A stretch of 62,459 nucleotides of DNA, counting the filler, from Hausera hauseri (lineage: Eukaryota), in the NCBI GenBank assembly GCA_046269625.1. It is 12 parts of 12 records of this genome, joined end to end, with 100 filler letters (N's around TTAATTAATTAA, not from the genome) between each part and the next. Parts side by side here need not be neighbours in the genome. Positions count along the whole stretch, not along the records: positions 1 to 5,780 come from JBJURY010190638.1; 11 more parts are not named here. One strand, given 5' to 3'. The position numbers and the translations under genes were made by a program. The notes below the pieces were generated by a model. It was not told where the DNA came from and did not search any database. It saw only the letters and a program-made list of their open reading frames with translations. This document shows positions 1 through 62,459 of this stretch, piece by piece; position 1 is the first letter of the stretch; each line of letters starts with the position of its first letter.

Positions 1-127
1 AATTTCCTTCTCCTTCCTTAGGCTCGTCATCCTCTGAGTCGTCCTTCCGTGTTGTTATTTTCTTATTTTTACGTCTGTGCAAAATTGAGGGCTTTCCTCG
101 CCGTTTTTGGTTATAATATCCAACGTG

Positions 128-900
128 TCATTCTACGTCATTCTTCCATTGATTTTCTTCATAGGCCTTTAACATTTTCCCGAAAGGTGTGATAATTGCA
201 ATTAAGATCTTACAGGAGAATCCTGTCAATGTGAATATTTCATATCCGTTTATAACAGCTTGACTTACTGCTTTAATTAATTGTACTAAGAAGTACATGG
301 CTAAGAATCCAGATGCAGCTTGTCCAAAAATTAAAATTCTTCCCAAAATCTTGTACAATATTTCTGAAGTCACCCTTTGGTAATGATTAGCGCCAAGGAG
401 AGATTCCCATTTAGCCTGATATCGCGTGTCATATACAACCGAGGCCATGGCTCGGTTTAATTCGTTAATTGTGCTCTCATCTCTGATTCATAGAAAGCCG
501 CTACTACTATATTTGGTTCTACATATTTTCCGGTATCATATTCAGCTCCACTACAGTGTCCAATATGCATGTCTAACTTTCCGGCTACCACTTTGTATGC
601 CCTGATTATTTTACTAACTTGCATTTCTAATTCCATATTATCTCACTGTACTCTTCCAGTCTCTCTAGCCTGTTTGCAATACTGACGTTCTAAGTTTATG
701 GGAATTGGAGGAGTTGTTGGTTTGGTTATTGAAGAATGTTCGTGTATTAATCCACAGTGAAAAATACTGCGGGACCGTCGTAACATACATTCCATTCCAT
801 CTAGAGATATCAGTTCTTGTTGCTGATATAAGAAGTATATAGTGACTGTTCCTAGCTGTTTTACTAACATAATTATTGTTAACAAATTGACTAACCAGTT
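128..900 (-). pseudogene. env: Chuvirus (Jingchuvirales)-like envelope glycoprotein, internally deleted
   Basis: N-terminal block ECMLRRSRSIFHCGLIHEHSS...CKQARETG...VAGKLDMHIGHCSGAEY...IVVAA and C-terminal membrane block FGQAASGFLAMYFLVQLIKAVSQAVINGYEIFTLTGFSCKILIAI match recalled chuviral G patterns. The central ectodomain is missing at about 485. Confidence 0.7.
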
Positions 901-1552
901 GGATTCATTGCCTCTATTTAAAGAGATATTTAGCATCATATCTTCTAACTTATTGGTCTCTTTTGCATTTTCCTCTTTTTCAAACAATTTAGTCCACTTT
1001 ATTTCTTTAGATATCTTTCTCGCAGCTTTTCTAGCTAATCCAATTGCCTTTTCAAATTCGTTTCCTTAATTCTTCCGTCGTATTGTTTGTCATAATTCTG
1101 TCAATCACTGTTTCGTCAGGGAGGGTGCTTTTAGATAATTTGAATCTCGAAGTTTTCATGGTCCGTGCTATATTATATATTAGTCTTTCTTTTTCGGACA
1201 GTATGTCACCTTGGAGTCCGGTATAGTTTACTATCCTAATTAAATCTCTCATTAGTTCTATCAGTTCTTCGTTATCTGAGCTCGGAGTAGGTACTGATAG
1301 TTGTCTCAGTTCCCTAATCAAATCTGCATTATAGTCTACTTCTTTTATTTTTCTTGGTCTTCCGACTGGCCGTTTTGGTTTTACTGGTGGTAAGGTTTCA
1401 CTCAGCGAGACCAAATTCTTATCATATTGCAGTTTGTCTTCATCCGTCTGTAAATACTCAAAGTACATTGCGGCATCCTGAATCCCCATGATTTTCCCAA
1501 CACAGTGCTTTGTATGTGTCTTCCTTATGGCTTCGTCTTTAGTCTGCTCACT

Positions 1553-1774
1553 GATGATAATTGCTATTATTCGATTTTCCTCGAGGGGTATAATATCTAC
1601 ATCTATTAGAAATTCTGGCTCATCTAATATTTTGCCTCTGAAATAAAGTCGATAATTAACTTCTTTTCTATTATCCTTATCAATTATCCGTTGTTTTATA
1701 TCCCCAACGGTAGTATAGGTGGTACATTGAAATTCCTCGTCGTCCATTATTTCTGATGATACCTTCACTTTAAT
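1553..1774 (-). other. Ubiquitin-like domain within the retroelement polyprotein
   Basis: IKVKVSSEIMDDEEFQCTTYTTVGDIKQRIIDKDNRKEVNYRLYFRGKILDEPEFLIDVDI follows the ubiquitin pattern (T-V-x-D-I-K-x-x-I, R-L-x-F-x-G-K-x-L-D); no C-terminal GG. Confidence 0.7.
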
Positions 1775-4640
1775 TTCCGCTTCTGGTTTATTTTTCAATA
1801 GTTTAGCGTATTCTGTTATTAGAAGCTTAGGTACGGCGCTGTATGCAGTGTTTTCACTGGATAACTTAGTCAAAGTTGGAATCAATTTCGTTAACTTTTC
1901 TTCACTTATGTTTATTTTCAATACATTGCTTAATTCCTTTTCAGTTAATGCGGGGTCAAGAAGCATTTGCACGTAGAATTTCGTCTTCTGTGCACCAGTA
2001 GGTGACTCATAAATATGTATTGGAGTTCTTTGACTTTGCTCGGTTAGACCTTGGAGATATTCATCCCATTCAGCTTCATTGTCTACGTCAGGTAACTCAT
2101 AGTTCATTAGTGCTGTATGTTCGACTTGGATTCTTTCGCGTAATTCGCTTAATTGCGGCTGTAGAATTTTCATAATGGATACCATAAATCCATCACCGTT
2201 TCCACAAGCTTGTTGTATCAGCTTTATTAATTGACACATTTCCTCTGGTTGTATCAAAGCATTTTCTTGATAATTAGTCACTTCGGCGATTCTGTTTCTT
2301 TGCCATTTCTGTATAAATTCGGTTTTATCATTCAATTCATATTCCGTAAGGGAATATTTGTTTTTATAGGTTTCTGTTTCTCTTAGTAATTCGTTCAATT
2401 GGCGTCGATTTTTCTCAGAGCGTAACCGGGTTTCTTTTATCAGACGTATCCGATTTGTTAGTCTTTTCTCTACTACTTCGTCAATTTCCGCCATTTCTGT
2501 CAACAATGAGATTAAATTGTACGTTTGGTTTAACACTTCGGCGTCTGGATCTATTGCGTCCATCAGCCTACTTACGAACTTGGCTTCATCGCTCGTCAGT
2601 TGCGGATCATTTCTAATTTTCGTTAATTCGGAGTGGCAATGTAGGTCAAAGCCTGGTGATCATTCCACTGGATTCTGTATATATTGCAGTGTCTGCGCGA
2701 GAGCAATCCGGTGGTTATTACATACTTCTATCTCCTGTACAGAGATTTCCTTTAACGGTTTCTGTATTAAGTTCTGCATTCCTTCCCAACGGATGTTTAC
2801 TAAGCTCCGCTGGAGATCACTTAGTTTATTTCTTTTTCTGTAGAAGTCCTTCTGCTCTATCATAGTATATATTTCTGTTACGTTGTCAGATCTTGATCCT
2901 GATTCATAAATTCAAGTTCTCGAAATGATTCGAATTTGATTCGCAATCTTGTTTCATCTTCCATCGTATCGATATCTGTTAGCATTTCTTCTAATTGTTG
3001 TTTCATTATCGGCTTAACCACAGCAAACACCCTTAGTCGTTCGTTAATCACTTCGGCTATAGAAGGTAACAAATTTATCCACTTCTCCAATTGTTTAAAT
3101 ATTTCTGGTTTAGCGTGTATAATTTTGTCCAAAGCCTCAAAAGCTTCTTTTAGTTCGTGATCGGGTATTCGTACAAATTCTAGAATTTGTCTCGTGTAGT
3201 TGTATTCCTCTTTATATTCATCTAGTTCGAGGAGACAGGCACGTATTTTTCTTTGTACTTCTACTTTTTCGAGGTGAACTATACCAATCTTTAAGTCGTT
3301 AATTTTGGCTCGTATTTCATTTTCTCTTTCGATACGTATTTTTAAATCTGTATATTTCTGAGGTTTATCCTTTATTATGCTGCACATTTCCAATAGAAAG
3401 AAATTATCGGTTTGGTCTATATTCAGTATATATAGGTTGGCATCAGTTAGTTCTTAAACTTGCTTATTATGAAGATAAGAAATTATCGCTTCTTCTATCT
3501 CACGTATCAATCCTTCTAAATTACGCCTTACGCGTTTTAGTCTTGGGTTGTTCTTAAGTGTGTTTAACAGTCATTGTGATTGATTAACCTGATCCAGAAA
3601 CGGTTCGTTTTTATTCTACCATATTTTCGTAAAATTGATCTCACTCGTCTTCCAACTTTCTAATTTATTTTCCCAAGTTTTTATCAAGTCTTGCGACGTT
3701 TCGTGCAGTTCATACTGTATGTCTTCTTTTCCTTTCTGGATGTCGGTTTTCAACTTCTTATATAACTTTTCTAAGAATTGTTGTTCATTCCTTGAGATGT
3801 CCAACTGCTTGCTCATTTGCCGAAGTTTTTGCAAGCTCTCAGGTAGTCCTTTTAGGTCGTTCAAAGTGTCTCTTATTTCTGTTAGTTCATTTGCATTTTT
3901 CCAAGATTTTCTGATCTTCGCAAATTTAATCGACTTTTCCTCTTTTGACTCCTCTTCAGTAGATGGTAATGGACATATTTCATTTATTTTATCAATATTC
4001 GTAATGCTTGTTATTTCCGTGGTGTCTTGTATTCTAACAGGAGTGTCTAACTATGTTTCATCTCTTATAGTGATAGTGAAATCTTCTTTTTCTACATCCC
4101 TTTTGATAGGTGATCGTGAACGAGTTCTCGACCTTTTTCTAAGAGAGGGGCTTTTACCTCTATTTTTTCGTTATCTTAAGTATCAGTAGTCCGATAAATT
4201 TGCTTTCAACCTCATCTGTTGCTTTGTCCTTATCTTTAGGTGCAGCCTTAGCATCCAATGTTACTTTGTCCTTATCTCTAGGTGCAACCTCGGTATTTGC
4301 ATCCAAATCTACGCTTGGAGACATAGTTGGCTTTGCCACTGGATTTAGGTTTTTCTTTCTGGCCATGTTAGTATTCTTAGGTGATAGCCTTTTCGTATTC
4401 CGCTGTTGGTTCTCTTAATCCGTGATAAACTTCTATTTGATGCAACTTTTCTTCGTATTCCTTTCTAACCTTGATTACTTGTGGATTATTAGATTCGCCC
4501 ATATTTTTTACACACCTCCGTAAGTCTTGCATTTCAATAATCATGCTTATGTCACCTCGTTTCCTGTAGATCCTTTCCAAATTATCTTTTATCATACTAG
4601 CTCTATTAGTCTCTGCAAATGATACACTCTGTGGATTAAG

Positions 4641-5672
4641 TCATGATCTATTTATGTGACCTTCTTTACCACACGAATAGCAAATTAAATTTCCGTCTCG
4701 ATCAATCCTTTGTGTTCCGTCTTCATTTAATGGTGATTTGTGTCGACCCATCATTTTACCTTGAGCTAGCTGAGCTTGCTTATCATTTCCATTATTTCTA
4801 TTTTCAAAATTTCGATTTTTTATATATCTACTCTTGTTACTTCTGTCATTACTTTGATTTATATTCGGATTATAACCTGTTTGGTAGGTATTTTGGTTGC
4901 CATTAAAGTTCCTATTATCATATCTCGTGTTGCGATTGGAGGCGTTTTGAGTTCTATTCTCGTAGCCTCGGTCCTTATTATTTTCGTTAAATCTTCTATT
5001 GTTCCTGTTTCTCTCACGATTGTCACGATCATTATTTCGGTCATACCTTTCATTCTGTCTGGTATACCTATCTAATGCCATTTCCAAGTTCTGAGCTAAT
5101 TGTAATGCCGTCTCGAAATTGTCTGGTCGGGCCAAAAATAGTTGCTTAACTAAATCTCTAGACCATATCCCGTTTATTAATTGTGTTGTCATCATGACAT
5201 CTAAATCTGGCGTGCTCGCCTTTTCTGCCGCTTCACGTTCTTCGGTTGTCTTTGCCTTTGCTGCGTTAACTATCCTTAGCATACTCACGTAACTATTAGC
5301 AAGCTTTTTTAATGCAAATGCAAATTGAGTAACCGATTCACCTTTTTGTTGTGTTCTGCTCTGAAAAGCCACCAGCTTTTGTTGTAACGTAACTGTCGGC
5401 AATAGTTTACGATTCAGAGCTCCTACTACAGAGGACCATGATTTCTCGTCATTAGTCAATTCACTATAGGCATCTGCAGCCAAATTTTTTAAATATAATT
5501 ATAATTGTTTTATCATGACTTCGGTTGCAAGACCGGCACCTTTTGCGTGCTATTTATAAGTTCGTAAAAAGTCTTTTAGTCCATCTGGGTCACCATTGTA
5601 TGCGGGTAAATTTAACGAGTCGAACGTGAATATATCAAGTTTCTGAGCAATCACTAGATTATCTGCTGCCAT
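4641..5672 (-). pseudogene. gag: Ty3/gypsy-type Gag (capsid, Asn/Arg-rich linker, CCHC knuckle)
   Basis: ATG at 5672 (MAADNLVIAQK) is in frame with ORF 4641-5483 through two stops. Capsid motif RTQQKGESVTQFAFALKKLA; knuckle CYSCGKEGHINRS* with TGA where copy 2 has the last Cys. Confidence 0.85.
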
Positions 5673-5780
5673 TTTAATTTTATTCGTTTTGTCTACTTCA
5701 GTTCTAGTAGGAACTTTAAATTCTCTAAGAGAGTTTAATGCAGTATCGAACAGATAGTGCTTATCTATTATATTATCTTC

Positions 5781-5880
5781 NNNNNNNNNNNNNNNNNNNN
5801 NNNNNNNNNNNNNNNNNNNNNNNNTTAATTAATTAANNNNNNNNNNNNNNNNNNNNNNNNNNNNNNNNNNNNNNNNNNNN
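5781..5880. other. Artificial contig spacer (44 N + TTAATTAATTAA + 44 N); also at 10717-10816, 17351-17450, 22955-23054, 27543-27642, 34556-34655, 38766-38865, 44478-44577, 49074-49173, 53837-53936, 58029-58128
   Basis: Eleven identical 100-bp spacers whose core gives stops in all six frames. Confidence 0.98.
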
Positions 5881-7800
5881 GAAATAAAAATTTCTATAAG
5901 GGGAATACTGCACAAGTACCACATTATTATTATTATTATCATTAATTGACAAAACATCAAAGCTTACCTTACTCACACCAACCATCGCACCAAATTCCCA
6001 ATCCCGCCCATTGCCAACAACAACTGCATCACCGTCACTCACTGTCGCCACCGAATAATTCTCATTCAATCGATGAACACACCGCACAAACGATCCGCAA
6101 CCGCATTGACTATCAGCCAATTCAGCCTTCACCAATTGCCGTGTCTGTCGACCTTCGTCCAACTTGTCCAATTCGAATTGGCAAACAAATGTCGGCTGGG
6201 CCGTTATCGAATGTTTTGGTGTCGTCATCAATCGTGTATGAAATACGGTGCGCATTGCCGCATTTGACAAACTGAACAGTTGCAGTAACCCATCGCGACA
6301 GCCAATGACGACACAATTCAATGATGGACAGAATGTCGACGATGTGACTTGTCCAATGGGGATTCGTCGACTGCGTTTTGCCGGATTATGGACGGCACAT
6401 AGCAACAGTCCATGGGTTGTTGATGAACTGTGTTTCCCACCGGCCAATAAAATGGTATCACCGGAGGGTGGCCAGATGATTTGTGCTCCAATGACAGCAT
6501 CTTTATCAATGGTAGTGTGTTGTGTTGACGATGACATGTTGATGATCCGACAATGCGGTTCATTAATTGACGTGACTGCAATAATATCGTTGCTATGGGG
6601 ACTGCATTGGATCGATCTGACTGGACCGGTGACGGCCCTTTTGAATGAATACGGTCGTAAATGGACATCATTTGTCATGGTCAATGCTGCTGCAGTTAGC
6701 CGATAAACACCGACAAATCCGTTACTGTATCCAACATAAATTCCATCATGAAATTGCCGTGGCCAATGAACGCATGTAGGAAATACTGAACACCCCTGCC
6801 CCCCTAACAACCGTCGATCGTACGCACATAAACACAACACTGAACTATCCGCCGATATCTCCATAAATTTCCCTGCGGTACTCACCAAATTCACTGGCAA
6901 TATCCTCACGAATCCATCGACCGTTGCAATACATAAATGGCCAATCAATGGCACCGTACGAATGACTGCCGGTAACGGCTGTGGTGACCAACAACAATCG
7001 GTCATCTTACCGAATTTCTGCATCATTATCACATGCAATCTCGGTAATTGGGCATGTTCTGTACCCATATTCAATTGTCCACAATCGATTATCTGTATCA
7101 TTTGTTCATTACTGCCATTTGTCCGACCATCAGACTCATCAATTCGATCAGCCAACTCCTTCATTATCCCCACAGCAATAAATTGTCGTCCGTGATGTAA
7201 TTCACTGTTCAACGGTGCCCATGACATACAGGAAACATACGATCCGACATTGATTACTGCACCCGATTGATTGTCGATTTTATTGGCCCGTTGAATTCCA
7301 TCGAACGCCGACAACTGTTCAATACGACTACCGCCTTTCACTCGTTTACTGACAGAGATCTTCTGTAAATATGCAATTGTCGTTGTCTTCCGTTGGGCAC
7401 TGAACACCTCCGTACAAATGGGCTTTGATGGAAACAAACATTCAGCAATTCGATCATGCAATGGACCACGTTCAATATCAATTCTAATACGTCAATTCGA
7501 ACCGTAATTCAATCACTGACAAGACAAACTCACAAAATTTTATCAGCCCAATATACTCGATTAGACAAATCACTGAACAACTGCATTTGGTCATTGAAAT
7601 GGGCTTTATAAATTTCAACACCCGATTGTGACTGACCATTTGTGTCGGATACGCAAATCGTTTGGAGCTGTTGTCAACAATAAATATCTCATTTCACTCG
7701 ATTTCCCTGCCATTCCATGTTCCAAATTTTATGTATATTTCATAAGAATCACTCGCAGTATTCTCATTCAACGATTTATTCCAATCTTCCTTCGCAAATC
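5881..7800 (-). CDS. WD40 protein, likely TFIIIC subunit (GTF3C2/Tfc6-like), partial
   Basis: Long ORF with WD-like blades (INVGSYVSCMSWAP, QFIAVG, FGKMTDCCWSP, VGYSNGFVGVY). A GT-AG intron at 7484-7533 extends the frame upstream; 3' end is cut by the spacer. Confidence 0.55.
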
Positions 7801-8097
7801 AAATTGACAACAAAACGGAATAATTTAAACAAATATTCCAACGAAAAATCTTTGCTCATTAATAGGCACATACATTAAATCCTCCGCTCAAACATACACA
7901 CTAGAAAATTGATGTTTATTTTAGATTAAAAGACCAAAATGATGCAGATAATTTCGTTAAATTTTATACGATATGCCGTCAGTTAGTTCCAGAATAGTAG
8001 AAATTAAATAACAAAATCTATGATTTATTTTGTAGATTCATTGGCGTTGTATAGGAAAAATATTGTAATTTTAACAATTAATTTACCGGTGAAAGTC

Positions 8098-8365
8098 TGT
8101 CGCTGAAAGTCAGCAAAATTCTCCTCGTCAAAAATCTCCCGTACGAGATGTACGACATTTTCGGTAAGTACGTGCCTATTCGGCAAATGCGCATTGGAAA
8201 CTCGGCAGAAACGAAAGGAACGGCATTCGTTGTGTACGACGATATTTTCAATGCAAAAAACTCATGTGACCATTTGAGCGGATTTAACGTTCAGAATCAG
8301 TACATCGTCGTCATTTATTTCTCTCCCAACAAGATTTTCAAACGAACTTATGTGAATAAGAAGAG
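8098..8365 (+). pseudogene. SF3B6: SF3B6 (SF3b14/p14) degenerate copy
   Basis: [58 protein letters not shown]. It lacks the conserved KITAE segment and has an aberrant C-terminus. Confidence 0.8.
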
Positions 8366-8419
8366 GGGGTTTGGCTACTTCCAAAATTTTAGACTCTTCC
8401 CTTATCTCTTCTACCGTCA

Positions 8420-8957
8420 TTTTTAGTTTGAGAGCAAACCGCTCTCAGCACTTTTCAGCTTTTCTTTGTTCAACTCAAAAATTTTGTCAGTTGATTGGCG
8501 CACTGTGATTTCATGTCAAAAACTTTTCTCCTTATTTTTGACATATGTTGGCCAATTCGACCACCTCATCGAGAGGGTTCACCTTCCTCATGAACGTCGT
8601 TTTAAACTATATAATGGCTTCTTCGTTCGACGGTTGGTTTCCTTTCTTTTCCTTAAAATCCGTGCACCAAACTCTAGCTTGTTCCGTTAACAAGAATTCA
8701 CATAGCTCCACAAACGGCCGTCGTAAAAAATTGTTAGCATGAATCATGTCTTCCAACCATCGTTTGGCCTCATCAGTGAATGATCCATCAAATTACCGAA
8801 AGGAAGCATCGTAGTATTTCCGGAAGTGTTCATGAGAAACTGGAGAACTTGAATGACCTTGTCCCATTGTCCTGGTTGGATCGCCAGTAAAGAAGACTTT
8901 GCTCGGCAAAGTCGGAGGATCGAAATCCTGAAGTTCATCGGCTTTATTTTCCATCAT
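8420..8957 (-). pseudogene. Isolated Ty3/gypsy (Arc-like) capsid gag remnant
   Basis: Manual translation from ATG 8957: ...SFR*FDGSFTDEAKRWLEDMIHANNFLRRPFVELCEFLLTEQARVWCTDF...FKTTF...ANICQK*GEK; capsid spacing with several stops. Confidence 0.55.
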
Positions 8958-9769
8958 AATTGAAATAAGTCCAAAGAGTTTTTAAAGTGTTTATTTATCC
9001 ATTATTTAAACAAATTAAGATAAATAATAATTTGCTTATTATTTAATTTTGCTGCTCCATTACTTGCGTATTTGATTTCTTTAAAAATATATTTATATCT
9101 TTACACAGAACGTAATGATGTTTATATAGAAATAAGATAATTCCTTTTTCATTCAAATGAGAAATTACTATTGGTTCTAATGACTTATTATCAAATATTT
9201 CATAAACGTTTACTAAATTATTAAGATTTTTTTCATTATATTTATAGAACAATTTATTTTATTGTAGACCTTTAAAATGTTAAAATTTTTGTTCTTTTGG
9301 TAAGCGGTTAAATTTAAATAAATTTAAAGCTTACAAAATGTTCATAATATGATCCATTTATGCAAGAAGTGCCGTAAGATAGAAGATACACATAGGGGAA
9401 CCACGTATATAAGAAGCTTTTGATTGTATGTAATATCACTATCATAACTATTACATAAACCTTTTGTAAATATCCTGCATATGTTACTAGTTGCATTTAT
9501 TTTTAATAAGTAACATTAATACATAAAACTGTTAAACAAGAATGTTTATCAAATAATTGAGCTCTTTTATAGTTACATTTGGCCTCAAAATTGTGATAAA
9601 TACTAAATTTTAATTGTTTTCGTTTAGTTAATATTTAAATTTAGACATGTAAGTATTGTATGCGGGTAAAACAATGAGACTTCTTTATTTGAAAGAAACG
9701 ATTTAATGATACTCGAAAAATAATACTTGGGAAAAGCTATATTTACAAAAAATAATTATTTACATATTC

Positions 9770-10716
9770 TTGAAAAAGTCTTTTTAATAAGGCCTCTTTC
9801 AGCATTGATTATATTTTCAATCCTGGATCTAAAAGATGAACAAACGGTACGAATATAGTATTCTGAAATAGCTCTCCGCTGGTGTGTAATGGCTAATCTT
9901 AGTTTGGCAACGCTTTTATGAGAATGTTCACAAGCCTTTGTCTGAACATACTCCTAAATGCTATAATCCAAAGGATTAAGATCTGGTGAACTCGGCGGCC
10001 ACAATTCCTTAGACCAGAAATTTGGAATGTTACTCCTTAACCATGTCTGGGTCCTTTTTGCGGTGTGAACTGGTGCTTCATCTTGCTGGAGCACAATATT
10101 ACGTGTTGAACCATAGTTTTCATTTACCCAAGGCAGAACGTGATTCTCTAGGATGTTCAGGTAGACATCAGCATTTCTTTTTTGGCCACTCTCAATGAAC
10201 ACTGGATCCATTTTTACCATCAGATGAGACCAATTCAAATACCATTACGGAGACTGGGTGTTTAGTACGGAAGGAGAATCTTGTGTGGTCTGGAACATTG
10301 GAGGCTTTGCTTGAAGAGATGTAACGATTTGTTCTACTACTTGGAGACACTGTCAACTGTATAAAGCTTTTCATCAGTAAAGAGAGTTTTATGGTGCCGT
10401 TTCTTAAGTATATTTAGCAATTTTTTGCATCTTGACAATCTAGCTGTTTTATTACGATCTGTAATTAAGTGGCGTTTAACACGTGATCGACTTGTAGCCA
10501 ATATATCATATTTAACAATTTGGCGAATTGCTTTTTTATTCACACCAGCTACCCTGGCCATCTTTCTCATGCTTCTTACTGGATTTCGTTTAATCTTCTC
10601 TTTGATTGACTTAATGAGAGTTTGAGTGCGAACAGACCTTTTTCTGCCACGGCCAGGCTTTCTTGGAACTGGAGACTTGCTAATTGGTGACTTAATCCGG
10701 AACATAGTAGCTCTGG
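9770..10716 (-). mobile_element. Tc1/mariner-superfamily DD37D (maT) transposase, frameshifted
   Basis: GRGRKRSVRT HTH linker, FTDEK, and QQDEAP...WPPSSPDLNPLDY with 37 residues between the second and third Asp. Confidence 0.9.
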
Positions 10717-11234
10717 NNNNNNNNNNNNNNNNNNNNNNNNNNNNNNNNNNNNNNNNNNNNTTAATTAATTAANNNNNNNNNNNNNNNNNNNNNNNNNNNN
10801 NNNNNNNNNNNNNNNNCTGAGGATAAAATAATTGTTTTTCAATTCTGCATTTAAGATGGAATTCGAATATTCGATATTGTGGTTCGATAGATATAATGTA
10901 AAGTCCAGCAAAGGATGATTATCTCGCTCGTTTTGGCCGAAGTATACTTCGTGTTGATTGATACTTTCTTGGACAAATCTTCACACAAAGTGACATTTGG
11001 CAATCTGATAAACTGGTTCACATCATTGTCCCATTTCTTTTGACTGCGGACCAATCGGACACTCGTCTCAAGGATTTAGTGGAGAGCAGCAATTTCCAGT
11101 CTTCTGCAGCTCAGTATTCCACGGGATATTCATGTAATCTCCGCCATGTCAGCATTGTAAAAATAATATTCCAGTTCGGCAATCGATTCGTAAACACAAA
11201 ATGTACTACTACGTCTGCAGATGAAATCCGAACA

Positions 11235-14200
11235 TGAATGGAGGGCCATTTTGTCGGGGTCCCGCCTATGGGCCTTACGCGGCAGAAACGGAAGGCCGGC
11301 TGTGCCCAACCAAATGGGCCAAAGGGCACCGGCCGCTGTGGGCACCACATCAGCCCCCCCGTAGCAAAGTGAGAACTATGAAGATCAAAACAAACGGAAA
11401 GAAAAAATCTCTAAACAAAAAGTGTATGTGTCAGTTGGTCTTAGTGTGGACAAGACGTTGGATGACTTCTACTGATTTTTCCCTGCCATGCTTGCTAAAT
11501 GTGACTCTGCGTATTTTGTCTTTATGCCGTGTGTTTGCTTGCAGAGGTTGAAGTTGGGGAAAAATTGTCAGATTTTGTTGTGAGTGTTGTGTCATGCAAA
11601 GACGAGTCAGAAAGAAGAGAAGAAGAAGGCGAAGTAGGAAGAGAGCAAGAAAATGGAGAAGGCGAAGGAAAGGAGTTGGAAGGTGGTATGCAAGAGGTTG
11701 GAATGATGAAAGGGGTAGATAGAGAGATTGGTGAAGTCGAAGTGGTGTCTGGCGGAGGAGGTTTTGTAAAAGGAGAAAGCAAGTTGTCACCAGGAGATGG
11801 AGGAAGTGTTAGAAGGTTTGAGGATGCAAAATCGGATGGGGAAAAGGAGGTTGAACTGTCAGAAGAAATTGAAGTAGATGTCTTTGAAGAAAACGTAGGG
11901 GAAAGTGGGTTAAAGAATTGAGCAGAGATGGAAGGTGAATTATTGGATTGCTGCGCGTCATGTAAAGATGTTGGTGGAGAAGTTGTTTCGATGGGAGACG
12001 TATCTTCAATGAAGAAAGCCAGTTTAGCGTTGTTGATGTGGACTGTTACTTCTTTGTCGTCCTTGAGTATGATGATGTTGTGAGAGTGTAAACGAATTAC
12101 TTTGTAAGGGCCGACATACTGAGGTTGAAAACCGCACGGCGTTTGAATCTTTGGCCATACGAACTTGGCAGTATACAAATCGTCGGGTATGTAAGGTTTA
12201 TTTCCATATAATAGTCTACAAAATGAGTCTTTGCTGATCTCAGTGAAGTGTCTCTGTGCCGCTTGTATGGTTTCATTTGTAGGAATATTTTCCAGCTCAG
12301 CCAGCTCGAACAGTAATTTGATAGAAGTACGAAATAATGCTTCCGCAAGTGAACAGCCTGTAGAAGTAGACTGTGTGTTCCGCCAACCAAGCAGAACGTA
12401 CGGAAGGAGTGTAGTCCAACTGCAATTGGACTCAGCAAGGATTTTGAGAGATGTTTTCATCGTTCGGTGAAAGCGTACGAGAAGACCATTTGATTGGGGA
12501 TGATATGGTGACGTGTGAATGTGGTCAATTCCCAATCGATTGACAATAGCTTTAAACAGGTTGAATTCGAACTGTGGGTCTTGGTCCAAAATGATGTGGT
12601 GAGATAATTTAAACCTGCTGATCCAAGTGCGGATGAAAACGTCTGCGACTGTTTCTGTGTTGGTGCTCCGAAGCGAGACAGCGTCTGACCATCGCGAGGA
12701 ACGGTCCATCATTGTGAGGATGAACTGATGGCCGTTGTCTAAATGTAGTGGGCCGCCAAGATCAATGTGAACAGATTCAAAACGAGACGTGCAGGAAAAA
12801 TGATATAGTGGTGGCTTTAAGTGCTTAGTAACTTTGTATTTTTGGTATGCCACACACTGCCTAACCCATTCCTGCACGTCAGAGCGCATCAACGGCCATA
12901 CTACTTGGCGTTGTAAGAGTCGAAAAGTGTTATTTGCACCAGTATGGTGCAGCTAATAAATGTTGTTTAATGCTTCTTTTTGAAGCGATTCAGAAAGGAT
13001 GGCCTTAGGATTATTATGTTTGGAGGTGTCAAAGGACACACCGTCGATGGTTTTGCACGATTTAAAAGATTTAAGGATGTCAGGAGGTGACTGGTTTTGC
13101 TGAAGTTTGAATTGAGGGAAAATTGGTGTAAAATCAATCGAGCTGACCGATCGGGTCAAAATGTCAGCTACTAAATTGTCGACTCCGTTTAGATGCTTAA
13201 TTTTAAAATTAAATGCTGATAAATACGACATTTGCCTCTCCTGACGTGGAGAAGGCGATTTCATAGTAATAATTTGAAGCCAGGGCTTGCGGTACGTTTG
13301 TATTGTAAACGTTCTTGCACTTAGCAGATGCTTAAGTGTTTTACGGCAAGGACCATTGCAAGCAAATTTCTGTCAAAGGTAAAATATCTTTGCATTTGTG
13401 TTGTGAATTTTTGAGAAAAGAATTCTAATGGCTCATGGGATCCATTTTTAATTTGATGGAAAACAGCACATGCAGTTGTTGTGGATGAATCCGTAGTTAA
13501 GAAGAGTTCTGCATGAGAGTCTGGATAGGCCAGGATTTCCATAGTTTTTAGATTATCTTTAAGGTGATAAAAAGCGTTGACTAGCTTGGCGGTCCTTTGA
13601 ATAGGCTGTTTTTTCTTGCCAGAGCTTATCGATGCGAATGGAGCGGTTAGAGTGGAGCGGTGTGGAACATACTTATGAATAAAGTGCAAGGTTCCGAGAA
13701 AAGAACGCATCTCTGTGGATGTTCGTAGTAGTTGTACGTTTTTGAGCTGTGTGATGCGCTCTGGCTGAGGTAAATGTCCGGAGGAGCTAATAACATGTCC
13801 TAGGAAGTTGACCTTATGTTGCAAAGAATAGCATTTGGAGAAATTAATTTGCAAGTTGTTTTGGTGCAAGCGTTGGACGATTAAACGTAAGTGCTCAGAG
13901 TGTTGTTTCTAGGAAGATGATTCAATTAAGATATCATCGATATAGGGATAAGCAAAGTCTAAACCTGAGAGAACTGTGTCAATATGCCTTTGGAAGGCCT
14001 GAGAAGCGCTACGGAGTCCAAAAGGCATGAAAAGGCATTCGAAAAGGCCGAAAGGTGTAATGGCAGCCATTTTTGGAATGTCTGCCGGGTCCTCCGGAAT
14101 TTGGTGGTATGCTTTGTGTAAATCAATGCAGGAAAAGATGGTCGAACCATAAAGCCTGTGAAAGATATCGTTGATTAATGGTAGTGGGTAGGAATCCATT

Positions 14201-16770
14201 GTTGTTATGATGTTGAGTTGGCGGTAATCACCGCATGGGCGAAAGGTACTATCTTTTTCTAAAACCACATGCAGTGGTGAAGACCACGACGATTTGGGTC
14301 TTCTGATTATTCCTGATCTTTCCAGTTCGAGAATCTCAGCCTCTACTGCCTGTCTGCGGCGAGGCGATAGCGGGGAGTCCTTTTGACGTATTGTTCTTTG
14401 ATGTGCTGATACTATGTGATGGAAGGTGGATTGAGGTGGTACGAATGATTTGTCCTTTTGCAACAGACGCGTGCATGAAGACGAGATGTATTTCTGAAAG
14501 TCAGAGGGCAACGATGAAAAGTTATCAGGCGGTGTCGATGCATCGTGACTGGTTGCAGTTGAGGTATGAGTTGTAGGCAACGTTTTGCGACAAGTGGTAT
14601 TTGGTGCAGGATGTTCGTGTTGAAGATGGTGTTGGCAGCTGTACTGTCAGTAATAGGTGCACCACAGTTGACAATATCGTATTTGTTGCCGTAATAAAAA
14701 TTTCTATATAACGAATGATTATAAAAATAATTTAAATTGGGTGGTCACCGAAATGGTGCTAATTTGATTAAAATTATTGCCGCTGTTTAAGTAACATCGT
14801 TGCCAGTCTACAAGTAAATTATAGTGGGACAGAAAGTGTTTGGGAAATTTGGAAGTGTGAAAGTTAATTTGGTAACAAAAGTTTGTAAAGGTTCACCGGA
14901 CGCAGTGAACAATTGCTTTTTTGAAGTGAAATTGGTTTGATTGTGCTGTGTTGGTGGTAGTAAAGAGATTGCTGCGCCGGTGTCTATGAGAAAATTGATA
15001 TTTTGCTTTGTTGGAATGACGACTGCCGCTGCCAACGTGAATACAGTAAAAAGTGTGTCAGCTATCGTTTTGTAGTTTGTTGCCTTTGCTAGAACTTGCT
15101 GTGTGTCCTAGCGGCGAGATCAGTTTTTTGTAACCGGTGAGTTTGGCCTACTGTTTTGTGTGGGTTTAATGATGTTGATTTTATTGTGCGTGTTGCAGTT
15201 ACAGCCAGGTAGGCATTTTTGTGCTTTTGTTCCAAATTTTGCGTGATAGATGCAAACAATGTTGCTTGTATGAAAATTGGGGAGTAAAATTTACAACCGA
15301 TGCAGCATTTCTGAGCATTATTACCGAATTTGTTATGGTAGTAGCAAATAGATGACCGTGCAGGCGAAGGCGACCGTCTTTGTCGCTGATTAAATACATT
15401 AGGGGAAGCAGCCCTAGAAAAACTCCGTCGAGGCAGCGTTAACTCATTTAATTTGTCGTTTATGTTTTTAATATTTTTTGCAACATTTCATTTTCTGTGC
15501 GTAATTGCGCAATTTGTTGCTACAGCATTGCACTTTGTTATTGTTGGTTTGTTGTTAATGCCGCAGAGACAGTTGGTGTTGTGTGTGAGTGCAGCACTTC
15601 ATAAGCTTTGTCTGCTAGTTCGGCTAACTTTTCCAGTGCCGTGGAGTCCTCGACCACAGTGAGCAAAGCTCTTATTTGAAGGGCAATGCATTTAAAAAGT
15701 AACGACGAAGAAGTTTTATACTATGCTCAGATGTTACGCTAAGGGTATTAAGGTAAGACAAAGATGTGCACAAGAATTCAGAAGGCTTTTGAAAGCCCAT
15801 AGCGTTGTCATTGATGAACCTTTGAATGATAGTGTCGATTGACGGCTCAGTGAGCTTAAGAACGGCATTATAAAGTTGAGCATATGGATCGGTGTGGTGA
15901 AGAATGTCGATAATGTTTGTAATTTTAGTTTTGATGGAAGCAGGTAAATGAAAAACACGCTGTTGGCTTTGTATAAGCGGCGACGATGTTTTGTGATTAG
16001 AGCCAGAATTGATGCAGTTTTAGCCATGTTTTGGTAAAATTTTGGCTGTCGAAAAAGTATTCTGTGCAGGGTGAATGAGTAGAAAGTGTGTGTTCTGTCG
16101 GAGTGGTTGAAGCAATTTGTTTGGGTAGAAAAGTGATGGTGATCAGTAGTTTGGTGGGTTTGTCCGTAGTATCAGTAGTGGCTGATGAATCCATGCCACC
16201 ACGGATGCGGACGTGTATATGAAGACAGATATAAGATGAAGAAGATTGCAGGGTCCCAACGAGAGGTACCGTGGAGTCGTGGTATGTGCGATAAAAGTCA
16301 GATGAGCGAAGAAAAGTGGAGATAAAGTTGTAGATGTCTGTGGTGTTTGCGTGTGTTGATGCAATTGTGTAAATGTGTTGGTTGTTTAAAAAAGAGAGAA
16401 AGTAAGGTGGGCGTATAACCAGGGGCGTGTATTGGGGCGTCAGCGAGCGGTGCCGTCCGACCCAATGGTATAGGGTAGGCGGCCCGGAATTCAGCCTTGC
16501 CGCAGCGGATCCCAAACGTCGGGGTGACCGAGTTCCCCAAAGGAATGGTAGGTTCGGGACGCGTATTATCAGACATGTGTATTTGATGACTATTGGAATT
16601 GGACGGTTTCAATCAGAGTATGAATATAGTCTTTGCTGGTTTGTGAAACCCAAGCTTTCTCTCCAGGTGGAATGTAAAATGACAGGAATCCCGATTTGAC
16701 GATGAATAAAACTGACGACGCATGTCGGATAGGTGGCACTTCGGTTGGGCAGTATTTAAATGCTATAACA
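11235..16770 (-). mobile_element. Ty3/gypsy LTR retrotransposon family A, near full length, degenerate
   Basis: Gag about 15100-16200; protease FLIDTGAAIS (14808-15035); RT RPCGDYRQLN...YIDD (13909-14580); RNase H TTDSS (13321-13869); integrase VHIDL..LDQ..HPQSNG (11522-12892). G7 PPT at 11354-11360; Trp-like PBS remnant near 16517-16531. Confidence 0.92.
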
Positions 16771-17724
16771 GTTGAGCACTGAGTATTGAGGGCTGCGATA
16801 TTACTGTTAACTCGGAGTACGTATTGACAGTTTGAGAGTTTTGCTTTATAGATGATTCTTGATTATGAACGCACGTTTTATAAGATATGTAAGTTTTATG
16901 AAGAAAGTATGAGCACTGTGGCGATAAAGCGATATTAGCCATGAGTAGAAGTCTAGCATCTTTACTATGTATAATGTTTTTGATTTTTCCGTTGTGTCTT
17001 AAAATACCTTGTGCATCGCTATTTAAGCACGATGCATGTATTGACCATTCATGACAAATGAAAGGGGAGCCGTGCATTATAGCATTTATAAATGTACAAG
17101 TACTTCTGAATAAGAAAATCTTTGACTTATCTAATCTAAATTCAGTTGCATTTGTTACATATACATTTACGAAAAAACAAAATCTCAGTAGGGCTTATGA
17201 TAAAATGTCTGAAATGGGTAAAATGAAATGCTCTGGTTGATTTATCAATAATGAGCAATAATTACCGTGTTCCGCTCTATATGGTCCATCCCGGTACGTC
17301 GCCGGTGAATATCCTTGATGGATGTTTCTGGCCGCCGGAGGACTGCTGAANNNNNNNNNNNNNNNNNNNNNNNNNNNNNNNNNNNNNNNNNNNNTTAATT
17401 AATTAANNNNNNNNNNNNNNNNNNNNNNNNNNNNNNNNNNNNNNNNNNNNTATAGTTATGATCGACAAGTTGCTGCTTTGTGTCACTTTGACAAGTCACC
17501 AACCTTCAAGCCGTAACAGCTGTCAAAATATCCAGTTTTCCAACGCTTTTGATATTTTTGAAATTTCTAATATGATTATTCTATCTAGAGTAAGAAGTGT
17601 TTTTTATTTACCTTCTCAAGCAATTTTTTAGGGTTGCTTAACTGTAAACACAGTAAATTAATTTAAATAAAATCTGCAATAAAAGAAGTACAAGGAAAAA
17701 GATAGTTGCAACATCTTAAAGGGA

Positions 17725-17886
17725 TTGAAAAGGGTTACTCCATTACAATTAGCAGTTAAAAGAAATTGTGCTTCGTGTATTAACCTGTTATGTCAACAAA
17801 GTAGTTTGAAAATAAATATCCAAGATGCTAAGGGCCAAACAGCATTACTTGTGGCTTGTCGTTTGAACAGAAAGGAAATCTGTAAG
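17725..17886 (+). CDS. Ankyrin-repeat exon fragment
   Basis: TPLQLAVKRNCASCINLL...INIQDAKGQTALLVAC followed by the donor AAG|GTAAAT. Confidence 0.6.
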
Positions 17887-18825
17887 GTAAATTTTGATAA
17901 CAAATACTTTATATATTCAGGTAAAAGACTTAGAACCAATATCTTTTGTCACTGAACAGCAACAACTACATTATTTTATCATATCGTTTATCATATGATT
18001 TGTCATGTCACAATTATTATCATAAACAATGGGGTTCAGATCCATTGCAACAAAGTCGAGATAGATAATTCAAACAAACGAATATGCGATTTTTGCTAAT
18101 CACTCTGCATGTAAGAGGGACTTTTGTAATGACTTTATTGATACACTTGTTCTGTATTTCTTATTTTTGTATTGCGTAAAACTATTTTACACAAGAATTG
18201 TAAATTTATTTTACAGAGGATTTTATCAATATATTTAATAAATCTTTAAATGAAATGGTACCATAGTTCGAAAAAGTAACAAAACATTTAGTATTTTTTG
18301 TGATGCAAGTCGATATATACATACATATTGTTGGAAAAACCGGCATGATGGAACAGGGAAGCCAGTTTTACATGGTTAAAATCAGACCTTATTCTACCCC
18401 TCAGCTGAAAGGAATGTCTGTATTTCCATTATTATCAATTTTTCTGCTATTATTAATCATATTTTCTGCTTCTGCAAAGTATAAGGATGTGTAAAACATT
18501 AGTACGCTTTTCTTAAGAACATGTAGTTAAGAAGAAATAATTGAGTGTTGTGTTACTGTTATGATTTGCTTATTATTGAAATGTGTAACACATACGTGTG
18601 CTTTTCCATTGAGTATAGTGTTAATGTTTTTCCATTTTTTGATGAAGGAATAGGAAGCAGATAAGGGCCTGAAACTTCAGCAAGGCTGAAGTCTTTGAAG
18701 TCTTAGACAAAGAAGGAATTGAGCGTTTATCTGTCACTCTTATGCATAATCATGTACTAACCTAATGAATAACTTAACTGTTGGAAAGTTTTGTAAGTAT
18801 TGCAGCAATGTATACTTGGTTGAAA

Positions 18826-18912
18826 AGTTTTGCAGTAGATCAAAGTGTTCTGTGTGAAGCTTAATTATAAGTTTTGAAGTAGATCAAAGTGTTTTTGTGT
18901 GAAGCTTAATTA
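18826..18912. repeat. Tandem duplication, about 44 bp x2
   Basis: aagttttg(c/a)agtagatcaaagtgtt..tgtgtgaagcttaatta occurs twice in tandem. Confidence 0.8.
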
Positions 18913-19779
18913 CTGCCTGAGGCGAGGATTAAAACAAGAACAAAGTAAATCCATTAAAATGAGATGAAAGAAACATTGTAAAACTCTGCTCGCTTTGAAG
19001 AGTCACTCTGAGCGAATCTCTATGTTAATAAGCAAGGCAATTATAAGGTTGCCGGAGGCGAGTAACAAAGTTGCAATTATCCCAATAGAGGGCCCTTTGA
19101 AGCAACTTAGTTAATATGCAAATGCTGCCTGAAAGAGAAGCTTTGATCTATCACAGATGGCCGGAACTCTTGTGATCTCACATCTGCTCAGAAACAGAGA
19201 GTTGATTGGTTTGAGCAGCAAACCCTCCCATAGGGGGAAAAGAAGATGGTTATAAAAACCCACTGTTCCGACAGGAACAGGGCCAAGTTCTACCAAGACA
19301 TCTGACGAGCATTGAGGATCACGGACTGAAGCAGCTTGGAGGAAGACGGGGTCGCCCGAAGGAGTTGTTAGATCGTGTCGGTCTGAGGCGGAGTTGGACT
19401 TAGTTCTCCTTCGTTTGTCGAGACGGGGCACGTCTACTTCTTCCGTTGACTTGGTCCAGGGCTCGATCCAAAACCCCAATGTTTCCAGATTCGGATCAGC
19501 TGCTATTTCCTCAGGAGAAGCCTGTATTTCCCTCCTGGAAAACAGGAAATATGCCTTTTGCCCTCGTGAAAACGTCCGAGGACTGTCTCGAACCCAAGGT
19601 AAAAGGACTCCCCGTCCAAATGCTCTAAATAAAATATTTTATCAGATCAGGCCATCAGCACACAAAATAAATTTAAGGAAGCTAAAAAACTAGGTTCTGG
19701 AGGGATCGCTCAGAGACGGCTCAGAGAAGCAGGAGTGTTGAGGAAAGAAAAAGCATTGGCTTGAGTTGTGAAGAGGTTG

Positions 19780-22689
19780 CAGACCTGGGCATTTAACGGC
19801 CCTCGGGCCAGATACGGCCCTTTGCCTGTCCCTGTCCGGCCCGCGCCCCCGTCCCCCCTCCAGTCAAAAATAAAAACGGATTTTGGTGTGCATGCGATGC
19901 AGCTGTCTTTTATTTTGAAAGGGCCTGACGCATTGTTTCTGAATGCGTCACATAGACGCTAACGCACAGTGACTTGATGCAAGCATCCCAATCCCTGATC
20001 AACACAAAATGTCGTCTCACGGTAAAAAAAGAAAAGTTGATTTAGAATGCCGCGTTTTCAACAAGGCATGGACAGCGACATATTTATTTACAGAGGTCAA
20101 AGGTAAAGCTGTGTGTTTAGTTTGTGGTGTGTCAGTGGCTGTGCTAAAGGAGTATAATATCCACCGTCACTACGTGACTAAACACGGGGAGAAATACAAG
20201 AACTTTTCAGAGAAAGAGCGCGCAGCTGAGTCGTCTGTGTTGCTAGCCAAGCTGCAATCTCAACAAACAATTTTTACAAAACGTTTGACATCCAGAGGTG
20301 CTGCAGTCAAGACAAGTTTTGTCATATCGCACAAGATTGCTAGAAAGAGCAAACCCTTCTCTGATGGAGAGTTTATCAAGGAGTGTTTGGTGGAGTCGTC
20401 TGCGCTAATTTGTCCCGAGAAAAAAGACGCTTTTGAGAATGTCTCGCTCTCCCGCCGCACCGTAACGAGGAGGATTGAGGACATCGCGAAAAACCTGGTG
20501 CTACAGTTGAAAGACAGCGTGAATGACTTTGAGTACTTTTCCCTGGCTTTGGATGAGAGCTGTGATATACGGGACACTGCCCAGCTGCTCATCTTCATGC
20601 GCGGGATCAGTGCAGACTTCAGAATCACAGAGGAGCTGGCAGACATGCGGTCAATGAAAGGGACAACCATGGGGAGTGATCTCTTATCTGAGGTAAATGC
20701 ATGTCTCGAAAGCTTGGGGCTGAAATGGGACAAACTGGTGGGCGTGACAACAGATGGGTGTCCAAGTCTCACAGGAAAAAAAGTTGGTCTATTAAAGCGA
20801 ATCCAGGACAAAGTGGCAGAAAAGAACTCTGATCAGAAATTAACTTTTTTTCATTGTATTATACATCAGGAAGTGTTGTGCAAGTCAGTGTTACAAGTGA
20901 ATCACGTTGTTGATGTTGTAACTAAAACAGTTAACTTTATCAGATCAAGGGCACTGAATCATAGACAGTTTGTTTCACTTTTAGAAGAAATGGAGACTGA
21001 CCACCGTGACCTAAGCTACCACACACACATCAGGTGGCTGAGTTTGGGAAAAGTGCTGAAAAGATTCTGGGACCTGAGAGAGGAGATTCGGGAGTTCTGT
21101 GTGAGGAAAGGACATGCCATCCCTCAGCTTTCAGAGGCAGACTGGCTGGCAGATCTTGGTTTTACTGTTGATGTGACTGCTCAGATGAATGAACTAAATG
21201 TGAAACTGCAAAGCAAGGGCCTTTTTGTGTATGAAATGTACAGTGCAGTCAAGGCCTTCAGTAGGAAGTTGCAGCTTCTGTTGAGCCAAATCAGGGATAA
21301 TATTCTCACTCACATGCCAACACTGAAGCAAGTCACCCCATCAGCAGATCAGCTCCAAAGGTTCTCATCCATGTTAGAAGCACTGCATGTCGAGTTTTTA
21401 AGGCGATTTCAAGACTTCAAAACTGTTGAGAGTGAAATGCACATGGTGTCTTCTCCCTTCACCTGCAGTGCTGATGATGCATCCAGTGATGTTCAGATGG
21501 AACTCATTGACTTGCAGTCTGACACACTTCTGGCAGACCGCTTTGGGTCAGTCCCACTGCCTGAGTTTTACGCTTCACTCAAACAGGAGAACTTTCCGCA
21601 CTTAAGGAGACATGCTCAAAAGATCCTTGTGCTCTTCGGATCTACATATGTATGTGAGCAGACATTTTCAGTGATGAAGTTCAACAAATCCAGATACAGG
21701 TCTTCCATTACTGATGATCACCTCGCAGCTGTCCTGCGCATAGCCACATCAGACATTCAGCCAGATTTCAATGCACTTGTTGATGCCCAAGACAGACTGG
21801 ACTTTTCTCATTGAAGAAGTAAACTAGTATAGAACATTATATTTGACACTTTATTTTCCTTTTAGTACTTCAGTTGTGGAGTACTTTGTTTGTAGTAGAG
21901 GATTTTGCAATAGTCAGAATATTTTTGATCCTTTGTCAGTTCTTACAGGTTTTCAAGTATTCAAAGGTAGTCTTTTTCTTTTCTATTTCTCTTCAAACAC
22001 AAGTCCCCCCCTCCTCATCCATCCCTCTGCACACTGCTTTGCTCTCTGTTCTCACTGTCCCTTTCCACCCTCCTAATTAAGATAGGCCGAGCTCCTGGCT
22101 AAAACAACAGTCTGTCAGAGGATCGCTTTCCTTAATTTTGTAGTTATTGTATTGTTACCTAAAGTGCTGTTACTTTTGTGTGTACCTCTTTTTAAGGTTT
22201 TATCGTTCAAAGTACTTTGTGGTACTTTTTCCCCATTACTTTCAATCTGATTGGGGGTACTTTTGTGTTATTTTGTCCTTTTATTCAAGTTGCAGCACTT
22301 CAGGTCCTTCATGTCTTTCCAATACAAAAACCATTTATTGTTCATGTACAGTTGATCAGTTGTTCTACAATACAAAACATTTCAGTTGTGAAGATATTAA
22401 CAAGTTAAAAATAAAATTCAAATGTGATGACTTTGTTTGTTTAAACTATTAATTTGATAGAATCAGTATTAATTCTCACTTCAACCTAAACCACAATTTG
22501 TTCATGTTTGTAAATATATTAATTTTCTTATTTAATACCAAACAAATCTGATTTAAATATTTTACTATAAAAAGAAATACAATGAGAAAACATAAATCTA
22601 TATTAAATTTGAGTCATTGCTGTTTCGGCCCTCCAACACATTTCAGATTTTTCATGCGGCCCCCTGAAGAAATTAATTGCCCACCCCTG
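19780..22689 (+). mobile_element. Full-length hAT transposon, Buster/Charlie/SPIN group
   Basis: Imperfect TIRs CAGACCTGGGCATTT ... AATTGCCCACCCCTG, subterminal CGGCCC motifs, and 3' flank CAGTAGAG fitting the nnnTAnnn target consensus. Confidence 0.9.
20009..21814 (+). CDS. Intact hAT transposase (SPIN/GTF2IRD2-like), 601 aa
   Basis: BED-like CLVC...HRHYVTKH, LALDES, TTDG, CIIH, RW, CEQTFS; uninterrupted ORF. Confidence 0.95.
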   Translation: MSSHGKKRKVDLECRVFNKAWTATYLFTEVKGKAVCLVCGVSVAVLKEYNIHRHYVTKHGEKYKNFSEKERAAESSVLLAKLQSQQTIFTKRLTSRGAAVKTSFVISHKIARKSKPFSDGEFIKECLVESSALICPEKKDAFENVSLSRRTVTRRIEDIAKNLVLQLKDSVNDFEYFSLALDESCDIRDTAQLLIFMRGISADFRITEELADMRSMKGTTMGSDLLSEVNACLESLGLKWDKLVGVTTDGCPSLTGKKVGLLKRIQDKVAEKNSDQKLTFFHCIIHQEVLCKSVLQVNHVVDVVTKTVNFIRSRALNHRQFVSLLEEMETDHRDLSYHTHIRWLSLGKVLKRFWDLREEIREFCVRKGHAIPQLSEADWLADLGFTVDVTAQMNELNVKLQSKGLFVYEMYSAVKAFSRKLQLLLSQIRDNILTHMPTLKQVTPSADQLQRFSSMLEALHVEFLRRFQDFKTVESEMHMVSSPFTCSADDASSDVQMELIDLQSDTLLADRFGSVPLPEFYASLKQENFPHLRRHAQKILVLFGSTYVCEQTFSVMKFNKSRYRSSITDDHLAAVLRIATSDIQPDFNALVDAQDRLDFSH

Positions 22690-22743
22690 CAGTAGAGTAA
22701 TACGTCCATATGAGTCTTCTTTCACTTCTTTGTCTGGACGAAT

Positions 22744-22810
22744 CCGTATCACTCCGCCGTATCACTCCGCCGTATCACTTCGCCGTATCACTTCGCCGTA
22801 TCACTCCGCC
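22744..22810. repeat. 13-bp minisatellite x5
   Basis: CCGTATCACT(C/T)CG repeated five times. Confidence 0.9.
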
Positions 22811-23652
22811 TTTGTCCTGGGGGTAACACGTCTGTAACCTTCCACCAATGTAATTTTCCGTCTGTCAACAACTCGCCCCACTACTCTCCCACCCCCGTTC
22901 TTCCTTCTTCTTCTTCTTCAGTTTTATATTGGCGGTTGGCAACAACTTGCTGCGNNNNNNNNNNNNNNNNNNNNNNNNNNNNNNNNNNNNNNNNNNNNTT
23001 AATTAATTAANNNNNNNNNNNNNNNNNNNNNNNNNNNNNNNNNNNNNNNNNNNNCAAAAGGCAGTCGGAAATAATGAAAAATCTGTTGTTGTTGTACTAA
23101 ATACATGGTAATGTCAAAGAACATGAAGACCTTTAGATCCTGATTTCCCATCAATTTACTGGAGAATCATTTACCAAAGATGGCGATGCCGAAAGCCCTA
23201 CACGAATCATAAAAGAACACGAAACTGTAATTAATGGAAAATGCACTTATAATCCAAAAAGTTTTGCCACGTAACATATTCGACAAAAACCACAGTTGCA
23301 TAGTTTACTGTGACAAAAATATTCGAAGTAAAAATGTCTGTCTGACTTGACAAATTGATTTTGTTCATTAAACAAGCCGCAAAACGGCATTTGAAAAAAG
23401 TCAACAGAAAATTTGTTTACTCATCAAATTTCCTTAAGAGTCAGGACGAAGTAAATATCGTGGAATTTTTGGAATAATCTACTATTCTCGGTACTTCTGT
23501 ATCACTGGTATGGATCAACAATATTACAATTTGTCGATCATTTTTCTGATTGGTCAAAATGAACTGGATGAATCGACCAGTCAAATAATGCAAAAATAAA
23601 CAATCATTTCATTAGATAATTGAGTTTGTACATTTTTTCTTATGTGACAACT

Positions 23653-24435
23653 ATGAGTCACGTTATAACCTCTCCAACGACCATTCCATGGTCCAGCCCT
23701 GCCGCCATTTTTGAAGCATTTAAACCACCCGAAGGTCCTCCTGTAATGCCGTTTATTGCCAAAGTCATTGCACTATTTCTCTACTGTACTATATCTCTGT
23801 GTGGTTTTATCGGTAATGCCAGTGTTTGTTACATCATCGTGAAGGATTTGAAAATGTCTGTGACTAATCTGTTCCTCTTCAATCTCAGTTTGGCCGATAT
23901 TTTGATGGGGATTTTCTGTGGACCGTTTGTGATGCTTCGCGACTTCGTTCTCGGCTACTGGCCATTTGGAACGCCTTTATGTAAAATGGTTCAAACAGCG
24001 CAGGGAATAAGTGTGTTAGTCAGTGCGCTGACTCATTTTGTTATATCAATCGATCGCTTCGTTGTTGTTTATCGACCATTAAGACCAAGGATCAGACACC
24101 GATCAGCGGTGTATATATTGATACTCAATTGGCTTATGGCGGCAGCTTTCGTTTCTCCATTGACGATTGTTAATCAGACTGTTGGCAATGAAACGAAATT
24201 CTGTCAAGAAGATTGGACTTCGTTATTTTCATACAACAACACCGATGATATTTTCAATGCTGCTCTGTTTGCTAATCGAACATATTCGCTGTTATTACTG
24301 ATGATGCAGTATTTTCTACCTCTGTCCGTTTTGGTGAGCACATACTCGGCCATTGCGTTTCGAGTTTGGATTCAGGAAACTCCGGGTGAAGTTGATGCTA
24401 AGCGAGATCAGAGAATTGCAAAATCAAAAAGAAAG
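23653..24435 (+). CDS. Neuropeptide GPCR (RYamide/luqin-receptor-like), exon encoding TM1-5
   Basis: GNASV, TNLFLFNLSLADIL, YWPFG..LC, ISIDRF, ICL3 VW..ETPGEVDAKRDQRIAKSKRK, then donor GTAAGT. Confidence 0.85.
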
Positions 24436-24770
24436 GTAAGTAACAAATGTTTTTGTCTCCCCCTCCCTCTCTCTCTGTCTGTACCATCAATTTGACGAAA
24501 TTCAATTTAAAAATTTGTCAATAGACTCTCATAGGTAAATTGATCTTCCATCAACATTTGGCTAATTTTCTCAGACTTCTCTTATTGTTTTCTTTTTCAG
24601 ATAAACTCCTAAATTTTATCTTAAATATGAGCATAAATAATAATAATAATAAACAATACAGTAAAACTACATGTTAAGTGCATTTAATGAAACGTCCATC
24701 AAAGTATCTTAGTCATTCCAATTCAAATTCAAAAATTCAAGAAAATTTTATTAGCCAAAACAATCCATAT

Positions 24771-25040
24771 TCATCCAGATTTGAATAACAATACGGCTAC
24801 CTGACCAATGTAAAAGTAGACAAAATGTTTCGTCTCATGAGTCACGTAACTACCAAAATTCCTTCCAACAATCGCGTGCCATGTTGGATTGTATTTCTTG
24901 TCGAATTCCTTCTTGATGTAGGCAGCAATGTCTTTCTCTACGTTGTACTTTTCTAAGGCAATTGTGGCACATTCGATGGCATCAGTCTGCATCTCATCGG
25001 TCATGTCGGCATTTTTGATGACTGCTTTTTTGTTGTCCAT
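24771..25040 (-). CDS. DYNLL: Dynein light chain LC8, intronless
   Basis: 89-aa ORF with KAVIKNADM...[28 protein letters not shown]...LLFKSG. Confidence 0.98.
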
Positions 25041-25861
25041 TTTAAATTGTTGTTGAATGAGAGAATTTGTCAGTATTTATAATACTGTCGTACATGAGTA
25101 AATATTACATCAAATAAATAACTGAATGATGTGCCATTGTTTGTAGTTCATTACCTAATTCTTATGTCAACAAGAATGAGCACAGATCAGTTTCAATTTT
25201 CACACAAATGTTATCCGAAGGTTACAAAGTATAAATATATGTGTATTATCAATCATTCCACATGCATTACAAGATATAGTTGTGGCTAGCTTGTTACGGA
25301 GTCAAAAATACCAGGTGTTACACAAAAACAGCACAAATAAACTCAGACACTGTACCACATATGTTCAATTAAAGATATTCACCTTCTGTATCAATGACTT
25401 GATGATGATCATCCTTTAAGTGATCTAAATCCGCTGACAGTTTAAATCTTGTCATTTTCTGTTGTATGTTTTTAAACTTACTCTTCAAGTTCTGCTTTGT
25501 TCTAAAATGCTGTGTGTCGTCTATCAAATTCAAATTTTCTGAAAAGGGGATTGTTCAACAAAACTCGGCATCAAAACGGCAGTGTGTGGACGAGCATTAT
25601 TTGCAACCTACCCAATCTCGACATAGTTGGAACCTGCAGAAGAAATTTGACACAACGTTCCGCATTTATTATTTCATTCCGTTCGAAAACTTTGAATTGA
25701 AGATCAGCACGGAAATTGCAGGCAACAATAATGTGAAATTTACTATCAGAAATTATTCTTCTGGGTAATGTTGGCTTATCCCCGCTTCATCAATCCACCA
25801 CAGTATTTCCATTCACAATATTAATCAAATTGTTTGCATCAGCTACTCTGTCATACTGTTG

Positions 25862-25912
25862 TAAGGAACCCTAATTACTAAGGAACCCTGATTACTGAGG
25901 AACCCTGATTAC
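25862..25912. repeat. 17-bp tandem repeat x3
   Basis: T(A/G)AGGAACCCT(A/G)ATTAC three times. Confidence 0.85.
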
Positions 25913-26177
25913 TGATTTATATTTAAATATGGATTTGTTATATACAATTTACAGTTACAACAAATATATTTTGTTATTTTCAACAGTCTAATAAAAGTCC
26001 AAGCTAATTTCATGTAACCGTGTAAAATCACATTCGGAACTTTGAGGTCACATGAGCGTTTCAATATCAAAATTATGAGTCAATTCGAGTGACTCGAATT
26101 TTGATATTTCTTTGTAATATTTTACATCTAAAGTCAGCCATTTTTAATTGTTTCGCACATCAATTTCTTTCATCATG

Positions 26178-26459
26178 TATACTTCAATTTGACCTTTTCC
26201 TCTCAAATTAGGCCAATGTTCCACCTATTGAAATTTTCATTTATTAAACCACAAAACGTATTTCTAACGTTTTAATTTTTAATTCAGCTGAAATTTGTAA
26301 GAAGATTGATAATTACAAACAACTAAATTCATTGTCTCTTCTATTTGATTTAGCAGATTTTCTATGACTTCAGCAAATGAAAAATAGGGATTTCACGTGT
26401 CTGTAAAATGGATTAACAAGGAAGATTTTACAAAGAGGAAAAGGTCAAATTGAGGTATA
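26178..26459. mobile_element. MITE with TA-flanked TIRs (Tc1/mariner type)
   Basis: TATACTTCAATTTGACCTTTTCCTCT (26178-26203) and AGAGGAAAAGGTCAAATTGAGGTATA (26434-26459) are inverted at 25/26 positions; AT-rich non-coding interior. Confidence 0.8.
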
Positions 26460-27343
26460 GTATGCTGAAGTAATGCGTAATACCGATCAGTCGCTTGTCA
26501 TTTCGACAGAAAACAAGTCGAGCTTTTTTGCAGCGTTTCTTCAAGAACGAGTATACTTCATTTAGATGTTCGTGTTTCGAATTAATTCGCCATAAAATAG
26601 ACTTGAATGATGGTATGCCAGTCCATTGTTCATCACGGAAGGAAAGCTTCCTCAGGGGATTTCTTTCTCAGAAATTGCGAACAACCTTATCTGGACGTCC
26701 AGTTTTATCCGCATTAGCTCGGAATGAACTTCTTAAACATCTTATTATTCGATTTGACCTTTTTCTCCTTCCGTCACTGGTCCGCTTTGTACGGAATTTA
26801 CAGATGACAACTTTATAAATTCCACAGTCTATCCATTGGTAACAATAGTTTCATTCCAACACTAAAATATATGCTAACTCATACAGTTTTCAATATACAT
26901 CGAAAATCTATAATACAGACTAATTCATTTTTCTAAATTCATACGTCCGACCGATTTGCCCGTTTACATTAAACGTCTATGATGCACCATCGTATTAATA
27001 AAAAATTTTTAATTTATTTTTAAAATTTTTCATGCAATCTGAAATTTGGTAAAAAAAAACAAACAAAAATTCCAAATATATAAATGAAAAGAATGAAAAA
27101 GTATTATCGCATGACCAATTTACCCGAAAACGTTTAAAAGTACTATATAGTACAAATAATCGAATTAGACACAAATGAAACATTCCAGTGTGCACTTGGA
27201 ACTAAAAAGTGAAAATTAAAAATTGCTAATTTCGTTTTGCAAACTTTTGGAAAATTCATTAAATTTTTAATAATTCTTACAAATAAACAAATTTTTACTT
27301 ACCAATACAAAATAAAATGAATTATACATAATATGAAACAAAC

Positions 27344-27542
27344 GAGAGCAATTACATCACACTCCGAAACCATTTTCTCATTTAATTCTCCATCGACGTG
27401 GCAAACTCGAACGTATTGATTCAGCTCGCAAAGCTGTGAATAACAAACCTGTGCTCGATTTTTACCGACGTCGTCCAGTTGAGCATAAAACATTGAACTA
27501 AGATCCATCGTTGTCACAACTGCGTCATCGTGCAGACATACT
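27344..27542 (-). CDS. UBA1: Ubiquitin-activating enzyme E1 exon (partial)
   Basis: LHDDAVVTTMDLSSMFY..DDVGKNRAQVCYSQLCELNQYVRV, followed by a GT donor. Confidence 0.8.
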
Positions 27543-27642
27543 NNNNNNNNNNNNNNNNNNNNNNNNNNNNNNNNNNNNNNNNNNNNTTAATTAATTAANN
27601 NNNNNNNNNNNNNNNNNNNNNNNNNNNNNNNNNNNNNNNNNN

Positions 27643-29376
27643 ACCTGAATCGACTAGGAAATCTATGTGGCGGGATGTTGGTAATGTAGTTACTGCTTTT
27701 ACTGTAAATACAGCGAAAGTTTTCGGCTGGTAGAAACTGAAAAATGGCCTTCGCCAGGACTCGCCGTACGTTCTGGCGGCGGAATTAGTTTTTTGCAGTG
27801 GTGAACATGGGCGGCCGTTAGAAAACGAGATAGTACATTCGACGTTTGTATGTTGTGTGCTACTTCTAAAGGTACAACCGGGAATACACTTATGTGCCTC
27901 ACTCTTAAATTTTGCGTGGTAGGTGCAAATAGGATTGTTAACTTGATACTTTTGGGTGTAAATGCGGCACCCAATATGGCATTTTTGTGCTTTACGAGCA
28001 AACCTGTCATGGTAAAAACAGATCAGCGATCGTGCAGGAAACGGTGACCGACCTCTGGATACAGAGCGTGTGCGATCGTAGGTGGAACTCTTTCATTCAA
28101 TCTATCATTAATATTGTTTATTGTATTATGTAGGGCTGTTTTCGGCCCACAACTATTGTATTTAATATTCTAATGTGTTGTCGTTTGCTGCGAGTGCTGC
28201 AGAAATGATAGGTTGTGTGTTCAGGTGTAAGAACTCGTACGTTTTGTCTGCAAGTTCGGCTAACTTATCCAGCGCCGTCGATTCCTCGATGACGGTAAGC
28301 AGGACTCTGATCTGGATCGGTAATGCGTTTAAAAAGTAACGTCGTAAGAGATCGAAATTATTTTGTTATGTAACGCCGAGTGTTTGTAGTTGAGCGAGAG
28401 AGGTTCTAAGAAAATATGATGTTTTTTGTGTACCCATAGCGTTACCGTTGAAGAATCTATGGATTATAGAATCCATAGACGGTACCGTGAGTTTCAAAAC
28501 TGCATTATAGAGATAGCTGTACGGGTCGGATGTTGAAATATATCTAAAATATCGTGAAGAAAAGTCTTTACTGTGTTTGGTAAAAGGCAAGGTAAACCAT
28601 GGGCTTTGGCAGATGGATCAGTAATGTTTTTAGACTGTAGATAGAGTTTGTGAAAGTTAAGCCAGGTTTTCCAGGACTTTTCGTGATCAATAAAGTATTC
28701 TGTGCACTGAGGAGTATGTTTGCATGGCAGGATGGAAGGTGTATAAGTGGCAAAAGTAGATGGTCGTTGATTTTTGGTGAAAAGTGAAAGGTGATGGTTT
28801 AGAGGTAGTTTTGTCAGTAGTGTCAATTGTGGGCGAAGATTCCATGCCACCACGAATGCGAATGTGTACATGAATAATGACATAACGGGGTGAAGGAACA
28901 AAAAGGTCGCGAAAATTGACATTAATTACAGGTAAGTTGTTGTAATTAAAGTAAAATTCAGGAAAACGAGCAGTGTAGCATATAATTATGCAAGAAACGT
29001 GTCTATAAAACACGTTGTATCGAGTGTGAGAAAATGGCGATTATTTAGGAAGAATAAAATCGGGAGTCGGTGTTGGCCCTAATGGTGACGCGACGGACCG
29101 TAGTGTAGGATCCACTGACATTGGACAGAGGGTTGGGCAGTCGGTCACGCTGTGATATACTCAAAATTCAAGGGTTTTGTTAAGCGTATATGAACAAAAA
29201 TCTGAAGTATCTAAGGAAATGGGTCTTAAATGTCAACCACAACGGAGGGCTAAGTTTAAAAGGGGCAATGTTGTCGACGGCGGACATGTTAAGAACAAAA
29301 ATGAGAAAAACAGAAAATAGAAATCGCTAAGAATCAAATTTAAAAATGGTTGCCGGGCGAATAGTACGCAATGACA
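27643..29376 (-). mobile_element. Gypsy family A, 5' part (terminal region and degenerate gag)
   Basis: Homologous to 15000-16400 (HVHIRIRGGMESS..TDK, CTEYFID..KTW, ESTALDKLAELADK). A TG-starting terminus lies at 29376. Confidence 0.8.
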
Positions 29377-29399
29377 AATCTCACCTCACCGTGTATCCG

Positions 29400-30050
29400 T
29401 TTCACCGATGAGTATAAATGGAATCGTTCATAAATCCCACCAGATTGAATGTTTTCCGAACAGATGATAACAAATCAGCGAACAAATTTCGGAAATTAAG
29501 TTATTTCGACGATTTACAACACCCAACCAGAATACTCCATAAACATGTTACTGCTATACCACGTAAAGTTTCGGCTGTTCTTCCGGCTTGCCAAAATGAA
29601 TTTGGTAAAATTGCAAAGTTAAGTAATTTTCCAAGGCTATCACTTTTGAAATTTCCTTCGGAATTGAAAAACCCTTCCATATTTGACGTTAATTTCATTG
29701 GAATTATAAAATTTCTTAAGCGTAATTCAATTTCCTGTACTTTAGCTAACGTAATGTGTAATAATGAAAGTGTATCGATTAATTGTCCAAGAACAGGACC
29801 AGCACTTATCAAAAGTTTACTGCACATACATCGTCCCATACTGTTTGCAGACATATTAGGAGCTTTCTTTAATAATTCTGATAAAACATCGGCAAAATGT
29901 TCATTTAATGACAGTGCATCGCGAAATTTGACTAAAATTAAACTAAATTCGTAATTTAAGACCTCGACATATTTTTCATTTGAATCTTGAGATTCATGTA
30001 AAGAAAAGAAGAGCTGCAGAAAATGCAGTATAGCCAAACGTTTCGCAACT
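29400..30050 (-). pseudogene. DNAAF5: DNAAF5/HEATR2 internal fragment
   Basis: SAGPVLG...ELRLR...NSEGNF...LPNSFWQAGRTAETLRGIAVTCLWSI matches the HEATR2 WxAGRTAxxxR motif. There is no proper start, and a stop occurs at 29501. Confidence 0.7.
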
Positions 30051-30499
30051 CGTGCAAACGAGACTCGCATCACCATAGGGACTAGATGAAATGGTTCAGC
30101 AGATACAATAGTTTGAAAACTTAAACATAGTCGCTTGTCCAGAATCTGATTCATTATAATCAGAAACTGTGAAGTTGGGATTGCCATCATCATCTGGTAT
30201 AACTCTATTTCCAAAAGATTCAAATAATAATTGAGAATACGAAGGTGTTTGGGGTTTTGAAGATGATGATTGTGGTTGACTAGGGGTATATTGAGAGCCT
30301 ATCAAGGAACATATCAGAGACATATCGCGCACCACATTGCGCCGGACTTTAGTTGAAACCGACCCGCGCCTAACTGAATAATGCTTGAGACATAAAGGTC
30401 CTGATCCAATAATATCAGTTATGCCTTTCTCTACCAAAGGCATTTCGTCATCTATAATCGAACCGTCATAACGACAGTTCGGAAAACAAGCCCGCTGAA

Positions 30500-31060
30500 C
30501 TTCAAATAAGCGCAGAGTTCATAAACAAAAACTCATGTTTCATTTCAAGAAGAATCCATCGATGTGCAAAAGAGAAATTTCCCAATTGTTTTGCTCGCAA
30601 AAAATTTGCCAATTCAAGATCAAGATAAACAAGAAGATCGTGTAAAATTTGAAGTTTGGCCATAATGTTAGACTGATCCAAATAATTTTCGGCATCATTA
30701 TCATTAATATTCATACTGTAAACATATTTATTATCGATATTTTCTTTAAAACTTGAATTGTGACTGCAATCTTTGTACCTTTTTATTTACAAAGTCGCCA
30801 GATACTCTACGCATCAATGAACAAAAGCATATATATGCAACTGCGTCTTCGCCTTGTACAAACAATATGGGGCTTGCCAAATCTGACATACCCTGATGAT
30901 AACCAACTGATGGATGATACAGGCAATATGTCGCAAGAACGTCAAATATTTGAGACACATGAACATTGCTCATTTCACCAGAATAGAAATTCAGTGATCG
31001 AACAGTTCTAATAAAATCAATGCTGACCAAAGCAATATGGGCCAATTCATGCTCTGACTG
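30500..31060 (-). pseudogene. TBC1D25: TBC1D25-like RabGAP fragment
   Basis: IDFIRTVR, YHPSVGYHQGMSDLASPILFV..EDAVAYICFCSLM, FAHRWILLEMKHEF; broken into pieces. Confidence 0.75.
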
Positions 31061-31287
31061 TTTTCCTTGTATGAATCTCTGTTTCCAACAAATTTAATCT
31101 GTCGCGACCTGTTAGACCAAGTGGATATACATTTATGTTACTATCCGTTTCTACTTTCGATGACTTGAACATAACTACATCTGTCACATATCATGCCATT
31201 ACTATTACAATTTCAATAAAAATAACAAGTCCATTGACCTGGACGTGCTTCGAGGGTTCCATTTTTTCAATCATGACCATTATCTCG

Positions 31288-32085
31288 TTAATCCATATTA
31301 ATTCCCGTGGCGTACTGTTGCCTCCATAGTTCAAAGAATCGCATTTTAAAAACAATGGATAAACAAACATTGCACGTAAACGTTTCTGGATTAAAGTCAA
31401 ATTCACACAGTTCACATCGATTGACATTTATTATCCCTTTCAACGAAAGCAACTGATCAGAAAATATAGAAAGCAAGTAGCACTCCAAAACACGGTCATA
31501 ATAACCGTGGCCAACACAACAACAAACAATAAAACATTGCAAAACATATTTCTGTTCATCTCTCAATTGACTGTCGTTAATTATCCATTCCTTTCTATCA
31601 TTAATAAATTCATATCCAATCAATTCCAAATAGTCCGAATAATTTAATAATTTCCGTAGGTGATTTTCTATTTGTGGAGTATCAATCTTTATACATTTTT
31701 GACAATAAACTGAATATTTGAGCAATAAATTTTTTGCATAATCACAATAAATTTCAAATGAATTTTTAAAACAAGAAGTTTTTTCTTTTGTCGCACAATT
31801 TCGAAGAAATTTTTCAATGGGGAAATAATTATTCAAATACAATGTTGCTCGCTCTTGAATTGAAATTTTGCTGGAGAGATTTTTAAGACTTAAGAACGAT
31901 ATCTCCTTTGATTTGAGATATTCCAAGTATGACGCCCACAATGAATCCAACATTAAAAAAGCGGTAATACTGCCGCTAGTCGAAAGTTTCATCGAACTTG
32001 TCAACGTCAACGTTATCGTTTTAATTCCATGTATTAAATGCATTATGATTGTTTTTAAATCTTGAAGACTGGTTAGAGGTAGCAT
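31288..32085 (-). CDS. PUB-like domain plus C4 zinc finger protein (RNF31/SPATA2-like)
   Basis: FEIYCDYAKNLL...IKIDT...YLELIGY PUB-like signature; CELC...N...CNVC RanBP2/NZF-like finger. Confidence 0.45.
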   Translation of the reverse strand: MLPLTSLQDLKTIIMHLIHGIKTITLTLTSSMKLSTSGSITAFLMLDSLWASYLEYLKSKEISFLSLKNLSSKISIQERATLYLNNYFPIEKFLRNCATKEKTSCFKNSFEIYCDYAKNLLLKYSVYCQKCIKIDTPQIENHLRKLLNYSDYLELIGYEFINDRKEWIINDSQLRDEQKYVLQCFIVCCCVGHGYYDRVLECYLLSIFSDQLLSLKGIINVNRCELCEFDFNPETFTCNVCLSIVFKMRFFELWRQQYATGINMD

Positions 32086-32340
32086 GATATTATGTTACGG
32101 TTTTTGTGGCTTATCGTCAGGTTCGTTAAAATCATGTTTCATTAAAATCATTAAGCTTTGAGCATCTGGCAATTTCTGCAAATCGAGTAATTCCGTGGGC
32201 GTCTAACACCGTTTTAGTTTCAGCGTTAAGTCGGATGTTTTAAATGATTCCACCGTTATAAATCATGAAAGGCAGAATGCATAACTAATAACGTATTTAT
32301 TTTAAAATTGTAAATTCGATAACAAAATCATTATCCATAT

Positions 32341-32940
32341 CTAAAAACAACCATCTCCCGATTGGAAATTACCAATAAAGTTGACTGTTCGTTTTTGGCA
32401 AACACTGCTAGAATCATCAGCACCATTCCCATGATCATTGTAATGACAAATCAGTTCGTAAAGAACTCCGTAAGCAAAATTACAAAACTGGCAAATAAAT
32501 TTTATATTCTCCTCATTTTTGTGACTTTCAAAATAATTGGCAAAGTTGTCCAATTCATTTGGTGATATTTGTGAAGAATACTGCGAGATATCAGTTTCTG
32601 ATAACTGTAGAGGTTTTTGTTACAGAATTTACATTCGAATATATTGTTAACAGAAATGATCGGATTGTGATTATCACAAAATACATCAAACGTCGATTTG
32701 TTCTTTGTGTTTGTCGACACAAAACTGTTTATAATCAGCAACCGACGAAAACGATTTCTAATGTTGAACAGTAAAGGGTCGACTACTTTTTAATTTCAAA
32801 TCAGTCGCATAGCATTTCGGCAAATACGACGGATCACAATTTGTCCAGACTTTGTACGATCAAATATGTTTCGTGGAATTTGACTTTTGCGTAAATTTCC
32901 GTCCGCAAATCAGACATTGAAACGGTTTCTCACCGGTGTG
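32341..32940 (-). pseudogene. C2H2 zinc-finger gene fragment, ZNF341-like
   Basis: [31 protein letters not shown], then FECKFC and FICQFC..LYELICHYNDH; stops and frameshifts. Confidence 0.6.
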
Positions 32941-32954
32941 CTATTTTGTTGGCA

Positions 32955-34555
32955 TCATTTGGTAGTAAACTGAGATTTACGATGTCGGTTTTTATTTTGC
33001 AAATTATATTTATTGTGCTGCAGCGAAGATAACGGATGAAAACCTTGATGTTCGATTATGGGAATGAATGTAAACATCTCTTTAAAAGCTTTAATACTAA
33101 ATTGCCAGTATTGTCGTAGAACAATGGTTGGTGTGTTGTACCGTGTTGATTGAGGGTATTCTGTATTTTGGTGTTGTGTTCGGGTACAAAGGGATTTTTC
33201 TGTGGAAACTAAGTCATTGTGTGGAATCTCGAATAGGGATCTATATATCTCGGTTGTTGTGGTCCTGATGAGATATTCTGACACGATGAGGTAAAAGCGG
33301 TAAAAGCGCATCAATTCGTCGGCAAATACAAAAACAAATAACAACAAATGAGAAGACTATAATAGTGTATTTACAGGTCCTTGTTGGGCACAACATCACC
33401 CAATACAAAACGAACGCAAAGACGGAACAGTGTGGACTAACTATGTAGTATTCGTATGTAGAAGACGTTGTATTCCTTCAGTATTTAGCTATTTACTGTA
33501 GGTACTAAATGTGACTGATTTGCGATTTTTCAATGCCTTTGAGTCTGGTTGCAGAGGTGATTAAGGTAAGACAATGTCGGATTTCGTCGTTGGAGGTGTT
33601 GTGTCGTTCGTAGACGAAAAAGGAGCTAGGAAGGGAGATGTAGGTGAAAAGGAAGTAAAGAGTGAAAAGTTAGTAGAAAGGACGTTTGTAGTAGGTTCTG
33701 GTAAAGGAGTAGTTGTAGGGTTTGGCATGGTAAGTGGTGCAGGGATTGAAGGAACTGAAAATGGAAAAGGCGAAGGAGTCAGAACGGGGCTAGAAAGTTC
33801 AAATTGGGGGGTACCGTTTAAGAAAAAGGCAGGTTTGACGTTGGTGATATGTACCGAAAGTTCCTTACCGTCTTTAGAAATAATGGCGTTGTGGGAGTGT
33901 AATTGGACGAGTTTGTAAGGCCCCAAACACCGTGGCTGAAAACCGCACGGCGTTTGATTTTTTAGCCAAACGGATTTTGCGAATACAAGTCTTCAAATAA
34001 ATATGTTTTGTCTTTGTGAAGTAACATGCAGAACGAATCTTTACTGATCGTAACAAAGTAATTTTGTGCTGCCCATATCGTTTCATATGTATGGGGTATC
34101 GTCAAGGCAGTATGTTCGAATAATGATCGTACAGGAGCACCGAATAAGGCTGCAGTGGGTGAACAACCGGTAGACGTAGACGCAGTGTTCTGCCAACCAA
34201 GCAGAACAAACGAAAGAAGATTCGTCCAACAAGTATTTGACTCGGTAAGGATTCTTAGTGACGTTTTCAATGTTCGGTTGAAACGTTCTAAAAGTCCATT
34301 CGATTGGGGGTGATAAGGCGTAGTATGTATATGCTGAATCCCCAATCGGTTAACAAGAGATTTGAACAGGTTAAATTCAAACTGTGGACCATATTCCGTG
34401 ATGATGAAGCGAGGTGATCCAAACATGCTAATCCATGTATGAATGAAAATGTCAGCAACGGTGTCGGTATTTGTGCTCCGCAGAGGGATGGCTTCTGGCC
34501 ATCGCGAGGAACGGTCCATCATAGTGAGAATGAATTGATGACCGTTGTCCAGAGG
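32955..34555 (-). mobile_element. Gypsy family A, 3' part (integrase, S/P/T-rich tail, 3' terminal region)
   Basis: MDRSSRWPEAIPL...TTPYHPQSNGLLERF. A terminus TGTTGTGCCCAAC starts at 33395 after GGGTGA, as at 11349. Left boundary is approximate. Confidence 0.85.
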
Positions 34556-34655
34556 NNNNNNNNNNNNNNNNNNNNNNNNNNNNNNNNNNNNNNNNNNNNT
34601 TAATTAATTAANNNNNNNNNNNNNNNNNNNNNNNNNNNNNNNNNNNNNNNNNNNN

Positions 34656-37600
34656 CTGGGGAAGGTAATGCAAAAGAGGGAAAAGAGGTGATTGTAGGTT
34701 AATTATTCCGGTTTTCTGCGATAGTTTCGGAAGGTGGTAGGTTGAGAGGGGAAGTAGAAATAGGCGAAGGTATAGAAATAGGGTGTGGAGAAGAAGTAGT
34801 GATAAAAGTAGGAGGAGAGGAAAATGCAGAAATTGGGACAGGAATGGAATAGGTAGGTGACGATGTAGGCACAGACACGGGGGCAGCAGAATAATGCGTT
34901 GTAGACTGGGGAATTGAAGTCGGGGTAGTGGTAGGTACAGGGATGAAAAATAGGTTGATGTTTCGATTGGTGACATATCGTAGACGTAAAAGCGGGTTTT
35001 AAATTAGTAATATGAATTACAACTTCTTTCCCATCCTTGAGAATAATAGCGGTGTGCAAATACAGTTGCATTAATTTATAGGGTCCTAAGTACTGTGGCT
35101 GGAAACCACACGATATCTAATTTTTTAACCATACAAACTTTGCCGAGTATAAATCTTTTGGTATATAAGATTTGTCATTATGTAAAAGCTTGCAGAACGA
35201 GTTTTGCTGATTTTCACGACGTGATCCTGTGCTTCTCGTATCCTCTCGTCTATAGGAGTCTCTTCAAGAGCGGTTAGCCAAAACAGTGCCCGTACAGGAG
35301 TTCCGAATAAAGCTTCCGTTGGTGAGCATTCTGTGAAAGTAGACGGAGTGTTCCGCCAGCCAAGCAGAACAAACGGAAGAAGAGTAATCCAGTTTGTGTT
35401 GGACTGTGCAAGGGTTCTAAGTGATGTTTTCAATGTTCGGTGGAAATGTTCTAGAAGGCCATTAGATTGGGGATGGTAAGGCGTTGTATGGATGTGACTT
35501 ATTCCCAGTCGATTGACTAGGGATTTGAATATATTTGATTCAAATTGAGGACCTTGGTCTGAGATGATATAACGAGGAGACCCGAACCTACTAATCCAAT
35601 TACGGATGAAAGTATGGGCTATTATGTCAGTGTTCGTGCTCTGCAGAGGGATGGCTTCCGGCCATCACCAGGAACGATCAATCGTTGTCAGAATAAATTG
35701 GTGGCCGTTGTCTATTGGATGAGGAACAACGATATCAATACGTACTGTTTCAAAACGTGATGTGCAGCGAAAATGGCATAATGGTGGTTTAAATGTTTTA
35801 GTTTTATATTTCTAACAAGCCACGCACTCTTTAATCCATGCTTGCACATCGGAGCATATGGATGGCCAAACTACTTCAAGTTGAAGTAAGCAAAACGTTG
35901 CCTTGGCACCAGGATGATGTAATGAATGAACCCTATCAAATGTTTGTTTGCGTAAAGATGGGACAAGAATTATTTTGGAATGTCCTGGTTTGGAAGTATC
36001 TAAAGCCACGCCATCAACGATGTGGTGAGACTTGAACGACTTGAAAATATCTTGAGATGGCTGATTTTCTTGAAGTTTTGTCTGAGTAAAAATTGGTGAA
36101 AAATTGATTGAACCGACTGATTTAGATAGGAAATCGGCAACTAGATTGTCAACACCGTCAATATGTTTAATGTTGAAGTTAAACGTGGATAAACATGAAA
36201 TTTGTCGTTCTCGTAGAGTTGAAGGGTGTTTTATTGCCATTATAATAATCAACGGTTTGTGATCAGTCTGTATAACAAAATGACGAGCTGTATGTAAATG
36301 AAAAAAATGTCTTAAAGCAAGAACAATTGCCAACAGTTCCCGATCGAAAGTTGAATACCTAGTTTCTGGTGGCGTTAATTTTTGGGAAAAAATTCTAGGG
36401 CTGATTTTCTCCTTTATACAACTGGTGTAGTACGGCGCCTACTGCGATGCTTGATGCATCTGTAGTCAGAATTAGCTCAGCATCAGGCTTAGGAAATGAT
36501 AGTATTTCAACAGTCTTTAGTCCTTCGCGTAGCCTATCAAACTTATTAACCAGTTGCGGTGTCCACTAGATTTTACTGGTGTTCATTCCTCCGATTAAGT
36601 GTGAAAAAGGTGCCGTGAGTTCTGAACAATATGGAATATATTTGTGAACGAAATTCAAGGTACCAAGAAAACTGCGCATTTCTGTGGTTGTCCTAGGTAG
36701 TTGGCCTTTTTTAAGAGTCTCAACTCTATCAGGCTGGGGTGAATGGCCGTTTCATGAGATAATATGTATAAGAAAATTAACGCGTTTTTGGAAGAAGTTA
36801 CATTTTGAAAAATTGATCTGTAGGTTGAACTGATTAAGTGGTTTAAAGATAGATCGTAAGTATTCCTCGTGTTGTTTAACAGAAGAAGAAGCAACCAAGA
36901 TATCGTCAATCTATGGATGCGCAAAAGGGAAGTCTAAAAGGATTGAGTCGACGTGTCGCTAAAAAGTTTGTGCAGCATTCCGGAGATCGAAAGGCATGTA
37001 CAAGTATTCATAAAGACCGAAAGGTGTGGTAACTGCAGTTTTCTCGATGTCTTCCGGTACGACAGAAAATTGGTGGTATGCTTTGGCTGAATCAGTTGTT
37101 GAATAAACTGTAGTAGACTTCAGCCGATGTAATGTCTTTGCTCAATGGTAATGGATATGCATTTATAATAGTTAAAGTATTAATCTGACGGTAATCGCCG
37201 CATGGTCGGAAAAATCTATCCTTTTCTGGACAACGTGGAGAGGCGAAGACCATGGGGATTTAGATCTACGGACAATACCAGATTGTTCGAGTTCAAAAAA
37301 TTCCGCTTTTACTGCCTGCCTGCGACGAGGTGACAATAAGCGGACCTTTTGTTGAATTGGTCTTTGGTGTCGTGTAATTATATGGTGATAAATGCCGTTT
37401 ACAGGGGTAAAATTCCGATCTTTCTGAAGTATACGAGGAAAAGAAGTATTGATGAATTGTTTTAAACTTACGGGTAGTTGCTGGAATATTGGAAGTGACT
37501 ATGACCCAAGGTTTCTATCAGTACTTGGTGAATGTTGATTGATTGCTGGTGGGGAATCGAGTGGAGTTTGATGTAGAATTGTCGTGTTGGAGACTTTATT

Positions 37601-38765
37601 TGAGTAAGAGTTGTTGTTCAATGATTTTACTGAAGATACAAGATCGTGAGTGACGATACTGAGCTGTGACTGGCTATAGACATTGTCCTTTGAAAGCATA
37701 CGAGGTAAAAAGTGATAGTTAAGCGATTTAGTATGAAGTATTGACTGTTTTAAGATTGATTGCCTACTTACTGTTGGCTGTGCTGTCGTTGGGGTGCTGC
37801 CTATTTCTGTACTACAGTCTTTAGGTGTATTTGATTTCAAGCATCGTTGGTTACAATCGACTAGCAAGTTATAGTGTGACAGGAAATCGGAGCCAAGTAT
37901 TGCCATCTCGACGTTAGCGACTGTAAACGTCCAATGAAATGATGGGGAAAATTTTGGGAGAGTGAGAGATAATTTTCAAGTTCCGGCAATATAAAGGGGT
38001 TAACCGGAGGCGGTGTATAATTGTTTTATTTTAAGTGAAGAATGCTGAACCGGAAAAGAAAGTGGTAGTAATGAGATAGCTGCACCGGTATCTACGCGAA
38101 AGTCTATGGATTGAATGTTAGAAGTAGAGATATCAGCTTCTAGTGTAAAGACTGCAAAAGAAGTGTGTCGGCAAGGAGAATTAGGTAATTTGCCTCTGCC
38201 AGATTCTACCGTGTAAACTGGCGGAAAAATCAGTTTTTTGGATTGGTGAGTTGGGACGGTTATTGTTAGGAAAACTGGAACGTCTATCAGTGGTGTAGTT
38301 ATGGTTAGTTTTATAGTTACAGCCTGAAATACAATTCCGAGCATTAAGTCCAAATTTTGCATGATAGATACAAACAATGTTATCTGAGTGTAGATGCGAG
38401 GAATAATATTTACACCCTAAACAGCATTTATTTGCTTTGTTCTTAAATTTGTCATGATAATAACGTGTAAATAACCGCGTTGTTCACGGTGTTCGATTTC
38501 TGGAAAGAGAACGCGTTCGATGAGGGGAGGAAGCATTCCTTTGATGTAATAAAAGGTCATTCAGCTTATCATTGATGGTGTTGATTGTATGTCGCAGTGC
38601 CACATTTTCGCCGCGTAATTGGTTGAATTGGTGCTCTATAGATATATGTCGTTGATTGTCATCGGTCGTAATTGCGGCTGATATGATGGGTTGTCATTGT
38701 ATTTGTAAGACTTCGTGTACTTTATCGGCCAATTCAGCTAGTTTATCTAAAGCTGTAGAATCCTC
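34656..38765 (-). mobile_element. Gypsy family A, degenerate gag-pol
   Basis: Protease VDTGAAIS (38000-38377), RT about 36900-37400, RNase H TDHKPL and integrase HHCC (35812-36333), integrase core 35125-35750. Confidence 0.92.
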
Positions 38766-39194
38766 NNNNNNNNNNNNNNNNNNNNNNNNNNNNNNNNNNN
38801 NNNNNNNNNTTAATTAATTAANNNNNNNNNNNNNNNNNNNNNNNNNNNNNNNNNNNNNNNNNNNNTGAAAATTGATCATGAACTTTCAATTAAAATGTTT
38901 TTTGAAAAGAGAATTATGTATTTATAAATAACCTCAATGGAAGTATTATTTGTGAAATAGGAAATGTTTACATGTTGTATTTTCCATAGTTTGACGTGCA
39001 AATGATTACTATTTTTTAAATATTTTTTTTTTCCTTTTGAAGAGTCAGAGTGGGAAGATTTTTGAGGATTCCAACCCCAAATGCTTTGACTCCGACTCCG
39101 CAACCCTGTTTGAAAGTATACAGAACGCTGGTGCTTCCGGTGTTTCATCATGCACTGTATATAGACACCAAGTTTAACTACAATTTGGAACATC

Positions 39195-39285
39195 AGATTT
39201 GATGTGAAGGTAGTTCGTATCCCAGATCATCGACTGTCATAAATGCGTTTTATTGGCGAATTACAGAATGGTAATCGTTCACATA
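39195..39285 (+). mobile_element. Short RTE-type LINE ORF2 3' remnant
   Basis: VVRIPDHRLS*MRFIGELQNGNRS resembles the RTE C-terminal HVxRMxDxRLPK..YGEL..GxR pattern. Confidence 0.45.
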
Positions 39286-39333
39286 CTTACCAAATTAAAA
39301 AACCTGGAGGGGGGGGGGGGTACAAGTACCCCC

Positions 39334-41437
39334 TAAGGTAGGGGGAATTTTCCAGGGCGTGAGCAAAGGATACAAACCTCAGATAAAAAAGAACAATATT
39401 TGTAAAGTTGTGTCAGAATGTGTGCTGATACCCTCCATGGGTGACCTACCATTTCCAGTCTCTGTAGTCTGCAACCAAATTTTATCTAATAGAATAAATC
39501 CGCTTTATGGTGTTAAGCATTCTATTATTTGCTAAAGTTGGTCTCCACGAGTGCTATTTGTTATCTATGCTCCAAGTTTTCTTGAATCTTTATACAAATG
39601 TCCCAACACATGATCTCGAAATAGAATAAATCCGCTTTATGGTGTGAAGCATTCTATCATTTGCTAAAGTTGGTCTTTACGAGCGCTATTTGTTATCCAT
39701 GCTCCCAGTTTCCTTGAATCTTTATACAAATGTCCCAACACATTATCTCGAAATACTTGTTCTTGGTGCCATAGATTGCACGGTCCATTCATAGTGCTCG
39801 GTGAATGACTCATGGTTTCCTGAATCTGAACTTCTTGGGAGACGCTCGGCACAGAATGATAGTAAACTCTAGAAGTTCACCGTGTTCGTCGCGTGGTTGA
39901 GACGATGTCAATTTCTGGTTGCATAACAACACGACGTGTTCCTTGTGGCCGAAAAATACGGTGGAAACTACAGAATCCAGATCTGGCGTTATTGACTCAA
40001 ACTTTTTTTGGTCAATGCAATTCTAGTTTGTCTTGAAACGTTTGAAGATAACTAGGTCAGGTCCTGTCGAGGGACAAACGCATGTTGCAAAGGCAGCTTC
40101 CACCACCAGTTCTAGAATGTCGTTATGGCATGCAAAATGAATAGTTGAATTCTTAATTGTTGCTGCAAAATGGTGTATGCATCAAGTTCTGACCCAGTAT
40201 TTCTGGCTGTAGTATTAAAGCTCATGCTCACTACCTTGTTCTGCAACTGCGAATCCAGGATAGACTGCTTAACGGCAGCTGCTGTTGCTTTACCAGTCCC
40301 TTCTGGCAGTGAGTGACAATGAGAAGAAGACGGTCAACTTTTTCGTTGTCATCGTCTGAAAATAATGTGGATGGCATAGCGGTCGCTGATCTTGGTGCAG
40401 TCAATGGCTGCAGTGAGCTCTGGTGTGACCATGTGCCTCCTTGCTCAACGTGGCCTCTTCGTATCAGACGGACCTGCAAATGTTCTTTGATCACTGGCTT
40501 CAGCTTCTGACTATGATACTGACACCAACAAAATAACAATGTCTCGAATTGCTTGCTTCTCCATTTCGTGCCATGCTCTTGCAGTCAACAGCTCATTGTG
40601 TCGAAGCGTGTATTCTTCTTTTGCATGTAACACGGTGTCTACATTTGCCATAAAACCTCGACGACCTGGTTCACGTTGTTCTTGAAGGAATTTGGGGTGC
40701 TCCGAAATTTTGATGAGCTGAAATGCATCCACATGAGTGATGTTTAACAAGTCTTGAAGGCTGGTTTGAAACCCTTCTTTCGTTAACTTAGGTTCAGATT
40801 ACCTACTCCTTCCTTTCAGGGTAGACCTGTAGTCTTCCAGTTTTCTCCAGTTTTGCGATGATGTTTCGCTTGTGTGGCGCAGGTATGCATACTTTCTACC
40901 AGGTGCACAATGTGTCTCTCTAACAACAACCATTGTCACGCTCCTGATCTCCAGTTTGTCAACGTGATGTAACTTGCAGTATCGATGGAAAGCCTCTTTC
41001 CAAAATGGAAGTCGAGTTTCTGGTAATTTTTCAATTGGGAATCCGATCAGTCACACTTAATGTTGTTGTCTTGTGGCAATCTATCAAACGGATGTGCCAT
41101 TCTAGCCCTAAGACAGGAACTAAATCTAATTTAATTAAAAAGTTATTAAGACGATTAAACTATTTCTGCTGTCAAATTAAATCAATATTGAAGAATATTT
41201 AAATTATTGTTTAGCATCTACTGAAGGTCTTCATGCAGCGGGACCACAGCTTGGTAACTAACGATAAAACATTTTGGGTAATAAAAGTACAGGAAAACAT
41301 CAAAATCCAAAGTTCCTGAGGCAGTGTTAAAAGGTGAAGAAGAAGTAAAACTTTGCCCAACCTATTTTTATGCTAGTTGAATAAAAATTGCAAAAGCACT
41401 TCGGTAAAATATATGTTAGCTTTTAAGGATCACCCTA
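39334..41437 (-). mobile_element. Degenerate hAT (hATm-like) DNA transposon
   Basis: Terminus TAGGGTGATCC at 41437. Transposase remnants FLQEQREPGRRG, VDRLLLIV, SFNTTARNTG, FACHND.LELV, STGPD..FKRF, QPRDEH.ELLE. The left end is uncertain. Confidence 0.7.
39488..39754. repeat. 132-bp tandem duplication inside the hAT relic
   Basis: A unit starting AATAGAATAAATCCGCTTTATGG occurs at 39488 and 39620 with scattered mismatches. Confidence 0.9.
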
Positions 41438-42269
41438 AGGACCACCAGTTAGTTAACAAAACTAAATTCTTTTTTTTGTAAACAGTGCGTAAAACTTCAA
41501 TAGAAAATAGGGTTATATTCAATTGTCTGCAAAGGCAATAAGGCTTAGATATTATTTTCATGGTGATCGACTATGGATATTCCATAAATAATGCAGTGGT
41601 CTTTATCTATCGCTTGGATCATGGAATAATTCACTGAAAATGTCGGGTAAAATTACTGATGAAAGTCGTGGATCAGAAATGAAGAATGTCCCAAAGCAAA
41701 GGAATAACATTGTGAAAAGGAAAATTCACATCTCATCTATCTGACAACACCAAAAGAAAGCGCGAAATCCTAATCGTCACAATTCCTTCAGAAATGCCTT
41801 CGTATCACATGAAACGCACGTTTCATCCTGATGTTACATACCCAATTGAAGGAGTTTGACACAGTGAAATGAATAATCCGTAATAATATATCCATAAAAT
41901 TATATCTACTGATAACAGATTTTTGCATCTATAAATTCTACTTGATAAATAATGTAGTTTATAATGTAGTGAATAAACAAATCTGATTTCTCTAATGGAT
42001 TATTATGGGAGTTTTTTCATAATTGAAGATAAATGCTTTAAATAAGAAGTTGTTATTTAAAATCAATAAGAGGACTTGTCTTTTTTGTGGCTTCTCCCGT
42101 GAAGTTCCATCGTCATTTTCATAAAAATCTAATGTTAAAGGCAATATTTGAAAGAAAATTTGTTTAAATAATTTTTGTTACATTTTGTGAGTTATATGAA
42201 TTATCATTGATTTTTGACGACTTTGCCAATGAATCCCTGTTATTTGAGGCATCTGCCTTAGTTGCGTTA

Positions 42270-44477
42270 TGTTACGGTGGGCCATAAACAATACCCAATT
42301 ATAACGATGATTTATCAGAAATTTTATACTGGTTCAAATGCAGGAAGATCTGGTGTTCTCGCTCAGATGATCGTGCCTCCATCGACTTGAATAATTTAAG
42401 AGATCAGTAATTCTAAACTTATTCGACTTCTACCAATTTTTTTGGCATTTATAGATTTTCACCAAATGTAGGCGTCCTGTCAATTTGGATTTTTGGTTGT
42501 TTATTTATAATTATTTTTAATTCTCTTTAGCCATTTTTATTCTCACTGCATTGTTTCGGTGATTGTTTAATTATTTACAATTTCTACATTTGCTAAATGA
42601 GTTTTTGCCACCATCTCTCATAAGCCGCATCTGATTAATAATTCGGTTATAATTTTATATAATAATTTGTTTTGTACATAATTACAGGTCTTTACTCTCT
42701 TAAGAGCGTTACGCAGTTGTCTATCCATTTAGAACATTTCTCCATGAGTGACGAACTCGGATGTATTGACAATCTCAGCAGAGGAGCGACGGTGATCTCT
42801 TCTTAATTGGTCTAATCTGCGACGTAAACTTCCATCAGGATCTGTCTTCGGATTCACTTCTAATTGGTAACTCGTACTGTGTTGGTTTAATCGAATCTCT
42901 GATCCGATTGCCCTTCATTGAGCAAAATATAGTTTGGTTGCTTCCGCTCGACATACTGGATATATAGTATTGGCGTTTTACAACGTCCATTTTTCTCGGC
43001 AGTCTCCACAATAACGATGTCTGCAATCGATATTTACAAATATCGAATATCCCTGCTTTAGGCTAGCTTCACGCGCAGAGCATTCGTCATCTTTTTCATC
43101 ATCCAGATCAAGATCAGCTACGATTTCAATTTGTTCGACCACGAGACCTTTCCGGTATTGGTATAAGTATCCGAATAATTCCTTTTGTTTAGGGTCTGTC
43201 GAACTTCTCGAGTCATTGTTTACGGCGATTAGGGTCCATTTAACGATTTCTTGTTTATCGAGATCGAGTATGCCTATTTATTTGTAGTTTCTTCAATTGT
43301 ATCTTCACTTAGGAATCTACCGGTATCGTTAATTTTTTTGTTCCAATTTTCCAAGTAAATCTTCGAAAAGAGAATGTTTAGATTTCCATTTTCCTTTATC
43401 ATATGTTCTTTCATCCAATTTTTCTATTTTCCGACGTTCTCTGGCGGTTTAGTAGTTATTGTCGCCTTGTTCAGAGACTTTTGTTTTGAATGATTGGTAG
43501 TTGATCGGGCGCTAGGAGAAGAATTATAGTTTGGAACTTCAGTCGTCACAGTGACCTGAAAATGGTTGTCTTTGGCTCATTAGTCGTTTTGGAGAATGAT
43601 TGCGAAATCATATTATATATGTAGTCTCGCTGGGTTGATAGTGCTGTAGAGATTTTGGGTTGGTTCATGGGATCGGTTCATGATCCCAGCTCAAGGATAC
43701 GTATATATTCCTCGAGTACTGAGTTTGCTGACTAGAGGTTAGTAGCTATGCTAACTTGAAATGCTTGCCATTTATGGTTTCGAACATTAATTTAAATCGC
43801 GGAATTTCTGTGCCGGGTGGTAATAGATGACCGTTACTCCGTAACAATAATTGGTTAACTTGGGTTTTTCCATTTCTCGAACTCCGGTTATAATTGTTCG
43901 TTCCATTTCCACTGAGTCTAAAATCATTTCGACGCCATAACCGACAATTGTGCATCCGTATAAACAGTGCTTAACTTCCTCTCTGAGCTTATTGAAATCT
44001 TTTCCTTTGACCAGTTGCTCTCTTCGAGTGCCGGTGAAATCTGGGAACGTATCTTTTAACTTTATTCTGGGTGCAATTCGCTTGCTCATTATTTCAATTC
44101 CATAGATGTCGCATATTGAGATTTCAATTTGTACACCCCATCCATCTTTGTCTTTTCCGTAGCTTAACGCTAAAATTCTGGCATCGCTTCTATCTGAGAT
44201 GAGTCTGTATGAGCCTTTACAGTTTTATCTTTTTCAGAGGGCTGTAGTCGACCCTCCAGTGCTGGCAATGACTCTGGCGGTTGGGTTTCGCAGGTCACTT
44301 CAATCATCAGTAATGTGGGGATATCGCTGATAGTCGTGGACTATAGCTACATAGTTCATATGTGCTGTTTCCATTGATGCCCTTTTGAGGTGTTCCTAGG
44401 CTGACCAACTAGCCTGTATTGTAGTTCCTCTTCGGCCAGATGGATGTATAGCTGTTGATGGAATACTGGTTCATTTG
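42270..44477 (-). pseudogene. Degraded long ORF with a REX4/ISG20-like DEDDh exonuclease fold (about 43690-44190); probable retroelement fragment
   Basis: ILALSY...EISICDIYGIEIMSKRIAPRIKLKDTFPDFTGTRREQLVKGKDFNKLREEVKHCLYGCTIVGYGV parallels the REX4 core (VSIVN..G..LYD.YV.P...V.D..T..SGI...L...F......V...L.G.I.VGH). Intronless, A-rich sense strand. Confidence 0.55.
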
Positions 44478-45735
44478 NNNNNNNNNNNNNNNNNNNNNNN
44501 NNNNNNNNNNNNNNNNNNNNNTTAATTAATTAANNNNNNNNNNNNNNNNNNNNNNNNNNNNNNNNNNNNNNNNNNNNTCTTGGCAAATTCCAAACAGTCC
44601 AGATTTTACCCCCCCCCCCCCAACAAAACAGGAAACGTACCCCCCAAAACATGGAGTCTCTTCTGTTTTTCTTTCACATGAAATCTTTGAGCTATGCTAA
44701 AAGTCACTAGAATTTAAAGTTCTCAGAATTCAAGAGCTGTTTTTTTCTGTTTCAATTCAGAATTGATGTAACTCAACATTCAGGCAGTCTTTAGAAGATG
44801 GACCAATCAGTTAATTCCTCAAACAGGTTAATTAAATATGGCCTTCACTGATAATTCATTTGCTCCTTTGTGTAAGTATTTAAAGTCTATTGACAAAAAC
44901 CATTTTTTGTGATATACCTTTGATGTTCCAAATTATTTTCTAAATTTTCTGTCCTTCGTTCTTTTATTCAGATGAAATTGCAAACATCTAGACTCTGTTT
45001 TCTGATCAGCTGATTCCTGAGGCGGAGGATCTTTGCTCCTGTCATTGAGGAGCTTCTGCAGGCGCTCGGTCAACTCACTGTGGAACTGCTTGTGGAGAAC
45101 AAGGCTTGACCCGGAAACGGACGATTTCTGGCCTGAGGAAGGGCAGCGACGCTGCGGTTCCAGCAAACTTGAATTAGGCTCTAAACAGAGAAAAATAACA
45201 GCACAGATTAACACACATGCATACATACAGATATGCGCTATGTTGATATCGGTTATCAACTTTGTTTACCAGGTCTTGATAATGAGGTGATTTTCTGAGT
45301 TGGCATCCTTAGCATTTCAGAGGCAGATAATTTGCTCCAGTTAGAGCTGCTGTAGTTTGAACAAACAAGACAACTTTTCATTATGAAACCTCACCACATG
45401 GCAAAATTGTACCGCTTAATGTCACAGCGGATGAAAAACATAAACAAAGAAAGGGTTCTGATACAATTAACGTGGATAACAGCAATTCTCGGCAGGAACG
45501 GCAAATCCCACCGGTGGCATTGTCGACAATTAACAACAGAAACATTCGAGCCAGGGTGGAAGGTGAGAACAAAATCGAACCTATTACAAAAATGTCTTCA
45601 ACATCTGTTTCACCGTACGACAATGTCCCCTTCGAGATACTTATCATTAAATATATTTGTCTTTCTATAAAATCTAATTAATGTTTAAATTTCTGGTATG
45701 TTTTATAAAATAAATGGTCTGAATGAGTTTTAACA

Positions 45736-48700
45736 ATGAAACAGGATTATGATGAAAACCTCACACCATATAACTGTGAGGCTACTTGTAAAACAAGCAC
45801 TAAAAATGAAGTCCGATCTTATGTGAGACCCGAAATAGATATAGAAGTGAACGGGTATTTATTAACTGCCTTGATAGATACGGGTTCTATGACTACAATA
45901 ATGGGAAGAAGCCAGTTGCCGAAAGGACTGAAAAGCAAACTACGGAAGCCCGAAGAAACACTGGTTAATGTGGGAGCATTCGGAATGGAAGAAGAAATAA
46001 AAATGGTCTTAGATGCGAAAATTAAAATATGTGACCAAACAATAAACCACACCATAAGAGTAGCTGAAAACTTAACTAATGAAATACTTATCGGATGTGA
46101 TGTGCTACATCAATTGGACAACGCATAGGTTGATGTTAAAACTGGCCAACTTAAAAAGTTTAAGAGGGAACGTTATGAAGAAACCGTATCTCTGATTAGA
46201 GACGTTACAATTTAGCCACGTTCAGAAGTAATAATATCCGGTAGAATAAAGTGTAGGTTGCCAGCGGTGTGGGTACATTTCGAACCGTTTTTTCAAATAA
46301 TGGAAAAATACGACATCCTGGTTGCACCACATGTAGACAAAATAAAAGACAGAAAGGTTCATTTGAGAATTTGCAACACTGGAACAAAAGAGAAACAACT
46401 AAGACAAAATACCCGATTTGGACAGGTAACAACGATTGAAGAAATATCAAAGGAAGAGGTTAATTCCATCGTTTCGGATGTAGATAAAATTGAAAAAATG
46501 ATGTTGGAGAAATTTAAAAAAGGCGCCAACAAGACAAAGAAAAGAAGGTCACTCCCATTGATTGGGAAGAGAAGTTACAAAATTCTAAAATATTAACCAA
46601 AGAAGAAAAAGATATGTTGATTCAATTGTTGGAAAATAGTAGTGGTCGATTTGCTCAGAATGACTATGACTTAAGGACAATGAAAGTCATTCAACAGCCC
46701 ATCAAGTTAAAGGAAGGGCAAGAAAACCCCATCAAGAAACGACCATATAAGCTAGCCTACGATAAAAAAGAGGAGGCTCGAAAAATTATAAAAGAGATGA
46801 GGGAGAATAAGATAATACGACCAAGTTGTTTATTTTGGACAGCCCCTGTGGTGATGGTTAAAAAGAAAGATGGCGCGATGAGATTCTGCATAGATTATAG
46901 AGCACTAAATGAAATAACAGAAACCGACACCTATCCACTACCAAGGATTGATGAAATATTAGATAAATTACATGGCTCGACGATATTTACCACCACAGAC
47001 TTACAAAAAGGGTATTGGCAGGTAGAGGTAAAGGAAGATGATAAACCCAAAACGGCGTTCTCAATAGGTGAAGGATTATGGTAATTTAATAGAATGCCTT
47101 TTGGATTAAAAAACGGACCACCAACTTTCCAACAAGGAACGGAACTATTACTTTTAGATGCGCCACATGCTATGGTGTATATTGAAGACGTAATAATAGC
47201 ATCTGCAGATTTTCAACAACATCTGAAAGATTTACAGGATCTTTTCGATAGATGCGAAATTATGGGTCTAAAAATAAATCCAAAGAAATGTATGTTTGCT
47301 CAAGCCGAAGGCGATTTCCTAGGACATCGAAGTGATAGGAATGGTGTGAAACCTCAGGAAAGATTAATAGGCAAGGTCAAGGATTTTCCAAAACCAACCA
47401 CGGTAAAAGAATTACATCGATTCCTAGTGTTAGCAAACTACTATCGAAGGTTTATAAAGGATTTCAGTATGATACCCAAACCCCTTTATGAACTATTACG
47501 AGAAGGTTTAGAAAAGTATTGTGGACTAAGGACTGTCAAGAGGCTTTTGAGAATTTAAAGGAGAGGCTATTAAACGCTCCTATTTTAGCTTATCCCGACA
47601 TGACTAAACCATTTATATTGGCAACTGATGCAAGTGATTACGGAGTGGGAGCGGTATTACCACAAAAAGATGTGAATGGTAAGGAACATCCAATAGAGTA
47701 CGCGTCAAGGAAATTAAATAAGCACCAAAAGAAATATTCCGTAATGGAAAAAGAATTGTTGGCGGTGATATTTGCATTAGAAGTATTCTCCCCCTATATT
47801 AGCGAAAATAAGTCATTAGTGATATACACGGATCATCGACCATTACAATGGTTAAAAAAAACATGAGAATCCCAACAGCAGATTATTACGGTGGGCACTA
47901 AAACTTCAGCCTTACACGTTAGAATTTCGATACAAGCCTGGTACACGCAACGCGAACGCGGATTATTTATCCAGGATGCCGCAAGAATCTAAAAAAAAGA
48001 AGTAGTAGCAGCCGCATGGAGCATGGATGGATCTGAGGAAAAAATAAAGAAAAATCAGCGAGAGGATGACGAGATAAAAACAATAAGGAATTTTAGACAA
48101 AATAAAATTGTACCAAAGGATAAAGAATTAGCCCGTCATTTAGCCAGATTCAGTGTGGCCTACGAAGAGAAAGATGGATTTTTTATACTATATCCATCAG
48201 AATGGGCCAACATTAGTAATTCCCAAGAAGAACAGAACAGTATTATTAACTCAATACCATGATGGATTAATAGGCGGACACCAGTCAGCAAGAAAGACGA
48301 TAAATAAGTTAAAAAGAAAGTATTTTTGGCCAACTATGATAAAAGATGTCCAAGACTGGTGTGACAGTTGTAAGTTATGCGCCACCAGGAAGAATACCGG
48401 AACCAAATTTAGAGCTCCTCCAAAAGTATGGGATAATCCTCCGGCTCCATTCGAATTTACCGCTATGGACATAACTGGTCCGTTACCACTAACAAGAAAT
48501 GGTAATAAATATATTTTAGTATTCATAGACTATTTTACGAGATAGGTTGTGGCCTTACCTATGCCGGATATGAAGGCTGATACCATTGCAGTGAAATTTG
48601 TATAGAATATCGTGTTTAATTATGGAGCTCCAAAGATTTTACTTACAGATCAAGCATCGAATTTGACGGGTAATGTGATTCAGGCTATATATAACATTTT

Positions 48701-49073
48701 ACGAATATTAAAATTACGATTAACACCTGGGCACCCAGAAAATAATGGAATGGTAGAATGATATATAGGTGATTTGAAAAGTAAATTACAAACAGTATCT
48801 AATACCAGGCAAGACGATTGGGACGAGTATATTAATGCTTGTGTATTTGTAAACCGAACATCAGTACATGAAGCTACAAAAGAAACTCCATTTTATTTAA
48901 TGTACCTGAGGGATGCCAGACTCCCAATCGATTTAGATTTTAACACAAAACCTACATCTCATTTAATGGAAGTAGAAGAGTATAAGCAATAAATGCGAGA
49001 ACGATTACAGCTAGCATATGAGCTAGTGAAGGAGAATCAGAGAGATTATAAGATATTCTATAAAAAATATTAT
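45736..49073 (+). mobile_element. pol: Ty3/gypsy pol (PR-spacer-RT-RH-IN), degenerate, no gag upstream
   Basis: LIDTGS..ILIGCD; RFCIDYRALN; YIEDV (mutated YxDD); TDASDYGVGAVL; TDHRPL; H..GGH..CKLC; MDITGP. The 3' end is cut by the spacer. Confidence 0.93.
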
Positions 49074-49271
49074 NNNNNNNNNNNNNNNNNNNNNNNNNNN
49101 NNNNNNNNNNNNNNNNNTTAATTAATTAANNNNNNNNNNNNNNNNNNNNNNNNNNNNNNNNNNNNNNNNNNNNTCTCATCTTTTTTTATAACCTTATAAT
49201 TTTAAAATTCAATCGATTTTCTTGATTTTAATTTGTATTTACTTTGTGCTAAAATTTTTATAAATTTTTTA

Positions 49272-51500
49272 ATGAAAGAAGACACAAAAAAACGCAAAAA
49301 AGACGATGATGGTTAGTGTATAACTAGATTTTTCGTAAATTACATATGACAGATTACTCAATACCGAAGTACAAGAAAAACGAATTCGGTCAGTTAATTA
49401 GCAGCCAAAAGGTGTTGAAATCACCAAATATTTCACACATACCCATGTCGGAACGACAACAATATGCTCTACTGAAGCAAATGGAAGATGATTCATTGAA
49501 TCAATCGCCTAAAGGTATTCTGTTTTGTTTACTGGTTGTTCCACGGAATTTGTGGAACATAAACATTATGTAGCGTTAACAAAGAGGATGGATGTTTCGT
49601 TGTATTATATTTCTAGTTCGCTACTTATTTAGAACAATGTGAAAGTGCTGCCGTGTCATTTTGTCACACAATTGAATCCGGTTCATCAAGTCTTATGAAC
49701 ATGATTTCTAATTCATCACCAGCAAGCAGTTCATCGACGGACAAGAAATATCACAAACGAAACGGGGCTGGCGAAACGCTGCTTATTCAAATGGCTAAAA
49801 AAGGCGATCTTAACGCAATTAAAGCCATTTTAGTCGATGGTGCTAACATCAACGAACAGGACTATGCCGGATGGACAGCACTCCACGAGTGTTCCATTCG
49901 AAACTATCCACAAATCACTAATTTTCTGTTACAGAACGGTGCTGATGTGAATCTGAGCGGATTGCAAGGTGACACGGCCCTTCACGATGCCGTGAAAAAT
50001 TCGTGTCCGGACGTCATTCGACTGTTGTTGAAATACGGTGCCGATCCGTTGAAACGTAACGATAAGGGAATTCGTCCGATTGATTTGGCACAGAGTGAGG
50101 AGATTACGAAAATGTTGTTTGAGGTAATTCGACCTTCGTTGTTTTTGTTGATGATGATGCGTAGGCCGTTAATAACATGCGAGACAAACGCCTGATGAAA
50201 CAATTTCGAGAGTCAGAAACACTGGTGAAAGTTGAACAGTGTACGAGTATTTTCGAGTCAATAAAGCAATCAAAGTCGCGTTCATTGTCGTCCAGTGAAT
50301 CGGACTCAGTCGACGAGAATTCCGGCACGACAGTTCCAGAGAAGTTAGATCTGACTGAAGGTGGATTTTCAAATGTTATTGGAATTCAATTACGTTGTAG
50401 CCAAAGACCCATACGCATTCGAGGACGAGGAAATTGTCGATAACGTCAGTCCAAACAAACCATGCAAATTGAAACTCCAATCCACTCACACATACCCACA
50501 GGATGACGGTCAGCGAGATTCTCGTTTTGCCCCATCTCCAAGTCAATCAGGATCCCATAGCAACAGTCCGAAAGTGCCGCCATTACGAATCAAAATCAAT
50601 AACCATATGGGCAGTGGTGAACGATCCAATTACGACGAATACCAGCCGCCAATTCTCGACGAAATGGATTCATCGAAATCGAAAATCTACGTGGAGAAAC
50701 CAAATTCATCCGATTCTGAATCGAGTTCGTTGAGTGTCGACATCGCCGTGAACCGAATTCAGTCGGAGTCTCAGAAAGTCAAATCATGTATCCAGGAATC
50801 GTTGGTGTTTGATCCGTTCGATAATTGCCAGAAAATCACCAAAGGGAAATTGAAATTTGAGCCGGTTGTCAAGGACGAGTCGGTCGTCATGGCGACAGAT
50901 GAGCCGTGCAATGAGGAGATTAGAGATGAGATGAAGATGAACAAGAGGAACATTGGCAGGACATTGAGATCGCACACGGTGGCCGCACAGAAGGAGAAAG
51001 AAGACAAACCGGAACGAAATGCGCCGATTAAGAAACGCAGTTTCAAACCCCGTAACGATTGTCAGACAGCTGATAAGAATAGCTCGTCGAGCACGAGTTC
51101 TCACACATCAGAAGGTGTCTCCACAGGAAAAATTCTACTGACTGTCGACATCGGTCTCGACACTCAAACTGCTGCCGGTGCTCTGCTGTTTCCTCAAGAG
51201 AAAATTCTCATGTCGCCGACAAAAAACGAATCCTGGGACAACCCATTCCGGAAAGCCATGTTACTCAATCAGAAATTGAGTTCACTCTGTCAAAATTTAG
51301 AAGCCGTACATCCGAAACCGCCTGTAGGATTTCCTGATTATTTGTTGACGACAAAACAGTATTTGTTGGCCAAATCTCATGTGAAGAGTATGAGAAAACG
51401 GCCGGTACCCGGTGATCTTAAACAATCGGAATTGATTGGGTTGTTTAGGGAACAAGAAGAACAGAGATATTGTCAGGCGTTGAAACATCAGGCTGAACGG
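49272..51500 (+). CDS. ANKRD11/ANKRD12-like ankyrin protein, multi-exon, 3' end not found
   Basis: PMSERQQYALL, KRNGAGET, QDYAGWTALHE, VPPLRI, VHPKPPVGFPDYLL, LFREQEEQR. Short GT-AG introns near 49312-49352, 49515-49632, 50124-50164 and 50361-50400. Confidence 0.85.
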
Positions 51501-54476
51501 GTTGGTTTGTAATTGGCATTAATTTTGGAATAATTTCTATTTGGGAATTTCAGATTTTGTTGAATATTTTTGTTTAGTGTTTATTCGAAACTTCAGAATT
51601 ATGTTGCTCATTCGGCAATGAAACGAGATGCGTTGAAGGAATTTTCATGGGACATTAATGTGGCTCTTTGCTCAAAGTAATTAATTTCAACTTTTATTTT
51701 GTTTTGAGTTATGTCTCAGGCTGGTATCTTTACAATTGATTTGGTGACTCTCGGATGAACTACAATTGACATATAGCTTTATGGATTCCTGTTTTCATAA
51801 GTGGCATTCCTTTTATGTCTACTTAGTTGAAGGGTTTGCACCGATTTAACAATTTTTGGATATATTGTACACAGTTTCTTTTTTTAAAAAAAAACTTACC
51901 ATAAGACTGCATCCATGTTATGCTCAAATGTTTTTAATTTAATAAACAAAAATTATGGTTTAAAAAATTCAATAACGACATCGACGCTTAAGAATTTGAA
52001 ATTCTTTCCCTTAAAGTTATTTTCCAAATTACTTCAATATTAACGGATTCGGTATTTGTTCAATAATTTTACGATACGACAAAAGTCATACAATTTTAAA
52101 ATTGTTTAAAATTATAATTTTTGGGCAGAAATTTATTTTATAAAATTTTTGATTGGTATGAACTTTTGCATAGCTTTATGTCTGTGGAAACCAATAATTT
52201 ACTGTCCGCTGAGTTAGCAGAAACACAAAACAGCTGCTAATGATTATTTCAAAAGTTAGATATTATACAACAAATTTGTAATTTTAAAATATAAAATCTT
52301 GATTAACAATTCTATTTTTGCATACATATATAATTTTTAGGCTGCTGGATTTTGTGATATTCACAACTCAGATTCCGAAGAATCGCTGTTCGAATTGTCG
52401 TTAAAGTTAATTGATGACGATTTAAAATGTTGCCGAACATCGGAAATGAGGCTGAGAAGAGACAGAACGATTTATTTGAGTCATTGGAAAATAACAAAGT
52501 GCCATTTTCTTCACATACAAAATGTTAAGTAAACATAACTTGTTATTTATTTATTGAGTTTATTCATCAGGTATTACAAACAAACGTGAAAAATATTTTG
52601 TTCAGCGAAGATTGCGACCATGTCTCGTTGGCTGCGTACGAAAAAAAATTTTTGTGCAGTTACAAATGTTTTTCTGCTTGACTTCTGGACAAAATTAATT
52701 TCAGTATTTTATTGTGTTGTGTCAATTATGGACGCAAAAATTCATTTGTATTTTTTCGATTATGTTAGAAACACTTCTTTTGTTTGGAGATATGAATAAC
52801 ATTATTTAATTGTTGTTGGCTTTTTATATTGAGAATCGTGATGGCACAGAAATTTATTCATCATTACTCATTCTATACGCTATTTCATTGGGGTTGATCG
52901 GTAAACAAACATTCTCCATTCACAAAATATTAGTAATTGACCAGATTTGACGTACACTGGAATAATGGTACTTAAATGTTATTCACAGAAGAAAAACTAG
53001 AAATTAAATTTCGTCATTGTAAAATACTTCTATCTACAAAAATGAATTTGATGCAGTAGAAACGAACGGTTTAACAAGGTGGTATTTGTGGATGAAATTT
53101 ATCACTATCGATTTAGGTTCTGAATTTCTAATTTGAATTTACATCAAATTTCATGTGGAAATGACTTAAAATACATTACCAAGACAAGAAGAATGTAAAA
53201 TATTTCAAATCAATAACATAGTTATTGTTATTTTAAAACCACATGAATTTTAAACATTACGTTTATCATTATCAGTGGTTTTTGAATTTACGTTAACGCT
53301 CAATTTATTTTATGGTTCTTCAAATACCACGTTAAAATAACTAAATATAAAATTTGGTTATAAAGGATACAACAATATGCGCTGTTTTCTTCTGGTATGA
53401 GCTGAAATGCCTCTGGATAATACATTAATTTTAATCGATAGGCGAGAATTTATCCATGAAAGTAAAAGAACAATATTTTCTTTTAATATTCAAAACCGTG
53501 ATTAAATTTAATAAATTTAAATGTGTAAAGAAATCAATATTTAACATTAATGGACTTTAAAAACAAGATTTTTGTTTCCTATTCTTAGTTTTTGAATATT
53601 TTTATTTTTTAGTCATTAAATACCGAATGAAGTAAATAATATTTCTCACTAAAGTTAGCGATATACCTCGTTGATAGCGGTTTCGAGACCGACGACTATC
53701 TGGCGTCTCTTTTTAGTCGTGCTGCGTGTGGCAAGTTTTATCGCGTTCACAACGTCGACACTGTGTACACTGCGAGGCTGCATGGGGCGCACTCGTCACC
53801 CATAAAAGATGGCATGGTGAGCGCCGGTTTCGGTCCNNNNNNNNNNNNNNNNNNNNNNNNNNNNNNNNNNNNNNNNNNNNTTAATTAATTAANNNNNNNN
53901 NNNNNNNNNNNNNNNNNNNNNNNNNNNNNNNNNNNNGGAATCATGCAAGCGTCCCACTGTCTTGCCAATAGCCACGAAAGACAGTGGGAGGAGTTTTGAA
54001 CAGGCGATAGTTTTGAACTTTGACAGTAGACCACAGTATTCAGTTTCTAAATTTCATATGCAGTAATGTCAATAAAGCGACAAAAACAAATATGAACAAA
54101 TGAACAACTGCTGTTTCTGACAAAGAACATGTGGTCAAAACATTTGTTTCTCCCATATTTCTGGAACTTAGCTCGTCATGTTTTTTTTCCAAACCTAGTA
54201 CTTCACATCATGCAGTTACTGCGCTCTCTTTTGTTACAGTGGCCATTTTTTTAAAAATATAAAATCTTGTCTGTTAAAAATAATCTTGCAGTATTTGCGA
54301 TTCTAGTTATATCAGTCAACAGAAATAATATCCAAGACCATCTTGCTTCTGTAATTTAACAACTATAAAACTATATTAACAACGTACCTACCTTTACTAA
54401 TGTACAACAATTAGTGTCTTTTTTAACATTATGTGTAAGTCAACTGAAATAATCACCACTTATGCTGTATTTCTTA

Positions 54477-54686
<210 letters not shown>

Positions 54687-54910
54687 TTAAATTGGTACAA
54701 TGTGTGTAGTGTTATCAATAAAATATTCATAAAATAAAACTATATTAATTCATATACTGAATCATAAATTTTTATCAGTTTCTTTGTATAATTTTTCAGC
54801 AATCATTCTTAGTTCTTTTGCAAAGTTACCATTTTGCAACAAATAGTTTTCTCCAACCAACATTTTAATGGAAATAAGATATTTACAAAAGAAACCACAT
54901 TTATTTTAGT

Positions 54911-55757
54911 TGTTACATCATACACGGCCATTGTTTTCGGGGTACCCTTCCCGGGGGTCACGCCCACAGTTCATCATTTGGCTTAATTTGCAAACAGAAT
55001 TTATCAAGCACACTAAAACAATCTCCATCGACGGACAAAAGAGTAACAAAATAATTGTAGGCCGCGGGCGCATCCACGCCGTCCACATCGTAGCCCAGCT
55101 TGGGTAGGGTTGGAAAATCCCCGCCCCTTGGCATGTCCGCTAAAGCAGAATTTGATCGTTTGTAATTACTCATTGCAAAGTAACACCAGTTGTTGAAAAT
55201 TTTATTATATTTCAAAATATTTATTTGGAAACAAATTTTCCGAAAATTCCAAAATTAAATTATAATTTTAATAAATTTAAAAATGTTTCGAATTTAAATT
55301 TAGAATTTCCGTTCTCGATTATATCCTCACAAAAGCTATTATAAATTGTTGAAATCGAAAGTTATTCGTAGTTAATTCAAGAAAATATTAATCGTTACAC
55401 ACGTGGTTACTCCACGAATATATATATAGATAGACTTATAGCCAGTCGAAAAAATAGTGTGTTAGTTAGCAAAGGGAGAAATCAATAATCAGATAAAATA
55501 AATTGCCCTCCAGGGTAATTCGACTACCCTAAGAATTTAAATTTTTGACTTAATCTATCGATAAAGGTTGGAAATTTCTAAATTAATTGCACAGGATAGC
55601 AATAGGGTAACTGCATTACAGTTGATTAAATTCTTAAGTAAGGTACGTCCTGATCTACCGAGAACGGTAGACCTAACATGCTTTAACAGAAATTAAATCA
55701 GTTATAACTTACTGTTGTATAATGGGAGTTGATTAAGGACCACCCCAATATATAACA
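54911..55757 (+). repeat. 5' LTR (847 bp) of the Gag-X family, copy 2
   Basis: Begins TGTTA, ends TAACA (terminal inverted repeat), followed 2 nt later by a PBS. The second LTR is not in the contig, so the 5' edge is inferred. Confidence 0.7.
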
Positions 55758-55759
55758 TT

Positions 55760-55777
55760 TGGCGACCCTAGCAGAAC
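55760..55777 (+). promoter_or_regulatory. Primer-binding site, tRNA-Arg-like
   Basis: TGGCGACCCTAGCAGAAC is complementary to a tRNA 3' end ...GGUCGCCA. Confidence 0.75.
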
Positions 55778-55962
55778 AGTTTGTGCCTTGCTAGACTATT
55801 ACTTTATCTGAGAGCTAATTAAAACAGCATACCCGCGATCAGCGCATCGACACCAAATAATTGAATATAAGCATTGACGAGAGTAAAAAATTTGGGATAT
55901 AAGTTACCTGAATCTAATTAATTGGGTTTAAAAGCACAAATATTGGCAAGCAATACGAGTAT

Positions 55963-58028
55963 TTGAACCTAAACGGCAAAGACAATTTGAATACAAGACA
56001 AACCTGTAGTAAGACAAAAACAGACTTAAAAGAAAAACGTACATTATCTGAATCACGAGAAAATTTAACAAATATATTAGATGCAGAATCAGAAGTATTA
56101 TTTAAAATCCCACCTAAAGCTATTAATCGACGTAAAATAAACGATATAGCCAACGTAAGTACAAATAAAATGGCAGCTGATAATATTACAGCTAGACAGA
56201 AATCGGATATCTTCACATATAAATAGCTATATAAGCACATTAAGGATTACAAATATGGCCAAGGCAAAAGATGAAGCAGAACGCAAAGCCGCCGAGAAGA
56301 CAATTCGGTCAGATTTTGATGTCATGATGACAACCCAGTTAATGAACGGTATTTGGTCAAGAATCCTAATGAAACAAATAATACTGGCAAGATCAGAAAA
56401 TTATGAGAAAACGTTAAAACTGGTACAGGATTTGGAAATAACGTTAGATAGATACGTCAGACAAAATGAGCGCTATCACAGGAATAAAGAACGAAACGAA
56501 CATAGTGATAAATATAAAAATAGTGGACGATTCCACGATAACGGACGAAGTCGGAATTACGGCAATAGAAATAATAGGAGCACGCGTTACGAGAGCAAAA
56601 GCTTCAGTAATAATCGGAACCCAAATATCGCGAACATGAAGCCAAAATATAGTTCGAATTATAACCAAGATGGTTATAGAAACAATAATAACGAAATCAG
56701 ATACAAGAATGGAAATCGTTACAATGATCCTAGAAGTAATGAAAATAAATTTAATGGGAGTAATCAGCCAGAGTCGTCGAACCAAAATTATACTAGAAAC
56801 AGTAGTCGATCATAATCACCAGTTAATGAGGACGGTCGACAAAGGGTTGGTAAGAATGGAAACATAATATGCTATACGCGCGGTAAAGATGGCCATATAG
56901 CAAGGTCATGCCAGAATCCACGAATCGCCTCATTTACCTAACCGATTAAAGCAAGCATGATTAAAACGCAGGAAGATTTAAAGGCTAAATATGGTCCCCG
57001 AGGCGACATAGATGCGATTTTGGACATACAAGATTCACAAAGATATTTGAAAAGCCAAAAGGAAACTAACAACCCACACATATTAAAGACTCGAAAGGAA
57101 TATGAGTAACGTACAAATATTAGATATATACCATGGATTGGCAGAACCTCGTACGGAATACGAATATTCAAAAGCACTAGATTATAGTAACATGGTTTGC
57201 AAGAAGAAGATGCCAGTTAACCCTAAAAGGACAAAAGAAGTAAGTGAGGAAGAAGTACCGACAACATCAGCGGAAGTAGATCTGGACGCCGAGTCTGAAA
57301 ATCTAACTGAAAAAGAAACGGATGTTACCGAAGAAATTGAGAGTGAATATATAGCTCCGCTAGTGCTTAAAATAACAAAGAATAGAGGTCAAAGCCCATC
57401 AATCAAAAGGAAACAAGAAGGTCGATCAAGATCGCCTATGAAAAGAGAAAATCCGGGGAAGACGAATCCACGGAATATTGGCATGGAAAGCGATTCGAGC
57501 TTGAATATTCCAGATGTGGAACTTAAAAAGTATTGGATATTCCAGGCACAGCCACGGAACAGACGATCCGAACAGTGAAATAAACGAGATATGCCCACTA
57601 ACCGAAAATGAAAAAGAAAGCGACCGCGCGACACGAATCGAGGAATTCAATGGAAAATTTTGGAAGATCAGGAAATCCTGGAAAATGCAAACAAATTAAA
57701 GAGATTAGGGCACCATCAACAGACCCTGAGACACTACGTTATAACATAGAGAAACTAGAACGTATAAAAGCCCAAATAGATGTGTCCGGAAAGGAGCAAC
57801 AGTTCGCTGAGAAAATGTATAAAAAATTATAGAAGTACCTTGAGGAATGAGTTAAAAAAGAAAAGTAACTAAGAGAATTAGATGAAGCCATCGACGAATC
57901 AATTAAAGAATTGAGAACAAAACTGAACTCATGGATAAAAAGTGGAATCGACTTCACCGAAATATGCGAAAATCAAGAGATAAAAATCGAAAGTAAAGTG
58001 GCATCTGCTCAGGAACTACAAAAGACAC
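55963..58028 (+). mobile_element. Gag-X family copy 2: gag with capsid deletion, then the accessory region
   Basis: MAADN start, DVMMTTQLMNGIWSR, knuckle CYTRGKDGHIARSC, then YHGLAEP, VDLDA, LVLKITKNRGQSPS, RSRSP, INEICPL, KIRKSWK, all collinear with copy 1. Confidence 0.88.
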
Positions 58029-58139
58029 NNNNNNNNNNNNNNNNNNNNNNNNNNNNNNNNNNNNNNNNNNNNTTAATTAATTAANNNNNNNNNNNNNNNN
58101 NNNNNNNNNNNNNNNNNNNNNNNNNNNNAAATGTGTTAT

Positions 58140-61100
58140 GAAATTAATTAGTAGTTATTTAGTTCTACGTGGCCTTATCCTATATCCCACATTACTTGAT
58201 CAAGAAGACAACACGATATTTCTATACAACATATATTAAACAAAGAATAACAATATGTACATATTTACAATGCCGCATGTCCATGAGGTAATGTACTGAT
58301 TCTATCACCCAGAATTTGCCTTTTTCATCCATCCAATCTATGCTTTTCTTCTGTAATGTTACTGTCTCAATGTTATAAGCCCTAGACTGGATCCTTCGAA
58401 TCTCTGATATGATATGAGTCTGCTTATGCAGAACTCTCACATAATCCGCAAAAGTGATCTTCTTGGCTAAGCAGCCCTTTGAACACGCTTAGCTCTCTTT
58501 TTGATCTGACCACATATATTAGTTGCATACATTTTGGACCTAAGCGCTACAAATCTCGAGATGATTGCCCCATTCACCTCGCCTTTGAATTTCCAAAGGA
58601 CTTTCTTGTTGGTAACTGAATAGTTAGCATATTCTTTCGGAAAGTCAGACGTATCCATATGCTGTGCCAACTTAACAAAGTCCTCATAAATGTCCTCAGT
58701 ATGGATCTGATAGATAAAACCATCAGTAGCCATATACATCAGCTTTATTGATTTGAATGTGGGGATCATAATGTCATCGTGGAATTTGTACATCAAATCT
58801 TTGACAGGTCCAGTATTGCCATACCCACATATATGGGTCTGTTGAATTGCAAAGACGTTTTCAGCATATGGATGCTAACCAAGTTCTCTGCATATGGTGC
58901 TGCTGTGGAAGTTGGGCTTGGCAATGAGCTTCTTTGCCAACTTCCACTCAGAGACCCGTTCGATATTGATACTGTTGCGGATATTCTCCATGGCCTTGCC
59001 ACAAACGTTGTAGTTGTACAGCATAAATTGGTCCTTCGAAAAGTCGTTCTTGGAATTTGTCCGCAACTTCGTATTGAGATCTATGTAGGGCTGCAGCCAA
59101 TTGGACTGGCTGAACTGGAGGGTCCGATGGATCTAAGTATTGCGGAGTCCATTCTTGACCGCCTGCTGGAGATTTATGTAGTGGACTACATGCCACTCCC
59201 TATTATCCAGATGGCAGAGCAGCTTTCTATGCTTTCCATGGGCGGAGGCTTGCTCTCAGGGAGGAAAGGCANNNNNNNNNNTGTGTGGATAAAAGCAGGA
59301 TATTCCAGACCTAACTCCAGTATGTAGCCCGTATCTCCAGTGGGATCCAGGTAAATATAGAGATGTTTTCAAGATGCTCGACCCACTTGAAGTTATCATG
59401 TGGCAATGGGGCGCTCACTGCCCATCCATATAGATTGTTGGCATCCAGATATAATACATATGAAGATTCATTGGATGGATCATACTGGGTCATATATACT
59501 TGTTGTTGGTCTCGCTATACCGGTAAATGGCCTGGCATATTGCGCCTCTAATGCCTCTTTCAATCATGAGGATCATGTCGTAATCCTAATACCTATATAT
59601 CTCAGCATAGCTGCCAAACTCATCAATGGAGCTATAAAGAAATGAGCTGGATCCAATGCATGGCTTTTCATCGTAACATTCCTGAAACTCTCAAAGACAT
59701 CCATCAGCAGCAGTATGTCCGTCTTGATGTATATATAACTGTATTTCCCTAATGTTCGGCATTGGAATGCATTCCAGACGTTCGGAGTGTGCTGGTAGTC
59801 AGCAACACTGATATCGCAATCAGAGGGGATATTCTAAAATTTCTTTTTGACCGGCAAGGAGGTCTCATCCAGTGTTTTCCATGGAATTATATAGTCATGG
59901 GGAAACACGCCTTTTCTCTTAACGAAGTCAAATGCAGTGGAAAACAACCGATTCGTCTCCTTGAATTCTTCTGCATGGAGGTTCTTCACTAAAATATCAA
60001 GTGAAGACGACATGAAACGGAAACTGTCTATAAAGCTAAGCTTGATTTTCCTAACATGCTTGGTAAATATGATGTATTTTTCCTCATTATTAGGGATCAC
60101 ATCAATGTTTCCTTTATTGCTGCTTATTTCCCGATAAATTAAGTGCGAATCATAGCCACTGAGATTATGGAACACTATAGGCAAACTTGCACATGTTTCG
60201 CAACGCAGACTGAAGCTGTTGCATGCTGAGCCCCGATATTTGCCTGCAAAATGGCAATAATGCATAACTTCATGATTTTCCTTAGTGAATAATTTGGAAA
60301 ACAAGTAACTTGCTGTTGCCCTACGCCATTCTTCTTCTTGCTGCTTCGACATACAAATGTCGTCTTTATGCTGCTGCTGCATATCTCCAATTCTGAACCA
60401 TATATTCAAGTCGTTTCATGAAATGAGCTGCTGCGCCTGGACACTTGAATAAATATAGTTCACTGTATAGTCCTTTGGCATACATGCAATATGATGAGAG
60501 TTCTTGATATTGGTATGCCGTTGTGCCGCAGTGTTGGGGATTGGGTCTGCAAATCTGAACTGGACGCATGATAGCTTCAAAGTCTCAATAGATAACTATT
60601 GGGATCTTGATCTTCTTGAACTCCTTGAATTCAATGTAATCCTCCTTGAAAAATTCTGGCCTGATACAATAATTTTTGCCGCAATACATCTTGTGATCTT
60701 TCAGCTTCAATACAGATATATCGCCGCTGAAATAGAACAAGCATCATTTACATATTTCTATTTGTCCATAATGTTTCGTAATTTGTGATGTGACTAGCCG
60801 CCCAAAGTCTTTGATCCAAATATAATGTTTATTTTTTCCATCGTCTAGTAGTAGTAGATACCTATAATCTTCCAATTCAGCATCACATATCTGCAGCGGA
60901 CAGAATTTATCACCCTCGTCCAATCCCAAGATATTGATTGATATATTGTTGACTTCCCCAAATTTTTTAACTTCATCTGTGGATGGAGGGAACTTGATAC
61001 ATTGGAAGTCATAATTGTTCTACACATCATTATATAGCCAAACTCGTAAAGCATGATTTTTATCCGTTACGAGTTTTGATAGAATGGCATACATGAAACA

Positions 61101-61530
61101 CATGTTGTCGTTATTGTGGACATTGACATATGCTTTTTATTAGCGATCCAATCAGAGAGCTGAATATATGAACTACCCAGCATGGGGAGAATCTGTGCAC
61201 ATACAAGCAATCTCTTGGTGGTTGCCAGAGTCCATTCGCTCTTCTTACATTGGTTCTCATCGGCTTCACGGATCAGCTTTGCATGCTCTTCATGCAGCCA
61301 TTGTACTATATTGGTGGCTTCAAAAATAGGTCTATTTTGGTCTAGAAGGCCCTTTTGGACTCTTCGTCATCAACATTGACGTATATGGCCTCAAGTTTCA
61401 TATTAGCCTTAATGGCCTTGAGCTCAGCTATGTTGTCCTAAAGAATCCCCTCTGTTTCTTCCTTTGTGTACTCCAGAAACTTTTTGACGGTTGTTTGACC
61501 GGCTGCATAAATGACATATTTGAAGCATTT
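58140..61530 (-). mobile_element. Polinton/Maverick-type protein-primed DNA polymerase B, degenerate
   Basis: HNLSGYDSHLI, FIDSFRFMSSSL, RKGVFP, YLDANNLYGWA, YMATDG (mutated YxDTDS), and EndoVII-like HCHFAGKYRGSAC. Confidence 0.9.
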
Positions 61531-62459
61531 CCTCTATAATGCTGCAGCATCAACTGACCGCTGTCTTTGACTTTTTGTTGGAGCCGCTACGCCTGATACG
61601 CCTGATGCGCCTAATGCATGTTTTAGTCCTGCATCTAGCTTTACTGTAGGCTGTGGTACTGCAGGCTGTAGTACTGCAGGCTGTGCAACTGGCTTATCTT
61701 CATTAAAGATTATCTTCTTTGACTTTGATGCGAAGTCAGTCAAATGATGTCTTTTATATTCATAAAACTGTATGTATTCTCCATCACATGTAGCCTCATA
61801 TCCTGGGCAAATATAATAGATGATCCTATTGAATTTGTGTCCATAATTGCTCCTCATGGTATTGTGGCAATTCTGAGAGTTGTATATTGCACATGTGCAA
61901 TGCAAATATGAACGACATCTTTGATTTTCGTTTGGCACGAAAGTCATTATTAACATATTGGTACTGACTTGGTGAAGGAAATCAGGTGCTTTTTATGGAC
62001 ATTGTAAAAGTCTTTATAATTGGTTTGGAACACGACCTCACATGTAGGCCATATATAATACTGAACCCTGTTGTAAATATGGCTAAAGCATTTCATCATA
62101 ATACTGTGGCAATTTTCAGACTCATGGATTTAAGCCAGGCATTCTTTGTAAAGTTTGAACATCTAAAAGTCAACAAATTATTTGAGGAGAACAACTAAAA
62201 TACTCACCATTCGTTGAAGTGATTTTGAAAATAATGAAAAATATAGCTACATCACCATGTACTTCCCAGATTATTGATCGTTTTTAAAGCACTTTTGTCT
62301 TAATGCATAAATTAAATTAAATACAAGGCGGCGCCAAATTTAAGTTTTTCGACCACGGGATTCAAATTACGTCATTAGATTCTTCGAATAATGCATTCTT
62401 GATCGAATATTCGAGTTAGAATAGCTAATTATTCGACTTGTAAGCTCGAATTCGAATAT

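Follow-up and report, generated by a model that had tools for sequence, protein, structure and literature searches.

A decayed, probably Env-first Ty3/gypsy element in Hausera hauseri, likely a new member of a published retroelement layout

How is a retroelement copied whose Gag is followed by a long accessory region and an envelope glycoprotein (Env), with no pol in between? This question is raised by positions 1-5780 of the window, a stretch of 62,459 nucleotides from Hausera hauseri that consists of a chain of unrelated contigs with N spacers between them. A sequence-only reading had taken this locus (copy 1), together with a second, diverged copy (copy 2), for a new retroelement architecture in which pol is placed elsewhere or borrowed in trans. 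Since the window joins unrelated contigs, 1-5780 makes up a single complete contig, both ends of which lie within the element, and neither end has an LTR. What it holds is very probably a decayed, truncated copy of a Ty3/gypsy LTR retroelement of Burro type that is abundant and likely organized as Gag-X-Env-PR-RT-RH-IN in one frame (X being the accessory region), with the copying enzymes likely encoded shortly beyond the point where the contig stops. The Gag-accessory-Env-Pol layout having already been published in flatworms, copy 1 probably represents a further member of this known group and no novel type of element.

From Gag to Env in two decayed copies

The gag of copy 1, on the minus strand like all the features of this copy, starts at the ATG at 5672, and its frame does run on past the knuckle, to 4377, as had been read. 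The N-terminal retrotransposon Gag comprises a capsid region (5040-5672) with two in-frame stops and an Asn/Arg-rich, low-complexity linker (4683-5039), followed by a CCHC knuckle (4641-4682; zf-CCHC, E 0.011). Pfam Retrotrans_gag recognizes it only at E 0.088, and a direct homologue search among long proteins found nothing for Gag or for X; a profile built from the Gag of seven relatives matches 5615-4971 with an iE of 2.7e-26, and in phmmer the Env-first polyproteins described below are the top 7 of 11 matches. Gag alone is not diagnostic, the relatives' profile giving P0089, with no Env annotated, 90 bits vs 85 for copy 1. The single knuckle of the earlier reading exists as one position, broken in both copies: the place of its last cysteine is a stop (at 4643) in copy 1, and the second cysteine is missing in copy 2. 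The order of Gag, long accessory region and Env is real, with pol absent between them; the claim of one polyprotein fails for copy 1 itself, whose reading path is not open (10 stops and five frame changes). Copy 1 is dead, decayed and truncated by its contig, and capable of none of the steps proposed below.

About 1,265 codons separate the knuckle from a hydrophobic, signal-like segment, which exceeds every relative (291-868 in the eight with a knuckle). Some 1,200 residues of unknown protein had been read here; the length holds, and a ubiquitin-like domain makes the region not wholly unknown. Its first part (2027-4640) is charged and predicted to be helical, contains stops and frame changes, and belongs to no family, with no Pfam match below E 0.05. 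Positions 2512-2063 match the unnamed protein P0001 at 33%, this 150-aa match being the one that a library of 1.84 billion yielded for X; most of X matches nothing, and about 1,000 residues are unexplained. Single-sequence folding of its 535-aa frame gave an unusable model (pLDDT 38). Comparison of the two copies, proposed earlier as a check, gave pN below pS in X and purifying selection on the knuckle-to-X junction; X was under protein-level constraint in the past.

Towards Env, X holds a conserved four-helix domain (1796-1987), common to Env-first polyproteins and modelled as four helices with a pLDDT of 53-81 per block, directly before a ubiquitin/SUMO-like domain (1541-1774), and then a basic GRP motif (1349-1381), which we take to be AT-hook-like. 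The module formed by the helices and the ubiquitin-like domain is a recurring part of the Env-first accessory region: it is found, whole or in part, in 8 of 12 Env-first proteins (duplicated in two), and all five polyprotein matches of the copy 1 module are Env-first polyproteins. GRP motifs of like kind follow the ubiquitin-like domain in P0069, P0073, P0062 and P0060. X probably carries host-interaction modules (a helix bundle, a ubiquitin-like domain and a basic motif). The helices may recall TFIIS-N/LEDGF integrase-binding domains; such a likeness was absent from Pfam scans (six members), from the best 60 of 417 PDB rows and from fold searches with the module, all of which were filled by the ubiquitin part. 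Should the helical domain, which no paper found in the literature names, prove to be a fold that binds integrase or chromatin, the element would encode a targeting module of its own, and this would deserve a study in itself. A BCL2-like domain before Env, hinted at by PMC6431247, had no Pfam or PDB sequence match, nor had a Smc-like coiled coil, MATH, BIR or ankyrin in the charged, helical-looking X.

Env begins with the hydrophobic internal segment (829-885; hydropathy 1.81 over 19 residues), an equivalent of which precedes Env in the relatives. The viral glycoprotein that had been read after it is confirmed: its two pieces match the viral fusion glycoprotein PF24664 with E 4.6e-10 and 4.3e-13. 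It is akin to the fusion glycoproteins of mononegaviruses, and its presumably gB-type ectodomain between signal and membrane anchor is present as remnants. The N-terminal remnant (475-828) covers PF24664 positions 61-175, its 11 matches all being Env-first polyproteins, and the C-terminal one (182-460), which carries the anchor (307-251) as well as another hydrophobic stretch, covers positions 519-638. About 370 residues are missing in total: about 45 after the signal, where the PF24664 match starts at 61 vs 5-7 in most relatives, and about 330 of the ectodomain near 465. Signal to anchor spans 192 codons vs 554-571 in 11 relatives, and 4 cysteines are left in these remnants vs 14. The contig stops 102 codons past the anchor; this cytoplasmic tail or linker (1-181) runs off the contig end with no LTR or protease reached, its alignment with P0074/P0075 stopping no more than 3 codons short of that end. 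A single stop after the anchor is lacking in most related contigs there (depth 444 of 480).

Copy 2, on the plus strand of another contig, offers an LTR-like stretch of 847 nt with TGTTA...TAACA ends (54911-55757; no partner LTR in the window), a primer-binding site (PBS) of tRNA-Arg type (55760-55771; 10 of 12 bases match the 3' end of Arg-CCG in supplement 1 of PMC13524379), and a decayed gag with about 108 capsid codons missing, the knuckle and the start of X (56170-58028), where the contig ends. Its amino-acid identity to copy 1 is 43-60% in five segments, with the same Gag-to-X junction. This copy had been held to make the layout a family trait, which stands as regards the shared junction, the LTR-like stretch and the PBS; the copy breaks off after roughly 1 kb of X and is silent on Env and beyond.

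The place of pol in relatives

The long relatives come from proteins selected for similarity to RT and for a size of more than 1,750 residues, a pool in which elements with a separate env frame could therefore not appear. Among the 120 RT matches listed, Env stands before PR-RT-RH-IN, in one frame, in 12 of the 12 PF24664-bearing polyproteins. Both Env pieces of copy 1 match 11 Env-first polyproteins and nothing else, and copy 1 scores 27-53 bits against its relatives vs at most 5-12 for 20 shuffles each. The first protease motif lies 147-659 residues past the anchor in 11/11 relatives, and no such motif precedes the signal. P0060, P0062, P0065, P0067-P0069 and P0071-P0075 are unnamed, intact polyproteins (2,627-4,057 aa, from metagenome/assembly records) with homologous Gag and Env and, in many cases, the module; they differ from copy 1 in their shorter X and in an identity of only 22-37%, and several also have additional protease-like sequences, ankyrin repeats, C2H2 fingers or membrane segments at the C-terminus, none of them visible in copy 1. 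The best PDB match of P0073 is Ty3 Gag-Pol. With copy 1, one more diverged family is added to the Env-first gypsy elements.

Within the two copies, the reported lack of protease, RT, RNase H and integrase after the knuckle was borne out: profiles from the nearest relatives scored below 0 bits at best in the six frames of either copy, vs 56-313 bits in the positive control, a separate contig (45826-49073, plus strand) with a decayed PR-RT-RH-IN and a protease without a preceding knuckle. This pol contig represents a sister family of copy 1 in the same Env-first clade. Its 13 best RT matches are Env-first polyproteins (51-57% vs at most 48% for others), with which it groups at an SH-aLRT of 97 in a quick tree without bootstrap, read without the row 'window_gypsy2_RT' (wrong frame). 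Its PR-RT spacer is conserved with relatives; a dUTPase-like identity for this spacer was rejected, with no Pfam dUTPase match. Related contigs in run X1, possibly the source of the window, number 13,273 on copy 1 and 4,998 on the pol contig (uneven, with peaks at conserved motifs, which marks it as a sister family), figures of depth and not of copy number. No locus related to copy 1 was found in viral or metagenome contigs, nor any contig or read joining the Env of its family to pol.

That pol is placed elsewhere is thus supported, relatives carrying it after Env in the same frame. In an intact member of the family, genomic RNA driven by the LTR and primed by tRNA-Arg would be translated into one polyprotein. 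By way of the internal hydrophobic signal ahead of Env, the Env ectodomain alone would enter the ER, host signal peptidase cutting the signal, and from the anchor onwards the chain would again be cytosolic; the element's own protease might then release the pol enzymes and process Gag and the accessory domains. A membrane glycoprotein inside a single polyprotein raises the testable question of how it is processed.

A different, improbable reading is a non-autonomous family, LTR-gag-X-env-LTR, which supplies capsid and envelope and relies in trans on the pol of a related, autonomous element for its copying. The 5.7 kb devoid of pol would fit it, as would the want of a physical link to pol, the two Env stretches already lost in copy 1 and the abundance, in the same runs, of a related pol family that could serve as helper. 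However, the contig ends before the point where pol starts in 11/11 relatives, its tail has kept homology to the linker between Env and protease in intact elements, with no LTR there, and pol lies downstream in 12/12 Env-bearing relatives; the earlier proposal of borrowing in trans is without support and unlikely. Just as improbable is its fuller form, a high-copy enveloped satellite retroelement (LTR-Gag-X-Env-LTR without pol) that takes RT and integrase from the sister Env-first family and has its own host-interaction module in the 1,265-residue X (four-helix, ubiquitin-like and AT-hook-like). A truly pol-less enveloped family would constitute a novel type of dependent retroelement, but the evidence speaks against one.

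Much harder to credit is a canonical gag-pol-env element whose pol was deleted internally or has diverged too far to be seen in X. Deletions are evident in both copies, but the constrained knuckle-to-X junction is common to both, intact Env-first polyproteins likewise have the module after Gag and ahead of Env, and the relatives' pol profiles score nothing in X, where a divergent pol had been named in advance as the finding that would tell against a new layout. In neither copy do protease and RT directly follow the Gag knuckle with env last, as in a canonical gag-pol-env errantivirus, and this origin is largely refuted already. An assembly chimera, in which several copies or families of repeats were merged into a single contig, has a similarly slim chance. 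It might be suspected from the very high repeat content, and no contig piece among those listed spans all of 1-5780; yet Gag, module and Env come in the order and at the distances seen in single intact proteins (e.g., P0074, P0075, P0062 and P0073), related contigs cover 30/30 bins of copy 1 in both runs, and the Gag-X junction is repeated in copy 2.

Known elements with env between gag and pol

Placement of copy 1 in BEL/Pao, whose Gag we assume to have several knuckles, is not indicated, as its Gag matches are of gypsy type, with one knuckle and no pol before env. BEL/Pao elements with a chuvirus-like glycoprotein are described in mosquitoes (Dezordi et al., PMC7642597); they are reported to be LTR retrotransposons that captured the same glycoprotein family, on a BEL/Pao backbone vs the Ty3/gypsy one of copy 1 Gag and the relatives' pol.

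The architecture had been called new, and a match to a described family with this layout was what its proponent would have accepted against it; such matches are planarian Burro/GYPSM1 (PMC6431247, section 7) and the GAG-ENV-POL errantiviruses of Nematoda, Bryozoa and Platyhelminthes (Chary and Hayashi, PMC13524379). As described in that section, Burro/GYPSM1 shares with copy 1 a CCHC-knuckle Gag, a long accessory region with a ubiquitin/SUMO-like domain and, after it, a mononegavirus-fusion-like Env, which in Burro stands in frame between gag and pol. By the same description, the only basis of comparison, it differs in having two or three knuckles vs one, and in MATH, BIR, ankyrin and BCL2 domains without a match in copy 1 (PMC6431247). 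Burro elements are giants of over 30 kb; copy 1 is known from a 5.8 kb contig. The GAG-ENV-POL errantiviruses, too, place env after gag and ahead of pol in a Ty3/gypsy element, and resemble the element described here in an ectodomain flanked by signal and anchor and in a tRNA PBS; PF24664 would correspond to their HSV/gB type; an accessory region and a single fused frame are absent from their descriptions in the passages of PMC13524379 at hand. None of the nine flatworm rows in that source has an Arg PBS (eight give 'none' and one 'others'), whereas that of copy 2 is of Arg type.

Gag, region X and Env in copy 1, and a second copy

Among the 12 contigs that are chained through N spacers in this window, the first (1-5780, a complete contig; copy 1) and another at 53937-58028 (copy 2) carry diverged copies of the same element. 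Copy 1 is read on the minus strand, where gag, from the ATG at 5672, is followed by an Asn/Arg-rich linker, a single knuckle position (4682-4641) and an accessory region of about 1,265 codons (region X). A hydrophobic segment at 885-829 comes next, and after it two Env pieces, matching profile positions 61-175 and 519-638 of the fusion glycoprotein family PF24664. This Gag-X-Env layout, as described by the sequence-only reading, is real, and the second copy that it reported with the same Gag-to-X junction is indeed found in copy 2, which also has an LTR-like stretch ending TGTTA...TAACA and a primer-binding site matching the 3' end of tRNA-Arg at 10 of 12 bases. The gag ATG is preceded by 108 nt of contig 1, which lacks an LTR-like repeat at both ends, so that each end lies within the element; the far end, 102 codons past the Env anchor, still aligns with the linker of P0074 and P0075, two of the unnamed long RT-bearing proteins used for comparison.

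The open polyprotein frame claimed for copy 1 did not hold, as its reading path contains 10 stops and five frame changes. Its Env is short by about 370 residues, with 192 codons from signal to anchor versus 554-571 in 11 relatives (signals of P0074 and P0075 placed by eye) and four cysteines versus 14. Copy 1 is, in short, a dead, truncated copy, and the single stop after its Env anchor is absent from most of the related contigs aligned there. Between the two copies, pN is 0.27 and pS 0.74 (267 codons in five segments picked by tblastx), giving a dN/dS of about 0.11, a rough figure because dS is close to saturation and only conserved segments were compared. In all three segments after the knuckle pN is also below pS, which argues that region X was formerly a constrained protein.

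Relationship to known Env-first elements

The layout had been proposed as a novel architecture, and this is contradicted by published elements. Planarian Burro/GYPSM1 (PMC6431247) encodes in one frame of 4,873 aa Gag, CCHC knuckles, Smc, MATH, ubiquitin/SUMO-like and BCL2-like domains, an Env resembling mononegavirus fusion glycoproteins, and PR-RT-RH-IN, and is said there to be the first case of an env placed in frame between gag and pol; PMC13524379 describes GAG-ENV-POL elements of Nematoda, Bryozoa and Platyhelminthes, nine of them from flatworms, whose Env is of the gB type. The element of copy 1 appears to work like both and is at most a candidate member of Burro proper.

Direct searches with X and Gag among proteins and viral/metagenome contigs gave almost no matches. 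The RT of a decayed PR-RT-RH-IN on a separate contig (44578-49073; the pol contig) matched 339 proteins of 1,751-5,000 residues, a pool chosen for long RT-bearing proteins, and among the best 120 of these PF24664 was present in 12, in all of which it lies ahead of PR-RT-RH-IN in the same frame (Env-first). The 13 best RT matches (11 Env-first proteins and two shorter ones without Env) show 51-57% identity, the next best at most 48%, and fall into a single clade with the RT of the pol contig (SH-aLRT 97 in a quick tree, disregarding one misframed control row); the twelfth Env-first protein, P0107, is placed outside this clade. Each Env piece of copy 1 matches 11 proteins, all Env-first, and part of X matches five of the Env-first proteins; seven of the 11 Gag matches, the top ones, are also Env-first, Gag not being diagnostic alone, as the long RT-bearing protein P0089 scores equally well on the relatives' Gag profile. 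These matches score 27-53 bits versus maxima of 5-12 bits from 20 shuffles each and are independent of the RT. Copy 1 is best regarded as a new, diverged representative of already known Env-first elements.

Several intact relatives carry additional modules. Extra protease-like copies occur before the main protease and/or after the integrase in P0060, P0062, P0064, P0065, P0068, P0069, P0074 and P0075, most of which have C-terminal membrane segments after the integrase; P0060 and P0069 have C2H2 fingers, and P0073 ankyrin repeats between Env and protease. The helix plus ubiquitin-like module is duplicated in tandem in P0067 (510-659 and 762-919) and P0073 (496-625 and 686-849). The Env-first polyprotein P0072 is labelled in its source as a Flavobacteriaceae hypothetical protein, probably because eukaryotic DNA ended up in a bacterial genome bin.

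Position of pol

The statement that no pol lies in between is upheld: neither motif scans nor profiles for PR, RT, RNase H and integrase derived from eight close relatives matched any of the six frames in copy 1 or copy 2. With these profiles the pol contig, as a positive control, scored 56, 298, 151 and 313 bits, respectively. The distance from the anchor to the first protease-type motif is 147-659 residues in 11 of 11 relatives, with no such motif ahead of the signal. The domain order is observed in copy 1 (Gag-X-Env) and in intact relatives, and pol in cis behind Env is very probably the arrangement of copy 1's element, with no read joining the family's Env to pol. A dependent family devoid of pol is considered unlikely, and a pol lost by deletion or hidden highly improbable; an assembly chimera is given equally little credence.

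With pol in cis behind Env, an LTR-driven RNA primed by tRNA-Arg would encode one polyprotein, as expected from general retroelement and membrane-protein biology. Its internal signal would take the Env ectodomain into the ER and would itself be cleaved by signal peptidase. The anchor would bring the chain back to the cytosol, and the protease downstream of the anchor would liberate the pol enzymes and process the Gag-X part.

The pol contig appears to represent a sister family. It shares the A-rich composition of the two copies, with an A content of 39% against their 41-43% and the 27-30% of three other stretches, and no knuckle was found before its protease. Contigs from two sequencing runs align to copy 1 (13,273 in X1; 1,289 in X2) and to the pol contig (4,998 and 528) in their thousands, and therefore both are abundant repeats, this depth not being a copy number. 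Ahead of its protease the pol contig has a hydrophilic, non-Gag stretch, and its repeat cover sets in only near 45630.

Other features of the window

Decayed gypsy pol pieces at 10817-17350, 27643-34555 and 34656-38765 are related to each other and belong to another family, their best matches not being Env-first proteins. An apparently intact hAT DNA transposon (19779-22690) contains a 613-aa frame (19973-21814) matching PF18658 and PF05699, with terminal-inverted-repeat-like ends and a G+C content above that of its contig's start. A fragment at 59834-60415, matching DNA polymerase B of organellar/viral type (PF03175, E 1.2e-05), possibly derives from a large DNA transposon. Host-like genes are found at 5833-7491 (WD40-type), 23620-24495 (rhodopsin-family GPCR), 31288-32094 (weak PUB-domain) and 49617-51512 (ankyrin-repeat).

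Follow-up and report, generated by a model that had tools for sequence, protein, structure and literature searches.

Introduction

With ten mosquito BEL/Pao glycoproteins used as baits, Chary and Hayashi (eLife, PMC13524379) described 114 arthropod gypsy elements carrying a chuvirus-like gene, and the chuvirus-like glycoprotein is equated in that paper with the HSV/gB type. The errantiviruses reported there from flatworms, nematodes and bryozoans have an env of the gB type only and the order GAG-ENV-POL; all nine flatworm rows list the ENV_HSV type, with 1 to 215 copies. The authors argue for an ancient origin of the gB-type env (PMC13524379). In Burro, an element of planarians, env is read in frame with gag on one side and pol on the other, and Smc-like coiled-coil domains as well as ubiquitin/SUMO-like ones separate it from gag (Arkhipova and Yushenova 2019, PMC6431247). 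Anakin has been defined as a BEL/Pao element of mosquitoes with a chuvirus glycoprotein (Dezordi 2020, PMC7642597).

In this study, we analyzed a window of 62,459 nucleotides (linkers included) from Hausera hauseri, in which a chuvirus-like glycoprotein had been noted from the sequence and tentatively read as a fresh, independent capture by a gypsy-type element, parallel to Anakin. That premise is explained by the finding of Dezordi 2023 that there was no clear capture by gypsy elements; the later eLife paper does report such elements, flatworm GAG-ENV-POL elements among them (PMC13524379), and a fresh capture is therefore not supported. The best explanation of our results, to which we give a probability of about three in four, is a dead, internally deleted, multi-copy LTR retroelement, likely of the Ty3/gypsy type and likely of a flatworm, with a chuvirus-type env that lies behind gag and a long region termed here region X, likely within one Gag-X-Env-Pol polyprotein.

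Source sequence, host and other features of the window

The window is made up of 12 contigs of 4-7 kb joined via N-linkers with a fixed 12-base core. Contigs adjoining across a linker are not genomic neighbours, and only positions 1-5780 are physically linked to env, the glycoprotein gene being located on the minus strand of this first, 5.8-kb contig. Two public runs (referred to as X1 and X2) contain the family, and their contigs were aligned to the element. A total of 14,499 contigs in X1 and 1,417 in X2 could be aligned, spread across all 30 bins, and many divergent copies of the element exist; the summed depth given below is not usable as copy number. The host was judged from one gene, a GPCR located on a contig other than that of env, which had eight relatives at E-values up to 1e-40. 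Five of the eight were named (39-48% identity) and all five were flatworms, which makes a platyhelminth the likely host.

Elsewhere in the window, long intron-free pieces of host genes were observed at 5881-8426, 29500-32100 and 49600-51500 (WD40, an RRM gene, TBC and PUB domains, and an ankyrin protein); the intron-free RRM gene presumably resembles a damaged copy of SF3B14. A hAT transposase of 613 codons with a Spin-doc zinc finger is located at 19973-21811 (plus strand), whereas fragments of a DNA polymerase of type B lie at 58470-60415 (minus strand). A second gypsy family, which is rich in C, is represented by several decayed copies, 71-78% alike, at 11500-16600, 27600-29000 and 33560-38400 (minus strand); we take this family to be CsRN1-like.

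A chuvirus-type glycoprotein

The hydrophobic leader, the Cys pattern and the membrane block on which the original prediction was based are all present on the minus strand. The leader extends from about 897 to 829, with a hydropathy peak of 2.75 over 11 residues at 894-862; in this copy it is a weak membrane segment (1.81 over 19 residues) that has Lys and Gln. This segment (829-897) directly precedes the ectodomain, the profile match described below starting right after it, and is likely an internal signal sequence. Cys codons start at 789, 756, 678 and 555. The membrane block corresponds to a frame that is open from 131 to 487, within which hydrophobicity peaks at 307-275 and at 238-182.

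Both parts of env were recognized by PF24664, the profile of the Monjiviricetes fusion glycoprotein, whose curated cut-off is 27 bits; Monjiviricetes is the class that includes chuviruses. The N-terminal block (469-828, minus strand), which is of the Monjiviricetes/chuvirus type and gB-like, matched profile positions 61-175 of 653 with 39.5 bits (E-value 2.4e-10), a score computed with X in place of the stop at 643-645. The C-terminal block (128-465, minus strand), which comprises the membrane anchor (307-275) and the second hydrophobic stretch (238-182), matched positions 516-601 of 653 with 47 bits (E-value 1.3e-12). As both matches exceed 27 bits, the similarity to the glycoprotein is not due to chance. 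The profile search that had been proposed as a check of the chuvirus-like glycoprotein thus returned a significant match, above the cut-off on both blocks, and the assignment is retained. PF24664 is a class-level profile, so the match does not name the viral donor. Sequence searches with the C-terminal block yielded one chance match in PDB (E-value 0.73) and no relatives among 129 candidates from longer proteins, 35 stretches of viral contigs or 201 metagenome contigs. Such searches need near relatives, and the blank results for env, like those for gag given below, are weak negatives.

Internal deletion in env

The two blocks had been thought to be joined at about 485, with the middle ectodomain lost. 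The loss itself was confirmed and amounts to approximately 320 of the 653 profile positions (extrapolated from the two PF24664 matches), but the position has to be corrected. Among 12 of 93 loose-end rows (range 330-640), the match of other copies to the window ended at 463/465 in 36 contigs of X1 and 6 of X2 and, coming from the other side, at 469 in 5 contigs of X1 and 2 of X2, and the summed depth was about 1,200 at 462-483 versus 7,289 and 2,925 in the adjacent bins. On the basis of loose ends on both sides in the two runs and the dip in depth, the join is placed at 463-469 (minus strand), an out-of-frame internal deletion at which the other copies have other sequence. None of the 16 listed pieces, of 742, bridged 463-469. 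Loose ends at 526 were also considered as the join and were rejected; by eye they represent a local cluster of differences, and substitutions are also listed at 522-525.

Among the lesions of env in this copy are the stop at 643-645 within the N-terminal block and the out-of-frame join. With half of the ectodomain lost, the copy would be unable to make fusing enveloped particles. This copy is dead.

Gag and region X

The order along the contig is gag, region X with coiled-coil and ubiquitin-like parts, and env. Pol is absent between gag and env: a Pfam scan of eight frames between the contig start and env found no pol domain. The contig starts inside gag or just before it. The gag region (4377-5780, minus strand) is a single frame with three stops (5550-5552, 5499-5501 and 4641-4643), identified by PF00098 (E-value 0.0067, below the cut-off) and by comparison with a sister copy on contig 11, to which it has 47% protein identity. 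A single zinc knuckle motif is found near 4680-4641 (minus strand). One knuckle was expected from the original prediction, and one is indeed found in each of the two copies, with a different ligand damaged in each. No relatives of gag were found among 580 candidates, or among 599 when the alignment of the two copies was used.

Region X (1066-4376, minus strand) is a charged, likely helical region of about 1,100 codons. Stops interrupt it, as do frameshifts in the vicinity of 4383, 4163 and 2880. E, K, Q, R, L and I account for 50-57% of its residues, and it is from this composition that it was judged to be coiled-coil-like. Pfam identified no protease, RT, RNase H or integrase in it. A search of 1.84 billion representatives returned one relative of region X, an unnamed 150-aa protein, and a single-sequence AlphaFold model (pLDDT 36) was too poor for use. 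Within region X, a ubiquitin-like domain is predicted at 1592-1747 (minus strand), where PF00240 gave an E-value of 2.9e-5 and 24.2 bits, just under the cut-off of 25.4. In a PDB search with this part, all of the best 60 of 70 matches were ubiquitin or ubiquitin-like chains (best single-domain E-value 0.008); its single-sequence AlphaFold model had low confidence (pLDDT 46). Just downstream of this domain, at approximately 1352-1380 (minus strand), there is a basic motif that we assume to be AT-hook-like. No close relatives linking the family to a named element were found in the env, gag and region X searches.

Since pol is not linked to env on this contig, it might be supposed that the element is of the BEL/Pao type (Anakin- or Tas-like), that it is a non-autonomous gag-env derivative devoid of pol, or that a lone chuvirus was inserted into a retroelement, given that chuvirus-like glycoproteins are described as frequent both within BEL/Pao elements and in the form of solo insertions. 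However, the BEL/Pao Gag usually has three knuckles and only a single one is found here. Copies cover env as densely as gag and region X, indicating that env was amplified together with the element; and the reconstructed frame continues across the site where a deletion of pol would lie. We consider these explanations very improbable.

Other contigs also contain parts of retroelements. A broken pol with PR, RT, RNase H and an integrase zinc finger is located on contig 9 (45727-49073, plus strand); its PR-RT spacer appears dUTPase-like by eye (no Pfam match), as in Burro, and its A-rich composition is similar to that of the first contig, which, the two being unlinked, is a hint only. This pol was considered as the partner of the present env and was rejected, because there was no DNA or protein overlap and no env match upstream of its protease. 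On contig 8, 42730-44477 (minus strand) is a decayed accessory region, likely of an LTR element, in which a DEDD-type exonuclease-like frame, seen by eye (no Pfam match), is followed by a RING-like motif (PF00097, E-value 0.0065).

Probable continuity of the frame between gag and env

Four frame changes separate gag from env in this copy. At all four of them, other contigs differ from the window in length, by amounts that would preserve one frame: 6 contigs in X1 and 2 in X2 at 4383, 12 and 3 at 4163, 8 and 2 at 2880/2881, and 2 and 0 at 1045-1066. The last of these, the change between region X and env (1045-1066, minus strand), appears to be a lesion of this copy, as the two contigs differ in length by an equal net amount that gives one frame; the link consists of the lengths of these two contigs of run X1, one of which has an additional one-base gap elsewhere in its alignment. 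The stop at 128-130 behind env is not common to most other copies, place 130 being different in 22 X1 contigs (depth 1876/1932) and 4 X2 contigs. Of the ten stops in the path, three, one of them being that behind env, are located at sites of the 40 best-supported differences (there are 1008 further ones), compared with approximately 0.2 expected. Downstream of env, no stop interrupts the remaining 42 codons of the contig (1-127, minus strand), and no LTR or pol is reached. As the contig ends 127 nt behind env with no pol physically linked, the assignment to gypsy and the position of pol behind env are probable rather than observed.

The frame-keeping length differences, together with the open frame behind env, support a single Gag-X-Env polyprotein that likely runs on into Pol, and we strongly infer from the sequences that a single frame leads from gag across env and past its end. 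The proposed fusion of env to the upstream region is thus likely, given the frame-keeping length differences at all four frame changes. Alternatively, env may be a gene of its own that has a regular signal peptide at the N-terminus, is expressed from an mRNA that is spliced or starts internally, and only abuts region X. Two Met codons at 939 and 936, about 15 codons ahead of the hydrophobic segment, would allow separate initiation or splicing, and the frames of region X and env do differ in this copy; yet the length difference that restores the frame in two contigs is found exactly at this frame change, intergenic space is absent, and most copies lack the stop that this copy has behind env, which makes a separate gene quite unlikely.

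Sister copy and candidate primer-binding site

The sister copy (55760-58028, plus strand), identified by sequence comparison, contains a primer-binding-like site, gag and the start of region X, and ends before env. Its DNA identity to the first contig is 71-80% across three stretches. The site at 55760 follows an LTR-like end and has an 8-letter match to the 3' terminus of a primer of the Arg UCG/UCU type, of which it is the sole copy in the window. Of the 12 letters compared, the final 8 agree with the Arg type; versus one listed end there are 3 mismatches in 12, where two are allowed in PMC13524379. With three mismatches over 12 letters, Arg priming is likely only, and for the sister copy. 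Thus, of the Arg primer that had been predicted, an Arg-type-like site was found on the sister copy, whereas it is absent from the env contig, which begins within gag or shortly ahead of it.

The primer bears on whether a single-knuckle, likely Arg-primed lineage acquired a jingchuvirus glycoprotein independently of both Anakin and the flatworm elements already published. Arg is found in none of the nine flatworm rows of PMC13524379 (eight list 'none' and one 'others'), the GAG-ENV-POL elements are reported there not to form one clade, with more than one cysteine-bridge type in flatworms, and gag and region X of the present element have almost no database relatives. However, missing database relatives are to be expected for unannotated repeats, and the class-level Pfam match names no donor. 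In addition, the gB-type env is read in PMC13524379 as ancient and host-tracking, and the coiled coil, the ubiquitin-like domain and the env-before-pol layout recur in planarian Burro (PMC6431247). On balance, a separate acquisition appears unlikely.

Proposed mechanism

Based on the known topology of type I glycoproteins, Gag-X would be synthesized in the cytosol, and the segment at 897-829 would then serve as an internal signal sequence that directs the ectodomain into the ER. Signal peptidase might free the N-terminus of Env, with Gag-X staying tethered to the membrane, and through the anchor at 307-275 the chain would re-enter the cytosol, in which Pol would come next and be excised by the protease of the element. 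In an intact ancestor, enveloped particles carrying the class III fusion protein might thus bud and fuse with neighbouring cells. A more specific version, in which an Arg-primed, single-knuckle flatworm lineage made its own jingchuvirus capture, expressed everything as one polyprotein and was left by signal peptidase with a membrane-anchored scaffold of capsid, coiled coil and ubiquitin-like domain for flavivirus-style budding, seems improbable to us.

Comparison with known systems

A description of this particular family was not found in the literature searched, and the published elements were compared with it by description. The flatworm, nematode and bryozoan GAG-ENV-POL errantiviruses have a gB/chuvirus-type env in common with the present element (PF24664 on both blocks). 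Like the flatworm members of this group, the element has gag before env with no pol between them, a flatworm as its likely host (as judged from one gene), multiple copies, and an ectodomain located between a signal or membrane segment and an anchor. It differs from them in that the copy examined is dead and its contig has no linked pol or LTRs, and in its likely Arg primer site, as against none of nine. Furthermore, PMC13524379 describes nothing like region X, with its approximately 1,100 codons and its ubiquitin-like domain, and 'ubiquitin' has no occurrence in the main text of that paper. The POL of the flatworm group is classified as Ty3/gypsy and its cysteine-bridge type is C1a or C2b; in our copy half of the ectodomain that carries such bridges is deleted.

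Regarding Burro/GYPSM1, coiled-coil and ubiquitin-like domains are found between gag and env in our element too (PF00240 just below the cut-off, coiled coil by composition). Env is in frame behind gag in Burro and probably also here, where the pol side lies past the contig end, and both have many copies and decayed fragments. On the other hand, Burro has two or three CCHC knuckles and the present element has one in each of the two copies; the cargo of Burro (BIR, ankyrin, BCL2 and MATH) had no match at E-values up to 0.1 in seven frames between gag and env; and Burro is giant, whereas here the distance from the contig start to the end of env is 5.65 kb, plus about 1 kb lost, and the span from gag to env is much shorter. 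The class of env may also differ, as that of Burro has been described as gypsy-Env/paramyxovirus-like with mononegavirus matches (PMC6431247). Judged by its single knuckle, absent cargo matches and shorter length, the element is not Burro proper. Anakin has the same glycoprotein family, but it is built on a BEL/Pao GAG-PR-RT-RH-INT backbone and resides in mosquitoes, whereas here pol is not behind gag, there is one knuckle, and the host is likely a flatworm. The element is not Anakin.

The endogenous retroviruses of nematodes in which env precedes pol reportedly have one continuous gag-env-pro-pol frame. They are of the gypsy type with an RNA-virus-type glycoprotein before pol (Sacco 2022, cited in PMC13524379), as our element probably is too, and differ in their nematode hosts; in the 15 of 36 nematode rows compared, the primer is Gln, 'others' or none (PMC13524379). 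With our data, the published gypsy elements in which a gB/chuvirus-type env lies ahead of pol would be joined by one more family of flatworms. The data also suggest that cargo of the Burro type, a coiled coil and a ubiquitin-like domain, is present in an element that is smaller and has one knuckle. If a tree gave a separate viral donor, the family would test the published view of a single, very early acquisition followed by host-following. On present comparison, the most fitting place for the element is among the flatworm GAG-ENV-POL elements of the gB type already published, and it probably works like a smaller Burro.

Follow-up and report, generated by a model that had tools for sequence, protein, structure and literature searches.

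Between the gag and env genes of a decayed Ty3/gypsy-type element in Hausera hauseri lies a long coding region, here called region X, which in all probability contains an internal ubiquitin-like (Ubl) domain (1777-1550, minus strand), as judged by sequence comparison. We lean somewhat towards the reading that X belonged to a single Gag-X-Env(-Pol) polyprotein and made up its cytosolic middle, where it would form a helical, particle-linked scaffold with the Ubl domain as a docking site. Arrangements of this kind, with a helical and Ubl-bearing insert placed between Gag and Env, have been described before. Our analysis adds to the elements with the Burro-type layout (Gag, then a helical region, a Ubl and a gB-type Env) a compact case from a lineage that has hardly any detectable relatives in protein databases. 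The case is relevant to how gB-only elements couple the capsid to the membrane, and to why Ubl domains persist in them.

The element and its second copy

The window, that is, the whole stretch of DNA analysed (GCA_046269625.1), is 62,459 nt long and consists of 12 contigs with N-spacers between them. Its DNA is that of an animal and contains abundant transposon debris. The first copy of the element occupies contig 1 (1-5780) on the minus strand, in the order gag (5759-4641), region X (4640 to about 1060) and an env of the gB/Monjiviricetes type. X is about 1,190 codons long and is split over four frame pieces. We counted 15 breaks in this copy, namely ten stops, four frame breaks (whose positions were judged by eye) and a deletion in env. 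Copy 1 is a dead element.

All features of copy 1 given below are on the minus strand. The gag gene is of the Ty3/gypsy type (Pfam Retrotrans_gag, E = 0.091; zf-CCHC, E = 0.0067) and comprises a capsid region with two stops, an Arg/Asn-rich linker and one zinc knuckle (4682-4641), the final position of which is a stop in copy 1. X starts in the Gag frame immediately after the knuckle (4390-4640), where no protease motif was seen. It continues with an acidic, low-complexity segment (4190-4378), which includes a 42-nt tandem duplication (4217-4290) and is 13 residues shorter in copy 2 owing to a gap, and then with a basic Ser/Arg/Pro patch (4096-4167). An amphipathic helical region with four in-frame stops (2880-4095), the first part of which is conserved in copy 2, is followed by a second helical region with one stop at 2662 (1802-2878). 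The earlier note made no mention of the stops and frame breaks that interrupt X from 4595 to 2660. The final part of X is a stop-free frame of 535 codons (P0001, 1052-2659, with a Met at 2563), which holds the Ubl domain (1550-1777) and an AT-hook-like basic motif (1349-1375). A last helical segment without a family match (895-1330) crosses the frame break near 1060 and lies where Burro has a BCL2-like motif.

Hydrophobic segments are absent from X. The first one of the element (894-826), which by hydropathy is a probable Env signal-anchor, lies right next to the Env match on its upstream side. Ahead of this segment, 57 codons of the Env frame are open, and the frame overlaps the end of X. The broken env (50-831) matched Pfam PF24664 in two parts (E = 8e-10 and 2e-12; profile positions 61-180 and 516-638 of 653), with about 335 profile positions missing between them; its hydrophobic segments lie at 340-251 and 238-179. 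Contig 1 stops about 50 bases past the Env match, and no Pol was seen on it.

A second copy, diverged and broken, was found on contig 11 (56062-58027, plus strand). It covers gag, which here carries an internal deletion, as well as the knuckle and the first third of X; its contig ends before the Ubl domain. Each copy has one zinc knuckle, and the knuckle together with the gag-X junction is 52% identical between the copies over 87 codons. Five pieces of X (210 codons) showed 48% identity with pN = 0.33 and pS = 0.83, which is saturated, and gag (82 codons) showed 65% identity with pN = 0.20 and pS = 0.84; the pieces were picked by eye and by local alignment, which biases these values toward conservation. 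The comparison of the two sequences indicates selection on X at the protein level. Stops and frame breaks fall at different places in the two copies, none being common to both over the end of Gag and the first third of X; therefore, Gag was likely read on into X. The earlier note had taken X for a region of the element between Gag and Env, and this view is borne out by the protein-level conservation of its first third in two copies and by the gB-type Env that follows. X and the Ubl domain are A-rich like the whole element, which sets them apart from host genes and from the other gypsy family of the window. We ruled out that X is a decayed Pol, given that it has no Pol domain matches and that gag and X are joined in the same way in copy 2.

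No LTR pair was found on contig 1 or contig 11. An ACA followed by a TGGCG primer-binding-like site (55755-55766, plus strand), about 300 bases upstream of gag in copy 2, is a possible end of a 5' LTR; one match such as this primer-binding-like site (55755-55764) is expected by chance. At the extreme end of contig 1 there is a 17-base purine run (19-3, minus strand), which may be a polypurine tract or merely a series of Glu/Gly/Lys codons. A broken gypsy pol on contig 9 (45736-49073, plus strand) contains a protease, a dUTPase-like insert (by eye), a reverse transcriptase and an integrase, and it is A-rich like the contig 1 element. It may belong to the same family or to a sister family, the link between the two being composition alone.

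Relatives of X are scarce. A full HMMER scan of 1.84 billion representatives with P0001 gave P0002 as the sole match (34% over P0001 residues 50-181, in the second helical region, E = 5e-16), which ends before the Ubl domain and is a singleton from a 2,157-base ENA contig. Word-based protein searches with P0001, the gag piece and the gag alignment returned nothing, as did locus scans of metagenome contigs and viral contigs; a phage tblastn and an Atlas search with the whole ORF gave no match. The long open frame at 1052-2659 gives no support for domestication, as a stop-free stretch of this length among 15 breaks may well arise by chance (P about 0.12).

Modules within region X

RSRTRSRSP (4134-4108), KRPVGRPRK (1375-1349), the Ubl domain (1777-1550) and the Met of the ORF (2563) were all found where the earlier note had placed them. 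The Ubl domain alone matched Pfam ubiquitin at E = 3e-5 with 24.1 bits, just under the cut-off of 25.4, and within the whole ORF at E = 4.6e-4; the next two Pfam families were also ubiquitin-like. Against the PDB (E <= 5), the best 60 of 72 matches were all ubiquitin, its variants or Ubl domains, judging from their names and lengths. The very low E-values in this search come from polyubiquitin, where scores are summed over repeats, and the best single-domain match had E = 0.0085. With a profile of the whole ORF, 10 of 14 rows were ubiquitin-like. An internal Ubl domain, as had been proposed, is thus probable from the near-threshold Pfam match and from the PDB rows listed for the domain, all of them ubiquitin-like.

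In the alignment to ubiquitin, R42, L43, F45, G47 and K48 are kept, and I44 is replaced by Tyr. An Atlas search with the domain returned three unnamed clusters and then six Ubl clusters at 0.87-0.89, which we take at the level of a lead. AlphaFold, run on the single sequence without an alignment, gave a pLDDT of 48 for the Ubl domain and 34 for the ORF, and Foldseek with these low-confidence models had no match at E <= 0.001 and is hence uninformative. A C-terminal diglycine was looked for and is absent from the domain, which is therefore not conjugatable. Its identity as a UBX domain was ruled out, for the FPR motif is missing.

Long coiled coils had been claimed for X, of which the analysis bears out the helicity alone. 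Helix-spaced hydrophobic periodicity of an amphipathic kind is present, with 0 of 300 shuffles as periodic at 4170-2880 and 2 of 300 at 2878-1802, and the Gag capsid used as a control was likewise periodic (5/300). However, heptads did not exceed shuffles: by a crude heptad score with a window of 28, 314 and 117 of 1000 shuffles were as good for the two helical regions. The best heptad stretch (2545-2426) was equalled by 32 of 1000 shuffles, at one of three window sizes. The helical regions have no match to the Smc family in Pfam or NCBIfam, and no internal duplication relates the two helical halves of X. BCL-2 gave no match at 1330-801 in Pfam, NCBIfam or PDB, by methods weaker than the HHpred of PMC6431247. 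Neither BCL-2 nor MATH, BIR, ankyrin or AIR1 was detected in the element with Pfam and PDB, and the budding motifs PTAP, PPxY and YPxL are absent.

The RS domain of SR proteins is a long run of RS dipeptides. The RS motif of the earlier note is present in X as RSRTRSRSP, and its RSRSP-x-KR part is kept in copy 2, but it belongs to a short basic/SP patch and does not form an RS domain. There are three RS dipeptides in copy 1, two of them common to copy 2, and the patch as a whole is 58% identical between the copies over 24 codons. RSRSP occurs twice in the six frames of the window, once per element copy.

As to the AT-hook claimed in KRPVGRPRK, a GRP core with basic flanks is indeed there, whereas the RGR core and the cut-off of the Pfam AT-hook family (PF02178) are not reached (14.9 bits; cut-off 17.4). 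The motif resembles an HMGA-type AT-hook in the GRP core and in the basic residues and prolines flanking it, and differs in having one motif, with Val at the place of the first Arg of RGR and a score under the cut-off. According to the accessible text of PMC11354804, this first Arg is important for an AT-hook, AT-hooks also bind RNA, and LEDGF tethers HIV integrase with the aid of AT-hooks; KRPVGRPRK equals the HMGA consensus quoted there at 8 of 11 positions. GRP[RK][RK] appeared in 11 of 5000 shuffles and RSRSP in 3 of 5000, counts that overstate the significance because the patterns were chosen after viewing the sequence; bare GRP appeared in 325 of 5000. We found no paper that reports an AT-hook or RS motif in such Gag-Env inserts in the literature accessible to us, and Repbase, most subscription journals and supplements may describe them.

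Comparison with known elements

The earlier note had called such modules unusual between Gag and Env. This does not hold, for the planarian Burro/GYPSM1 has Smc and Ubi/SUMO-like motifs in just this place. In the accessible text of PMC6431247, Burro/GYPSM1 are giant gypsy elements of 25-30 kb, whose polyprotein comprises Gag, Smc, MATH, a Ubi2/SUMO-like motif, BCL-2, an in-frame mononegavirus-like Env and then a protease, with domains annotated by HHpred. The same text places such domains in accessory ORFs or in the polyprotein, and calls the idea that they meddle with the host untested. In the accessible part of PMC11410931, Burro is merely mentioned.

The element described here is like Burro/GYPSM1 in having, between Gag and a mononegavirus-like Env, an accessory region with a Ubi/SUMO-like domain (here a probable Ubl under the Pfam cut-off) not far ahead of Env. 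Burro has its Smc motif after Gag, where X shows helical periodicity, with no heptads above shuffles and no Smc match. The type and position of Env agree, but Env is in frame in Burro, whereas here there is a frame break near 1060 and the contig ends before any protease. Burro has two or three CCHC knuckles and both copies here have one; no MATH/TRAF, BCL-2, BIR, ankyrin or AIR1 match was obtained here with Pfam and PDB; X is about 1,190 codons long, and Pol and the total length lie beyond the 5.8 kb contig. The AT-hook-like and RS motifs of X are unmentioned in the accessible description of Burro (PMC6431247). Because the element has a single knuckle and neither MATH nor BCL-2 was detected in it, and with a comparison by description only, we do not assign it to Burro.

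Chary and Hayashi have described the order GAG-ENV-POL with a gB-type Env in flatworms, nematodes and bryozoans (PMC13524379, in its accessible parts). The Platyhelminthes rows of their supplement 1 have ENV_HSV in 9 of 9 cases, and the nematode rows are of gB type in all 15 examined of 72 term matches. In some of these errantiviruses the Env ectodomain lies between two transmembrane segments, and the entry mechanism of gB-only elements is called unknown (PMC13524379). The words 'ubiquitin' and 'AT-hook' do not occur in the accessible main text, which describes no insert. Our element is similar in that a gB-type Env comes after Gag with no Pol between them; however, those errantiviruses are intact, and here the element is broken and Pol is not visible. 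Sacco et al. (2022) reportedly found a nematode clade, NERV, with a continuous gag-env-pro-pol frame and an RNA-virus-type glycoprotein between Gag and Pol. NERV elements are not known to have a long helical or Ubl insert.

Role of region X and other features of the window

The polyprotein reading builds on the gene order, the motifs, the helical periodicity, the conservation of the first third of X with no shared stop there, and the lack of a hydrophobic segment before 894-826. X translated in line with Gag would be made in equal amount, and this would suit a structural part linking capsid and envelope. X would reach up to the signal-anchor through which Env enters the membrane, and could so provide a capsid-envelope link during assembly. 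In the predicted topology, Gag-X is cytosolic and the Env ectodomain lumenal, with the signal-anchor between them and a second anchor after the ectodomain, probably followed by Pol. The protease of the element may later cut X. The predicted internal Ubl domain might dock host ubiquitin-pathway proteins or other proteins of the element, and the basic/SP patch and the AT-hook-like motif might serve in nucleic acid binding or as import signals once released. We infer the joints near 2880, 2662 and 1060, as well as the cleavage, partners and location of X; copy 2 ends before these joints.

The earlier note had proposed an accessory region with nuclear functions. Its place between Gag and Env stands; a separate accessory gene is probably not what it is, as no stop is common to both copies over the end of Gag and the first third of X, and as X is linked to the gB-type Env by a hydrophobic segment. 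Leader peptides of betaretrovirus Env reach the nucleolus, and by analogy X or a piece of it might act in the nucleus, where the AT-hook would tether the integration complex to AT-rich chromatin, or the Ubl domain and basic motifs would disrupt host silencing. The low shuffle counts of GRP[RK][RK] and RSRSP, the RSRSP-x-KR kept in copy 2, the 8/11 match to the HMGA consensus and the precedent of LEDGF for AT-hook-aided tethering (PMC11354804, accessible text) speak for such a role. However, there is one hook only, under the cut-off and without the first Arg of RGR, hooks bind RNA too by the same accessible source, any polyprotein that packages RNA can be expected to have basic patches, and the predicted topology would put X in the cytosol beside a membrane anchor if it is not released by cleavage. 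We consider a nuclear role unlikely. A special form of it, which we regard as very unlikely, is an enveloped gypsy lineage with its own chromatin tether, in which the protease frees a Ubl-AT-hook fragment from the Env leader and the fragment is carried with the capsid into the nucleus. If true, the freed fragment would steer integration to AT-rich DNA as an element-encoded counterpart of LEDGF. It is quite unlikely that X consists of one or more separate accessory ORFs, starting for example at 2563 or 2863, whose free protein manipulates host ubiquitin or apoptosis pathways. The Met codons at 2863 and 2563 and one before the hydrophobic segment would permit separate ORFs, the 535-codon stop-free frame has its stop at 1052 and overlaps the Env frame, and placement in an accessory ORF has precedent (PMC6431247, accessible text). 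Yet in both copies the Gag frame runs on into the first third of X, a gap of such length among 15 breaks has P about 0.12, and the 57 Env-frame codons before the hydrophobic segment are open, as they would be in a leader fused to X.

Compatible with the scaffold reading, but rather improbable in our view, is a Pol-less family, that is, a non-autonomous LTR-Gag-X-Env-LTR element that borrows its enzymes from a partner such as the contig 9 pol. Pol is absent between Gag and Env in both copies, the purine run at 19-3 may represent a polypurine tract, and the contig 9 pol has a like composition (3-mer correlation 0.94, as compared with 0.27 and 0.46 for the other gypsy family) and no knuckle directly upstream (by eye). 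However, a 16-base purine run also occurs inside X, and in the published GAG-ENV-POL order (PMC13524379, accessible parts) Pol would fall just past the end of the contig. That X is a piece of a host gene captured recently, with no role for the element, is extremely improbable: its composition is element-like, it follows Gag in the same frame, its protein sequence is conserved in a copy whose synonymous sites are saturated, and the 1.84 billion representatives held no cellular homologue, P0002 being the sole match.

The window holds several other features. A second gypsy family, which is C-rich, is spread over three contigs (10817-17350, 27643-34555 and 34656-38765) that are 65-72% alike. Between the integrase and gag of another gypsy family than that of X, a mosaic of host gene pieces (by eye) was seen on contig 6 (29400-33000, minus strand), with a C2H2 finger, a TBC-like stretch and a weak PUB match (E = 0.0019). 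An uninterrupted hAT transposase of 613 codons (19973-21814, plus strand) has a Spin-doc-type zinc finger and a G+C content above that of its surroundings, and a long uninterrupted beta-propeller-like frame (5833-7491, minus strand) is unlike its neighbours in composition. There is also a damaged RRM fragment (8082-8426, plus strand), which presumably resembles the splicing factor SF3B6, and a fragment of a DNA polymerase B of the protein-primed type (59834-60415, minus strand), which we take to be Maverick-like.
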